This document shows, in pieces, positions 1-64,000 of a stretch of 64,000 nt of DNA. Within the stretch, counting starts at the first letter, position 1. Each line of letters begins with the position of its first letter. A program made the translations under genes and the position numbers. Under the pieces are notes generated by a model. That model saw only the letters and a program-made list of their open reading frames with translations. It did no database searches and was not told the DNA's origin. This DNA comes from Cyanidioschyzon merolae (taxonomy: Eukaryota): the NCBI GenBank assembly GCA_000091205.1, contig AP006496.2. The stretch is one strand, 5' to 3'.

Positions 1-192
1 GTCACAGAACCGAGTCGCCCGCGCTCGCAGCGTCTCTCGTGGTTCACCATCGCTCGTCGACTCTTATCGCACGGAGGGAAGAAACTCGAACTCGCCAGTT
101 TCTTGAATGCGCTGCTTTTCCTCGGCCTCTTGACCAACTTGCACCTGACATATGTGAATCGAGCGGGCTGTGCCCCGACCCTATTGGAGCAA

Positions 193-1212
193 ATGGCTCA
201 GTTCCACCCGGAAGCACGACACGATCCGGCTCTGCTCCTGCGCCGCTACGACCTCGTCCAAGTACAAGTAGTGCCGACGCCACTCCCGCTGCAACACTTT
301 CACAACACCTGGTCTGGCCTGCAGCCACTGTGGGAGCGGTTGTTGCCTCGTCCGCAACGGTACCAGTTCGCTACAGAAAAGGGATTTTTGCTACTAAGTG
401 AACAGGCCAGACGAAGCCACAACATCTCCGAGTTGCATCTGGAGCTGACGACGAAAGATACGTGCTATGGTGCGTCACCATTCATGCGCGGTATTCTCAA
501 GTACATTGTCGGTAGTGAAACCGTCGTTCTGAACGCTTTTGCGTATCTGCTGCAGTATGGCCTCCGACACGGCCACAGTAGTGGTCAGCGGTCGCTCGGC
601 ACGGATGGGTACGTGCTCAACGTGCAGAGCGGTGATATCTATAACATCGGTCGGGTATTTATCGGGGAACTATACGCGCGCTCCGCTTACTTTACCGATG
701 TCTTTCTGTTGAAAACGGGCGTGTTACTAACGTCAGCATATGTGATGTTCACCATAGGTGCACTGATCGCGTTTGCGTTACGGGAAGTGCAGTCAAGGAT
801 CATGAAGTTAGCACTGGAGATCCAGAATGCTCGGAATCGCACGCCATATGCCGGAGCGCTGTTTAGCAGTTCGATTCATGCGCTGGTGCTGGTTCCGATT
901 ATTACAGGTATCCTTTTCTTTCTTTTTGAATTCTTCGATAATCAGCTGCTTGCGTTTTGCGTGCTCGTTGTCGCATGGATTGCGGAGGTGACGGTCATGT
1001 TGGGCTGGCGGAGCGGCCTCTCGATCTACATCCTTCCGCGGGCGTTTGCAGCGTACTTGTTAGCATTTCATATTTACTTTTTCTCGTTTCCCCTGGGTTT
1101 TAGCTGGTTAGCGCTCTTCACCTGTGCCGCGTTCATGCAGCACACTGTTTTTCTGGTTTTCTCTCGGTTCGAGTCACCGCGGCTTCGCGCTGAGGCAACA
1201 ACGCAGCGATGA
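193..1212 (+). CDS. Hypothetical multi-pass membrane protein. It may be a downstream exon of a gene starting before the window.
   Basis: ORF 103..1212 begins with TTG in the track. The first in-frame ATG is at 193. 339 codons stop-free. Several hydrophobic helix-length segments (e.g. FTDVFLLKTGVLLTSAYVMFTIGALIAFAL; LVLVPIITGILFFLFEFF; LAFCVLVVAWIAEVTVMLGW). No recognisable family motif. Confidence 0.35.
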   Translation: MAQFHPEARHDPALLLRRYDLVQVQVVPTPLPLQHFHNTWSGLQPLWERLLPRPQRYQFATEKGFLLLSEQARRSHNISELHLELTTKDTCYGASPFMRGILKYIVGSETVVLNAFAYLLQYGLRHGHSSGQRSLGTDGYVLNVQSGDIYNIGRVFIGELYARSAYFTDVFLLKTGVLLTSAYVMFTIGALIAFALREVQSRIMKLALEIQNARNRTPYAGALFSSSIHALVLVPIITGILFFLFEFFDNQLLAFCVLVVAWIAEVTVMLGWRSGLSIYILPRAFAAYLLAFHIYFFSFPLGFSWLALFTCAAFMQHTVFLVFSRFESPRLRAEATTQR

Positions 1213-2887
1213 AGAGCGCCCGGGACTAGGACGCAGCGCACTGCATGCTTGGCGATGCGCGGGTACCATGTATAACGTGCTGCGCTCCTTGAAAAGTGTT
1301 TCTTGATTCGATGGTTTTGTTTGCAGCTTCATCGGTGCGAATGGCTGCTTGGTTGGCTTGCGACGGGTAATGCACAGCGCTTGCGTGGTGTCTCAGGCAG
1401 CTTTACGCTTGGACAACTTGCAAGCATGCCAGAAACGCCAGCACTTGTACCACTTTGGTGCATGCGAGACCACCGTGTGACGGTGCGATTTTGCATTTCG
1501 CGTGAGTACGTGCTATAGAGGGCGCGGCGGATGTCTGGCGCTGGACCAGGAACGGGCATTGCTGACGACTCCATCACGCTTTCTGGCGAGCGTATGCAAC
1601 AATCCTCCTTTCCGTGGTCAGGGTCGATGCCTATATGAGCAATTCGTATTGGTTGCATGGGTAGCGCGAGCGTTTCGTGCTACATGCGCTCGTCGTCCGC
1701 TGTGCAGCAGCAGGCAGACGCGTATCCTGGACAACAAATGCGCCGGCCAACCAGACGACGGGCAACGATTCGGTACGGTAAACGAAGCAACTTCAGTCAT
1801 ACCGAGTCCGGGTTGCTTGTGCGTGGGCAAAAGATGACTCTCGTTCCATTCGAGTTCAAACGAGCGTCGTGAATCGCCACTGCCGCAACATCGCTGATGA
1901 GTGAAGTACCCGCCGCGCCAGCGTCAGTCTCCGGGGAGGCGCACCAGATCGCGCCTCTTGCTCGGAGTTGGCTTTGGTGGATCTCCCGTGGGCGACAAGT
2001 CTGGAGAAATCGCCATCGATCCCGGTGTTGTTGTTATTGCTGTTGTTCTTGTCCCCGTTGCTGTCGTCGGAGGGGGTGCTTGCCGCACAGGCGCCGTACT
2101 GGCACCAGTGTGTGGCGTACGCGCACCGGCACGACGCTGGGCGTTCTCGGCGCCGTCCCGAGACGAACTTGGAGTCTCCTTCTTTCCAGGAGCGACGCCC
2201 TTCAACCTGAGCTCATAAGCCCGGACTTTGGCCGACACGTCACCGTCGCTTTCGTTCAAGTTCTGTCCATTATGTTTCTCGTGGAGTGCTGTGTAGTGAG
2301 CGATTTTCTCCCGAACCGTCCCGGACGAAGTATCGAGAGAATCATTGACGCTTTGTTCGATTGAAGAATTCGCACTCTTACTAACCGTCTCAAAAAACTC
2401 CTTCGCGGATCGTACGCTTAAGCTTGAGTTTAAAGTCTGTTGGGACATGGATAGAAGTTTTCAGAGTCTATTGTCAGGTGTGCAGGTTGCGGGAAAAACG
2501 AATTTGCTGCGATGCGTGTCTGCGGCCGCAGGCGACGTCACGGCGGGAAAAACGGCTGTTGTCGCTCACGTGCAATGACGATCATGATGATCATGATAAT
2601 GATGATGGCTATGCCGTCCAGCAAATTCATTGGCATTGCAGCCTTCGGTTTTGAAAGCTTCTACATTCCTTTACTTGTCTGGGCGAATTCCAAGCAAGCA
2701 TCTGCCTCAAACGGTACCATAAAGAGAAAGCATTTGGATACCTCGCTCTCTCTACGTGAGCTTTGGAGATTCAGCGGGGGCTATTGCATGTTTCCAGCAC
2801 GCAGCAGCTACGTCATTCGTGTAGCGACTCGGACGCGTCGTGATCGGCGGTTCTATAATTGTACGTACTTACGCCGGTGTACAAAAA

Positions 2888-3045
2888 CACATCTAGATGC
2901 ATCGATCACTCAACGCAATCCGCATTGCACTGCCACGGTGATCGTAGATATCAACGTAAGTGCGCCTGCATACAAGCACATCTAGATGCATCGATCACTC
3001 AACGCAATCCGCATTGCACTGCCACGATGATCGTAGGTAGAAACG
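2888..3045. repeat. Direct tandem duplication, ~90-bp unit x ~1.7
   Basis: Unit 'acatctagatgcatcgatcactcaacgcaatccgcattgcactgccacgRtgatcgtag...' occurs at 2888-2977 and again from 2978, with 2 mismatches in the first 60 nt. Confidence 0.6.
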
Positions 3046-4220
3046 TTGGCTCCAAAGCGAAATCCCCTCGTGCTACGATGTTTGTTGGAATAGGATCGAA
3101 CAGTTCAACGAAACGTTCCAGAATGCGTGGGCGCTTCCAGAGAGAAGGCTGTGGATCTCAGCGCTTCAAGCGGTGCGATCCCGTCGTGCGGTTTTGAAAA
3201 TGATGCTATTTCCGGCAGCAGCGACTGGATCGATTCAGACGCTTGCTTGGCATCAAGCCGGTCTCGAACGGTCGCTGCACCTTCACCACCAGCACATCCA
3301 GCGTCACTGGGGTCATGCTGCGCAGACAGCACTGCCCTACAGAGCCTTGACGAGTATCCGCTGACAGAACGGCGCCCTATCGAGCCAACGCATACCGCAA
3401 CGGATGATTCGGGAGAGGCGCTGGCTGATGCAGTATGGCGAGAAAGTAGCGTTTTGTCCAAATGTTCTGTACCATGCGCAGATCAGACGCTTCGGATGGA
3501 CGAATGTATCTGGTTCGTCAACGGACGATCAAACTCGAACGGCGACAGCACGACGTGATTTGCCGACAATTGCTGCATTTTTGAAATGAAAGCCGCTCGT
3601 CGGAGCGACGCTGCACCGTTCCATATCGTTATGCGGGAGCGTCTCGTCGGCAGTTGGGAGCTTGTTGTCGTCGGCATATGCCGCTGAGCGCAGGCACGAC
3701 GACCAAACTGCAAGTTCACGAAGCAGGGTGCGTCATGCCCGCCAACAGCGCCGTCAGGAGCCAAAAGCGTCGAGAAGCAGACGCTGCTTTCAGCTGCTCG
3801 CCGGAGATAGCGCTCACCTAGGCTCCACGTTCATGCAGCAGAACTCTCTTACAGCATGGGATACTGTACCGTTGCGACGGTAGCAATGCCAGTGAGTACG
3901 TTCGCGTTGCGTTTTCTGTGCTGAAACCAGGTGATTTGCACTGTTCGAAGCGCCCCGTCATCCCAGCATAGGCCAACTGGATGCTGGCACTGCAGATTTC
4001 TCCTGAACCGGGTCGACGGAACTTGGATGCAGCGCGCGGTCCACAAGCTGCAGCACGTTTACAGAAGAACAAGGCTCGCGTAGACAATCAACGAACGAGT
4101 GCGACCTGCTCACCCTGGGGTATGCTCGATACCGAGCATCGCATCAGCGTTTGTCCAGGGGTACCCCATACCGCCAGACACATCCGTATCGTGAACGCGA
4201 TGACAAAGTCGCGTATGACC

Positions 4221-7200
4221 TCAAATGGACTCGGCGACTTTGGACTTGTGAACGAGGTCAGCCAAGTTGTCGAGGAAGAGACTCGGCGTCAGGAGATGCG
4301 TACCGCCTATGTAGACGTCGAGGTTCGGCATCTGCCGTGCGAACGTAGCCGCTATCCGACACTCTGTGCGCGTAAGGCCGCCAATAAAAAAGATCATCAG
4401 CACATCCTGGGATGGTGCACTCGACTGGGTGCTCACGGGGCGTGCTTCCACCAACGCACTCGTCGACGAAGCAGCGCAGTTGCGGCATGCATCATGTTCG
4501 CTCGAAGCCGAACGAATCTCCATAGCGGACTGAGAGACATGGGCGCCTGTCGGGAGCAGCGCATCCTGCTCAAGGACGCTACCTATCGACTGTAATGGGC
4601 TCGGCTGTCCGCTGCGTACTGGAGGCGTCCTCATTTGCAGTCCAGACGGGAGATATTCTTGGTACCGTTGCGTTCTGGTGTGTGTGGTTGAGGGCGCCGC
4701 TGTCGTCGACATGAAGGCACGGGCTGCCGTCGACGTGCTCGTCGAGGTAGCGTCTGCTCCTGGACTCGAGTCGATCGAAGGCGACACTGGGTTTTCAGAT
4801 GTGTTTCCTGCGGCTGCACAGCGACCGAGAATCTCGAGCAACAGCGGTGCACCATCACGAGCTCGTCGCTGTCTTTTGATTGGTTCTGCACTGTGACGCT
4901 CTGCCCGCAGGCACTCGATAAAGGCACGAAGGCTGGCTCGACCGCGGTCGTCGATCTGGGCTTTGGCCATCCAGCGTACCAGCAGGTTCGCGTCTGCACC
5001 GCGGCACGCTACCCAGAGGAGGATAAGACGCAACTTGGCGGAGGGTTCAACGTTGGGCTGTTGGAGCAGGGCCTCAACTTGTTGCTGCTGCTCTGCGCGT
5101 CGTACTTTTTTGCCGCTCCGGGGATCCTTGCCTGTCACCAGAATCGCCTCGAGTTGTACGATACTCGCCATGTAGCGTGACTGGTACAAGGCGGTGCATT
5201 TTTCAAGCTGATCCAGGTGGAAGCTGAGTCGTTCGACCACTCGCTGATATTCGACTACAGACTTGTCACCGAGAGTCGCGTTGGCTGACCCCTCGTTTCG
5301 AGGTCTGGAGCGAGCACTGCCCAGCGCGAACTCGCGCTGACTCGACTGACTGGCGTGTCCAGTCTCTATGAGAAACCTGTCCAGTTCAACATGTGCACTC
5401 GATGCTGCCTCGTGGATATCGAGATAGCGCAAACGCAGCCACGTTGGATCGTCAGGCGTATTCAAAGTCAGCGGTATGCTCCCGATCGACGTTGTCTTGA
5501 ACAAACTACGCTGCGGCTTGACCACAATACTCGTTGGATGACTATCGACCGGAACCGGGAACATGTCGTGCAAGAAGGCATCGTACGCGAGATCATGTCG
5601 CAGTGGTGTCAGCGGGTCCGTCGCTCGATCAATGAGCACGAGACGGACGCTGCGGCGACGATACCGGCTGCGAGAAGTACCAGTACCTGCTGCTCGCAGC
5701 TCGTCTGACGGTGCTTCTGTACAAGCGCTTGGTACAGAAGCCGTAACGTAGACGGCTTCAGCGGTAGACCGGGACGTTTCCGCGTTCATAGCCGCACGAA
5801 GCGCGTCCGCAATACCCATGGCGACGCTGCTGGCAATATGGGTGGTATGGATCTCAATCTTTGGCAGCTCAAGCCCGAGGATTTGCAATACCGAGGCGAG
5901 CTGATCACCCAGTTGCTTGCATGCCCGCTTCCATTGGGTACTCGAGTCGCCTTGCTCCGGCCTGTTACCGGATGGTCCGGTGTTCCGACCGTAGAACGTT
6001 CCAAAAAGCTCCGGCAGCTCGAAAGAGAACGCGTAGTCATCGATTGGGACTAGGTCGGCATGGAGCTCCCTAACTTGCAAACTGGCGTGCATCCCGCCTA
6101 GACTTGTTCGGACTACATCGAGCAACGGACTCGTTATCGACCGGATAGCCAAGAGCAATACGTCGAAACGGCGTTGGTGTCGAGTCGACGTTGGTGTTGG
6201 CGTCGATGATGAGGCTCGCGGTGAGAGCCCTGTGCACACCTGTGCGACCTGTGCGAGCGAGGTATCGTCCCCAGTAACCAGGAAGATGGTGTTCGTTCGC
6301 GACGGCAGGTTCTTCAGCTGTGCCGCTTCTTCGAGGGACTCAACGCCAGTGATCCCGTGGTCAGCAAGATCCGATAAACGGCAGACAGCGGCGAGGATAT
6401 GTGTGCAACGTGCATCCAAAACGAGCGTTTCCCAGCAGCCGTGTCGCGGGCGGATACTCCCGAACGTGGCCCCAACGAAGCGCATACGCAGAGCCTCTCT
6501 CAGACTGGGAGTCGATCGTAGGGTCTGTGAGACGCCGGGCGTCTCTGGTGGACGCTTCGGACCAGTGCTACGCTGCGGTGGTATGGAGTGCTTGTCGGGG
6601 GCCGTGCCACCACCGCCACCGCCAACGGTGCCACAGGCACTGGAAAGCGCAGCGATGGACAGGGTTGTTCGCTTTTCGAGCTCTGTTTCTTCATCGTCTG
6701 CTCTCTGAAGCCTCCGTTTGGCATTGTTTCGCTGCCGCTGACGACGTCGGTAGACGTAGTAGAGCGCCCCGAGTACGGCTGCCAAACCAAGGACGACGCT
6801 GGCAACCACACCGCCGATGACACCAGCGTTGCTGCTGCTGCTAGAGGATGAAGATCCCTGCTGCTGCTGCTGCGAGGACGACGACGACGACGGTGCTGGT
6901 TCCGCTGTAGGAGCAACTTCTGCTACGTCTATCGTCCCGCTGGGGCAAGTCGCCAGTATGCCGGTATCGAACGTGAGTCTACCACCACACACATACGACT
7001 GCAAACGAGCGGATGCGAGCGCTGTACCGTTCGCGCTTGCGTACGGACTCGAGTCCGTAACGAGACTGTAGTAGGACGCGTAGACGGAGCCCGCTCGCAC
7101 GCCCACAAGCCACGTCGTTTGGAAGCCGAGGCGAGTATCTAATGCCGACCGAATCACAACATCTATAGCACCAGCGTAATCGCTCAGGTTCATCGCTGGG

Positions 7201-8108
7201 AAATAGAGAGTATAGGCGAGACGAATGCCGTGCGTCTCGTTCACCGGGGTGATCCATGCGGGTGACGGTTCCACTGAGGGCACAGGATTGATGCTCTGCG
7301 GAGATGCAGCCGGTGTTGCCGCTGAAACCTGCACGGTACCGTCTACGGTCCAGTTCTGGAAAAGCAGTGGGCTATCGCCGGAGGCAAACAATCCTATGGT
7401 TCCGGAGAGCATTGCGTCTGTAGCTGTATCCACAAGGGTGCCCCATGGACTCCAACCGTTCAGACTCGCCTGGAATCCGCGTCCAATGGCGGTAAGTGTT
7501 AGGATGAAGGAGTCGCTGGCGTTCAGGCTCGGAACACTGGTGGCATTCGATGTCGCGAGCGTACGCCCCTGAAAGCCGGGTCGTAGTCTTTCCAGAGTCA
7601 GTGTCTGATTCGGACCCGTCCAAAGCAGCAGATAAAAATCGCTCACATCCCGTGCACGTGCAACGATACCCACAGTACTACTGTTGGCCGAAGCGTTAAC
7701 AGCGGCTGTCACGGTGTAGTCGGTCCAGTGCGCTATAGCGGTGCTGTTAACAAACAGCGCAAGGGCACCTTCGAAATCTGTTGACTCCAGGATCGTCGTG
7801 TTCGATGTTGCGTTTCCACTGCCCGCAGGCCCAGGCTCGTATAGTAACGTTCCATCGCTGAGAAGCGACCAGCTCGTTTCAGCAGACGCAGACGAACCCT
7901 CGCTCAGCACAAGGTACGAGCGGAGGCTCTCGAACGGCAGACTGCATGGACACGCACTGAAATTGAACGAATCGAGAGAGAAAAGCTCTGATACTTGAAC
8001 CGCCTGGCGCTCTAGATCAAGAATCAGCGCTCCAGCCAACTCAACGGATACAAGTGCAAGCAACAAACAAAAGAGAATAGCTACCCAGCCACGACACCAG
8101 CGTCGCAT
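4221..8108 (-). CDS. Single continuous ORF. It has an N-terminal signal peptide, an N-glycosylation-rich ectodomain, a polyS/polyQ tract and a TM helix, fused to a complete C-terminal Sec1/Munc18 (SM) family domain.
   Basis: Track ORF 4221..8138 starts on TTG. The first ATG is at 8108 (MRRWCRGWVAILFCLLLALVSV = signal-peptide-like). More than 20 NxS/T sequons occur in the first ~400 aa. TM helix AGVIGGVVASVVLGLAAVLGALYYVYRRRQRQR. From M552 (nt 6485) downstream the SM-family hallmarks are present: 'RLVLIDRATDPLTPLRHDLAYDAFLHDM' (cf. Munc18 [23 protein letters not shown]) and C-terminal 'LMIFFIGGLTRTECRIAATF...VYIGGTHLLTPSLFLDNL' (cf. [20 protein letters not shown]...VLIGSTHILTPQKLLDTL). No in-frame stop separates the two modules. 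Confidence 0.6.
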   Translation of the reverse strand: MRRWCRGWVAILFCLLLALVSVELAGALILDLERQAVQVSELFSLDSFNFSACPCSLPFESLRSYLVLSEGSSASAETSWSLLSDGTLLYEPGPAGSGNATSNTTILESTDFEGALALFVNSTAIAHWTDYTVTAAVNASANSSTVGIVARARDVSDFYLLLWTGPNQTLTLERLRPGFQGRTLATSNATSVPSLNASDSFILTLTAIGRGFQASLNGWSPWGTLVDTATDAMLSGTIGLFASGDSPLLFQNWTVDGTVQVSAATPAASPQSINPVPSVEPSPAWITPVNETHGIRLAYTLYFPAMNLSDYAGAIDVVIRSALDTRLGFQTTWLVGVRAGSVYASYYSLVTDSSPYASANGTALASARLQSYVCGGRLTFDTGILATCPSGTIDVAEVAPTAEPAPSSSSSSQQQQQGSSSSSSSSNAGVIGGVVASVVLGLAAVLGALYYVYRRRQRQRNNAKRRLQRADDEETELEKRTTLSIAALSSACGTVGGGGGGTAPDKHSIPPQRSTGPKRPPETPGVSQTLRSTPSLREALRMRFVGATFGSIRPRHGCWETLVLDARCTHILAAVCRLSDLADHGITGVESLEEAAQLKNLPSRTNTIFLVTGDDTSLAQVAQVCTGLSPRASSSTPTPTSTRHQRRFDVLLLAIRSITSPLLDVVRTSLGGMHASLQVRELHADLVPIDDYAFSFELPELFGTFYGRNTGPSGNRPEQGDSSTQWKRACKQLGDQLASVLQILGLELPKIEIHTTHIASSVAMGIADALRAAMNAETSRSTAEAVYVTASVPSACTEAPSDELRAAGTGTSRSRYRRRSVRLVLIDRATDPLTPLRHDLAYDAFLHDMFPVPVDSHPTSIVVKPQRSLFKTTSIGSIPLTLNTPDDPTWLRLRYLDIHEAASSAHVELDRFLIETGHASQSSQREFALGSARSRPRNEGSANATLGDKSVVEYQRVVERLSFHLDQLEKCTALYQSRYMASIVQLEAILVTGKDPRSGKKVRRAEQQQQVEALLQQPNVEPSAKLRLILLWVACRGADANLLVRWMAKAQIDDRGRASLRAFIECLRAERHSAEPIKRQRRARDGAPLLLEILGRCAAAGNTSENPVSPSIDSSPGADATSTSTSTAARAFMSTTAAPSTTHTRTQRYQEYLPSGLQMRTPPVRSGQPSPLQSIGSVLEQDALLPTGAHVSQSAMEIRSASSEHDACRNCAASSTSALVEARPVSTQSSAPSQDVLMIFFIGGLTRTECRIAATFARQMPNLDVYIGGTHLLTPSLFLDNLADLVHKSKVAESI
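6829..6895. repeat. Coding triplet repeats (CTG)n/(GAC)n encoding a polyS/polyQ tract
   Basis: gctgctgctgctg...ctgctgctgctgctgcgaggacgacgacgacgacgac. Inside CDS 4221..8108 this gives SSSSSSQQQQQGSSSSSSSS. Confidence 0.7.
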
Positions 8109-8429
8109 AGGAGGCCAATGTGCATGAGTTGCCAACAAGCCTCGTGTTGGTTGCCTCCTATGTGAGCGTTACCGCTGTCGCTCTCGTCACCAGGGTAACG
8201 AATGAGCCAGAAGGACGACACTTGGCATATGCGACTTGCGTCCACGCTAAACACCGTTACCTGAGCGACGACGCATCCAAAGCAACGGTGCTTTCCCCGA
8301 GGGATAGGTACGCTTTGCTCAGCAGCAGCGCGTAACGGACGCGTTCTAGGGGCGCGCGGCACAACGATCCGCATCGGGGCCATTTTCGCTCTGGAGGGCG
8401 CACCCCAGGCTCGACGTCGATTCTGTTCC

Positions 8430-9340
8430 ACCTCTCCTAGTACCTCAGTGGTGTGTAGCAAGCGAACAAAGTCACTATGGAATGTACCCTGTAGATCGTA
8501 GAAGAATTGCCTGGAGGATATATTCTTTACTGAAAAGTTCAAGGAAGACTGCATCTCTCCTTCAGGTTAGTCATACCACGGTACTTAGATGGTTGAGGAA
8601 CGCTGAAAGGAAGAAGTACAAGCGCTCTGCACCTAAAACCGATATTCTCAAAGCGCGCTTGCGGGAAATGGTAGAAAACGACCCCTCGTTTACGTTACGG
8701 AAAGCAAAAGCGACGATAGAGGCCGCCACGGGCATCTCTGTTTCTCAACAGCTTGTTCGTGTGGTCCTGAAATCACTGGGATACCGTCGCAGAAAAGTCC
8801 AGCTTCACGCACGACCAACATCCACTGAAATCGCAACGACAGCGTTCATGGAGAGTCGCTATCGATATGAAGCCGAGTGACGCTGGTGTGTTTTTTCTGT
8901 CGATGAGACTTGCTTCGGGTGAAACGGGCGGTGCGTATATGGGTATTCGCGGAGCAGGGCGCTCATTGTACGTCTGTTGAAGCTCGAAGAGAGCGATGAT
9001 ATCCTCATCGGATTTATCTGGAGTGGGCCCGGGTGGCAGAATCACGTTCGCTCCTAGAGAAGGCGCACACAACAGCACCGACCTGGTCGATTCACTGGTG
9101 ACCTCTCCCTGACGTCTGGCGACGTGCTTCCAATGGACAATGTTGCATGTTACCATTCCCTTTGCGTTAGGGCTTTTGCCGATGATATCGGGGTCGAGTT
9201 GCTTTTCATTACTCCGTACGGTGCGTGATTCAACCTCAGCAAGGGAGTGTTTTTTATCATGCAACGTAATGATTGCTGCACTGGAGGAATCGCAGAAGCG
9301 TTCTGCACACAGCGACAAACCGGGAGCACAGGTCAGCTTT
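8430..9340 (+). mobile_element. Decayed Tc1/mariner (IS630-superfamily, DDE_3) transposon relic
   Basis: ORF 8482..8880 encodes a transposase-type N-terminal HTH (RRRIAWRIYSLLKSSRKTASLLQVSHTTVLRWL...). Downstream, in shifted frames, lie remnants of the DDE core: 'VFFSVDETCFG' (first D), 'MDNVACYHS' (second D) and 'GVELLFITPYGA*FNLSK' (degenerate LPPYSPDLNPIE block, stop in place of the catalytic region). Total length ~0.9 kb is shorter than an autonomous element. A second ~80% identical copy starts at 63690. Confidence 0.6.
8482..9330 (+). pseudogene. Tc1/mariner-like transposase pseudogene (frameshifted, internally deleted)
   Basis: HTH N-terminus is intact. The DDE_3 core is broken by frameshifts and a stop. 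Confidence 0.55.
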
Positions 9341-10022
9341 CTTGCGCAAACCCCGGTCTTCTTCGGGAACATCTCAACCTAGCGGCATAAAAAATGCATT
9401 CATTTTGAAGAAATAAGGGAATCCACGTGAAAGTAATGGACATGAAAGTCGGGGATACACGAGGGCCGTCATCGCCAGCCGCCTGGAAGAGAAACGGAAA
9501 AATCCTCTTCTCACCGAACATCGAGCGAAGAAGCGCAAGCGACGAAGAAGAAGGAGAAGGAGAAGAGGGGAGATCGTCGAGAAAACGTATTTGCCCAGCG
9601 GGACGAAGACGAGACTGTCGAAGCACAGCAGGCGCGAGCTCTACACAACCCTTGCAACGGTGAGTTCCACCAGCGGCAACAAATCGCAAAGAGTTCGTAA
9701 ACCGATCCTTCAACATCTCCATGAATACCAGACGATGTGCAGTGCTGTCGACCAGACCCGCAGAGCTGACGCGTTCCATCTTTGTAGTGTAGCCTCTGAA
9801 GCTCGAAGTATTCAAGGAGAAACTGAAGCCGATGCCAAGAGGCCCGTCGAAAAAAGACTGAGAGGCTTCAGAGGATATATACACGCCCCATGATAGTGCA
9901 AAGAACTGCGTTTCATTGAACACGCGCTGACGCGAGTACAGTTTGGTTGCGCTTGTACTTGCGGTAACGCTACGTCTCGAAAAGCGCGCATTAACCTCAC
10001 AGATGCTTTTCTTGCACTTCCA

Positions 10023-11693
10023 ATGAGCGAACACTATCGAAACAGTCTGCGTTGGTGCATAGGACTACACCGAAGTTTGTTGTCGTGGCCGCAGAAACGG
10101 CCAGGTTGCCAACGCACTGGGTTGCGGTCTCCAGTGACCGGGACGCACAAAGCACCGGTTACTGCTCACTGGAAAACGCGGGATCATGAACGTGCCGTAA
10201 AGCATACTGCGTCTTTGTGGGCCGGCGGACAAAAACGGTTTCCCTGGCGCGGAGACTTTGACGTCTTGGCTCCATGCGTGCCGCTACTTCGTTTTCCCAG
10301 TTCGAAACGACAGCTTGTAGCGAGTAGACACGACGAGGCTGGAAGCGAGCACGCCCCTGCGGACCAGCACAAGTGCGAGCACATCGCCACCGTATCGTTG
10401 GAAGGAGCGCTTGCAAAAGACCCTGTCTCCACGGGCGTCTATGCCGCAGTGCAGGACCCGGAGCGCTCCACCAGCACAGAGCATACGCAGCGTGCTCCCG
10501 CGTCACCGAGCGGCACGTCGCGGAAACGACCACGGAATATGACACCATATCGACCGGTGCGCTCAGAAGTGGACTACCGAGCACTCGTCGACGACGAGCT
10601 ACCCCGTATCGTCAAGGGGCTCGGTCTTGGGCCGACGGCAGTGCTCGCGCTGGATCCGCAACATCCTGGACCGACTGAACAAGCCAAAAATGCATACCTT
10701 TCGTGGCTAACCGCTGGGTATCACGGCAGTATGGAGTACATGGCCCGGACGGATCGCATACGGCGGGCTTTGAACTACGAACAAATCCTGCCTGGTGTTC
10801 GAGCGATCGTTGTAACGACACTGTTCTACTGGCCGGGCAAGTCGGGGTTCACCGCACCCGCAGACGCCGCAACACCGAACCGAGGCACCGTCTCCTGCTA
10901 CGCGTGGGGTCAGGACTACCACCGCACGCTGGGGCAAAAGCTGAAGCAGCTCGCAGAGGAGATTCATGCATACGCAGGAGGTCAGGGGCGCTACTACGTG
11001 GACACCGGTGCTTTGCTGGAACGACATATCGGCGAAAGTGCTGGCCTGGGTTTTGTGGGAAAAAATAGTCTGCTCATTCATCCGCAGCTCGGAAGTGGCT
11101 TCTTTCTTGGGGAGGTCCTAACGACGCTGCCGCTTCCGAGCAAACGGCCGGATCTCTCTGGACGCGGTGGCTGCGGACGTTGTCGAAAATGTCGGACGGC
11201 TTGTCCAACTGGAGCGATTGTCGAAGACCGAGTTGTCGATGCTCGACGATGCATCTCTTACTTGACGATTGAACTGAAAGATGCGATTCCGGAAGAATAC
11301 CGCGAAGCGATCGGCTCCCTCATCTACGGCTGCGATATCTGCCAACAGGTATGTCCCTGGAATCAATTCGACTGGGAGGGATCACCTACGAGCCCGCTTT
11401 TCGGTGAGGTACCCCAGGATGTCCGCGAACCGGATCTCTTGGCGTTACTGGACCTGAACGAGGTTTCTTTTCAAGAACGATTCAGGGATTCACCGATACG
11501 GCGGATCGGCCTTGAGCGCCTCCAGCGGAACGTGCTTGTAGCGCTGGGTAATGTGGGGAATCCGCACCAGTCAAGAGCTCGTCTCGTTCGATTTCTTGAG
11601 GAGAATGAAAGCGAATTACTGCGAGAACATGCCCGTTGGGCGCTTGATCGCATTGAACGGCGAGAAAAAGCTGCTGCGCCTTTTGCAGGTTGA
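10023..11693 (+). CDS. queG: Epoxyqueuosine reductase QueG (bacterial type) with a ~172-aa N-terminal extension. The conserved domain starts at M173 (nt 10539).
   Basis: ATG at 10023 was verified, and an internal ATG at 10539. Near-collinear match to proteobacterial QueG: 'CGRCRKCRTACPTGAIVEDRVVDARRCISYLTIELKDAIPEEYREAIGSLIYGCDICQQVCPWN' (two 4Fe-4S CxxCxxCxxxCP motifs), 'FFLGEVLTTLPLP', 'CYAWGQDYHRTLGQKLKQL', 'GYHGSMEYMAR', and C-terminal 'SPIRRIGLERLQRNVLVALGN'. Confidence 0.85.
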   Translation: MSEHYRNSLRWCIGLHRSLLSWPQKRPGCQRTGLRSPVTGTHKAPVTAHWKTRDHERAVKHTASLWAGGQKRFPWRGDFDVLAPCVPLLRFPSSKRQLVASRHDEAGSEHAPADQHKCEHIATVSLEGALAKDPVSTGVYAAVQDPERSTSTEHTQRAPASPSGTSRKRPRNMTPYRPVRSEVDYRALVDDELPRIVKGLGLGPTAVLALDPQHPGPTEQAKNAYLSWLTAGYHGSMEYMARTDRIRRALNYEQILPGVRAIVVTTLFYWPGKSGFTAPADAATPNRGTVSCYAWGQDYHRTLGQKLKQLAEEIHAYAGGQGRYYVDTGALLERHIGESAGLGFVGKNSLLIHPQLGSGFFLGEVLTTLPLPSKRPDLSGRGGCGRCRKCRTACPTGAIVEDRVVDARRCISYLTIELKDAIPEEYREAIGSLIYGCDICQQVCPWNQFDWEGSPTSPLFGEVPQDVREPDLLALLDLNEVSFQERFRDSPIRRIGLERLQRNVLVALGNVGNPHQSRARLVRFLEENESELLREHARWALDRIERREKAAAPFAG

Positions 11694-13036
11694 GGTCTTG
11701 CGCAGCCTGCCCCCGAAATCCGCCTCTGATCACGTTGGACAGGAGCGGCGGCGACGCCAGCCACTAGCACCGAAGCAACTGAAGCAGACGCAGACCAGCG
11801 AATGTTGTTTGCCCTCGATGAGTGTGACGTGAAGAGACTGCTTTTTTTTTCTGTGTGTCGCCTAGCCGGTGATGCGCATGGCGTCCGCTGCCGCTTTCGA
11901 ACAAACATCGAGCGTCAGCGTGGTGGACTTGTGCGTGTTTGCTGCTCTCTGTATCAACCAGGCTGAATCGGCGTCCAGCTGCAGCACCACTTGGCACCGA
12001 AACCCAGGGCCACGACAGTCAGGGCATATGCCTCATCTTGAACTTGTTGTGCTTGGAAAGTTGAAGCAATTCTTGTGCTTTAGGAATTTACGCGGAGAAC
12101 CGTGTACGCACAGACTCATACATGTGTGCAGGGCGTCGTGGACTGTGTACATACTGCGCTCCATGTATAAACTCATAGAAATGTGCATGTCTATGTGCGG
12201 ATACACATCAACAAGCAATATCGTCGTGCGTACACGCGCACTATTCAAGGCAGCAACGGATGTGTGGATACGCTGTCGTATGTGCAACTGTTCAGCGAGG
12301 TTATTCGCGACCCTTTGGATATCCGTACATCCCATGCTTGTTGGAGATTCCGGTGCCTCTTCAAGTCATTCAGATCAAGTCGTGAAATCGGTGACTAACG
12401 ACAATGTCATTGGATGATCAGCGTTGAAAGAAGGATTCAGCAAGCAGCCATGGGCGGCTACTCGTCTAGTCGCTGTCGCTGTCGATACGTCCCCTTTTTG
12501 TCCACGCCGCTAATCGCTCTCCGTATGCCATGCGTTTCCTCGGACATTCTCATTGGACCTGCTGCTTGCGCCTTGCGAAACATTCCATACGCAACAGCAG
12601 GGGTCACTGTGTTCGCCACGGTGATCGAGCGCTCATCCTCAGTACCATCATCGATTCCCGACCAGCTGCTGATGCGTTACGGAAAGCGCCGCCTCACGTG
12701 ACGCTCGCGAGCGAGCCTACCTTCCAAGTGAAAGCGAACGTGCCACGCTGACTTCACCATCGCAGAGGGTGCACGTTTCCAAGACCTAGCTTGAATGCGC
12801 TGCCCTGGGCGCGCGATACACCGTTCTGTTGAACCTGCAGCACGAGCCTCGTCATTCGAGACACACATATGATGCTCGCGCATAGCGCTGAACCTGTATG
12901 CCCGCCAAGTACATGGCTCATGCTTTATGTTTGCGGAGCTTTGGCATGTATCGCAGACGAGTCGCTTCACGTCAGGTTGCAGTTGTGATCGCTCCTCGTA
13001 TCGAGAAACTCGCCACGAAACAACCCGCGCCTCTCA

Positions 13037-16000
13037 TCAAGCGTTTGCCTTGTGATCGTCCAAGCTCTGTGCACAGATCGCATGAAATTTTTTCAGAAAA
13101 CGCTCGAAATTTTCAGTTACAACATAGACACCATCATGCCTTGATACACGAACGTACGGCGGCGGATTTGTCAGAACGTACGGAAGACTATTCTGTGGAG
13201 TGCCCAGATTAAGGATTCGATTCGGAAACGGTAGACGACGCTGTCCGCAACTCCAGAACGTTAACCATGAAAAGCATGTCCGTTGTCGACGCTGTCCCGG
13301 GGTTGCACCGTCCACGCCCGTATCCAGCTCCGTCAACGGTTCCAGGATACGCTCCATGAATTCTTCGGAATCGATGTCCAGTCGCCGTGCAAGATCGCTG
13401 ACCAAGTCGAGTATGGACTCGTAGGGTTTCATGGAGCCTTCATCCTTATGATCGTTGGAACTAAAGCGACTGAGCAACATCTGATGGAGATCAGCGACGC
13501 TCACCCGCACATTATGGTGGAAACCGCGGTACAGTCCGTAAGGCAGCGCACCCGCTCTTATCACGATTTCGAGTAATTCGACGTAACGAATGTCGTGGAT
13601 TTCCGCTGGTACATTGGCCAGATGCAAATGCGCTCGACTAATCCGGATTCGTCGTCCGCGATGATCAAAGCGACTCACCGGCATGCCGAACAAGGACTTG
13701 GTGAGCAGTACCACACCCGGTAACGCGTGTTCCCGCGTCAAGAGCGCAGTCGCAAAGATGGAGGTTGCTGTAAGTTCCCCGCTAGCAAAGCGATTCCGAT
13801 ACCGAAAACCCTCGTCACCACCGACGTGTGCCTCGAAGACGCGAAGGGCAACGGTGCTGGGTACCGAAGACGGGGTTGCGTGGTTTCGGTACGCCCCGTG
13901 CTCGCGTGGAGTGTGCAGATCATCGTTTGGAGGCATCGTGGGTAGCACGTCAATGGGATGGTACACCTGCAAATGCCGAATCGGACGACGCTCGAACGGA
14001 TTCCCCAGACGCAAGTAGACTCGTCGGGGTGCGGCTGCTGGCACCATCTCTAGCGCCTGATGCCGAGACAATTCCGAGGTCACATATACATCGCACTGAT
14101 AGTGGCGCAGTAGCAGATCCAAGTTCACCATGGAAAACACTTCCAGGCCAGAGAGGGTTGTTTCTGGCTCCACGAAACCCTGAGCGGTGTCGTTGCTCAC
14201 GAGTACAATGGCATGCGCATGGGCAGCTTGCACCCGCGCAAGGTCCGATATGCGGAGCACTGAACCCGCCACATGTCTGAGCGGACCATACTTGGCTGCT
14301 ATCTCAGCAAAGTGGGACTCATTGGAAAGCGACGGGACCAGAACGAGCACTTCAAAGTTCGCTACTTTCCAGCCGTTCGGTGCCGAGAACCCCGGCTCCT
14401 GCGATGGCGCACTCGAGTCTGCGTTGACACGAACGTAACTCACGGACGACCGCAGTGCCTTGGTAAAAAGCTCCAAAAAGACCGTGCTTAGCGTTGAGCT
14501 GCAAGTCGCGAGAATAACCGTGGCCTCTTTCGGTGCCTCGTCTTCATCAACGTCATCATCAGAGTTTCGAAGTTGATCACCTGCGTCCTGCTCGCTGCCG
14601 GGCTCCGATGACTCGGACGCAGACCTTCTCGCGAAATCTGCCAAAGGGCGGCTTTCCGCAGTGGCATCCAGACTCGTCCGCTTGACGACACCAGCAGTGG
14701 CAGCTCGGGTGTCATGAGCGCGCTCGGTCGACAGCACAGACGGAAACGCAGACGCTGACACGGCCTCTTGGCGCTTTTGCGAGTCGTTGGATACCGCCGT
14801 GTTCCTGCGGCTGCGTGCTCTGCGTTGCTGGAGACGAAGCTTCTCCGCCGATGCAGCGGTATTGAGACGGCCTCGCCCGGTACCCAGCTCCACTTCGGGC
14901 AACGCAACCTCGACCAGGCCGAAACGAGTCCACCCGCTGGAGCGTGACTGCTTGCTCAACCGCGTGTTGTTGCTCGATGTGTCAGCGTCGTCCCGATCGA
15001 GGCTTTTGCGTAGCTCCCAGAGATCATCGACGGCTCTGGTGCTGTAGAGCCAGGAGATCACAGGACGAAACTGATGCCGAGCACACAGAATAAAAAGCAA
15101 CCCTCGGGTTCCTATTTTGTGCCGGGGATTGTACAGCACACGCCATGCTCCAGCCGAATCGAGTATCAGCAGCCCCGCCACCGCCACTTCAAAGCGCAGG
15201 TACAGCTCAAGTGCCAGTTCGCCGAGACGCACCCCAGCTAGCCGCTCTGGCAACGAGATTCGCCGTAACTTGTGCCGAACACCAGTCTTGTACTCAAGAA
15301 TAGACAACGAGTCGCCGAAACATAACGGTCGATCGATACGGGGATCAGCTAGCATATTCCGGACAAGCGTGGACGCCCCATTACAATGCACATTGGCTGC
15401 CAACAAGTACGCTGCAAACTCCAGCTGACAGAGCGTCCGAGTTTCGTACTCCAAGAGTCCCGCCTGTACTGCATCTTCCGTATCCCGCGGATGCTCATCA
15501 GCATCTATCAGACACTGAGTCTGGATGAAGAGATCTTCCAGCTGGCGAACTGCATAAGGCGTCTGGAAGAGGATATGCAGCGGGAGTCGCGGGTAGTGCA
15601 TGCGAACTGTGCGCGCACGAAGCACCAGCGCAGCATCGTCAGCGATACGGTGCGTTTCGGTATAGGAGTCACGCGGCTCAACGCCCGAAAATAACAGGCA
15701 CATTTCAGCGTGACCGAGGTCCACGCGACGGCGGTCATAAGCCTCATAGACATTGCCTACGAGCAAACGAACGCGATCCGTGGCTTCAGTGTGCTGGAGC
15801 ACGTGTGTTTGGGGCTCGCTCAGGTAGAGATCATCAAGGAAGATGATAAAGTACGCCAGAGCATTGCGTTGTTCCGCATAGAAGACAGAGAGTGCTGCCT
15901 CCAATTGCGGGAGAGAAGGACGACCAGTCACCACAATGTGTCGCCGGTAACCACCAGCCCGGAAGGAGCCCTTACCCTCCTGACTCATCTTGTAAATATT

Positions 16001-17416
16001 CACAATATTCGCAATGGCGTACGCAAAGTAGGCAACCATAATTACGATCACAATGGTGACGTAGATGCGAGCGACGACATTGGTGGCCACATAGTCACCG
16101 TAACCTACGGTCGTTACCGTCACGATCGTGAAGTATATGGAGGATGTTGGGGTGAAATGGTTCGATCCGCTCGCGTACTCGATGTCAAACATGAGCATAG
16201 CGATGCTGAAGACAATGGCAAAGAGGTGAATGCTCAGAGAGACGACATAACGCCCGACACGGCCGATGTACATGTGATCCTCGCGCAACATGTCCCGATT
16301 GTATATATAGAAAAAGGCTTGCACTGCCGTGATTGAACGAAGAAAATTGAAGTTCACAAAAGAAACGTTCCCAGCGGCGGATCGCAGAGCCGATGGTATC
16401 GATAAACTCTCTGCAATCGCACTCAGGGTGAAGACGTGATTTCGATAGTACGGACCCCGGTGCGGCAGCAGAAAGACTCGAAATGCGTAATCCACGGCGA
16501 ACCATAGACCTACAGGCCAATAGTAAACACGTCCAATGTAATCACGACGAAGCTCGCCCTCAACATAGAAGATCACACAAGTAGCCAGATCGATCAGGAG
16601 TCGAATCCAGCTTAACGCCAAAGTCACACGAGAGCGTTCCATGGTCATCTCGAGGCGCTCGACGAGCAGCGAATATCGCAACGAGTCCTCAGTGACTATC
16701 GGTAGACGATCGCTTACAGGAGGAATCATTCGAGACCACCAGGGTGTCATGACTTTCATACTGAGATGCAAAGCTCGGGCTCGATTCACCCAGTTTTGAG
16801 CGTCGTTGGCGTCAGCGACACGCTCTGCGACAACACCCGAAGCGCCAACATGGCGTACTACGGGACCGTCCGGGATTGCAGTGCTTTCAACGCTTTCTAG
16901 GTCTGGTTCATGCAGCGACGCGGTCGCAACTCGTCCAGCGTCCAGCTGGGCTAACGACGAGTCTACTGGAAAGTCCGGCTTTTGCGAAGCCGCCTCCAAA
17001 ACGCCACGACTCAGCTGCAGCGGGCTCGACGCGCGGTTCGTTTTGCCAGTCTCGCGCTGCAGCAGACGCTCAAGGACATCAGGTTGTTCGAACACGGCAT
17101 CGGTGTCCGCTGCAGACCCGCTGAATTGCCCCTCGTCCGCGTCTTCATATGGTTTGAGCCACGCGAACACGCTCCGATCCGTCAAGGCTGGCGGTAAAAG
17201 ATGCCTGTTGAGCCGCGAGCGTAACCATAGTGCCGCCAGACGCCCGCGGGCCCGACGTCTAGCCAACAGGCGGAGGCGGCGAAGCGCACGAAAAAGGAGC
17301 AGCAGAAGAAAAGGCTTGAGAGCGACTACACAGAAGATAATAGAGCCCCAAACAAGGGAAAAGAGCAAACCTTTTACGTCGCTCAACCGTACACTATCTT
17401 GATCAGAAGAAGACAT
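13037..17416 (-). CDS. Large (1459 aa) potassium channel: 6TM-like core with K+ selectivity filter and tandem RCK-type domains (Slo/BK-like)
   Basis: ATG at 17416 verified. Pore/selectivity filter 'FTIVTVTTVGYGDY' followed by an S6-like helix. 'RRHIVVTGRPS' Rossmann-like RCK start directly after S6. A second RCK-like segment near the C-terminus (AIVLVSNDTAQG...). Long low-complexity linkers. Confidence 0.75.
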   Translation of the reverse strand: MSSSDQDSVRLSDVKGLLFSLVWGSIIFCVVALKPFLLLLLFRALRRLRLLARRRARGRLAALWLRSRLNRHLLPPALTDRSVFAWLKPYEDADEGQFSGSAADTDAVFEQPDVLERLLQRETGKTNRASSPLQLSRGVLEAASQKPDFPVDSSLAQLDAGRVATASLHEPDLESVESTAIPDGPVVRHVGASGVVAERVADANDAQNWVNRARALHLSMKVMTPWWSRMIPPVSDRLPIVTEDSLRYSLLVERLEMTMERSRVTLALSWIRLLIDLATCVIFYVEGELRRDYIGRVYYWPVGLWFAVDYAFRVFLLPHRGPYYRNHVFTLSAIAESLSIPSALRSAAGNVSFVNFNFLRSITAVQAFFYIYNRDMLREDHMYIGRVGRYVVSLSIHLFAIVFSIAMLMFDIEYASGSNHFTPTSSIYFTIVTVTTVGYGDYVATNVVARIYVTIVIVIMVAYFAYAIANIVNIYKMSQEGKGSFRAGGYRRHIVVTGRPSLPQLEAALSVFYAEQRNALAYFIIFLDDLYLSEPQTHVLQHTEATDRVRLLVGNVYEAYDRRRVDLGHAEMCLLFSGVEPRDSYTETHRIADDAALVLRARTVRMHYPRLPLHILFQTPYAVRQLEDLFIQTQCLIDADEHPRDTEDAVQAGLLEYETRTLCQLEFAAYLLAANVHCNGASTLVRNMLADPRIDRPLCFGDSLSILEYKTGVRHKLRRISLPERLAGVRLGELALELYLRFEVAVAGLLILDSAGAWRVLYNPRHKIGTRGLLFILCARHQFRPVISWLYSTRAVDDLWELRKSLDRDDADTSSNNTRLSKQSRSSGWTRFGLVEVALPEVELGTGRGRLNTAASAEKLRLQQRRARSRRNTAVSNDSQKRQEAVSASAFPSVLSTERAHDTRAATAGVVKRTSLDATAESRPLADFARRSASESSEPGSEQDAGDQLRNSDDDVDEDEAPKEATVILATCSSTLSTVFLELFTKALRSSVSYVRVNADSSAPSQEPGFSAPNGWKVANFEVLVLVPSLSNESHFAEIAAKYGPLRHVAGSVLRISDLARVQAAHAHAIVLVSNDTAQGFVEPETTLSGLEVFSMVNLDLLLRHYQCDVYVTSELSRHQALEMVPAAAPRRVYLRLGNPFERRPIRHLQVYHPIDVLPTMPPNDDLHTPREHGAYRNHATPSSVPSTVALRVFEAHVGGDEGFRYRNRFASGELTATSIFATALLTREHALPGVVLLTKSLFGMPVSRFDHRGRRIRISRAHLHLANVPAEIHDIRYVELLEIVIRAGALPYGLYRGFHHNVRVSVADLHQMLLSRFSSNDHKDEGSMKPYESILDLVSDLARRLDIDSEEFMERILEPLTELDTGVDGATPGQRRQRTCFSWLTFWSCGQRRLPFPNRILNLGTPQNSLPYVLTNPPPYVRVSRHDGVYVVTENFERFLKKFHAICAQSLDDHKANA

Positions 17417-17649
17417 TGTCCATCAAATAGCGATGTGCAGGTGTCCATGCGGTGCTGGCTTGACAACTGAGGTGCTCAGCGGTTTCTGGTGCTCGTTCCA
17501 AGTCGGAACCCAAACGGGTCAAGTGCTGGCCTGCCGCCACAGCGGGGCGTCGGCCTCGGCGCTGATCGAAGATTATCGTTTATTGGACAGAATGCTTGTA
17601 TGGACTAGGGATGCTAGATTCCGCGATGGATAGTGACATCCAGGAACGC

Positions 17650-17905
17650 GCAGATCATTCTTGACGCTACATCCACGTTAGATTATTTATACTCGTTCTC
17701 GGAGATTCTGGTCATTTCCTGCGACAAAAAACTGCCGAGGCTGTCTTGAGCACCCGCAATAACGCCCATACAACCGGTGCGGATTCAGTACGGAGACGAA
17801 ACGGCTTCGAAATACTCCCGGGAGCGTCGGCTCGAGGCACGCTTCACTAGTCACAGAATCGGGATGCATCATCATTCTGGGAGCCTGAATCCTGCGCATA
17901 CGGAA
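17650..17905 (-). repeat. Dispersed diverged repeat, family A (copy 1)
   Basis: The reverse complement aligns with 31955-32185 (~70-75% identity by eye; shared blocks 'ttcaggctcccagaatgat..atcccgattctgtgactagtgaa', 'agccgtttYgtMtccgYactgMatccgcacc', 'aaatgaccag'). The same-orientation segment 17790-17900 aligns with 35030-35140. Confidence 0.5.
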
Positions 17906-19320
17906 GCACTGCCTGTGGAGGCGCGAAGCGATGTGCTAGGAGTCCACTGCGACCATAGCGACGCCCCTACGCAGCTTACCAGCTACGGGTCCCAGAATGA
18001 AATGCGTTTCGGACAAGCAGCCATGTATTGGCTCAGCACCCGTCAGTGCAGAAGCACACAAAGCGCTGGCCCAGAACACTCATCCGGCTCGCAGGACCTG
18101 CCTCTTAGACGTAAATGGTCGAATATACAGGGAATGTTTTCCCCTTTCATCGCTCACCATATCCATTCAAACACCAGGTTCTCGAGTTGCTAGTGCGCAT
18201 TTCGTTTCTTCGAGATTGCTCATGCACACGATTCTACCCGCCGCTGCGTCTTCTCTCCGTGCATTGCCGGGCACAGCAGCAGGCACACAGCACCCCGAGT
18301 GACATATGAACTGGGCATGCACTCCGAAGGGAAGCATGTTCAGTGACTAGCTTAACTTGGAGGTCGGATGCGGCATGATGGGCGTTTTCACTTATGTCGA
18401 TACCTTTCGCGTACAATAGCGCGTCGTCGGTTCCTCTGGGGGTTCCGTCGATCAAAAACACAGGCGCGATGCTGTGCGGGTAGCCGCGCGAAGCACTGCT
18501 TCCAAATAGCGTCAAGGCGAGATATCTTTTGATGATTGATCCACGAATCTGACCAGCAATCCCCGGGATATGCAACCGCTGCCTATACCCAGGGAAGCGA
18601 GCCCTCATGTGCTTCGGAGACCTCTGGGTCACGTGAATCACGCTCCAGTCTGACTGTCGAGAATGAGCGTTTCATTCACCAAACGAGCCTCCAAGCGTTG
18701 AATCCTAGTCCAGCACCGGACATAGCACCAGCAAACGCGGGCATCTCAGCACAGAACACGCGTATCGTGCCTGCAAAGAAGACTTCACTCGCAGGATTTG
18801 ATGTTTTTCTCACTGCATCCATCGATGGCAAGCGCCATGGTTAAATGCCTACCCGCTAGAATCTTTCCCGAGAATAGAGGATCGTTTACCATGACCAGGG
18901 ATTCCCCACTGCACGACGCTCACTGGTATCCGAGAGCGTGTCGCTTGTTCCGCACCTCACCGTCAGGGTCCATTGGCGAACCCGCTTCATCACTGTCCAG
19001 GATATGCTGGAGCATACCGAACGCAGTCAGCTGGGTACACGTGTGGGAAGCAGCCCGTCGAGAAGCGTGGCGCTGGGCGAGCTACATCTCCCGACGTGGC
19101 GGAACGGGTGCAAAGCATCCCAAAACAGCTTCCGTTCGTTGCTTGAAGCAAGTGCAGGCACCGGATACCGTTCAAAAGCGCTTTCATACGTATCACGTTC
19201 GGTTCGAAAGAGCGCTTCGTCCAAGTCGGGACTGGACGACGTTCGTGTGTTTCCGGAAGTGGAGACGCAAGTCGGCGACAATCCTTGTTTTACAGCTCCC
19301 GCAACAGTCGTAACAGCGCG

Positions 19321-20235
19321 ATGCTCCAAGCCAAAGAGGCATCGTTCGGCTCGAGCCAGCCGGTAGCTATCATAACGGGTGCATCCCGGGGGATAGGTCG
19401 GGCTATCGCCTTGACCCTTGCCGAGAGGGACCGCATGGTTCTCGTACTCGCGGCTAAGAGCCGGGTGTCTCGTGCAAACCTGCCTGGAACTGTGCAGAGC
19501 GTCGCTGACGAGTGCCTGGCTCGTGGTGCTGCTGCGGTTCTCCCGTTCCCGCTTGACGTCCGTGACGACCAAGGGATCGAGCGAATGGTGCACGAGACGC
19601 TACAGCGATTCGGTCGAATCGACGTGCTGGTGTGCAACGCTGGTGCTTTATGGTGGAAACCGGTGGCCGAGACGCCCCTCGAGCGCTTCGATCTCGTCCA
19701 TGGTGTCAACGCCCGAGGCTCGTTTGCCTGTGCCCGCGCAGTTCTGCCCGCTATGGTGCGTCAAAAGACCGGCCTCATTATAACGATGTCGCCGCCGGTA
19801 GAGCTTGACGCGCTTCCCGGAATGACCGGGTATTTGATAAGCAAGTTCGGAATGACCATGCTGGTTCACGGGCTTGGTGGCGAGCTTGCCGGCACTGGCG
19901 TCACCTCGGTGGCTCTTTGGCCAGCTACGATGGTAGAGTCTTTCGCGACGAAGAACTTCCAGCTCGGAGATCGCTCGCAATGGCGAAAAGCCAGCATTAT
20001 CGCTGATTGCGTCCACATGCTTCTCCATGACCCTGAGCGCAACGCATTGAGCGGTCGTGCGCTCATCGACGAAGACTACATGCGCTCTCGCGGTATCCGA
20101 GACTTTTCCCAGTACCGCTGCGATCCAGATGTGGAGCCAGAGCGAGCCTGGCCTCCACGCAAACCGTGGGCATCAACCGCGAAGGACCCCAGAGCGCTAC
20201 CACCTGGTGTCTCGCTAGCACCGTCCAAATTATGA
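19321..20235 (+). CDS. Short-chain dehydrogenase/reductase, HSDL2-like SDR domain (no SCP2 domain)
   Basis: Track start 19285 is TTG. ATG at 19321. 'AIITGASRGIGRAIALTLAE' (TGxxxGxG), 'LPGTVQSVADE' (cf. HSDL2 LPGTIYTAAEE), 'LDVRDDQGI', 'FGRIDVLVCNAGA', 'ITMSPPV', catalytic 'YLISKFGMTMLVHGLGGE' (YxxxK), 'ALWPATMVES'. These are collinear with the human HSDL2 N-terminal domain. Confidence 0.85.
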   Translation: MLQAKEASFGSSQPVAIITGASRGIGRAIALTLAERDRMVLVLAAKSRVSRANLPGTVQSVADECLARGAAAVLPFPLDVRDDQGIERMVHETLQRFGRIDVLVCNAGALWWKPVAETPLERFDLVHGVNARGSFACARAVLPAMVRQKTGLIITMSPPVELDALPGMTGYLISKFGMTMLVHGLGGELAGTGVTSVALWPATMVESFATKNFQLGDRSQWRKASIIADCVHMLLHDPERNALSGRALIDEDYMRSRGIRDFSQYRCDPDVEPERAWPPRKPWASTAKDPRALPPGVSLAPSKL

Positions 20236-21299
20236 GGTTTGCTGAAGCATGCACTGGAATGCGCAAGCTAGCATCTCGAACGTAGTGCACAGGTCGAGAT
20301 CGCTGGGTCAGGTATCAAAGCCTCGTGCGCCTTCACATCGAAACATGTGCAGTGATCGCGCTGGAGCATCGCGCCTGGCAACTGGTATAGCAGGTGTTTA
20401 TCTACAAAGCGCTGCGCTCTTTTCAATGCGCTCACCCGGATACCTCCAGATACGAACGACAAACGGGGATAATCGAACCTTGATTCGGTTGCAGAGCGCG
20501 GCAATCGTCACCAGCAGCCTTTGAAAGCGCCTGAGCTCTCCTCAGTACCGAGTTCCGCTGTGTATCCTTCGCTCAGGTGTCCATAGTCCAGATGACTGCG
20601 TTCTCCATTTTCGAGATACGGAGCTGATAAACGTGCTAATGGATATGCACTCGGCAAGCTAAACGCCAGCTCTGTAACGGAGATGTAGAAGAACAGGATT
20701 CAAGAGTCGCGAGGCATCCGTCAGCGAGGACTGGTTCACAGCCACCGACAATCTCTATAGGCAACGCAGCGTCGGACGGCCTGCTTGCTTCATGGTGCGA
20801 GCATGCTCATAAACACTCTATGACATGTTGTACTCGTTTGCATTCGTTGCCGATGCTTTCGATACATACAAAACCACAGGTGGCAGTGGAGAGGCAACCA
20901 TGACGCGCCTCCACTGGAAGCCTCTGAGCTGATGCCCACTCCATACAGCATGGAAACAGGCGACGAGGTACCCGCAACCTCCAGCGCATTATCGAACGCT
21001 GGACCCGAAACGCTTCCCGCTTCATCATCACCTTTGAAGGCTCAACGTCAGCGCCAACCACAGCAGTGCAGCAGAGGCGAGCGTCCGTCCTTCGCTAACT
21101 AGCTCATACAGCAGTCGCATGATCGGAGATGTTGCTGCTGTAGCGCTCCATGCTTCATTCCCTCCTGGGTGCAATCACTCTTGTGTGCACGTAAGATGCC
21201 TCCGCATCGAAACAAAAGCCGTTTTCGCTGGCTTAACTCATCGTTTCGATACTGAATGCGCTCGAAGCATACCCCAAGGCGCAGTGAACGGAACACGCG

Positions 21300-21803
21300 C
21301 TAGTCTCTTCGCACATACAGATCCACCTCGAAACGCACAGCACCAGAGCAAACCGGGAACCTACGTGTCCGTACGCGTGTCACAAAACTCCCCTTCTCAA
21401 GCCGCATACAAGCGACATCGGGAATCAGCCAGATCTCTTGACCCAGACGTCTGGGTTGCGGGGTAACCAGCACCTCAACGTCCGCACTTGCTGACAGCTC
21501 TGTGGCTATCCGAAACCCCGCGTTCCCCGGGAGACGCCAGCACTCGACTTTTGGTGTATGCGGGCTTGCTTCGGTTCCTTCCGAGCGTCTGCTTTCGAGT
21601 TTTGTGTTTACAACCGACCCAGAGACGACTCCTGTTTCGGGAAAGCGTCGTCTTAGGGTGTCGCGCTCTTCGCGACGCTTCACAGCCTGACGGTGACGAC
21701 GCCCCCGAGTGTGTACGAGGTAGTTCGCCTCGCTGGGGTGGACGGTGCGGCAGAGCTTGCACTCGACGGCACCCAGCCGGTTTTTGAGTGCGTAGGCGTC
21801 CAT
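21300..21803 (-). CDS. U1/matrin-type C2H2 zinc-finger protein resembling the SF3a subunit 2 (SAP62/Prp11) zinc-finger exon. Probably one exon of an intron-containing gene.
   Basis: ATG at 21803 verified. 'YALKNRLGAVECKLCRTVHPSEANYLVHTRGRRHRQ' closely parallels SF3A2 'YFMKNHLGSYECKLCLTLHNNEGSYLAHTQGKKHQ'. SF3A2 has ~45 aa before this motif that are absent here. The downstream part does not align. Confidence 0.45.
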   Translation of the reverse strand: MDAYALKNRLGAVECKLCRTVHPSEANYLVHTRGRRHRQAVKRREERDTLRRRFPETGVVSGSVVNTKLESRRSEGTEASPHTPKVECWRLPGNAGFRIATELSASADVEVLVTPQPRRLGQEIWLIPDVACMRLEKGSFVTRVRTRRFPVCSGAVRFEVDLYVRRD

Positions 21804-21835
21804 TCCGGGCCCAGCCTCAAGGCTGTCAGGTGCCT

Positions 21836-24556
21836 ATGGCAGGCCGCTCCGACGCTGAGGAGCAACACGTGCCCAGCGGTGGCACGCCAGCAGACTTCCA
21901 GTGGCCAAACTTGCGTATCCCGGGCTTCCGCCTGCTATCACCAAAAGAATCCAGCGTCACGCAAGACTTTAGTCGGAACACGCCCTGGGAGGACCTCGTG
22001 TACGCTTTAGAAGAAGCCGCAAAGGCCTTGGTTACGCAGGTGGCAACTCGTGGTACCGTACCCGGAGCCGTACGACAGTCGTTGACGGTCGCACTGCCAC
22101 CAGCACTGGACCGGACACCCTGGACACCTTGGACGACCTGCAGGGAAGACGCATCGACAAGCACTCGTGTGTCTGCAGAGCTCTACCTCGTATGCGATGA
22201 AACCTGGCAGGTGGCGCAACCTCTGGGGCTCGTGAGACTCTTTGGCGTTCCTGCGTACTGGCTACTCCGTTTGACGCCAGCACTATCGTCATATCGTGAC
22301 TGGGTTCAAGCTGCAGTTGGCGCACTTTTCTTCGTTGCCACGACCTGTCTACAGACCGATCAAGACCAGCCTGGTGAAAGCGCGTGCGTTCTATGGCAGT
22401 CTCGCGGAGCGGGGCGCCAGTGTATGACACCCGACTGTACCTCAGACGTCGAGACTGGTCCCAGGAGGAAGTGCACGACGCTCAACAAGCGAAACGGAAG
22501 CACACACTCTGTAGAGTCGACTGAGCCCCAGGACCGTAAGCACTGCACCAGCGTCTCGATGACAATGATGCCCACGACAGTTTTCGTTGAAACAAGCGCT
22601 ACGATGACGGAAGCTGCAACCGAGTACCGCGGACTAGGTATTGGTGATGGGTTTGCATTGCGGCATTACGAAATGCGCGTGCTATCTACACCTCCTGCGA
22701 ATATCGAGGATCTGGAATCCTTGTTGGCATTCTTTCGCCAGCATATCGTAACATCTTCGCTCTCGCCAGGCGCCACGGAGACGAACAGGAGCATCACACA
22801 AGAGCGGCTTGAGATTGCCCTGACCTATGAGGTGGTGCTGGAACCCGAAGCGGTCGAGTCCGAGGGCTTAGTCACATCGCCTCTTGTAGATGCGGATGCC
22901 CTGCGGCTTGCGTTGATGCTGCGATGGCCACTGAGGTCGCTCGCTGCCTACGAAAGCATGGATCTGCTGGATGCACCAGAGTGGATCCTCTGGTTACCGA
23001 GCGAAAGCCTGGACGCCGAACCCATGTCCAGCATGCCACGGAAAGTACTGTCGGTGCCGCACTGGACACAGATGCGACTGTTGAGACAACTCGTCAGACG
23101 ACTTGTGCAACTGATTCGCAACCTCCGCTCCGTATCGATCAGTGATACTGAGCAGTACCTGGATCTAGAGCAGCCCAGCAGGATGTTCACGTCAAGGCAC
23201 CTGATTTGTCCGCTCTTGGAAGCGTTGAGAGCGTGCGTCGACGACGCCTTGATTGCAAATTCATGGCCAAAAGGGCTGCACAGCGAGAACGACGGGACGG
23301 TTGCGGCAGAACTTCGTGTGACACTAGAGAGCTTGAATAGACTGGCGAGTGCGAATCTGCAGAAATCAACACCGGAGGCGACACCTCTTGACGCCGCAGC
23401 GGCTAGCGTAGAATCTCAACGGGTTCCAGTGGAAAGCACATGCCCAGCTGCCAGGAATCGAGGAGCCGTCGCATCTGAAAAGAGCGCTGGAGCACAGGCT
23501 CCCTCTGCTACGCCTGTTTATGCGCTGAACGCTGGAATTCGCGGAGAGGCCGGTGCGGTAGCTCTTGAGCAAACGGCAGTAGCGTTTGCGTCCGATGCAT
23601 TCGGATCGCAGGCATACACAGTACGGGTGCCGGGACGCGCTTTGGGCTCCGTCAGCCCTGGGCAAGGGGTTGCTTCAGCTTCGCTCCCGTCACCTGAGCC
23701 AGCGCCTGTACCCAGTAGACCGGGCCACCTGCAGACGGCCGGCACACGAAAGCAACTGCATGGTGCGGCAAGCGAGCATGCTGTAAAGTCGGATCCTGAG
23801 GCGCTAGGCCAGGCTGAAGTGGATTCTGATGCGCAAATGCCGGTTGCCGCGGATGACACCTCGACGGAAGGCATCTTTTCTGTTGAAAACGATCCACATC
23901 GGTGCGCATCCCTATACGACGCAAATCCAGGGGCCAACGGGACACCCACGGGCAACGCGACTGCCAAAGCTGAGGCATCTTTCTTTCCGGATGACTCGGA
24001 ACCAAGTCGACAGCAATGGCAGAGACTGCTCGAGTTCGGGGCAATGCAGTGTGTGAGAGCGCTCTGGCAAGCGATCTGCTGCCAGTCTAGCATCGAACGC
24101 CAGTATGTAACGGGCTTTCGTCGCTGTTTCGAGTCCACAGCGGCTGCGTGTGCTGCGCTTTTCCAGTCCTCTGTGCCAGAGACTGGTGTTCTGGGTGCGC
24201 ACCTGCAGCACAGCATGGACGAGATCGATCAACTGCTGACGCTTTGGGTGCACGTGCAACTTTTGCGACGAGTCTTCCAGGATCGTATGGAGCTTTTAGA
24301 TGAATTGCTTCAGCATGGGCAGCTGACGCTTCCGGGGCCGTATGCTTCGCCAACAGCAGCACCGGTGCAAACAGCACTTCTGGAGTACTTGACGCGCTCG
24401 ATCTTTGACCTCGATGAGGCGGCTGTTCTGGAAACCCCGCACATGCGGGAATATGTCTTGGAAGCGCGAACCGAAGACAATGAGGAGCGCGCTCGCCTCC
24501 TCTACCGACTGACTGGTGAACATTGTGTGCTCGCAACTGTCCACGACAGCAACTGA
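21836..24556 (+). CDS. Hypothetical protein (907 aa), low-complexity-rich, no recognised domain
   Basis: Track start 21788 is GTG. First ATG at 21836. More than 900 stop-free codons. It starts only ~30 bp from the divergent SF3a2-like ORF. Confidence 0.4.
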   Translation: MAGRSDAEEQHVPSGGTPADFQWPNLRIPGFRLLSPKESSVTQDFSRNTPWEDLVYALEEAAKALVTQVATRGTVPGAVRQSLTVALPPALDRTPWTPWTTCREDASTSTRVSAELYLVCDETWQVAQPLGLVRLFGVPAYWLLRLTPALSSYRDWVQAAVGALFFVATTCLQTDQDQPGESACVLWQSRGAGRQCMTPDCTSDVETGPRRKCTTLNKRNGSTHSVESTEPQDRKHCTSVSMTMMPTTVFVETSATMTEAATEYRGLGIGDGFALRHYEMRVLSTPPANIEDLESLLAFFRQHIVTSSLSPGATETNRSITQERLEIALTYEVVLEPEAVESEGLVTSPLVDADALRLALMLRWPLRSLAAYESMDLLDAPEWILWLPSESLDAEPMSSMPRKVLSVPHWTQMRLLRQLVRRLVQLIRNLRSVSISDTEQYLDLEQPSRMFTSRHLICPLLEALRACVDDALIANSWPKGLHSENDGTVAAELRVTLESLNRLASANLQKSTPEATPLDAAAASVESQRVPVESTCPAARNRGAVASEKSAGAQAPSATPVYALNAGIRGEAGAVALEQTAVAFASDAFGSQAYTVRVPGRALGSVSPGQGVASASLPSPEPAPVPSRPGHLQTAGTRKQLHGAASEHAVKSDPEALGQAEVDSDAQMPVAADDTSTEGIFSVENDPHRCASLYDANPGANGTPTGNATAKAEASFFPDDSEPSRQQWQRLLEFGAMQCVRALWQAICCQSSIERQYVTGFRRCFESTAAACAALFQSSVPETGVLGAHLQHSMDEIDQLLTLWVHVQLLRRVFQDRMELLDELLQHGQLTLPGPYASPTAAPVQTALLEYLTRSIFDLDEAAVLETPHMREYVLEARTEDNEERARLLYRLTGEHCVLATVHDSN

Positions 24557-25198
24557 TGCGAATCGTGAATACTCGGGCGAACTCGATGCGGGATCGACCT
24601 CGCTATGCCGAGTCTGTACGAGCGCAGCCACCGCTGCCTTCTTGCTGACGGCAGATTGATGAAACGACATACGACTCCGTTGTTGAACGCGTATCCGAGG
24701 CGGAATGCACGGTTCGAGTGCTTTCAACGGCCTACCACGGTCCAGCATCCGGGACAGAGCAAGTCTAGGCACGTTCACGCCGGACGCAGCGTCGACGCTT
24801 CGAGCCTGACCCGGTGATACGTTGTTCGGTGACTGATTTTGGGTACCTCGTTCAGAAAAAGCGAGCTAGCCAGCTGCGGATCATTGAGAAAGGGATACTG
24901 CCCTTCCCTTGAGACAATACATCTATTTATGCATGTATTCGGCTGATGGAAAACTTCTGCAGTCTTCAAGTGCCTCAAATCGATCAAATATGCGATACGC
25001 CAATCGTCTCGAATAAAATCAAGATTCTTGTCGCTCGTTGGAGGCTGTGTTTATCGCGGGCTCGCGAATGAACAGCGCGGGAAACTTGGAGCACATACAC
25101 ATAAATAAACATACATTCATAAACAAAAATCTATCGTCGAGCGCCAATCTACGCTGAGGTAAACGCAGAGGTCATGACAGCATCAGGACCCGCACGGT

Positions 25199-27253
25199 TT
25201 ATGTGGCTTCATCGGATACCCTCTGCCAGACTTGTGCGAGCAGGCTTCGATCAAGCTGCCATACACTGGACAAGAGCGCAAGGCTCACCCCAATTGTCCA
25301 TCCGAATCCAACCTGGGGAACGTATTCACCGCCGTTGCCACTCTCTCCGACCTTTTCCGCGTGATACTTCTCGAAAAGATCACCACTCCGAAGCCAGCCC
25401 TGGTATACAGAACGCAGAAATCGGATGGCTATCTGCAAAGAAAGTTCGCGAGCTCGGTTGGAGATTTGCTCATTCGCGGAAAACTGCGTCGCTAGCGACG
25501 CAAACGCTTCGTGCAGCAGGAGTTGCACGGGTGGCCACGCGTTCGGGTAATCCCACTGTTGACCCGAATCGGTCACCAATGTTGCAACAACGCCTCCGTT
25601 TTGCAGGAGACCACTCTCCTCGAACGACTGGAGCACGCCACGCGCGATGGAAGCCGCTTGTTCCGATTCGATATGCTCGAGGATGCCGCTCCAGAGCGGG
25701 AAAAAGTTGCTCGAACTCACCGTCTGCCGCCAATCTGCAACCGTTTGCAGGGTCGTTGTATCGGCCTCCAGGTCGTAGTCGATCCATTGATCCCGGCTTG
25801 GTACGTATAAATACTTTTGCATCGTAGAGACCCGCTGTTGGACTCGATCAAGCAAGTCTCTTGTCACTGGGTCATTGGGGACCTCCTCATTTCCGGGTAA
25901 CCGCTGTTCGAAAATGCTACCTTTTTCCGTTTCCGGTCGGCTACCGCTGATATACCATCGGTAGAGAAAAGCGAGATTGCGTTCCATGCGAAGCATGAAA
26001 CTGTTGAAACACACAGGAATAATCAACTGCGTTCGGATGGAGCACATGCTTCGCCGGTCGCGCAGCCAGCGCGACGAAAAGTCCCATCCGCTTTCCGCTG
26101 CTGCAGTCAAGGCGATGAAGAGCTCACTCCGCCGCGGATCACCGAGAAGTTCCATCGAACAGTCACTTGCAAGTTTCGAGTCCTCGTAGAAGGATTCCGG
26201 TCGCGGTCCTTCGGCTGCGGGCGCATGGTAACGATTTAGGGTTCCCCCTGCGCGCATCTTTACCGTCCGTTGCTCCATCATGAAGCTGTATTCACGCTCC
26301 AGAAGCGGCAACGCTCGCCCCAAAAATGTCATCACGTCCCATCCGGCATGTGCATGCTCTGCGATGCAGCGCACCATATCCGAAAGTAGTGGTGGTTGGG
26401 TACGATTCAGATAGTAGATGCGGGCACCGTTGGGCACAAAGCCGAACTGCTCTACCAGATCGAGAAGATTCTCAACGCAGCAGCGCGCAGTCTCCCACAT
26501 ACCGCAGACCAGAAGGCCGCGAACGATGAAGTAGGTATCCCAGTAGTAGCACTCGCGGAATCGACCACCAGCCACGATGAATGGATGTTTCAGGGGCAGC
26601 AGACTGAAGCGTTCAGGTTCTCTGAACACCATCGGCGAGGTCTCGCGACCGAGTTTTCGCCAGCGTGCGACCATATCCATGAGCCAGTTTCCCGCATCGA
26701 CATCCTGTGCTTTCATCCAGCGCCAGATCTGGTGCAGCAACGGTGGCGAACCGGTCGCTGTCGTTCCAGGTTCAGGGTCCAGCTCCAACTGCGGCAAGTC
26801 CCGCGGGATCCAGGCAAGCAAGTCGCCACCAGGCGCGTAGTCAAAGTGCTCTAACAGAAAGCGACGTACCTCCTCGAAGTCGGTGTCAGGTCCCTCGACA
26901 CGTGCTAGCCGAAAGGTGGGCACAGGGGGCTCGCGCTCGGCCTCGCGGAGCCCGCTGGTTGCTTCGCCTGGGCCCGCCAGCGGCTCCTCAACAACGCGGC
27001 GACCGAACTCAGCGTCCCAGTACTCTATGATCCGCTCCGGTATTCGCCCAGGTAGCAGAGGCAGATCCACAAAGTGTTTTGAGTCAGCGAAAATGCGCAG
27101 TCGCTGAACGACTGCGAGCAGCGACTTTTCACAGCCGGCACTAGTTTCAGCGCAGTTGGCGGCACAGTATACAACCGAACTCGGAAATGCAGGCGCCAAC
27201 GCGCCCAGACGAAAAGCCATATGCACGTACGCTTCGATGACTTTCAATGTCAT
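25199..27253 (-). CDS. Trehalase (glycoside hydrolase family 37)
   Basis: Track start 27295 is GTG. ATG at 27253. Both GH37 signatures are present: 'PGGRFRECYYWDTYF' and 'QWDYPNAWPP'. Confidence 0.85.
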   Translation of the reverse strand: MTLKVIEAYVHMAFRLGALAPAFPSSVVYCAANCAETSAGCEKSLLAVVQRLRIFADSKHFVDLPLLPGRIPERIIEYWDAEFGRRVVEEPLAGPGEATSGLREAEREPPVPTFRLARVEGPDTDFEEVRRFLLEHFDYAPGGDLLAWIPRDLPQLELDPEPGTTATGSPPLLHQIWRWMKAQDVDAGNWLMDMVARWRKLGRETSPMVFREPERFSLLPLKHPFIVAGGRFRECYYWDTYFIVRGLLVCGMWETARCCVENLLDLVEQFGFVPNGARIYYLNRTQPPLLSDMVRCIAEHAHAGWDVMTFLGRALPLLEREYSFMMEQRTVKMRAGGTLNRYHAPAAEGPRPESFYEDSKLASDCSMELLGDPRRSELFIALTAAAESGWDFSSRWLRDRRSMCSIRTQLIIPVCFNSFMLRMERNLAFLYRWYISGSRPETEKGSIFEQRLPGNEEVPNDPVTRDLLDRVQQRVSTMQKYLYVPSRDQWIDYDLEADTTTLQTVADWRQTVSSSNFFPLWSGILEHIESEQAASIARGVLQSFEESGLLQNGGVVATLVTDSGQQWDYPNAWPPVQLLLHEAFASLATQFSANEQISNRARELSLQIAIRFLRSVYQGWLRSGDLFEKYHAEKVGESGNGGEYVPQVGFGWTIGVSLALLSSVWQLDRSLLAQVWQRVSDEAT

Positions 27254-29785
27254 GGTGCTCAGGTTACGGTACTGAACAGTTGCATAGTACCACACGTTCT
27301 ATACGTCAACTGATGGCGAATGCGTCTCGCGGAGCTCGCGTTTCGTCGATCGAGAAGCGCATCGATGCGATTCTCGATCAATAGAGCTGGTGCTTTCCGC
27401 TGCTGACGCTGCCGCCTTTTTTTGGATAGGCGTGGTGTGCTTTGGCATTTGTGAGCTTGGCAACCTGGTGTGCCACTGGCGCTTGCGACAGGCCCCATAC
27501 GGCTTGGTTTTCGAGCTTGTGTCGTGTCCGAACGACACACATTTGAGGTACTGGTGTGGGCAGGATGTACATTGATGACGCAGATAATCGCAGGCATCCG
27601 GTTTATGCTCGTGGGCATTGCGCAGCTGATGGTCTGGGTTCGGGCGAAGCATCGGCAGTCTCTGAAGGAATTTGGAACCCTCTATCCCTGGATGAAGAAA
27701 CGCATGCTTCCTTTCGTTTGGTGAATGCGCAGCGGGTCACGAAATTTGTGTGCGTGCTGATGGGCAAGCCCTGACTTGGAGGTACGAGGCCGGTGCGCTT
27801 GTGACTTTTCGTCACTTTTGGATGATGGTGGATTCGGTGATCGTTGGAAACCGTGTAGTGAAGTGCACCCATACTCGTGATGGTGCTCGATAGTCGAGCA
27901 ACCAAAGTGCACTCGGATATTTTTCCCAGAATACCGTGGCGGCGACTAGACATCACCCTGAATATGAACGTTTAGGGTACGCGCTTGTTTTACGTACGTA
28001 TTAGGAAACCGTAGCATGCTGTGCGGCTTCGTTGCGCACTATTCACGGCCAGCATGCCGTCACCAGAGCACCTGGTGCCGGCTGCAGCCTCCAGCTTCTG
28101 GTACCGATCGTTTGATAGCGCCAGTCAAGATGGATCGTTTCTTGACCTCAGCTCTATCACTAGCGTTTTCGACAAAACGTCATCAATATCAGAAGACGAC
28201 TGGTGATGGAGGCGCGACCGGCGGAGCTGACGCGGTCCACCTTTCTGGGACATCCTCTCAGGGTCGAATTGTACAAAGAGAAGCTGCAACCGATAGCAGG
28301 GGGCCGGTCGAAAAAGGCTAGGAGACGTCTGTGATTGGATATTAATTTACCCTAAATGGTCGTGAAACGTTTTCTTTCCATTGAACGGTAAGGGATAGAG
28401 AAAAAATCCGTCTCTCGAGCAGTTTTACTACTGGAAGGGAAAAATCAGCAGGTGGCTAACGAACATCCGCGTGCTTAAGGAATGGCGGGTGGCGTAGGGG
28501 GTGCAGATAAGTTTACGGTTTGGTGCTTGCACAACTACATACAAGTTAGGCTCTTGAAACTAATCTTATAGAGTAGATAAGAATACAGTATGTGCTTTTG
28601 TCGGGTGCCTCGATCGTGCCAGGCGAGATGCGTCGGCCGAACGTCGTGGCAGATATGGACGCTACCTGTGTGCTATGCCTCTGTCAAGATCACCGGGTCC
28701 GAGACAGTAGCAGGCACCATAACTTGGGCAATGACGATAGCATGGAAATGACTTGAACGGTCATCAGTACCAGCCCATGACGCCGGAAAGAAGCAAAATT
28801 CATGTCAGTTCCTTATTCCAGCGTCCGTGCAGCATGCATAACAAGCATAGAGAATAAACTTACATCCGTGTTCGGGAACACTACCGTATTTAGTTTGGTT
28901 ACGATCAATACAACTAACGAAACTCTTCAAGGCTAGTGTGATGCATACCTCATCCACACAAGCGTAAGCCGCAGAGAACGCTACGCTTTTGATAGAAGCG
29001 TCGAGAGGTATCGTGCCAGGCCCCAACAGCTCCATGTATGTCAGGGCGGTACTGCGATGGGCAGTAGCGTCGGCACCAGCGACATAGCCTATAGCAAGAG
29101 ACTACTCTACGTGAGTTTTCGATTTAGGACACCTGATTTTTGCTGCTGCGCGATGCGAACACGCAAGTGCCAAGGCGGGGTGTCGGACACGTGTCCTTCA
29201 TCGATCGGTGAGGCGTCTCGCGCGGTGCACGCATCGCGCTCGGTGAGCGCATCTGGGAGATCAGGCAGACATGAGACACGACATGTATGTCGCCGTTGAA
29301 GGGAAATGCGATCGCGATCTTTAGCGTGTTGCTCTCAAGTTGTATTTGCGTTAAAGTCATAGCAGAGTATACTTTTCAGGTCAATTATGTTTCAACCCTC
29401 AGTTTAGTTTATTCAAGTGATTTTTCGCGGTTTATATCAGAGGCGTTGATGGAGCGTTCTTTTTCAAAAAAACAAAAAAGGAAAGCTATGAAAAAGCAAG
29501 TCGGCGATCCTGGAGGCCCAGGGTCGCCGGCTGTCAGAAAAAAAAAACAAAAACAGTGCCGATTCCAGAAGAAAAGCAAGAGAAAAAGAAGCAAAAGGGG
29601 AGGCCTTACGTCGAAGGCGGCAAAAAAGACAACTGTACGACGAGATGGTGGTTAAAGGCTGTCTTCTTAAACAAATCAAGGATCCCCACAGGGAAACGTT
29701 GCGATACGCTATCGAAAAACGTGTCGACTCGTACTCGAAGAGTATTGTCAAGGCGTCGTCAGGACTGATGCATTTGTCGAGGTAG

Positions 29786-31713
29786 ATGTATCGCGAAGTG
29801 GCGCACATGGAAACGGTCGAGATTCCGGACGAGTTTTTCGACAAGACCTCTATTCGTCAGCTGATGCTTGGTACAGGGGAAGCGCGGAGGGAAACTCAGA
29901 TAGTGCATGCCCTCCACGAAAGCTTCGCGGAATTCCGCTTCGAAGGTAATCGATACAAGGGTGACTCGACTATTTACATATACGGGGCGGTGAAGTACCT
30001 CACGAACCTGAGGAACCATATGACGATGGACCTCGAACATTTTATGATACGCGCCGTGTTCGCTCTCGACCCGCGCATCTCTCGCAAAGGTGCACAGGCG
30101 ATGATCAATGGCATCACGAAAGATCGCAAGCGTGAAGATGAGGTCGAATTTGTAGACAAGAAGGCGTCAAAAGAGCGCATGAATGAAGCTTCTGTAATCC
30201 GTGCGGCTATCCAAGAGCATCGTGCGGTACTGGGGTTTGTTAATCCAACAGAAAAGATATCAGAGTTGAAAAAAGACAAGGAAAGATACTATCGCCTCGT
30301 CCTGCGATATTTCGTGTTTCTGGACCGAGAGCTCGAACGCAAAGCGGAGATGAAGCTGAGTGAGGAGAGAATTAAAAAAGAGTGGGAGAGACGGGCGGCT
30401 TCGCTCATGGGAAGCGCTTCTACGCGGTTCCAATGTGCAACATCAAGTCACATTTTGTGACGATCGACTCCAGCATCCTCTATGGCATCATGAGACAGAT
30501 CAGTGGGGAGTTCGATGTTAGCAACGGGAAGTTCATCGGTGAAAACCGGGAGATGCACTAGAAGAATATCTTCGAGTTCAAACTTCTCAAAGCGGGCAAG
30601 CAAAAGTTGTTCACTGGGATGATCGAAACCGATGGAGTAGCCTTGTGTGTACACGATCCGCGGTTGACGAAAGATCGTTCAGTGCCGCCCTCGGCTTCGC
30701 CCGTGGCGAAGGATGCAGAAAACAAAGCGGCGGATCCTGCGACGCAGCAGGTAGAGGATAACGACCTTGTCGTTGGTACGGCGAAGCATGAAGATGAGAA
30801 GGAGGCGGGTCTTGAGACGCAGAAAGTGCAGGATAACGACTTTGTCGTTGGCGCGGCGAAGCATAAAGATGAGAAGGAGGCGGGTCTTGAAACGCAGAAA
30901 GTGCAGGATAACGACTTTGTCGTTGGCGCGGACCTCGGGAACACGAATATCGTAACCATCGCAGCATCCACGCCTGGGGAAGATGATACTGACGGTGACT
31001 TACGTCAGAGAGACACGCGACTTTTGAGATTCCCGACAACGAGATGCTATCGAGAATCCGGTATAACGAATGCAAGGAAGAGAATCGAGATATGGAATGC
31101 AGGAGTGAAAGAGCACCTCGAAGCTTTGAGCGAGGTAACGAGCCGCGGAGCGGACTTTCGAGCTTTTCGGGAATTCCCGCAAGTTCGTGTTGCTCATTGG
31201 GATGCGCTGTAGAGGAGTATACAAAGCCTCGGTGGGCTCGTTTGCGAATGAACTTGCACTGTGGGAAGCAGCGTGCATTCGCGAATTTTTTCAATGAGTT
31301 GCGTGCCCTGAAGGAGGATGAAAGTCAGAGGCCCGTAGTAGCGTCTTGGGCAGGGCGATGGAAGACCCAAACAGGGACTACTCCAGCTCCAACGACGAGG
31401 GTATGCAAGGAGTGTGCACGGCGTTTCGTTACAATACCGATAGATGAGTTTCGAGCATCGTATACACACCACGAGCTGGGTTGTACACTTCAGAGGGTCG
31501 AGATGGAAACGTGTCAGCGGCGCCCTGAGGATACAAAAAGTACGGACCGCTGACGGAAGAGCAAATGGAAAGGAGGGCGACAGTTCGTGGACTCCTTGCA
31601 CTAGCGCTTTCTGCAAACAACGGCAAGAAACGTATCGAATCGTGAACGGAGACTTTAACGCCGCTATCAATATAAGGAAATGTACGGTGATGGAAAGAAG
31701 ACCTCCAGAGTAG
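29786..31713 (+). CDS. Fanzor-like RNA-guided nuclease (eukaryotic TnpB homologue), interrupted gene. Four ORF segments lie in different frames and are most likely joined by introns.
   Basis: Segments 29786-30460, 30607-31212, 31044-31553 and 31444-31713. RuvC-I '[21 protein letters not shown]' (D codon at 30931). Zn-finger CxxC '[10 protein letters not shown]' (31404). '[11 protein letters not shown]' (31594). RuvC-III '[15 protein letters not shown]' (D codon at 31651). Order I, ZnF, III with ~240 aa between the RuvC-I and RuvC-III aspartates. Total span ~640 codons, typical for Fanzor1. Confidence 0.6.
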
Positions 31714-31889
31714 ACGAGTGAGAACTTTGGGGACAACCTCTCAGCGTGGGACTATATGAGAAAAAGCTGGAAGCAGTAGTGAGTGGCCGCCCCCAAAAAA
31801 CCGGGAGGCACCTGCACGACAGTTGGAGGCTTCTTGTCTAGGGCGGGCTTCGCGCCACTACTGTACAAGGTCGGCATCGTTTTTCTTTT
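31600..31889 (+). ncRNA. Candidate omega-RNA scaffold (3' end of Fanzor ORF plus conserved non-coding tail up to the element right end)
   Basis: ~175 nt after the stop codon (31714-31889) is conserved between both copies and ends at the exact point where the flanks diverge. This position is analogous to TnpB/Fanzor omega-RNA. No structure or expression evidence is available. Confidence 0.25.
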
Positions 31890-31954
31890 GAAAGACGTTT
31901 GTTTCCAGGGGTGGCTCCTAGTATATTGCTTCGCGCTGCCGCAGGCACTAGTCC

Positions 31955-32185
31955 TGTATGCGCAATTTCAGGCTCCCAGAATGATAAGGAATCCCGATTC
32001 TGTGACTAGTGAACCGACCGTCGATCCAGCATCCTCTGTAGTATTGCAAAGCCGTTTTGTATCCGCACTGCATCCGCACCTGCGGTGTCAGCGCTATTAC
32101 GCATGCTTGAAGCAATTACTCTGCGAATGATAGAACGTACAAAATGACCAGTACATCCGAAAGTAAGTTTAAGTTATGGAACTTG
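31955..32185 (+). repeat. Dispersed diverged repeat, family A (copy 2, inverted relative to copy 1)
   Basis: See 17650-17905. It lies ~65 bp beyond the right end of Fanzor element copy 1. Confidence 0.5.
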
Positions 32186-32723
32186 AACGTAAGTTTCACT
32201 TTGATGAACGCATTTGGGACTACCAATATCCATCCCCGCAATAACGGATCCAGGGTCGATGTACAGGTTTAGCCATCGGAAAAAATATATTGCGTAAGCA
32301 GCCTTCATATGTCAGCGCTCTTGTATGCTTCGGATTCCGAACCGGGCTTGCCCGACGTAAGCGCCCGAGGCACGCAGGTGTAAGAAGCCAGCGAGCGAGG
32401 AAGTCTGCTGGCTAAAACAGCAGTCGGGCAAACCAGCGAGCCAGTGTACTCCACGAGGGCGAGACACGAGCTCGCCTGCAGCCGCACGTGCTGGGTACTT
32501 CAGCGACTCCAAACGAGCCACCGCTCAAACTCTTTTACGTCAAGCAGTTGTGGACGTCCCGTGGTGATGCAGACGAGTTTCTGCCTGAGGCAAAAACGTT
32601 TTGGAAATAGGTCAACTTGGCGGTGAACGAGGACCTGGTAGTACTGGCAAGTGGCCCTGTCGACGACACTGTGGAGGCATGTTCACCGGTGGCGAAGCAT
32701 TTGCGCCAGCGCCTCATCGTCCC

Positions 32724-33731
32724 ATGTCAAGACTAGGTCGCCAGCGCTGGGCTAGCGCTGCTGGTGAGTCCGACACGCACCAGGCCCAAGCAGCACAGTG
32801 TCGCGGCAGGCAGCACTTGGTAGCTCTCGACGGAGCAACCGCCACTGCGGCTGCCGCTACAGAAGGGCACTTTCGTACAGCTGCAACAGTACTGCCCGTT
32901 AGGGTGTCGAGCACGATTCCATCGCAACTTTCACGAAAGTCAGCAGCACGAGCAGTCACAGCAGCGACAGTGATGTGTTCGTCACCGTACGAGCACCGGC
33001 ACTCTGCGGAAACGTCCCCCGGATTGCAACGTGTTGCTAGTTCCGCGACGACCGCTGCGACATCGCGAGACCAACCCATTGTATTCTTCTTTGATGTGAT
33101 GGATACTCTTGTTTGTGACCCTTTTTTCAAGGACATGCACCTTCACTTTGGATTTGACAAACGCGAGGACTTTCTCGCCGCAAAGCACCCGGAGACCTGG
33201 ATTCGCTTCGAGCGAGGTGAACTCTCGGTTACCGATCTGGAGCACCTCTTCTTCAGACCGCTGCACACGCTCCCATTGCACTTGGCAAAGCATGCAAGGT
33301 TCAATGCCCGTCGCTTTGAAGCGTATCTTCGCGAGTCTTACAGATTCATGGATGAAGGCATAGAACCGCTGCTCGAGTGGCTTGCATCGCGACAGCCTCC
33401 TGGCACGCTGCATATTCTCTCGAACTACCCCTGCTACTATCGATTCATTGAAGAGAAGTTGGGTCTATCGAGGTACTTATCGTGGACGGCGGTCAGCTGT
33501 GAAACCGGCCTCCGGAAACCTGATCCTCGGGCCTATGCCGAGGCGGCAACGCGGGCTGGCGCGTCAGCTTCACAATGCGTTCTGATCGATGACCAAAAGC
33601 GGAACATTGACGGTGCTCTGGCTGCTGGCTTTGGGGCGGCAATCCTCTATCCCGGCACGAGTTCGGCGTTGCGCTCTCTTCTGGAAGAGTTTCTAGATGG
33701 AAACAACGTCGGCAAGAAGGTGGGCTTTTGA
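32724..33731 (+). CDS. HAD-superfamily hydrolase (haloacid dehalogenase-like), with a possible transit-peptide-like N-terminal extension
   Basis: Track start 32601 is TTG. In-frame ATGs at 32679 and 32724. HAD motif I 'VFFFDVMDTLV' (DxDxT/V), motif II 'LHILSNYP', motif III 'RKPDPRAY', motif IV 'VLIDDQKRNIDGA'. Confidence 0.6.
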   Translation: MSRLGRQRWASAAGESDTHQAQAAQCRGRQHLVALDGATATAAAATEGHFRTAATVLPVRVSSTIPSQLSRKSAARAVTAATVMCSSPYEHRHSAETSPGLQRVASSATTAATSRDQPIVFFFDVMDTLVCDPFFKDMHLHFGFDKREDFLAAKHPETWIRFERGELSVTDLEHLFFRPLHTLPLHLAKHARFNARRFEAYLRESYRFMDEGIEPLLEWLASRQPPGTLHILSNYPCYYRFIEEKLGLSRYLSWTAVSCETGLRKPDPRAYAEAATRAGASASQCVLIDDQKRNIDGALAAGFGAAILYPGTSSALRSLLEEFLDGNNVGKKVGF

Positions 33732-34974
33732 ATGCACTGGATGCGTGTTTTGTAAGGAGATTTTGCATAGAACTCGAGGGTATCGGAGAATGCAGACGCT
33801 TACACCAGCATATGCTCCGAGGCTGCCTCGAACAACGTTCGTAACGACGCGATTCGATCCAATTTAGTACAGTCGAGAGAGCAAGCCTGTCCTGCTCGTG
33901 TCGAGCGAGATCGCCGCGTGGAATAGTACTCAGCGCTGCTCTGGATCCTGCCAGTGGATTGCCCACAACTGCCAGAATACGTATTCGCAAAGCGCAGGGA
34001 TCGAGCGACAGATGACTTTGCGGACACCACTTCTCTTGGTGAGTCGGCGCCAGCGATCGGTAAAACTGGTTCCGTTCATGGACAAGGCGGCACGGATACG
34101 CTCGATTTGCGGTCTGGCAAGGAAACGAAACACGCTGTAGTGTCTACGAAGCCAAGTACGTTCAAGGCAGCAGCTTTGTTCGGCCATAGGTTAGAATCGT
34201 TCCATGAGACATGCAGCATGTAACAGAGACTATGAAGCGTGCAAGTGTATTTCTGGACTGCGTGCACACGCCAGAATCGGCATTGGCCGTCAAAAAAGCA
34301 GGCTGAAAGGTATTCTCTGTGTTTCCAAGGACGCATTCGGACTCGTTCAGTAAATCAACGGGCTTCATCGAGAACGCGGACGCAGGACTGGAGGTCGACG
34401 TGCGTACGGATGCGGCAGCGCTATCCGCAGCATCACTTGAACCAGATCTGGAAGGGGCTTGTTGTGAAGTATACCTCTGTTGCTTCACTTGTTGGTATTC
34501 GAGCCATTCGGATGCTCCGTATTTGCTCCGCATCATCAACACCGTGCTGAACGGCTCCCGTGGCGTGTATGTGTCCATGAAAGCGACGCGAGCTCAGAGT
34601 CTCGAGTGCATGTCGAGATCGCACTGCAAATTCCCGTTAAAAGGATGCGACGCTCACCATCAAATGCAGCTTCCAACGATAAATCTCTGTACACGGGTTT
34701 GTGGTGGCAGGTTGTCCCATTGCCGTCCAGATGGGTGCACACCTTCTGAGCAATATGCAGCAGCGTTTGCATATTTTCAATCGGCAAAACGTTTGCATAG
34801 GCCAGCGTTCTCCGATTGTGCGCTCTTTCTTTTCTTACTTTTTTTCAATGTGCGGTGAAGTATCCATCAAACATCCTACCTCCAAGTTACATCACCTATA
34901 CTTCTTCTCGGATATTCTGGTGGTTTTATAAGTTCTATCACTCACCTAATGCGCGCCCTGCTAGTCCGCAAAGG

Positions 34975-35140
34975 CTCCTGAACCGCTGGAACGGGTTCAC
35001 CACAGTGACAGAACGGCGTTACCGTACCACAGCGGGCGTCGGCTCGAGGCGTGCTTCACCCGACGTAGAATCGGGTCTCATCGTCAGTTTGTGCTCAGTC
35101 AGTCTGCGGATGCAGGCTTGCCTTCGCTGCACGAAACGCT
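34975..35140 (+). repeat. Dispersed diverged repeat, family A (copy 3, partial)
   Basis: 'gcgtcggctcgaggcRYgcttcac...agaatcggg...catcRtca' aligns with 17815-17900 (~65-70% by eye). Confidence 0.4.
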
Positions 35141-36057
35141 GGAGGAACTTGGCTGTTAGGATGAATTCTGGGAGTCGTCTGTCTCCTTCGTGATCATGCA
35201 TGGAATGCGTTCTTGGTTGGCAATGCGGGTTTGTGCTTGACACCCACCACAGTGGGTAGGCGCAGAGAGCACTGGGCCCGTGTGCGCATCCGATTCGCTG
35301 GACCTTCCGCTTGGAAGGTAGCATGTGAGTTTGTTCGCCACTGATGAGCGCTGAGGCTCGGTTAATGGACCATCAGTTGCCAGTGCTACACTCAGAGTGA
35401 GTGTCCGGCCTTCGTCTATCACGGTGAAGCCCAGCTGCTGCTGTCCTTCAAGGAGCTCGGTTCGCTCCTGTTTCCAGCGCGGGCACTGTAAGCCTAAATA
35501 TGCCAGCGTCTCCGGAATCTCGTCTCGATAGCAGGGACAGTGTTATTCCCAGTGCGATTCCAGTGTTCCTATACGGCTTAGAGACGGTGCTGCTCGCCAG
35601 AAGCCACCGACGCGTATTGTGGCGAGCCACTAGGTACCTCGAGCTAGTCCCGGGAACTCCAGCGCCTCCCACCAGTACGTGCATGAACAGGCTAGGCTGT
35701 AGTTCCGGTACAGAGTCAAGCCGGCGTTGAGGGCGCGACTGGTTCCGTGGCTACGTTCCCATATTGTTGTTTGGACCGTTCGCTTAAGGCGGCGGGAGCC
35801 TTCTATATTTCTGGGGAACGATTGGGGAGCGTGTTTTCGCCTAGGGGGCGCTTCAGCCAAATCTGCGTTGATTTCAACCAAGTGATCTTGCGGTGCATTG
35901 GGGTTTGCATGGATATGCGACTGAACCAGGTGTGCATGGTGGGCCCTTTGGCCCATATACGTGCCCGGTATCCTGCTGCTATCGCTTCTGTCGAGGATTT
36001 CTGGAGTTCAAGTCCGAGTGCCAGGAGGTATCGCGGTCGATACGCGCACCTCCATAT

Positions 36058-38420
36058 CTGGCGGGCATGAAACACCACGCGCATGTCGCCGTTAAAGGGA
36101 AACGTGATCGCGATCTTTAGCGTGTTGCTCTCAAGTACGAGTTGTATTTGCGTTAAAGTCATAGCAGAGTATACTTTACAGTTCAATTATGTTTCAACCT
36201 TCTTAAACATATCAAGGAACCCCACAGGGAAACGTTGCGAGACGCTATCGAAAAACGTGTCGACTCGTACTCGAAGAGTATTGTCAAGGCGTCGTCAGGA
36301 CTGATGCATTTGGCGAGGTAGATGTATCGCGAAGTGGCGCACATGGAAACGGTCGAGATTCCGGACGAGTTTTTCGACAAGACCTTTATTCGTCAGCTGA
36401 TGCTTGGCACAGGGGAAGCGCGGAGGGAAACTCAGATAGTGCATGCCCTCCACGAAAACTTCGCGGAATTCCGCTTCGAAGGTAATCGATACAAGGGTGA
36501 CTCGACTATTTACATATACGGGGCGGTGAAGTACCTCACGAACCTGAGGAACCATTTGACGATGGACCTCGAACATTTTATGATACGCGCCGTGTTCGCT
36601 CTCGACCCGCGCATCTCTCGCAAAGGTGCATAGGCGATGATCAATGGCATCACGAAAGATCGCAAGCGTGAAGATGAGGTCGAATTTGTCGACAAGAAGG
36701 CGTCAAAAGAGTGCGTGAATGAAGCTTCTGTAATCCGTGCGGCTATCCAAGAGCATCGTGCGGTACTGGGGTTTGTTAATCCAACAGAAAAGATATCAGA
36801 GTTGAAAAAAGACAAGGAAAGATACTATCGCCTCGTCCTGCGGTATTTCGTGTTTCTGGACCGAGAGCTCGAACGCAAAGCGGAGACGAAGCTGAGTGAG
36901 GAGAGAAATAAAGAGTGGGAGAGACGGGCGGCTTCGCTCATGGGAAGCGCTTCTACGTGGTTCCAATGTGCAACATCAAGTCACATTTTGTGACGATCGA
37001 CTCCAGCATCCTCTATGGCATCATGAGACAGATCAGTGGGGAGTTCGATGTTAGCAACGGGAAGTTCATCGGTGAAAATCGGGAGATGCACTAGAAGAAT
37101 ACCTTCGAGTTCAAACTTCTCAAAGCGGGCAAGCAAAAGTTGTTCACTGGGATGATCGAAACCGATGGAGTAGCCTTGTGTGTACACGATCCGCGGTTGA
37201 AGAAAGATCGTTCAGTGCCGTCCTCGGCTACGCCCGTGACGAAGGATGCAGAAAACAAAGCGGCGGATCCTGCGACGCAGCAGGTAGAGGATAACGACCT
37301 TGTCGTTGGTACGGCGAAGCATGAAGATGAGAAGGAGGCGGGTCTTGAGACGCAGAAAGTGCAGGATAACGACTTTGTCGTTGGCGCGGCGAAGCATAAA
37401 GATGAGAAGGAGGCGGGTCTTGAAACGCAGAAAGTGCAGGATAACGACTTTGTCGTTGGCGCGGACCCCGGGAACACGAATATCGTAACCATCGCAGCAT
37501 CCACGCCTGGGGAAGATGATACTGACGGTGACTTACGTCAGAGAGACATGCGACTTTTGAGATTCCCGACAACGAGATGCTATCGAGAATCCGGTATAAC
37601 GAATGCAAGGAAGAGAATCGAGATATGGAATGCAGGAGTGAAAGAGCACTTCGAAGCTTTGAGCGAGGTAACGAGCCGCGGAACGGACTTTCGAGCTTTT
37701 CGGGAATTCCTGCAAGTTCGTGTTGCTCATTGGGATGCGCTGTGGAGGAGTATACAAAGCCTCGGTGGGCTCGTTTGCGAATGAACTTGCACTGTGGGAA
37801 GCAGCGTGCATTCGCGAATTTTTTCAATGAGTTGCGTGCCCTGAAGGAGGATGAAAGTCAGAGGCCCGTAGTAGCGTCTTGGGCAGGGCGATGGAAGACC
37901 CAAACAGGGACTACTCCAGCTCCAACGACGAGGGTATGCAAGGAGTGTGCACGGCGTTTCGTTACAATACCGATAGATGAGTTTCGAGCATCGTATACAC
38001 ACCACGAGCTGGGTTGTACACTTCAGAGGGTCGAGATGGAAACGTGTCAGCGGCGCCCTGAGGATACAAAAAGTACGGACCGCTGACGGAAGAGCAAATG
38101 GAAAGGAGGGCGACAGTTCGTGGACTCCTTGCACTAGCGCTTTCTGCAAACAACGGCAAGAAACGTATCGAATCGTGAACGGAGACTTTAACGCCGCTAT
38201 CAATATAAGGAAATGTGCGGTGATGGAAAGAAGACCTCCAGAGTAGACAAGTGAGAACTTTGGGGACAACCTCTCAGCGTGGGACTATATGAGAAAAAGC
38301 TGGAAGCAGTAGTGAGTGGCCGCCCCCAAAAAACCGGGAGGCACCTGCACGACAGTTGGAGGCTTCTTGTCTAGGGCGGGCTTCGCGCCACTATTGTACA
38401 AGGTCGGCATCGTTTTTGTT
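36058..38420 (+). mobile_element. Fanzor/TnpB-like element, copy 2 (degenerating)
   Basis: Collinear with copy 1 but lacking the 258-bp segment 29406-29663. Flanks are unrelated to those of copy 1. Confidence 0.6.
36322..38246 (+). pseudogene. Fanzor-like nuclease pseudogene: premature stop, RuvC-I substitution and 3-bp deletion relative to copy 1
   Basis: TAG at 36631-36633 where copy 1 has CAG (Q). RuvC-I reads 'VVGADPGNTNIV' (L>P, ctc>ccc). 'ERNKEWERR' versus '[10 protein letters not shown]' in copy 1. The frame structure is otherwise identical to copy 1. RuvC-III '[12 protein letters not shown]' is retained. Confidence 0.6.
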
Positions 38421-38502
38421 TTGAAAGGCGGTGGTGGTGTGGTGTGTGTACGTCCTTTCTGAACCGCCAATTTTTCGATAAAAGCCCGAACTGCGTGAGA
38501 TT

Positions 38503-38892
38503 GTGACCAGCGCCAATATGGACGTTGCGTCAGGTACGAAAACGGTGCCCGGGGAGAACGTTTCGCAAACCGAGTCTGACAATCTCGTTGTTCTGGAGCG
38601 GCTTGCAGCGAACCTCTTTCTGCGTGTCAACGAGCTTGAAAGAGCGCTGCCGTCGTGCGAGAATGCTGATGGAGAGACGGGCTCAGAAACGCAAGCACTA
38701 TTGCTAGCACGAGTCTCGGAGCTAGAGTCACAGGTTAGATCGCTGACCCACGAAAACGAACGCCTCAAGTATCGGATCCGGCACTTGGTACGCAGTCTAG
38801 AGGCGGTTTTGAGCCCCCGCACCCAGGTCACGAATACTACCATAGCGTCAGCAGCAACGCCGGTGAACGGCAACCCAGCGGCCACTGAGTAA
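38503..38892 (+). CDS. Hypothetical small coiled-coil protein (129 aa)
   Basis: ATG ORF immediately 3' of Fanzor copy 2. Heptad-like 'LERLAANLFLRVNELERAL...LLARVSELESQVRSLTHENERLKYRIRHLVRSLEAV'. No family assignment. Confidence 0.3.
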   Translation: MTSANMDVASGTKTVPGENVSQTESDNLVVLERLAANLFLRVNELERALPSCENADGETGSETQALLLARVSELESQVRSLTHENERLKYRIRHLVRSLEAVLSPRTQVTNTTIASAATPVNGNPAATE

Positions 38893-39435
38893 CACCGAGC
38901 TTGAGAAGCGCTACCCCTGGACGTATGCGTCTGGTACAGGGTGCACCGATCGAGTCCTCTGGTCAGGCGACACGGTCGGAGCCGCGTCTGTGCACGCTGC
39001 TCCGAACGAGCGCGCACTTTGGTACGCGCGACCCTTGTGAAGTTATTTGCTGAGCGACGTTGACCTGAACTCGTGTGCAGCGTACAAGCATGGGTACATT
39101 TGCAAGCGGACGCTGGCGCTTGCAGTCGCACAGGGCAGAGCCAGCGCAATGAAAGATGGTGCAGCGCGTTATGTCCGCACCGTTCTGCACTGCGAATGGA
39201 TCGTTCTCCGCCCGTGTCAGCATTAAATGAAACGGACTCACTAATTAGGGCGTACACGCTTAAGTTTGGGTGTCTGCCCGGAGCCATCAGCAACATTCGT
39301 TGCAGGCTTCTCCGGCTTTCAAGACGCTCGACTCTCTGATCTCTCTGGCCTCGTTGCAAGCAGTCGAAGGATGTTGATGGCATCTTTCAACTCCCGACTT
39401 GGTGCTTCCGGCAGTCGTCAACGCATTTGAAACAC

Positions 39436-39963
39436 ATGCCAAAAATTGCGATTTATGCCACTAATGTCACTTTCATCTCCATTGTATGCAGCCGCCGTGA
39501 GCTCTTCGCAGCGCTGCCATTGGACGATGGTCCGCTTTTTCCAAATGTCTACGAAGCTTGCCTTTCAGAGGGCCGCTCTGTGGCGCTTGAGCGCTGGCTT
39601 ATGCACGCAGCACGAGTCAGCGACGAGCAAAGAAGGCCCTCTTCGATGCCCTGCGGCCTCTCCGCGTCCGGTGCAGTACCCCAAGATCACGGGCTTCTTC
39701 CAAGCGATCCCCTTGACATGTACTTTGTTCGTCGCGGTCGCAAGCGCACGCTCTTCCATTCGATAGGGGATTCGTGGAATGCGATGATGTTCGTAATGAA
39801 ACACGTACCGGAAGGAGAACCCATGCTCGTGAACAAGTGGAGCGTTTTCGATCCGTCGACGCTCCTCTCATCCGGTTCAATGACACAACTATCGCCCGAA
39901 GCGATTGCTGTGATGACTCGAGTGCAAGCCGAAGATCCTGTTCCATGCAGACAGAAGAGATGA
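39436..39963 (+). CDS. Hypothetical protein
   Basis: 176-codon ORF from the first ATG. No recognised motif. Confidence 0.2.
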   Translation: MPKIAIYATNVTFISIVCSRRELFAALPLDDGPLFPNVYEACLSEGRSVALERWLMHAARVSDEQRRPSSMPCGLSASGAVPQDHGLLPSDPLDMYFVRRGRKRTLFHSIGDSWNAMMFVMKHVPEGEPMLVNKWSVFDPSTLLSSGSMTQLSPEAIAVMTRVQAEDPVPCRQKR

Positions 39964-42937
39964 GTGCCTTTGGAAGCATTTCCCAGAACAAATATCGTGC
40001 CTATGTCGAATACAGTTCCGTTAAAGGCCAAAAAAGATGAGGATTGATGTTTCGAACGGAATCGAATATTTGATGGGATACGTTCAGTGCACTTTCGGCA
40101 TGAGCACATGAAGAACGCATCAAGGGACGATGCCGAACGTTCTTCTTCGTACGTCTAGCGGCGGGAACGGTAGTGCGCCTACCAGTTGCAAAGGAGCCGC
40201 AAAATCGACCACTTGAAGCGCGCAAGATTTGAGCGTGCCACATGAAAGAAAAAGAGAAGCGTCGAAGTTTGCGCGTATGTATTGGTTGATGATGCCCAAT
40301 CGTGTAGGAAAGCTTGTCTCATGGCGTTGCGGATCATCCTGGTGAAGGTAACGTAACGAATACCAGGAACGATGCGTCGAAGGAGCCACTCCGGACAGAC
40401 GACCAAACATCCTAAACCTACGTATGCATCCATTATACCTCATTGCTGTACTTCGAATGTCAAGGCTGCACCTCTAATGAATCGTTCGAACACAAAATCA
40501 AAAGGCAGGAACACACCGATCTGTTCAGTGTTCCGGCTCGATTCGACACCGGCTTGGATGGACGAGCGCGTGATACGCTCGTAACGCCGGGGACTCTCAT
40601 GGTCTCGGAAGCACGCTTCAGTGTCCCGTCTTCACCGAAGGCGGTTCTTCTGGTGTCACTTGGTATGGTTGCTGTGGTATACGCCTTGCAAGTTTACGAC
40701 GTGCGTAACGAGGAGAAGGTGCGACGCCGGCGAGTAGAGCGACAGGCGGAGGCGTTGCGCAAGTCGCCACAACTTACAGACGAGCAGTTTCGACAACTGC
40801 AACAAGTCCGGCCCTTGTACCCGGGGGACCTTTACGCTTTGCGGGAGGAACGCTGGGAAACCCTGCAGAGACGCATCCGCGAGTGGCTACCGCGCTGGAG
40901 TCCTCGGGAACGGGCGGGCGTTCTCGGGAGCGACGACTCCGTGGCTATGCTTAACACCGAAAGAGAGCGTTTTTCTGTGAAATCCGCAACCGAACGTATT
41001 GATAGCTCCTGATATGCCGTTTCAGCGGTAGCGAGCGATCTAAGTCGAACAGGGCGACCTGCTGTCGCTGACCCAGAACGATTCGTATCGGCAAGGCACG
41101 AGAACGTGACTCCCTCCATCTTCTATATTTGGCTCTACAAACATCCACGAGACACGCCGCTGTGTGGCAGTGCTCACAATGAGAAGCGGTGTCCACAGCA
41201 AATTGTACCACGTAGCCGCGGCAAGAGGTCAATCCGGTTACAGAACCTACATCCGCTGGCAATGCACTGGAATGGATGCAATCTTAGTGTCGTAGCGCGA
41301 TAGGGGCGCACGTACGCGCCCCCAGCGATGCGAGCGCAGCATTGCTTAGGCGGAATCCCAGGGGCTCAAACACGCAGCCGGGGCTTGAGTGCAGCCAGTA
41401 CGGTGTCGAGCAATGCCATGATCATGAACCTCGCCTGCGTAGCAAGACTGTTCATGCGTGGCGAAAACCGACCAATCTCCTCGTATGTATCGCTTGATCC
41501 CTAATGGAGCGCGTGTTTTTGTGTGACCGCAGACTGGCGTCGAGTGCGATGCATACGCGCCAACATTTGTGAGATCTGGTATATTGTTGGCGTTGCCTGC
41601 TGCCGGCCTCAATACGAGCGCAACGCTCCCCGGATCCTGGATTTGCATCAGGAACCTGACCAATGACAAGATCCACCTTTTGGCACGCCCCACAACTGTA
41701 CATCGTCGTGTAAACGTGTCCGCATTGCGTTACCAAGCACGAGGCATTCCCCTACATCGCAGGCATCGATGGATGCGCTGCAGCGCAGCGGAAGACGATC
41801 CAACCTTTACGCATCTCGATTCTGAACAGGCCACATCCGAGTGCTCGTGCAGACATGAGGGGCACCGAGGCGTCCCGCCAGGCGTCCCAGCTGGCTGCGA
41901 GTCGACAACCTGCTGCTCGCAGCAGAGCTCGTCCACGAAGTATCGGGAGGTTCCCGAATCCGCAAAGTTTCCCTCATGGTGACGGACTGACCGCAGTCCA
42001 CTGCCCGACGAGTTCAGCTCATCGTCGGACATTGGCACCAGCAGGTGTATTGCAGCGATTCGGAGTCGGCTCCGATGTGCACGTCCACCAGTTCACTTGG
42101 TGTAGGTAGGATCGATGAAGCTATCCAGATTCCCGTGGAGCACGCATACCACTACCAACACGGCCACCACCAGTGACCCTTTCGAAACACTCAACCGTAA
42201 CAAAGCTCCTTTGTGGCAGAATTGCCACCAGCACTAGACCCAGCAGAACACAGACCTGTCGCTCGGCATATGCCATGGGCGACTCTGTTATGCCGCAGGA
42301 TCGCCGCACAGATCATGCAGGCGCACCGCCTGCGCATTAGCGGTGATGCCGCCCCTCCCGTGAACCTGATCCGCGCCCGCCTCTTGACGGCGACATGGCT
42401 CGCGGAGCATGGTTGAACCCCGCCTCGAGCTGGCGCCCGCAAGGGCATAGCGAAACCGTTCTATCTGCGTGCGGTAGCCGCAACGCGACAACAGACACGC
42501 ACCTGACAATGGGCATCCGGGAAACCGCTTCAACGGAACATTACCCCGCGAAGCACGGTCTGGTGTGCTGCAGACAGAACATTATGAGTCTGGAACAGAT
42601 TACGATTGACTTTTGCTTGATGCCGATGACAATGGCTCATCCTGAGGAATCCTGCTTAAATGCATCAATCCTACACCATGAAAAGTCGTGCACGCACGAC
42701 ACCGGATGCGATGCGTGCCGCAGATCGCCTCCAGAAGGCCGTCACCGCATACTCGCCGTGCGTGCATCTCGCACCGCCGCCGGCGCATGCGTGACGGCTA
42801 CACGTGTATTTTCTCCTCAACGATCTCACGCATAACGCGGGGTTGTCCATTAAGAGGCTCGCTGCGGAGGCGCCTACCCCAACGACACAGGAGCGTCCAA
42901 GGCCAACGCCTGCCGTTCCTTGTTAGAAAAGGCAACT

Positions 42938-44464
42938 ATGCTGTGCCAAGTTCGAGGCAGCGAAAGCGATCTCCTGCGGCTTGCTGCCGAGAACCCCGAG
43001 GGATTCGGACCCTGCATACGGCCCAGCGGTTGCTATTTTCGGGAAGAACTGGACGCGCTTCTGGCGCGCCCGCCTGTTGATGGACAGGTGCGGCAGCGAA
43101 GTTTTTCGGGAAGTTTGCTACCGAAACTGGGCGCGGCAGCGCAGGGTCTCAGTGCGTGCTGCACAGGGCTGGAATCAAGGCGTTGCGTTGCGCAGCTTGG
43201 GCACGTCAGTAAGCCACCAGCTGCGCTTTGCGAGCGTCTGGTTTTGTTTATCATTGACTATGACGACACCTTGTATCCAACGAGTCAACTGGGGTCTGCT
43301 GTGCTTCAGCTACAGAGGTTGGAGGAGCTGGCCCAGGCGCAGGCTACCCGCGAAGCTTCACAGCGTGCGGTGGAGGTTCCGCGCTCCCCGAGGTGCTCCT
43401 CACTGCCGCCGAGTCCTGACACGCGTTCCTCAGTGATGCTTGTTTTGGATGACTCTATACCCTATCCGAGTTCCATGCAGCTGGACCAGCACCCATCGGA
43501 GGCGGCTGACGAGATGCATGCGGATGCTCCGTCGGCCGTGCCGAGCATTCGCCCTGGCAGGAGCCCGGGGACCCCGTACGCCACCAGCGAGATCACGTCG
43601 ATATTCACGCAGTTGGCGTATGCTCCCGCTGAGCTGTACGCCTTATGCGTTGAGCTCGACGAAACGGTTTCAGCCTTTCTAACTCTCTGTCTTGACTCGG
43701 GTCGGAACCATCACGTCTCTATTGTAACGAATGCTGACTTGCGTTGGGTGTTTTCCTCGAGTAGGGGCGCGCTACCCCGTACCCATCGTCTGCTATTTGA
43801 CAAAACCGTTTTCGACGCGGAGGCTGGTGCCATTCACACCAGCACTAGCACGAGCCGTACATGTGCTTGCATTTCGGCTCGCGGGCGGTATGGTGACCTG
43901 CGTGATGACGGTACCGAGGCCGTCGGCAGAGACCCGACTGACTGGAAAGTGGCCTGTTTTCGCGACGAAATCGAGAGAGTTCTTGGCGAACGAGATGCGC
44001 TAAGGCGTGAATGGGCTTTTTGGCAGCAGCAGCAGGAGCTCCGCAAGCAAGTCCTGCACGGAAGCACACTCTGGGACGATGCGTTCGAGACCGTATGCGA
44101 GAAGGAGCCCTGCGAACGCTGTCTGGATGCACATCGGCAATTCGAAAGCGATCGACGGCAGCGAGGTATTCGTATGCCTTCCGTCGCCTCCCGAGCTTGT
44201 TTGACGAAAATCCCCTTTGACCTCTTCGTGATCGGTGATAGTGAATATGAAATGGAAGCTGCTCGAAAGATTCATGTCGAATTTCCCATGGCCCGTCTGA
44301 AAGCCATCAAGATGATCGAAGAACCTAGCATGGTGGATATTATGCATCAGCTCAGAGAACTTGCGAAAGAATTACCAGCGTTTATTCAGGCCCGTGGAGA
44401 TCTCCAGCTGGAGCTGGCAAAGTCAACTGGTACGTCTTTGGATGACGTGCACACCTTAACTTGA
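42938..44464 (+). CDS. Hypothetical protein (509 aa), possibly HAD-like
   Basis: Track start 42920 is TTG. ATG at 42938. 'LFIIDYDDTLYPTS' resembles HAD motif I and 'FDLFVIGDSEYEMEAARK' a motif-IV-like segment. Otherwise unassigned. Confidence 0.35.
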   Translation: MLCQVRGSESDLLRLAAENPEGFGPCIRPSGCYFREELDALLARPPVDGQVRQRSFSGSLLPKLGAAAQGLSACCTGLESRRCVAQLGHVSKPPAALCERLVLFIIDYDDTLYPTSQLGSAVLQLQRLEELAQAQATREASQRAVEVPRSPRCSSLPPSPDTRSSVMLVLDDSIPYPSSMQLDQHPSEAADEMHADAPSAVPSIRPGRSPGTPYATSEITSIFTQLAYAPAELYALCVELDETVSAFLTLCLDSGRNHHVSIVTNADLRWVFSSSRGALPRTHRLLFDKTVFDAEAGAIHTSTSTSRTCACISARGRYGDLRDDGTEAVGRDPTDWKVACFRDEIERVLGERDALRREWAFWQQQQELRKQVLHGSTLWDDAFETVCEKEPCERCLDAHRQFESDRRQRGIRMPSVASRACLTKIPFDLFVIGDSEYEMEAARKIHVEFPMARLKAIKMIEEPSMVDIMHQLRELAKELPAFIQARGDLQLELAKSTGTSLDDVHTLT

Positions 44465-46696
44465 TTGCAGAACCGCTTGTTTGCTCGCGTAAAACATGTA
44501 CACTGACCAAGATCAAAATGCAGGAACGCCAATATCTTCTACGAATTGCCTGGGAGAATCGGTCCCGGTTTCTGTATACAGCGATTCAGGCTTGCTGGAC
44601 GCCTGCTTCGTGGAACCCCAGTGTCTCGCGATCGGCGAGAGTCCAACGCGCTCTCACCCGACCACTGATGTATTTGCATCGCAAGTCTTCGGCAATTCAG
44701 TGCATTACCTAGACTGTGTTCTAAACAATGCCCTCCAAGTCCACGCACCCCAGAGCCGCTAAAAGCCCCGGAGGCATGACATCATCGTCGAAAAATGACC
44801 AAGGTGTTCAAGTCTGTGTCCAGAGAGTGCTTGCGCGCATGGTCGCTGGCGGAATCACACGGAAACGAGCGTCGCTCCATCGATCGCATGGCCATCCGAC
44901 GTTTCCTCATCTTAACGGACATCTTCTGATGCATATGAATTTGTTTGCAATCCCATCTTCCCGATCTATTCCAGGTGCACCTGTGCTCTTTATAAGCGTA
45001 CCTCGTCCGAAACGCATCGGTGTTCGTGGTCCAGAATCGATTCCTGCACCCGTCGCACGTTGTCGTCGAAGGATGCGGCGTGCCGCTTTCGTGCGTGGCA
45101 CTACGTCCAGCGTTATTGGATACCACGAAACGGCGCCTCGTATCGGCGATTTCCATCTTCAATTCATTGCAATGTATCATGGATGCACGCATGTTGCCTC
45201 CTTAGAACCGAGACCTGTGGAGATGTCGGCTCGGTTTCGTGGGCACCCGCCAAAGATCGCCCGCATGAGCCGCTTGGACGCTCATCTACGCTCTCTGAAT
45301 AAAGCCTCCAAAACGTCCCTTCTGCTTGGTAGGGTGCTCAGAGCATGGTGATGTGTTCGGATACCGTCATGCCAACTGTTCGTATTCCTTTTAGCGTTCC
45401 TATGTCCGACGCTCAATCATACAGATCCCTCGACAAACGGAGCAGCTCCAACTGCTTTCCGTTCCTGCGTTTCGCCCCGTGCGCTCGATTTTTCTGTACA
45501 GCAACGACCATGACGATCTTGGACCCGGAATCCGGGCTCACCACGAAGCGTTCCTCTTCAGCTGCCTTGCACGGGTGAAAACGAGTCTCGTTAGATAACT
45601 CAGGCCTTGATTTCAGGAGTTTTACACAGATCATGCAGATGGATATTCTGTCGGTCTCTCAAGTCTTTGCGTACTTCTTTCCATTTTCTGCCCGTCTACG
45701 GGGAACCTTGATCGAGCTCCACCAATGCCCATTGCGAACTTTGTCGAATGCTTCATCGTTGATCACAGGTACCGACTACATCGCTTGTTCTTGCGCGGTA
45801 TGCTGCTATAGATGTCGCCTCTAGACTTCATACCCGCTTACTTCCGGTTAGTTCAGACGCACTGGATGCGCAGCAACACAGAATCACGTCTTTTCTATGT
45901 ATTTACCCACCATTCCTCGACTACAATTCATTCACCCTCTACGTCGTGAGCACGCTCACGGGCAGAAGCGAACCTTTCTGCCCCGGCCCGAGCTCGAGTA
46001 GAGAAGCGGCGTACCTGTCCAATGGTGCTGAAGGTAGAGAACAACTCGAGTAGAAACATGCGAGTTTCAAAACGGTGTTCGATAACAGACAAGACACCTG
46101 CGACTGCACTTACCTGGATCGACAGAACTTCTACACTAGCCAGGCATCGCCGATTCCGCGATTATCGTCGGTATCGCGGAGCGTGTCTCTCGTTCTTCGT
46201 ACGACATTCAAGCTCCGTAACCCATACTTATCCATGGAGATTCTGGCCATTCCGTACGTTTCATCGTGCTTCAAACCTGCCGTGAACGTCCGTCATAGCA
46301 CTTGTGGCGCCGGTGCGCACGCTACATGGAACAGAGCAGTGTTGTTTTGGACTGTACTGATGTAGGGCGAATAGGCTGGCCCAGGGAGCAGCTCAACGCC
46401 AATCTCAGCTGCATAATCCCTCGGCCGCTTTTGAGTGATGCAACCCGAAGTCGTCCATGACCAGGACAGAATCGTGTCGGCAGGAGAATCAGCGAGCAGT
46501 ACTGCGATGAAGGATGCAGTGTTTTACCATACTGCCGCTCTGGCGACGAACAGACGACCGCATGATTGCATCGTCGCTCGGGAAGCTGTTGTGGACGCGC
46601 GCGCATGGCCGCCTCTGTACGAAGAGCGGTTTGCCCCTACTGGAGTTCCCCTGCAAACGCCTGTCATGTCAAGTCTCGTCGAGTGAGCCGAACACG

Positions 46697-46725
46697 TGCT
46701 GCTGCTGCTGCTGCTGCTACTGCTG
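46697..46725. repeat. (GCT)n microsatellite
   Basis: gctgctgctgctgctgctgctactgctg. Confidence 0.7.
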
Positions 46726-48511
46726 GAATAGGCGGTCGCATTCCAGTACGTCACCGATGATGTGTTGTTCATGGAATGACGGTCTAGAAGCGCGATATCG
46801 TTTCTTCTATCATCGTATCGTATCGAAAATGCAGAGAACTTTACATGCGCTGACTTCATTAACAGTACTTCGCAGACAACCTACGGGGTAGGATGCCTTG
46901 ACGAGGACAAAGGCATGTAAACAACGCTTGAAAAGTTCTTCTTTGGGTGCACAACATTCAGTTCAAGGACCAGAATACTTGCAATGAACCTACCTGCTGG
47001 CCGTATATATAATGACGCTCACAAGTGAGGACGTTTTCTCGCGCGAGCAGTGTCAGTATGATGTGTTTGAGGAACCCTCCTCCGATCAACAAGTTATATT
47101 CTTCTGTTGAATATCCGCGAGACGAAATCACAAAAACAAAAACGGGTGTGCTCACAAAGACGTTTCAACACTCAAGGCTCTGAGTGTAGCGCCACGGTAT
47201 ACCTAGTCGACAGTCCAGGCTTTGTATCCAGAGCGTTCCACATAGATCGTGTATCCGTAGTGTACTGCGGCCGGAAAAGCGCCTTGCGCACCGAAGCCGC
47301 TCCCACACTCGTAAAACATCACCCACAGTGCATCACAATCGGGCGGTGACTGGCATGCAGCCGGCACCCCGTACAGCCAACACGCGACGAGAGTATTCAC
47401 AGAGCACTTGGTTTTCGATACCAAAGTACCTGTTTACATTCGAAAACACCAATGGGATTGCAGTCCTGGAAGACGGCACCTCGCGCAAAGTCGGATGCTC
47501 TATGCCGGGGAACGGCGCACCGTGCGCTTCGCTCGCCCTGGGATCAGCAACGGACTCCACGCGTTTCAGGGAATGTGAAGAGAACAAACACGAGCCAGGT
47601 CCGGAATCTCTGATGGTTCGTTGCATCGAGTTTAGAGAAATGGTCGAAGCGTCGCTACCGAACACAAGCGGATCCGGTACTTCGCCATTTTCGTTAACGC
47701 CTGGCATTTGCCAGGAGTGTCCGGTTCCGTTGCAGATCAATGGTCGTTGCACAACGAACAGCATGCGATCCACAAGACTCGGAACGAGAAGCGCATACGT
47801 GCGCATTCAAACAAATACGCTCATTAGACGTGGGATTCCGAATGTGCTCGGCGGTGTCAGTCCAGAGTTTCCTCTTTCATCACTCCAGGTGATCATGTGC
47901 ACGCCCTTAACTCCTCTGAAATGCTGCACTACACTTCAAAAGATATTTGGAGACGTCGACAGCAATGAAGTCACTAAAGATAACCTTACCACCATTACCA
48001 AAGCAAATCTCTGTTTGAGCGCACTTTGTATGCATCAATCGCCATCATGACCCGGGAACGACATGACATCACTGGAAGCACCGCGTATCATGTACGCATG
48101 CGCTGTGTATGTTCTATGTATGCATCGTATACAAATCATAGATTGCCTATTCATGAATCATGCATCCGCGCTCTAGAAATACTCGATGCACGCACGTACG
48201 CAACGCGTCGACCTAGGCGGATATCAGGTAAGCGGCATGCGTGCATGCTGAAAATACCCAAACAAGTATCATAGAAGAGATCTTCTTTGTGGCGACAAGT
48301 AACCAGACTAAACCGATGATTACTTCCTCGGTATGTGAGCGCAGGAAGAAAACGACACATCCCGAGAACGCTGGCAACGTTCCCCGTAAAACAGCGCCGC
48401 CAACATAGCTGCTTTGCGCACCCTGCACATGCATGCATAGAATGCGCTTGATGGCCCAAAATATTGGTACTTGGGGAAGCGCCTTGGAAAACATTTTCCA
48501 GACCGCAAATC

Positions 48512-50761
48512 TTACGCATGCTGCCCATCCAATACGGCATCCACTTCTTCGGCATCGACGGCAAAAGCTGAGACAAACCCCGGTGTTGCTGGTGCAGGAT
48601 GCGCGAATACACTACCATTTGTCGGTGCATCCTGGTCATCGAGAGCGTGCTCCGTCTGTCGTCGCCACATATCTGCATAGTGCCCATTCAGCGCGAGAAG
48701 CGCTGTGTGCGTGCCTCGCTCCACAATACGGCCTTGGTGTAGCACCAGAATCTCATCGGCGTTGACGATTGTTGCGAGTCGATGAGCAACGACCAAAACC
48801 GTTCGATTTTGGCCCAGCTCATCCAACGCAGCTGTTATCTCGCGTTCGGTTTTCGAGTCAAGCGCCGAAGTTGCTTCATCCAAACAGAGAATCCGCGGGT
48901 TCCGGAGGATCGCTCGTGCAATTGCTACCCGTTGTTTCTCACCACCGCTGAGGCGAATGCCGCGCTCGCCGACTAGCGTATCGTACTGGTCGGGCATCGC
49001 ACGAATCGTCTCGTCAATTTTGGCAAGGCGGGCGGCCTCCTCTACCTCCGTCTTGCTCGCGGTTACGTTGCCGTAGGCGATGTTGTAAAATATCGTGTCG
49101 TTAAAAAGAGCTGCCTCCTGTGGAATGAACCCGATCGCTGCCCGCAACGACGACTGGCGAATATTGCGAATCGATTGACCATCAATCAGGATATTGCCCT
49201 CTGTTGCATCGTATAGGCGGTACAGGAGACGTAGGATGGTCGACTTGCCGCCGCCGCTTCCGCCGACGATAGCCGTCTTCTTCCCCGGTGGCACTCGGAA
49301 ACTAATATCGGATAAAACAGGACGCAGCTGACCAGTTACCGGTTCGGGATAGGCGAAGCTCACACGCTCGAAGCGGATCTCGCCGCCTTGACGCAGTTCC
49401 AGCTCGACTGCGTCAGCAGCATCGCAGACAGTAGGTCGCCTTCGTAACAAATCGAATAGATTCTCCAAGTCGACAAGAGCGGCTTTGAGCTCCCGCGTTT
49501 GCCATCCGAGGAACTGCAGCGGCACGCTGAGTTGCTGGAACAGCGATCCAGCCATGACGAGGTCACCGACGGTGAGCGCCTGCTGGACAACACCCCAGGC
49601 GCCGAAAGCATTGATCATAGCATAGGCGACGTTGAAGATCGTCGCCTGCCCTGCATTCAGGAGCGCATACATGCCCTCGTTGCGTACGGCACACTCCTCG
49701 TACGCAGCAAGAACCTTGTCGAAACGGACAGTCTCAAAATTAGCTCGGTCAAAGTATTTCACTGTATCAAAGTTCATCAGCGAGTCAGTGGCCTTGGCGT
49801 TGGCCTCATTATCCAAGTCATTCAAGCGCCGCCGAATAGGAATGAAAGATCGATTCACCCGCAGCGTGAAGAGCACGTAAAATACAAAGAAGGCCAGCGT
49901 GGCTGCGCTCATACTCCAGCTTAACCGCGTTGCCATGATCACGCACACCAGCAACAACTCGAACATCGACGGCAGAAAACTCAAGAAGAGCGCTCGAAAA
50001 AGCGTCATCACCGAGCGGGTGCCACGATTCACAATAGCCGTGACCTGGCCGACTTTGGCCGTCAACAGAAACGAATGATCCAGCTCCAGGAGGTGCTTGA
50101 ACGTCGCACGCGAGATCTGTCGACCTATGCGCTGCGCAGCACGAATGAAGACAATGCTCCGCAACTCATGCAGGACGTTGCCTAGCGTTCGCAGCATGCC
50201 ATGCATGCAGAAGAGGATAATCGCAATGAGTGCCCAGCGCTCTCCGGTTGCCGCCCCACTGCTCAGTGCATCGATACCACGCTTGAATAGAAACGGCACA
50301 CAGACTAGCAGCACTTTCGACAGCACCATAAGGACCAGGGCAATCATAAATCGGCGGGGCAGATCAGGTTCGTGGCGAAACAGTGCTTGTAAGTACCGCA
50401 GAAATACCCGGAACGTCGACTGGGCGCCTGGTAGCGAAAGCTCTTCCGCAGTCCGGTATTCGGCGTCAAAAGCAGACTGTTTCTGGAGACTGTAGGGTTC
50501 CAAGAGCCTTCTGTCAATGCAACACTCATCGATATCATGCACGGGTACGAAGAGCTTTTCGAAGACCTCTGGTGACCCGGTCGGCGGTTTCGAGGCGTTT
50601 GCTGCTGAACAGCGCCAGCTGCGGGCCAGCGGCTCCTTGGTCGGTTTTCGCAGCAACTGCTGGTACGGCGTGCACTTTGCTCGAGGCGCGCAACCCGGAA
50701 ACCGCCTTGGCAGACTGGTTCTGTGTAACGTCACGCGAGGTACAGCGAACACGAAAGCCAT
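48512..50761 (-). CDS. ABC half-transporter, ABCB7/ATM1-like (mitochondrial-type), TMD-NBD
   Basis: Track start 50782 is GTG. ATG at 50761. N-terminus R/S-rich (presequence-like). Walker A 'GGSGGGKSTILRLLYRLYD', signature 'LSGGEKQRVAIARAIL', Walker B 'ILCLDEATSALD', 'VVAHRLATIVNADEILVL'. NBD is collinear with human ABCB7. Confidence 0.85.
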   Translation of the reverse strand: MAFVFAVPRVTLHRTSLPRRFPGCAPRAKCTPYQQLLRKPTKEPLARSWRCSAANASKPPTGSPEVFEKLFVPVHDIDECCIDRRLLEPYSLQKQSAFDAEYRTAEELSLPGAQSTFRVFLRYLQALFRHEPDLPRRFMIALVLMVLSKVLLVCVPFLFKRGIDALSSGAATGERWALIAIILFCMHGMLRTLGNVLHELRSIVFIRAAQRIGRQISRATFKHLLELDHSFLLTAKVGQVTAIVNRGTRSVMTLFRALFLSFLPSMFELLLVCVIMATRLSWSMSAATLAFFVFYVLFTLRVNRSFIPIRRRLNDLDNEANAKATDSLMNFDTVKYFDRANFETVRFDKVLAAYEECAVRNEGMYALLNAGQATIFNVAYAMINAFGAWGVVQQALTVGDLVMAGSLFQQLSVPLQFLGWQTRELKAALVDLENLFDLLRRRPTVCDAADAVELELRQGGEIRFERVSFAYPEPVTGQLRPVLSDISFRVPPGKKTAIVGGSGGGKSTILRLLYRLYDATEGNILIDGQSIRNIRQSSLRAAIGFIPQEAALFNDTIFYNIAYGNVTASKTEVEEAARLAKIDETIRAMPDQYDTLVGERGIRLSGGEKQRVAIARAILRNPRILCLDEATSALDSKTEREITAALDELGQNRTVLVVAHRLATIVNADEILVLHQGRIVERGTHTALLALNGHYADMWRRQTEHALDDQDAPTNGSVFAHPAPATPGFVSAFAVDAEEVDAVLDGQHA

Positions 50762-52944
50762 GCTTGGCTCGAACGTGCGCACCAGTGCACCGCGTAGAGA
50801 AGACGGGCCCAGCTGAAGCCTATGTCCTCTGAATTGACCAATGAACCTCCAAAACAGTCAATTGACGCGAGAGAAATTCTCGCTAGCTTCACCACAAGCA
50901 AGAATGTTGAGCGTTCCGCCCACACCTGCCGAGACGGTGGAACCAATGGAACCACGCGGACGCTACAGTTTCTTCAAAATACGAGCGCTCTATCCAAAGG
51001 GAGCAGCTAACCACGCCGTATCCGTCTAAAAGCGCAAGTTTCGTGCCAAAGCCTCCGTAGCACGCGTTCGTAGCCTATATCGTTCCTGGTGCAACCTGAA
51101 GCTCCGGGGATTGTTTCGTGCGATCGGCACCGGATCGTTCACGCCCGAGGCGAGCGGCCGAGGACGCTTCATTCTGCGAACATGAAAATCGAAAAGTGCC
51201 GTGCCGCAACGCTCAGGATTCGCTGGAAGGCACACCTGGACGCTTCCATCGGTTAGCAAAGAAATAGACTCGACACAGGTGTCGGTGAAGAAGCTGACGG
51301 TGCTTTCGTATGCACAGGCTGCGCTCAGACGTACCGACACACGCGTCGTACTATCGTGGAACACTGAGATACAGGCTCTGTTCTATGCTTGAGATTTTTA
51401 CGAACATGTTTCTCGATGTACATCCTCAATTTTTGACGTACAACAAAAAGGATTAATGAATGCAAGTTTAGTTTGGGATTATTGATTGTCAGTTCGGAAT
51501 GGCTCATTCGACGCGTTCCCGCTGGAGTTCGTGACGATCCGAGACTACAGATGATTCGTGACGCTCTCCAACAAGAGCTCCTAAACTAATCGATATAGAC
51601 ATCCAATGCATACGTAAAGGCCTGCACGCTCGTCCTTTCCTGACGTATACCATGCTCAAATCATGCACTATTCAAATTTCTGGTCTCGCTGTTTCAACGC
51701 AACGCGCGGGAACAGCAAATCGCGCTGCAGTATTGACGAGGAAAAGAATCCGACGACGAGCCCTGACAGCTTCCTCATATACGCTTATGCCGTAAGTTCC
51801 ATGAATTTGTCGCATCAAGTGATCGACTCCGTTCGATAGACAAATTCTCATCGCTTTGCGGCCTTCGGCGAAACTGGACTCGACAGCAGCATGATACCTC
51901 GCATGGGATATGTTTCCAGAGACGGCAGGCTCTTCTGCTCACACGGGAATGGGTGTTAGGCTCGGACTTCAGTCACCGCAGTGATCGCTTCTGGTGGAAG
52001 GTGCGCCAACGCTCGGCATGATGGGTGCCTAGGCGGGTCGAAAGCTGTTGCCTTCTCCGCCAGCTTGGATTCTCCTTCCCGAACTTGTATCATTATGGTC
52101 ATCGTCGCTTTCCGTAAATCCTCTATCGAATGAGACTGTGTGCACTTGCGTGCGCAGCAGACGGAATACTCGCAGAGGGCATCACCCAGAAGAAGCCCGT
52201 CACCATAGGGTACGGCACCCAGCACGGAAACGAAGGAGCGCATCGTGACGAGCTTTTCGTACCCGTCATCGGCACGTACCGAGTGATGAAGGGAATGTTC
52301 ACGTGGAGCAGAGCAGACCTCGGAGAATCAGGTACGGTGGACATATCCGAACAACTGGCTACACGCAGGAGTCGCTGCTGTAAAGCGTGCACTGAGACGA
52401 AACGCAAAAAAGATGAAAATGAGAAGTGAGGCGTCGATCGCAACGACCGTCTGGGCATGAAATGCGTGCAAAACGTACACAAGTAGCGAAACTGGGACTT
52501 AAACGCTACCGTACATATCCGTTGACAGCGGACAATGGAACATGAGGGATTGGTGAGACCGTCGTCGCATTGAAAGCTGATCACGAGAGAGAGAGGAACA
52601 AGATGCGGTTGCAGAAAAAATCTCGTAGAGGCTGGTGTTGATGAAAATGAGAAGCGTCCCAAACTTGAGGGTTTCCATCCGAACGAGTATCCCGGTTCAG
52701 CGTTATTCTGACATGGGCGTGAAAACATCAGAGCATGGCTCTGGTCCCTGCAATGCATCATGCCGCCTCTGTTACGGTCCGCTTCGCTCTGGTATGCTCG
52801 AGTGCGATATCCACTAATGGCAGTGGTCTCGCGCGCCTGCTCAGCGCACGGAACTCGACTGCGCATGAGCCGCAGCGTTTCGCGCACCGGACTTGCACTG
52901 ACTCAAACGCATACCCGATCAGCATCAGCCGGGTATATCCCGAG

Positions 52945-55900
52945 CTAATGGTCGAGCGTGTTCAGTGCCGTGCCTGCCAGCGACGGCGGCAGCGGCTCGC
53001 AATGCTCCAGAACTCGTCGCCATATGGGATTCGAGGTCAATGTGAGTCGATGGCCAGTAATGATGAGGTGATGACTGGCCCGAGTGAGCGCGACGTTCAC
53101 ACGTTCCAGCGAATCCAGTAGTTGTCGACCCTGAGACCGGCAGCTGCAAACCGTCGAGAGCACAATCAGCTTGCGCTCGCCGCCTTGAAAAGCATCGATG
53201 GTGCTGATCTTGACGGATGCCATACTCCAGCGACTGGATTCGATTTTCGCTGCCGATATCCGAGGCCTGTGCCCCAATTCGGCGTTGTCCGAGGCGTTTG
53301 CAAGGTGTTGGATAATGGCGGCTTGGGCCCGATACAAACAGATAACCCCCACTTGTGTGGGTTCCATGGCAGAGCACCGCGCGATTCGCTGGAGAAAACG
53401 CACAATCCATTGCGCTTCCACGCGATTGAAACGACTCTTATCCAGGCTAGCTTCGTCATGACCATCGATTGGCACAAAAGTAACCGGGGCGAGCCTGGGC
53501 ACCGCCGCTGGAAATGCGGTAATCGGGTACGCGCTTCGTACGGCGCCTCCATAGGCGAGCTCGGATGCGATCTGAGCAATCTGGGGATGGCATCTGAACT
53601 GCACAGTGAGATATAGGTTCAGTACATCGGCTCGTTCACCGAGGCGCTTCAACAGCGACCTACTTATGCAGCACTGGTCGGGAACGTCTTCCGAGGACCT
53701 GCCGCTCATCAATGGGGGCAGTTGTCGCTCGTCGCCGGCGATCACGACAAAGACGTGATCGGCGCCGAGTTCTAGAATGGGTGCCAGAGCAAGCGGCTCC
53801 ATGATCTGCGAGGCCTCATCAACGAGAACGACATCGAAGCGGAGTCCGTGCAGAATGGCCTGCGTTGCAGAAGCGCAGGTAACACCGACTACTGATCGAC
53901 TCCGAAACGCTTCTCGACTTGCTTTCTCAACTGTTTCAGAATCCAGTTCTTCAGCTGGTGCTCGTAGATCGAGACATGAGTCGCGTCTTCGCTGCGGACA
54001 TAGCTTCGTCGAGGTTGCATTCCCTGTGAAACAGATCTGCGGGGCGCTGACGAGCTTCATCAGGCCGGTGCGGCATCCACTTCCCGACACGCGTTTCCGC
54101 AGCGCCGACATTGATTGCTCCACCTGCGTGCTGTCTCGAGGAGACGGAAATTCACCGTCCACGGGGGCGACGGTGGGCGCCTCATGCGACATAGCTTGAG
54201 CGATATTCGTTCCAGCAGACGCTGGATGGACCTGCATGGAGTCTCGTCCATTGTCTACTGTCGCTCGACGGAAGCGTTTCTTGAATCCCTTTAGTGTGAA
54301 TTCGCACACACTTGGATGCATTCGCCCTTCGTTACCCGCGCGAGCAAAGTCCTTGAAGCCGCGCTGCAACAGCCCAAGTAGAATATTGTCGACGGCGACA
54401 TTGGTACCAGCAGCAACGAGGATACGAAGCGATGGTTGTTGCTCTAACATTGCCAGGATGCTCTCCACCAAGGTTCGGGTCTTGCCAGTGCCAAACGCTC
54501 CGTGCACGGCAACCAAATGAGGTCGATCAACGCCTCTCGCTTGCGAGTCCTTGCTTCTAATGAGAGCGACGCCGTTCAAACACGCCTGGATGACTTGTTG
54601 TTGTTGTTGTTGTTGTTCCAAGTTCCAAGCGGATGAAACGGTTTCCAACCGCTGGTGCTGCGCAGCGCATGCTGACGCCAGCTCTGTTGGAACGCCACCA
54701 CTGCTAGGACATGGCGAGTCGAGCGAAAAGAGCGTGCGCTGCCGTCCCTCAAGCTGAACAGCGGGATCGGAAGAAGGCTTTGAATCGGAACGTGTACCCG
54801 GTTCGGCACTCGACGGCACAAGTGGAATGTCAGCATTTGCAAATGGTTGCCCGCCGCAACTTTCTAGCGACTTTTGATCCTCATTCCGAAGAGGGACTTG
54901 CTGGAGACAATCATTTTGCGCTTGTGGCTGCTTGGTATTGGTGGTTGCTACCGGAGAACCGACGAGCTGGCGCAAGACATGGAGCCGCCCGAACGGCTCC
55001 TCGTTCAAAAACGCGTCTAAACACAGCAGCTCTGTGGGCAAGCATGCGCAGCACATGACGAGAACGCTACAAGGCTGCTTTCGCCATATACGACGGTTGC
55101 AGCGTCCTAGCGGCTGGACCTCCAAGAGGCCGGATACCGTCGAAACGCCATGGTACAGGGAGCGCACCAACGTAACTCCATCAGCGACTGCGGATGAATG
55201 TTCGCTACGGAAATGCTCCCGCCAAGCTGTGCGCGTTCCGAGGGCCCAGAGCGCGTCACGGTCCAGGCAAGTGGCGAATTCATCGAGTCTGCTCTCGGGT
55301 CGAAAGCGCAGAAAGTACTTCGTACCGGGAACCAGTTGATCGTCCGGCGGTTGTTTGGTTTCGTCATGCAAGCCATGGCGAGTTCGCTGGGCGTTTTTGG
55401 CTGTTCGCGACATCACAGCGAAACTTTCAACGCCATGTCGCACGATGAGAGCAGAACCTTGCCGATGCGGAAGTGCAATATGTGCATATGCAGGCTGTTT
55501 TGAGGAATGGTCCAGAAGTTGCTCGCAGGCGCGTTCCAGAACTTCAGCCTGAGCATCAAGCTGCTTTTGTATCTGTGCAGCAAGCAAAAGGAGCATCTCT
55601 TGACGGTATGCGGGAATCGAGTTCCATGTATTGGTTGTTTGGAGCGATACTTGAGTACTCGAAGACGATCCAGCTGGCTTGCGGCCACCGGGACACAGCT
55701 CGCCAACATCCGCAGTTTCCTTGCGACTCGAAGCGCTCCTGCGCGGGAACGTGAGCGTCAGATCCTGCGCATTCGTGATCTGCCGGCTAGCGCTGCTGCG
55801 ATGTCTCACCGAAACACCGACGCTGTCGATTGCTCCCGAGGAAGGGAGACACGTTGCAAGTCGCGGATGCGACGCGCTGACCCGAAACCGAGGCGGCTCT

Positions 55901-57012
55901 GTAGACGCGTCAGCGTCTTTTGCAAACGCGCTAGGGCCGATACCGCAGCCGCTTACCTGGGGACGTGTAAAACACGAGCCCTGGGGTGCTCCCGCTGTCC
56001 CGGACGCATCGAGCGGGCTATCCTCTGCCAACATGGACAGGAGTTGCTCGTCGCTTAGCTGGACTCGGGGGCAACGCTTCCCATTCTCAATCATGTTTTG
56101 CGGTCCCTGCATTGGTGCCGAGTCCTCATGCGCACTGCCCCCTTTGACCGCACCAACCGACGCACCAGCTTTGTGGTTTGTTGATGACTTTGGCCTTGAA
56201 AACTGCGCCGCGGTTTTCGAAGCCTGCACGCTACGTTCTCGCTGGTCCAGGTCTAGCCCTGTGCTCGACAACGATTGTGCATTGTCGAAGCATGACTGTC
56301 GCCACGCGGGACCTGGAGGCACACGTTCGTATGGTTCCGCGTGCGACTCGCCGGCGCTCCGAGCGCTATTTATTGAATTTGGCAACCGGCCAAGCCTCCG
56401 TAAACCGGTCACCCCGAGAGGTCGACGGGTGCTGTTCGCCGGTCTGACTGTACCTTGAAGCCCCGTCTGTAAGCTTTCACCGTCACTTGACGCTGCACGC
56501 GGTGACAGGCTATCCCGAAGAGCTGGCGGCGCTTGTTTGCAGTCCTCCTCGACTGACTCCACGGGCTCCAGAACCTGCACCAAGATCTGGTTACCGAGCG
56601 AGAAAACCTCGCCGCTAACGTCAATTTTCGTCCTTGGCACCGTCTCGCTGAACACTGTACGTCTCCTTTGATGTGCACGACTCGCACACGCGCTGGAGCT
56701 CGACTCGGGAGACTCGTCCGTAGGCACTGTTTCATCTAACAGCTGCAACCGAACGCGAGCCTCGTTGCCCGGCACCGCACTGCTTTGAAGAATACCGTCC
56801 TTCCAGCGTTTGGACTTGCGATGAACATCGAACGAATAAAGCACAGACCAGCGTTGTGGTCCCGCAGAAGTCAGCCGCGTGGGCATGCACGCGCGGAGCA
56901 GACAAGACAGCAACGCTGCATGCACGCATGCATTCCCGCCATTGCCAGGCGACTGGTGACGTCGTTTCGCTTCGATGCGTGGCGTTGTCCATAAAATGAT
57001 GCAATGTTTCAA
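52945..57012 (-). CDS. Superfamily-1 helicase of the Upf1-like family (AAA_11/AAA_12) with a long low-complexity N-terminal region. The start codon is unresolved.
   Basis: Track start 57012 is TTG. First in-frame ATG at codon 43. Motif I 'GAFGTGKTRTLV', II 'VLVDEASQIMEP', III 'VIAGDERQLPPL', 'VQFRCHPQIAQI', V 'TIDAFQGGERKLIVLSTV', VI 'RVNVALTRASHHLIITG'. Confidence 0.7.
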   Translation of the reverse strand: MKHCIILWTTPRIEAKRRHQSPGNGGNACVHAALLSCLLRACMPTRLTSAGPQRWSVLYSFDVHRKSKRWKDGILQSSAVPGNEARVRLQLLDETVPTDESPESSSSACASRAHQRRRTVFSETVPRTKIDVSGEVFSLGNQILVQVLEPVESVEEDCKQAPPALRDSLSPRAASSDGESLQTGLQGTVRPANSTRRPLGVTGLRRLGRLPNSINSARSAGESHAEPYERVPPGPAWRQSCFDNAQSLSSTGLDLDQRERSVQASKTAAQFSRPKSSTNHKAGASVGAVKGGSAHEDSAPMQGPQNMIENGKRCPRVQLSDEQLLSMLAEDSPLDASGTAGAPQGSCFTRPQVSGCGIGPSAFAKDADASTEPPRFRVSASHPRLATCLPSSGAIDSVGVSVRHRSSASRQITNAQDLTLTFPRRSASSRKETADVGELCPGGRKPAGSSSSTQVSLQTTNTWNSIPAYRQEMLLLLAAQIQKQLDAQAEVLERACEQLLDHSSKQPAYAHIALPHRQGSALIVRHGVESFAVMSRTAKNAQRTRHGLHDETKQPPDDQLVPGTKYFLRFRPESRLDEFATCLDRDALWALGTRTAWREHFRSEHSSAVADGVTLVRSLYHGVSTVSGLLEVQPLGRCNRRIWRKQPCSVLVMCCACLPTELLCLDAFLNEEPFGRLHVLRQLVGSPVATTNTKQPQAQNDCLQQVPLRNEDQKSLESCGGQPFANADIPLVPSSAEPGTRSDSKPSSDPAVQLEGRQRTLFSLDSPCPSSGGVPTELASACAAQHQRLETVSSAWNLEQQQQQQQVIQACLNGVALIRSKDSQARGVDRPHLVAVHGAFGTGKTRTLVESILAMLEQQPSLRILVAAGTNVAVDNILLGLLQRGFKDFARAGNEGRMHPSVCEFTLKGFKKRFRRATVDNGRDSMQVHPASAGTNIAQAMSHEAPTVAPVDGEFPSPRDSTQVEQSMSALRKRVSGSGCRTGLMKLVSAPQICFTGNATSTKLCPQRRRDSCLDLRAPAEELDSETVEKASREAFRSRSVVGVTCASATQAILHGLRFDVVLVDEASQIMEPLALAPILELGADHVFVVIAGDERQLPPLMSGRSSEDVPDQCCISRSLLKRLGERADVLNLYLTVQFRCHPQIAQIASELAYGGAVRSAYPITAFPAAVPRLAPVTFVPIDGHDEASLDKSRFNRVEAQWIVRFLQRIARCSAMEPTQVGVICLYRAQAAIIQHLANASDNAELGHRPRISAAKIESSRWSMASVKISTIDAFQGGERKLIVLSTVCSCRSQGRQLLDSLERVNVALTRASHHLIITGHRLTLTSNPIWRRVLEHCEPLPPSLAGTALNTLDH
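54595..54616. repeat. (TTG)n microsatellite inside helicase CDS (polyQ on the minus strand)
   Basis: ttgttgttgttgttgttgttcc. Confidence 0.7.
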
Positions 57013-58700
57013 AAGTTACATCTTCTATGCGTACGCATGCCCGAGGGGCATACGTGTTCCGTGGAGCAGTGCCCGAGCATGGCGGCGGGTGCTCCATATA
57101 CATGTCCGTAAAACTTGAAATGTTCTACGACCACGACGGGTATGCGTACATTTTTACGCGCTTACGCCTCTTAGCTTTTCTGACCGGCATTCTGCTATCG
57201 GTTTCAGCTTCTCCTTGCACAGTTCGAGCCTGACAGGCTGCCAAGTGAAGCAGGAATTGTGTCAGCTCCTCGGGTCTCGTCTTCAGCACCGCACATCGTA
57301 TGATATTGATGACGGCGTTGAAGTCTCGCTTCACCAACTCCTTGCGTTTATTGCCTCTGGTTGAACTCACCAATGCAAGGATTGCTAGAACTCGTGCTCT
57401 CTGTGCCGTTTGCTGCAGTGTCAGCGCTGCGCTGCCTTCTCTCCATCACGATCTTCTGCAGTGTACATCCCAGCACATCCCTTACATATTTTGATTCTTC
57501 AAATGTACGCACTTCTTTATGCCCGTAGGTAAGGAATTCCCCTGAAAGAGAAGGACTGGTGGCAGAAACAGGTCATGCGCCCTGGTGTGTCACCGTGTGC
57601 TGAACGCATCAGCGATTCGCCCAGTGCAGCGATGTTTACGTTTCACGATGGAAAACATACACTGAATGGGCATGAACCACGGAGTGTACGGCGGAATGAA
57701 AATCAGCACTATCCCCGCCAGAATTTGCAAAAACCCCGAACTTAACGGTAATCTAGAAATGCCACGTGGTCCTTTAGAAGAGCGTCGTCATACGGCATCG
57801 AAAATTCTCCAATGATTCGACAAAGAACGTGCTGTTGTATCAGCCTTGCCTGTGAGCGAAACTGAGGCCGCCAAGTGGATCCGCTCCACCTGGACCAGAC
57901 GATGATTTCCGAGTTCTCCTCACGTTCGATTGTACATACAACGGAACACCCTGCTCCGCGAATACCCGTATACGCTCCAACCGTCTCATCCGATGAAAGT
58001 CTCATCAACTGAAAAAACAAACCGACTTGCCTGTGCTTCATACCGATGGTTGAGTTCTGTGAATTCTGTTGTTGCGGATTCGGCGGAAGCTGTGCTTTCG
58101 TGAACCTGGACTTTATTGCGCCCGGATCCCAGTGTTTTGAGGGTCAAACGAACAATCTGTTGAGAAACAGAGACGCTTGTGGGAACTATTATCGTCGCTC
58201 TTTGCCTTCCGCAAAGAGATCGATCGGTTGTTTTTCTACCGTAGACCGCAAAAAGTCTTTAAAAATATCGGTTTTTGGCACTAAACTCCTTTCTTCTTTC
58301 ACTGTTCCTAAACTATCCGCGTACCGTGGTACGACTGACCTGAAGGAGGAGCGCAGTCCTTCTTCCACTGTCCAGAAAAGAATATATATACTACAAGCGA
58401 TTCGTCTACGATGTATACGATACTTTGCATCGTGATTTCGATAGCCTCCTACGTGCCACACTCTGGGTGAAACAGACTTGCGTTGAAAGATTATGAAAAC
58501 CCATGCAGCCTAGCAGGCAGGTCGGAGTACGTAAATGAATCATATTGTTCCGTTCACAATGCAACGAGTCGCGCAGTCGGCTGCGGGCGGACGAATCGCG
58601 TACCGCGAGCCACGTTGTATGAAGCGGTGTCTGTCTTCGCACTGAAGTCGACGTCGATACTGCTTCTCCGGACGCTCGCTTCAACGCGATCCGGGAGAAG

Positions 58701-59255
58701 ATGCGGCCTCTTACAGAGGACCAGACTCGCCTCGTTTTCGAAAAACTTGCCCGATATATGGGGAAGAATATAAAGCTGCTGTTAGATCGACCCGATGAGG
58801 AGCACTGCTTCCGTTTACACAAGAACCGGGTGTACTACGCGCCGGTACGTCTGATCCGCCAGGCAACTCGCGTGCCGAAGGACGATTTGATTTGTTTCGG
58901 CGTTTGTGTAGGCAAGTTCACGCATTCTGGCAAGTTCCGCGTCGAAGTGACGTTTTTGGACTATCTTGGCAACTATGCACTAGGAAAAGTCTGGCTGAAA
59001 AAGAGTTCCGAAATGAGTTTTCTCTATGGGAACCACGTTGTCAAAGGCGGCGTGGCCCGTTTCACCGAGGGTGCAGTCAAGAACCAAGCTGTGGTCGTGT
59101 ACAACGAGGACGATATTCCTCTTGGTTTCGGGGTCATGGCCCGGTCTGTTGTTGAGTGCGGCATGGCAGGTCCCGAAGACCTTGTTGTTCTGAACCAGGC
59201 GGACCTGGGGATGTATTTGCGCGAAGAGGGGACGCTCTCCGCTGCAGCCTCCTAG
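58701..59255 (+). CDS. NIP7: 60S ribosome subunit biogenesis protein NIP7 (PUA domain), single exon
   Basis: ATG at 58701 verified. 'MRPLTEDQTRLVFEKLARYMGKNIKLLLDRPDEEHCFRLHKNRVYY...FLYGNHVVKGGVARFTE...VVVYNEDDIPLGFGVMARS' is collinear with eukaryotic NIP7 along its full 184-aa length. Confidence 0.9.
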   Translation: MRPLTEDQTRLVFEKLARYMGKNIKLLLDRPDEEHCFRLHKNRVYYAPVRLIRQATRVPKDDLICFGVCVGKFTHSGKFRVEVTFLDYLGNYALGKVWLKKSSEMSFLYGNHVVKGGVARFTEGAVKNQAVVVYNEDDIPLGFGVMARSVVECGMAGPEDLVVLNQADLGMYLREEGTLSAAAS

Positions 59256-60864
59256 AACTGTGACTTCGGCGACTGCACCGCGACTTGCCCGGTGCAGAGT
59301 ACCAATCGGATTGCATTCGGTCTTGGTGAACAGGGGATTGCTGGAGTTACGGCCCGAGGAATTTATGATATACGCTTTGAAGTTGCTAAATAACAGATGG
59401 CGGCGGGAGCATTCGGAGCGGAAACGCATGCACCACATCTGGGGCAAATGATATTTAGGCGATAGAACATGGTATCTTTACAGTCTGCCGCAGCACAGCG
59501 ACCTTGTGTGTCGTACCCTGAGTTCTTTTACACACGCATCACCGTCCCTGAGTAGATTGTGTACGTTCGTTTCCGCAAGCTTGCGAACCAAATGCGGATT
59601 CAAGGCCATGCGAGTAGTTTGTCCCGAATACGTATGGGCGAGGTTTCGGAAACATGATCTTGGTTCCGATGTGGACGCCTATCCCGAAAGGAACGGGATG
59701 TAACCAGCCTTATAAACAGAGCAGTTAATTCTAGAACAGCTGTACCAGCACGCTCTTTCTGTTGGTACATGTCATTCTCGCGGGTATTAAAGAAACAGAT
59801 AGTATCCTCTAGACTAGAGAATCGTCACGGAAATTCGAAAAAAATGTCACTATTTGGGAATGAAATGGCCTCACTTCAATAAATCAGTAATTCTACGCCC
59901 ATCAGCCGGATGAGTCATGTCCCTCGTTGGCAATATGCTGAGCGCCGTGCACCAGAAATAGAACATATCAGACGCTGTCTGCACAACTGTCTCCTGATCG
60001 TTTCATTCTAATCCATGCGATCTCAAAGCAACGCTACCCAAGCATTCATAAGATGCAGAGATTCCGTGCCGCACATGTGAACGGAGATGAAGAGACACCG
60101 ATGGACAAAGAAAAAACAAGCTTCCATGGCAGACCGTGGCGCGTTGAACCGGACACAATCGAATTCGCACTGAAACGCGACCGCATACGATACGAGCTAC
60201 AGCTATTCGTCCCAGTCGATGAGCGTGTACGCGGAAGAAACCCTAGACATGTATAGGAGCATTCAAAGAGTGGTAAAACGCTGCTCGCAGGGAAGGGGTG
60301 ACAGAACATGACGACTTGAGAGTTACGATACCTCGCAGGTCTCACGAAAGTGCAGCAGTAGAAGCTCGCTCTCCCCTGGTCGAGACCTATGTAAACTGTA
60401 GCGGGGAGCAAGTACTGAGAAACTGAAACCGATCGGAATCGGCTGGTCAAAAAAGTCTCGGAGGCGCCTGCGCGTGCGTAGATGTATCCGCCATCGATGG
60501 TTGTGAAACGTTCTCGTTCTGCTGACCATTGAGAATATCGACTGGTACCGGTGAATCACGCCTTGGTCCCTCGCCTTGATCGACTTGACAAAACTGTTCT
60601 GTCTCCGTGCTGCATGCGCGCCGGCACGATCAGCGCACTATCGCGGAGGCTCGCGGCCCACGATGCAACGTAAGAAACAACCAGTCTCGCTGGGGGATCG
60701 TACGGGTACTGGAACTTGGAAGCAGGTGAAACCACGAATGCTTCCTCTGATCGCTGGCATCAAGCGCACAATGGCAGAGATCCCTGGTCTATATGTGTAG
60801 ACGAGCTGTCGAGCACGAGGCATCTGGAGAATGTGTCGAAAAAACACCCGTGATCATCATCATC

Positions 60865-60887
60865 GCCGCCGCCGCCGCCGCCGCCGC
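60865..60887. repeat. (GCC)n microsatellite
   Basis: gccgccgccgccgccgccgccgc, ~45 bp upstream of the peroxiredoxin ORF start. Confidence 0.7.
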
Positions 60888-60931
60888 AGATCTCCAGGCG
60901 CCAGCGGCGAGGTCATGAACGATCAGCAACG

Positions 60932-61717
60932 ATGCACACCGGGTGCCGCCTTAAGCTACAAGAGGACGTGGGAAGCGAAATGAACGCGTTCGTTATTGTA
61001 TCTTTGCGCCTACATAGTGCACTTGCCGTTCGGGTGTCGACGCATACCTGCCAACCACCAGCGTCTACGTTCACTGGAGGTTCGAGTGCGCGCTGGGTTC
61101 AGAGTCTGCGGCGGCCGTTTGCAGCGAATCGTCCGTGCCTTCACGATCCCTCTGCACGTCCAGCGATAGGAGCTACTCGTCGACACCCCACGAGTAGGCG
61201 TGAGTACACGAATACACACATGATGATCAAGGTAGGGGATAAGTTTCCCTCGGGTACGTTTGGGATAATGAAGAATGGCGCTCCTTCAGAGATCACCACA
61301 GATGAGGTCTTCAAGGGTCAGACGGTGGTGATCTGTGGCGTCCCTGGCGCCTTTACGGGCACGTGCAACGCTCGTCACCTACCAGGGTACGTGAACCTGG
61401 CGGACAAGTTCCACGAGCTCGGTGCAAAGGTGGCGTGCCTGGCCACGAACGACGCTTTTGTCATGGATGCGTGGATGAAGATGCGGAACGCCGAGGGCAA
61501 AGTGATTCCACTCAGCGATGGCGACGCTTCGCTTCTGCGTCAAATGGGCCTCACTTTTGACACGGCCAAGTTCGGTGGCGTCCGCGCGGTGCGATTCTCT
61601 ATGATTGTGCAGGACGGTATCGTCAAGGCGTTGAATGTAGAGCAGGGAGGAGCGTTCACCGAGAAAAGCGCTGCGGAAACTGCCTTGGAGCAGTTAAAAG
61701 CTTTAAAGTCGGCATGA
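60932..61717 (+). CDS. Type II peroxiredoxin (PRDX5/AhpE-like) with a ~96-aa N-terminal extension. The mature-like domain starts at nt 61220.
   Basis: ATG at 60932 and ATG-ATG at 61220. 'MMIKVGDKFPSGTF...VVICGVPGAFTGTCNARHLPGYV' (peroxidatic Cys in the PGAFTxxC context typical of Prx5-type). '...DGDASLLRQMGL...VRFSMIVQDGIV' follows downstream. Confidence 0.85.
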   Translation: MHTGCRLKLQEDVGSEMNAFVIVSLRLHSALAVRVSTHTCQPPASTFTGGSSARWVQSLRRPFAANRPCLHDPSARPAIGATRRHPTSRREYTNTHMMIKVGDKFPSGTFGIMKNGAPSEITTDEVFKGQTVVICGVPGAFTGTCNARHLPGYVNLADKFHELGAKVACLATNDAFVMDAWMKMRNAEGKVIPLSDGDASLLRQMGLTFDTAKFGGVRAVRFSMIVQDGIVKALNVEQGGAFTEKSAAETALEQLKALKSA

Positions 61718-62091
61718 GCGGCATGGATACGCCAGGAAGCGACAGCGCGGGCTAGCGTTCCAGCAGAGAGAAATAGGATACGCTAGCGTAGCGCCAGCAC
61801 GAGCGGATGAACCCATGGCAACGGGGGCGGTGCTGGTTGACAATCGGGTGCTGTCGTTCGCAACCCGCTCACATGTTCACCCTTGCGCACGTCCGCGCCC
61901 GCCTCACGAGGCTCCCGCACTTACCGTCTACGCAAGCCACAAAAACATAGAGCGCGCACGTGCAGGCTGGTAATCGGTCGTCGCCCCGGGCGGTGCAACG
62001 CGTCACCGGCCTCCGCGACCGGCGCAGCACTTTCTGCGGAACGCGGCCAGCGTATGTTAGAAGCTACCAGGACTCGCGGCAGGAAAGCTGG

Positions 62092-63399
62092 TTATAAATC
62101 CGCATTCACTTGCAGCTCTCGCCGGCGCACGATCTCGGCTTCCTCTCGTTCCTGCTGAATAGAGCGCACCTTGCGAGACTCTTGGTCGTAATACAGCACG
62201 GTGGGGCGCCTGCCAAATGGACGGATCCAGAGGTCTTCAAGTCCATTCTCGATCTCCCAGGCCTCCTGCATGGTCTTCACCAGCTCACTACGAACATCAA
62301 ATGTGTTCCCAACAGGCTCACGAAATGCCACACGGTACTCGCGATACTCGTTGCAGTCTGGATCCGCGCTCGATTCGGACCCGGATACACGCTTGTCGCG
62401 CAGCTCGGAAGCTCGCCCGTTGCTCGAACTGGAGACGTTTCGCTGCTGGGCTCCGTTCGCAGCACGATCTGGGCGCGACGGCTCCGCGTCTTCTTCACAA
62501 GGACAGAGCCGAACTCGCAGATCGAAACCAAGCCGATCCAGGCTCACGATCGAACAGTCCAGCGGCTCAATATCCAGGAACACCCGGCAGAAACGCAAAA
62601 GTTCCTCTTTGTGTTCGCGATTCAAACGCACGAGAAGCGTTGGGGCGTCTAAAGCAAGCGGGTCAGGTTTTGCGTTGCGGTACTCCTCGACATCGACCCA
62701 GGTGGCGGTCACTCCGAAACCGCCCACATAGTACACATCCTGTACCTCCATCCGGTAGAACCTGAACTCTGGGTAGCTCAGTGCCTGCTCCGCGTGCGGG
62801 AACCGTTCTATATAGCGGTACGCGTACTCCTCGAGTTCGCTGCCCTCGAGCTCATAGAGCTCGCCCACAAGCGTAGCGCGCTGCCCGCCCTGGCCGCTAC
62901 TGTCACGTGGCTGCGCAAAGAGCGAACAGCGCGGGTCATGACGCAGGTTGATCGAGTGTGCTGCGTTCTTCGCGAGGAGAAAGATGGGACGCCCCCACTC
63001 ATCAAGGATGAAGTCAACGTGGGTCCCAAACGGATGTCCACCGTGTTTGAACGACGCCGTACACAGGGTACCCGTCGCGCAGACGTGCAGCACAGTTCGC
63101 GCTCGCTCACCAGTAGAAAGCTGGTGCCGGTTCTCGTGCCACGCTCGCTCGACATTTCGTGTATGAAGCTCCTCAGAGCTGGTACTGCAGCCGACCAAAG
63201 CAGCCGGTCGTCGCAACCCGTTTTCGCGCCGAACTCGAAAGCAATGGCGCACGTTCGCTTCTACCCCGGTACCGCGGCGTCGACCGGGAGCGCATGCAGC
63301 ACGGTCTCGCAAACGCGACTGCAGCCAACAACCACTGAAGCTCTGGCGCAGAAAGCGAGCACCAGGTTGAGCAAGTGCTCCTGTCCATTGAAATGCCAT
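62092..63399 (-). CDS. FMN-binding split-barrel (pyridoxamine-5'-phosphate-oxidase-like) protein with C-terminal DUF2470-like domain (CREG/GluTRBP/HugZ-like fold), with N-terminal extension
   Basis: Track start 63420 is GTG. ATG at 63399. 'ARTVLHVCATGTLCTASFKHGGHPFGTHVDFILDEWGRPIFLLAKNAAHSINLRHDPRCSLFAQP' (split-barrel core). '...CSIVSLDRLGFDLRV' (DUF2470-like). Confidence 0.6.
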   Translation of the reverse strand: MAFQWTGALAQPGARFLRQSFSGCWLQSRLRDRAACAPGRRRGTGVEANVRHCFRVRRENGLRRPAALVGCSTSSEELHTRNVERAWHENRHQLSTGERARTVLHVCATGTLCTASFKHGGHPFGTHVDFILDEWGRPIFLLAKNAAHSINLRHDPRCSLFAQPRDSSGQGGQRATLVGELYELEGSELEEYAYRYIERFPHAEQALSYPEFRFYRMEVQDVYYVGGFGVTATWVDVEEYRNAKPDPLALDAPTLLVRLNREHKEELLRFCRVFLDIEPLDCSIVSLDRLGFDLRVRLCPCEEDAEPSRPDRAANGAQQRNVSSSSNGRASELRDKRVSGSESSADPDCNEYREYRVAFREPVGNTFDVRSELVKTMQEAWEIENGLEDLWIRPFGRRPTVLYYDQESRKVRSIQQEREEAEIVRRRELQVNADL

Positions 63400-63502
63400 G
63401 GTCGTGCACACTCTCGACACTCTTGCGAGACGCCGTACAGGTAAATCGCTCTATGGGAATTAGTGTTGATGCCGGGTGCGCTCTCGCCCGGTATCTCCGG
63501 AC

Positions 63503-63625
63503 GTCGAGCAGGCGATGCAGCGGCGAGCAGGCGATGCAGCGGCGAGCAGGCAATGCAGCGAAGAGCAGGCGATGCAGCGGGCGTGAAGGCAATGCAGCGG
63601 CGTGAAGGCGATGCAGCGATCACCG
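63503..63625. repeat. Minisatellite, ~18-bp unit x ~7 (agcaggcgatgcagcggcg / gaaggcRatgcagcgg variants)
   Basis: 'ggcgatgcagcggcgagcaggcgatgcagcggcgagcaggcaatgcagcgaagagcaggcgatgcagcgggcgtgaaggcaatgcagcggcgtgaaggcgatgcagcg'. Units are contiguous with no unique spacers. Confidence 0.7.
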
Positions 63626-63689
63626 CAGCCGTCTACAAGATGCGCGCGCGCGAGCGACGCTCGACACATCTTTCAACTCAATTTTGTTT

Positions 63690-64000
63690 CACCCTAGCTG
63701 CGGTGGTGAGCAGGAGCTCGAAATCACGATGCAATGTACCCTGTAGATTGTAGAAGAGTTGCCAGTAGGATATACTCTTTACTGCATAGTTCAAGGAGGA
63801 CTGCGTCTCTTCTTCAGGTTAGTCATACCACAGTACTACGCTGGTTGAGGAACACGGAAAGGAAGAAGTATAAGCGCTCTGCGCCTAAAACCGATATTCT
63901 CAAAGAGTGCCTGCGGGAAATGGTAGAAAACGACCCATCTTTTACCTTGCGGAAAGCAAAAACGACGATAGAGGCCACCATAGGCGTATCTGTTTCTCAC
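63690..64000 (+). mobile_element. Second copy of the Tc1/mariner-like relic (5' part, truncated by the window end)
   Basis: 63731-64000 aligns with 8476-8745 at ~80% identity, including the HTH-coding region (…SLLQVSHTTVLRWLRN…ILKARLREMVENDPSFTLRKAK…). Confidence 0.55.

Follow-up and report, generated by a model that had tools for sequence, protein, structure and literature searches.

Two inactivated Fanzor1 copies of Cyanidioschyzon merolae, one of them chimeric, with a signature of ectopic gene conversion

The 64,000-nucleotide stretch of Cyanidioschyzon merolae 10D contig AP006496.2 analysed here (the window) contains two copies of the Fanzor1 family CMe-1A, both inactivated, whose near-identical interiors probably result from homogenisation in place by ectopic gene conversion, with the copy-2 lineage as the source. 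Copy 1 combines a left terminus of one old sub-type with a body nearly identical to that of copy 2, and both copies carry the same set of disabling mutations.

The copies lie in direct orientation on the plus strand with a spacing of ~6.8 kb (Table 1), their ends having been set from the left and right junctions of the family at 36-50 independent loci. Pairwise alignment in the window gives 98.4% identity over a collinear 2,232-bp core (29663-31894 versus 36199-38427), in which 35 positions are unlike, and finds no similarity between the flanks of the two copies outside the element ends. An earlier reading of the letters alone (the sequence-only reading) had described two collinear, near-identical copies in one orientation within unrelated flanks, and the alignment agrees. 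Local duplication, segmental or tandem, of a block of chromosome holding the element would account for two copies 6.8 kb apart in one orientation, but it is refuted by an alignment in which similarity stops at the element ends and the intervening and flanking sequence is unrelated; this origin, already disfavoured in the sequence-only reading, is highly improbable. No inverted repeat joins the left and right termini of either copy, again as first read. The 75-bp tandem array just 5′ of RuvC-I is identical in the two copies, both of which have two units beyond the CMe-1A consensus, and proteins of the family differ in their number of units.

Table 1 Features of the two copies and their surroundings
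Feature	Copy 1 or window position	Copy 2	Strand
Upstream repeat block of copy 1 (A module)	27397-29232		+
Old Fanzor 3′ relic inside the A module	28176-28331		
Repeat X, adjoining the left end of copy 2	34774-36029		+
CMe-1A Fanzor1 core, pseudogene (copy 1: 5′UTR, broken 734-codon ORF and 3′ tail; copy 2: 266-bp internal deletion)	29233-31899	36030-38432	+
Left-terminal 53 bp of copy 1, group A type	29233-29285		+
Tract of copy 1 near-identical to copy 2, putative conversion tract	29286-31899	36082-38432	+
266 bp present in copy 1 only (junction in copy 2 with 1-bp microhomology)	29397-29662	36198/36199	+
Shared TAG, consensus codon 99 (family GAG)	29783-29785	36319-36321	+
CAG in copy 1, TAG in copy 2 (family TGG, Trp)	30095-30097	36631-36633	+
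3-bp insertion private to copy 1, in frame, codon 293 (ERIKKEW)	30371-30373		+
Shared 1-bp deletions	30409, 31211, 31536, 31639, 31730	36942, 37744, 38069, 38172, 38263	+
Shared TAG, consensus codon 357 (family TGG)	30559-30561	37092-37094	+
75-bp tandem repeat, 2.7 units (25-aa repeat)	30729-30931	37262-37464	+
RuvC-I: GAC-CTC (Asp-Leu) in copy 1, GAC-CCC (Asp-Pro) in copy 2	30931-30936	37464-37469	+
TAG private to copy 1; TGG (Trp of HWDALW) in copy 2 and family	31210-31212	37743-37745	+
Right-end terminal hairpin, CGTTTTTC-TTTT-GAAAGACG	31878-31897	38411-38430	+
TE-N2_CMe relic, consensus 1-366, 77% identity, truncated, directly 3′ of copy 1	31911-32278		-

By sequence, both copies belong to CMe-1A, an already published family of this alga (Bao & Jurka 2013, Mobile DNA 4:12) with a Repbase consensus of 3,169 bp, taken here from supplementary file 2 of PMC3627910. 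CMe-1A was classified there as 'unknown', with ~150 genome copies, ~80% identity to the consensus and no terminal inverted repeats (TIRs) (PMC3627910). Copy 1 (29235-31897) matches consensus 648-3169 at 84-86% DNA identity and copy 2 matches consensus 645-819 and 1080-3169 at 85-86%, which bears out the identification as a Fanzor element. The pair shares with CMe-1A the genome, the 734-aa Fanzor1 ORF, a similar divergence from the consensus and the absence of TIRs, determinable target-site duplications (TSDs) and a transposase. It differs in that the 5′ 635 bp of the consensus, equivalent to TE-N2_CMe, lie upstream of neither copy, so that both are cores and not full consensus-type elements; in the distinct 5′ module of copy 1 and the repeat X found 5′ of copy 2; and in its mutual identity, which is atypical of such a diverged family. 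A single metagenome scan found 354 related loci, and among the family loci fetched there was no further young copy, the rest of the family being old (~80-86% identity).

Neither the stitched copy-1 protein nor the intact relatives had a usable match in Pfam scans, and searching PDB sequences with a profile returned one chance match only, so membership is drawn from the published consensus and from a fold search. The model of an intact relative, P0001, has a low-confidence mean pLDDT of 53, with 60-83 in the RuvC part; its top seven matches in the PDB are solved Fanzor1 chains (SpuFz, PpFz and GtFz; E 1e-6 to 3e-4), and Cas12 variants come next. A TnpB/Cas12-type fold with a split RuvC domain is accordingly predicted for the family, but not for the broken copies. 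In addition to a fold like that of SpuFz1, PpFz and GtFz (PDB 8GKH, 9CEZ, 9CF1, 9CER), the family resembles Fanzor1 nucleases in its G-x-D-P-G RuvC-I and (R)DFNAAINI RuvC-III motifs, in an ORF that reaches nearly to the right end and in conserved hairpins formed by that end. Sequence identity to these nucleases is nevertheless only 12-15%, with no Pfam or PDB sequence match, the copies in the window are broken and the CMe-1A omega RNA is putative.

Relative to the family ORF, the two copies have in common five 1-bp deletions, each a frameshift, and three in-frame TAG stops. The deletions fall, in order, at consensus codons 306, 524, 633, 667 and 698, and the first four also appear as frame switches against P0001. 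Because these lesions are shared, inactivation is older than the divergence of the pair, and the gene was already dead when the copies parted. Copy 1, once proposed as the candidate active source, does not qualify as one, carrying seven frameshifts and four in-frame stops in total, five and three of which are common to copy 2. Copy 2 is a pseudogene, as had been claimed, but its inactivation predates the divergence of the pair and is not young. The RuvC-I and RuvC-III motifs remain recognisable in the copies but lie in different frames, separated by the shared frameshifts and stops, and neither copy is able to make the protein. Introns were rejected as the source of the frame changes, since homology to intact proteins runs across each switch uninterrupted. 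Mis-joined repeats, or sequencing errors posing as frameshifts and stops, are hardly credible: repeats can in principle be mis-assembled, and nothing more specific speaks for an artefact, but the window's long housekeeping ORFs are unbroken and are exact matches to GenBank proteins (C. merolae 10D entries BAM81214.1 and BAM81215.1), and copies that differ at 35 core positions nonetheless have the same eight lesions at non-homopolymer sites.

The family also supplies the polarity of the differences, with 22 substitutions derived in copy 1 and 17 in copy 2. The sequence-only reading had assigned three changes to copy 2; it placed them correctly (36631-36633, 37467-37469 and 36907), but the direction holds for none. 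At the first, proposed as CAG>TAG, consensus codon 203 is TGG, P0001 has W at the same place and the first position is T in 67 loci and C in 5, so that the most parsimonious order makes TAG ancestral to both copies and the CAG of copy 1 secondary. The second, a supposed Leu>Pro within RuvC-I, is reversed: the consensus reads GADPGNTNI, P485 is invariant in two family alignments and site 30935 is C in 83/83 loci, which makes GADPG the family motif and the change a Pro>Leu in copy 1. The third, a supposed 3-bp deletion, is an insertion in copy 1, since the ERNKEW of copy 2 has the family length (P0001 reads SEETNEEW at this place). Copy 1 also has a private 6-bp deletion, and at its private TAG codon site 31211 is G in 75 loci. 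RIP-like mutation was considered and rejected, the differences comprising 26 transitions and 12 transversions distributed evenly between the copies.

The real private lesion of copy 2, which went unmentioned in the sequence-only reading, is the 266-bp deletion that includes the start codon. The segment, as retained in copy 1, consists of 91 bp of 5′UTR, the ATG at 29488 and ~58 Lys-rich N-terminal codons, and is homologous to consensus ~820-1080 and to P0001 residues 7-36.

At the left, the family end lies at 29233 in copy 1 and 36030 in copy 2, 37 bp to the left of the 'catgaRacac' (29270 / 36066) from which the element had been thought to start. The pair does not define this end, as solid identity sets in at 29286, 53 bp inside the element. 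Identity is 70% over the first 53 bp (37/53, against 36030-36081 of copy 2), 94% over the next 112 bp (105/112, 29286-29397) and then 98.4%, and the left 53 bp differ from the core with p = 2e-15 (Fisher test). Terminus and 5′UTR types, defined mostly from related hot-spring metagenome genomes rather than from the ~150 other C. merolae copies, place the two left ends apart: the 53 bp of copy 1 are 87% identical to those of three group-A loci (L054, L060 and L043), while those of copy 2 share 92% identity with L001 and 87% with the consensus. Each terminus is thus nearer to relatives in other genomes than to its partner. Copy 1 agrees with group A at 15/16 informative sites up to 29280 and switches type at 29280-29290 (about 29285), sharply and in register, its 29286-29397 being 87% identical to the copy-2/L001 type versus 74% to group A. 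Upstream of the copy-1 terminus, group-A sequence continues without a break for at least 0.7-1.8 kb. As the terminus types are old and contiguous with their own upstream repeats and copy 1 changes type at ~29285, copy 1 is, by sequence type, a chimera, and position 29286, where solid identity begins, marks a recombination breakpoint.

The flanks hold a HAD hydrolase with repeat X to one side and a trehalase with the A module to the other. The A module recurs in other loci from 28545, 28604, ~28780, 28995 or 29030 on, and in L081 and L079 from 27397. Repeat X adjoins the left end of the Fanzor core elsewhere as well, forward in L001 and L005 and inverted in L026, L027, L040 and L050. Counted across loci, at least five different sequence contexts lie immediately upstream of the core, and the published consensus therefore appears to be composite, a core together with one of several neighbours. 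The intact gene L001, from a metagenome contig, initially suggested itself as the ortholog of the copy-2 locus on the basis of 86% identity over 1.3 kb upstream; orthology was ruled out, as the genes around L001 show no synteny with the window and the 1.3-kb segment is repeat X. The ORFs of the A module, repeat X and the inter-copy region gave no Pfam match of any kind, hence no transposase domain, and the stitched Fanzor protein likewise has none.

Homologous recombination is very efficient in C. merolae. We propose that elements of two sub-types came to the two sites separately in the distant past, the copy-1 site receiving one with the group-A 5′ module and left terminus and the copy-2 site one with repeat X and a consensus-type terminus. 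Later homologous recombination would have overwritten the element residing at the copy-1 site with sequence of the copy-2 lineage, as a conversion between direct repeats 6.8 kb apart that ran from ~29286 to the 3′ end. The donor would already have been a pseudogene, disrupted by the five 1-bp deletions as well as by three or four stops. Neutral decay would then have added ~20 private substitutions per copy, copy 1 gaining the 3-bp insertion, the 6-bp deletion, the Pro>Leu beside the RuvC-I Asp and the TGG>TAG stop, and copy 2 losing the 266 bp with its start codon. Old flanks and termini around a young interior, a sharp in-register type switch, and neighbouring repeats in direct orientation on one chromosome are all features of ectopic gene conversion; the pair departs from the typical case in that the tract reaches the natural end of the repeat, and it is known here from the sequence of a single strain. 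The body of the pair is ~80-85% identical to every sub-group and so equidistant from them, which leaves the direction of transfer to be read from the 112 bp only. In at least one other locus, L040, a type-I terminus is joined to an L001-type 5′UTR; segments thus reassort within the family, and the chimera could also have formed elsewhere.

The sequence-only reading had taken the pair as a sign of recent mobility. A recent transposition, with an inactive, non-autonomous CMe-1A element (either copy 2 or a master not seen here) moved in trans to the other site, would explain a discrete unit that ends at the family right terminus within unrelated flanks, in a family whose abundance shows that it was clearly mobile in the past (354 metagenome loci, ~150 genome copies). 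A tract running to the right terminus is also what transposition predicts, and its coverage of 98% of the element is some coincidence under conversion. A fresh insertion, however, would not yield two old terminus types with different upstream repeats, and here the left 53 bp are 30% different, the type of copy 1 is continuous with the group-A module, and the type junction is in register. The age of the family, without another young copy among the fetched loci, and the lack of a transposase nearby also weigh against it. Recent mobility is thus not borne out, and transposition is an unlikely, though not negligible, origin of the pair.

The right end proposed as '...TTTTGAAAG' has essentially stood: the published consensus runs to 31897 / 38430, and the family alignment suggests 31899 / 38432. 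Folding of individual sequences gives a terminal hairpin of 7-11 bp in ~31/43 loci, with three or more compensated variants of its sequence (median dG -10.1, median z -2.4); that of copy 2 is weakened by a C>G at 38418. RNAalifold on the 43 right ends returns a weak global structure (-1.5 kcal/mol), the hairpin variants being shifted against one another in the alignment, and no Rfam family matches the right end. By analogy with characterised Fanzor and TnpB systems, the ~60-bp 3′ tail, which ends in this hairpin, would encode a guide-RNA scaffold. By eye, the left end holds a palindrome, which reads GCGCTC-GGT-GAGCGC in copies of type I and has another sequence in those of type II. The absence of TIRs, the conserved 3′-terminal hairpin, the apparent GC-rich palindrome near the 5′ terminus and a nuclease gene that is a passenger rather than a transposase recall the single-strand HUH elements of the IS200/IS605 and Helitron types, and the earlier suggestion of a non-TIR carrier is to that extent supported. 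Unlike those elements, the copies have no TnpA or Rep/Hel gene in or near them; no conserved target site, TSD or common flanking motif was identified.

The value of these results is mainly corrective, in that the two loci should not be read as signs that C. merolae has an active Fanzor or that transposition continues there, and copy 1 is no candidate for a functional nuclease. They also add modestly to the published picture, as CMe-1A has a mobile core that begins at consensus ~645 and is preceded by alternative upstream repeats. A more speculative reading, to which we give little credence, is that the chimeric pair records nuclease-triggered, homology-directed copying between paralogous elements, in which an intact CMe-1 Fanzor encoded elsewhere would cut at or near the right-end junction and the break would be repaired from the neighbouring copy. 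If so, the family would spread and homogenise by recombination without any transposase, and this would explain both the long-kept intact ORFs and the reassorting termini and bodies of a transposase-less family. At least one copy pair, moreover, carries the signature of ectopic gene conversion, which bears on the evolution of a transposase-less family of 150 copies in a genome that recombines homologous sequence very efficiently.

The family to which the two Fanzor copies belong is already known and was published in 2013 for the C. merolae genome itself. CMe-1A, the one Fanzor1 family described from that genome, is represented by about 150 copies, each sharing ~80% identity with a consensus of 3,169 bp and some of them still intact, with no terminal inverted repeats (TIRs) and with TSDs undetermined; its 5′ 635 bp is a separate repeat, TE-N2_CMe (Bao & Jurka 2013, PMC3627910). 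The window around the pair holds intron-free eukaryotic genes, among others Sec1, a BK channel, trehalase and an ABC transporter, and two of its ORFs match C. merolae 10D proteins exactly (BAM81214.1 and BAM81215.1). Positions 648–3169 of the CMe-1A consensus, taken from the supplementary file of Bao & Jurka 2013 (PMC3627910), align with 29235–31897 of copy 1, and positions 645–819 and 1080–3169 with copy 2, at 84–86% identity. Neither local Pfam scans nor a search of PDB sequences gave a match, and P0001, an intact relative from metagenome locus L001, was therefore modelled. Although confidence in the model is low (mean pLDDT 53; 60–83 for the C-terminal RuvC part), solved Fanzor1 structures (SpuFz, PpFz and GtFz; E 1e-6 to 3e-4) occupy the first seven places among its PDB matches, with Cas12 variants behind them. 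Because solved Fanzor1 structures head the matches and the consensus aligns, the Fanzor label given by the sequence-only reading is right. In L001 (5600–6100), the homologue of the consensus start ATG (MKKQIDDPGG...) is out of frame with the called 752-aa P0001 ORF, whose start codon is GTG, and this "intact" copy may carry an N-terminal frameshift or an alternative start.

Self-comparison of the window pairs 29663–31894 with 36199–38427 (98.4% identity across 2,232 bp, direct orientation) and, more weakly, 29260–29397 with 36056–36199 (87%). The ends were mapped on 80 loci, fetched out of 354 matching, from hot-spring metagenomes holding close relatives of C. merolae. On the right, similarity between family copies ends past a conserved terminal hairpin that folds in about 31 of 43 loci and has at least three compensated variants (CGTTCGA-CTT-TCGAACG, CGTTTTTC-TTTT-GAAAGACG and ACGTTCTA-CTT-TAGAACG). 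The published consensus places this end at 31897 in copy 1 and 38430 in copy 2; given that about 24 of 43 loci have GTT after ...GGCG, the true end likely lies at 31899 and 38432, and the consensus may be 2–3 nt too short. On the left, copies from unrelated contexts first resemble each other at 'ATCGCG(C/G)TCG...', 37 bp further left than the 'catgaRacac' boundary of the sequence-only reading. Its right end was correct, as was the absence of TIRs, no inverted repeat joining the termini of either copy. Pairwise alignment finds unrelated sequence outside both ends of the two copies. Both copies carry 2.7 units of a 75-bp tandem repeat immediately ahead of the RuvC-I motif. Across family members, a 25-aa repeat directly before the RuvC-I strand ranges from ~1 to 5 in number (protein alignment A2, columns ~400–530) and duplicates the 'DNDFVVGA' stretch that leads into the catalytic motif.

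Relative to the CMe-1A consensus ORF (734 codons, ATG at consensus position 906), the copies have in common five 1-bp deletions, at codons 306, 524, 633, 667 and 698, and three in-frame TAGs, at codons 99 (GAG), 357 (TGG) and 692 (TTG). Comparison with the uninterrupted 752-aa P0001 independently reveals frame switches one to four and stops one and two. Introns were rejected as the cause of the frame switches, P0001 homology being unbroken across each with no intervening sequence, and sequencing errors as the cause of the lesions, since the long ORFs nearby are unbroken and identical to their GenBank entries. Private to copy 1 are a +2 shift at codon 17, a −1 shift at codon 37, a 3-bp insertion at codon 293 and TGG>TAG at 31210–31212. 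Copy 2 lacks 266 bp of copy 1 (29397–29662; pairwise alignment), a deletion that had escaped notice and that takes part of the 5′UTR, the ATG and about 58 codons. The Fanzor gene was inactivated before the two copies diverged. Copy 2, with the shared frameshifts and stops and a deleted start codon, is a pseudogene, as the sequence-only reading said; the inactivation is not young, because its lesions predate the divergence, and copy 1, bearing the same five frameshifts and three stops plus its own lesions, is no candidate active source.

Three differences had been ascribed to copy 2; the alignment contains all three at the reported positions, and comparison with 83 related loci as outgroup overturns their polarity. 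GADPG is the family motif, with Pro invariant in protein alignments and C at 30935 in 83/83 loci, so the Pro>Leu change belongs to copy 1. The ERNKEW of copy 2 has the family length (cf. EETNEEW in P0001), and the insertion sits in copy 1. At 36631 the family codon is TGG (first base T in 67 loci, C in 5); a path through TGG>TAG and then, in copy 1, TAG>CAG needs two changes, against three for the alternative. Copy 1 has 22 derived substitutions and copy 2 has 17, the expectation for two neutrally decaying sequences.

Fanzor-derived and associated features (window coordinates unless a locus is named)
Feature	Copy 1 or location	Copy 2	Strand	Identity
Left end (consensus ~645)	29233	36030
Shared 1-bp deletions	30409, 31211, 31536, 31639, 31730	36942, 37744, 38069, 38172, 38263
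75-bp tandem repeat array	30729–30931	37262–37464
First 53 bp	29233–29285			37/53 (70%); Fisher test vs core p = 2e-15
Next 112 bp	29286–29397			105/112 (94%); Fisher test vs core p = 0.003
Core	29663–31894			98.4%
Fanzor 3′ relic, RuvC-III region	9631–9869		+	67–70%
Fanzor 3′ relic, RuvC-III region	28176–28331		+	67–70%
Fanzor 3′ relic, RuvC-III region	57156–57478		-	67–70%
Diverged Fanzor-like pseudogene with stops, codons ~513–681	44785–45736		-	28–38% aa to P0001 and CMe-1
TE-N2_CMe copy/fragment	17586–18147		+	68–77%
TE-N2_CMe copy/fragment	31911–32278		-	68–77%
TE-N2_CMe copy/fragment	34875–35081		+	68–77%
TE-N2_CMe copy/fragment	60586–60728		-	68–77%
Repeat X	34774–36024; L026 429–1644; L027 1493–2745; L040 1–1047; L050 4054–4612; L001 4404–5703

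Alignments of the three short, old Fanzor 3′ relics all end near consensus ~3081–3088, roughly 85 bp before the right end, which could reflect the longest survival of the most conserved stretch or a distinct truncated derivative. The diverged pseudogene could represent a second family or a copy of much greater age. With the TE-N2_CMe pieces and six Fanzor-derived segments, the 64-kb window is unusually repeat-rich for the compact C. merolae genome.

Upstream of the left end, no fewer than five contexts recur among metagenome loci, consensus and window copies: the long shared module seen in copy 1 (A; shared by many loci from 28545–29030 and by L081 and L079 from 27397), TE-N2_CMe as in the published consensus (B), repeat X inverted (C), another repeat (D), and X forward, in copy 2 and L001 (E). 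Of the distinct left junctions examined, only about one in three has TE-N2_CMe upstream, and the published consensus looks like a composite in which TE-N2_CMe (positions 1–645) precedes a ~2.5-kb Fanzor core. Repeat X, 1.25 kb long and with no Pfam match, directly abuts Fanzor cores on their left, in forward orientation at certain loci and inverted elsewhere; that either of its ends can meet the same Fanzor terminus suggests that one element prefers the other's ends as target. L079 (1–5154) and L081 (1–5283), on contigs Ga0080006_1150460 and Ga0078972_1002060, hold head-to-head Fanzor copies with the A module in between. ORFs neighbouring the copies contain no transposase domain.

Identity between copies 1 and 2 is strongly heterogeneous along the element. 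Over the first 53 bp each is closer to relatives from other genomes than to its partner, copy 1 being 87% identical to group-A/D loci and copy 2 92% to L001 and 87% to the consensus. Since each terminus has nearer relatives elsewhere, the two left-terminus types, which like the 5′UTR types are drawn mostly from related species, are old. Of 16 informative sites up to 29280, copy 1 agrees with group A at 15, and from 29290 on it agrees with copy 2, its next 112 bp being of copy-2/L001 type (87% vs 74% for group A). This switch makes copy 1 a chimera, in which an old group-A 5′ module and terminus are joined in register to young copy-2-type sequence; terminus and 5′UTR are also reassorted in L040, so segments mix elsewhere in the family. 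Whatever the scenario, an A-type and an E-type element must have undergone homologous exchange at least once, and recently. Trans-mobilised transposition would also give a high-identity tract reaching the right terminus, as observed, but is an unlikely source of the pair, because an element newly transposed from either site to the other would bring its own terminus along. The recent mobility proposed by the sequence-only reading likewise sits poorly with different old termini and an in-register chimera. Gene conversion probably accounts for the similarity, most simply in place: the copy-2 lineage would have ectopically converted an older element resident 6.8 kb away on the same strand, at the copy-1 site. 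C. merolae has efficient homologous recombination. The body of the pair carries no directional signal for transfer. The gene-conversion signature and the composite look of the published consensus are minor new points; the pair are ordinary relics of a family published in 2013.
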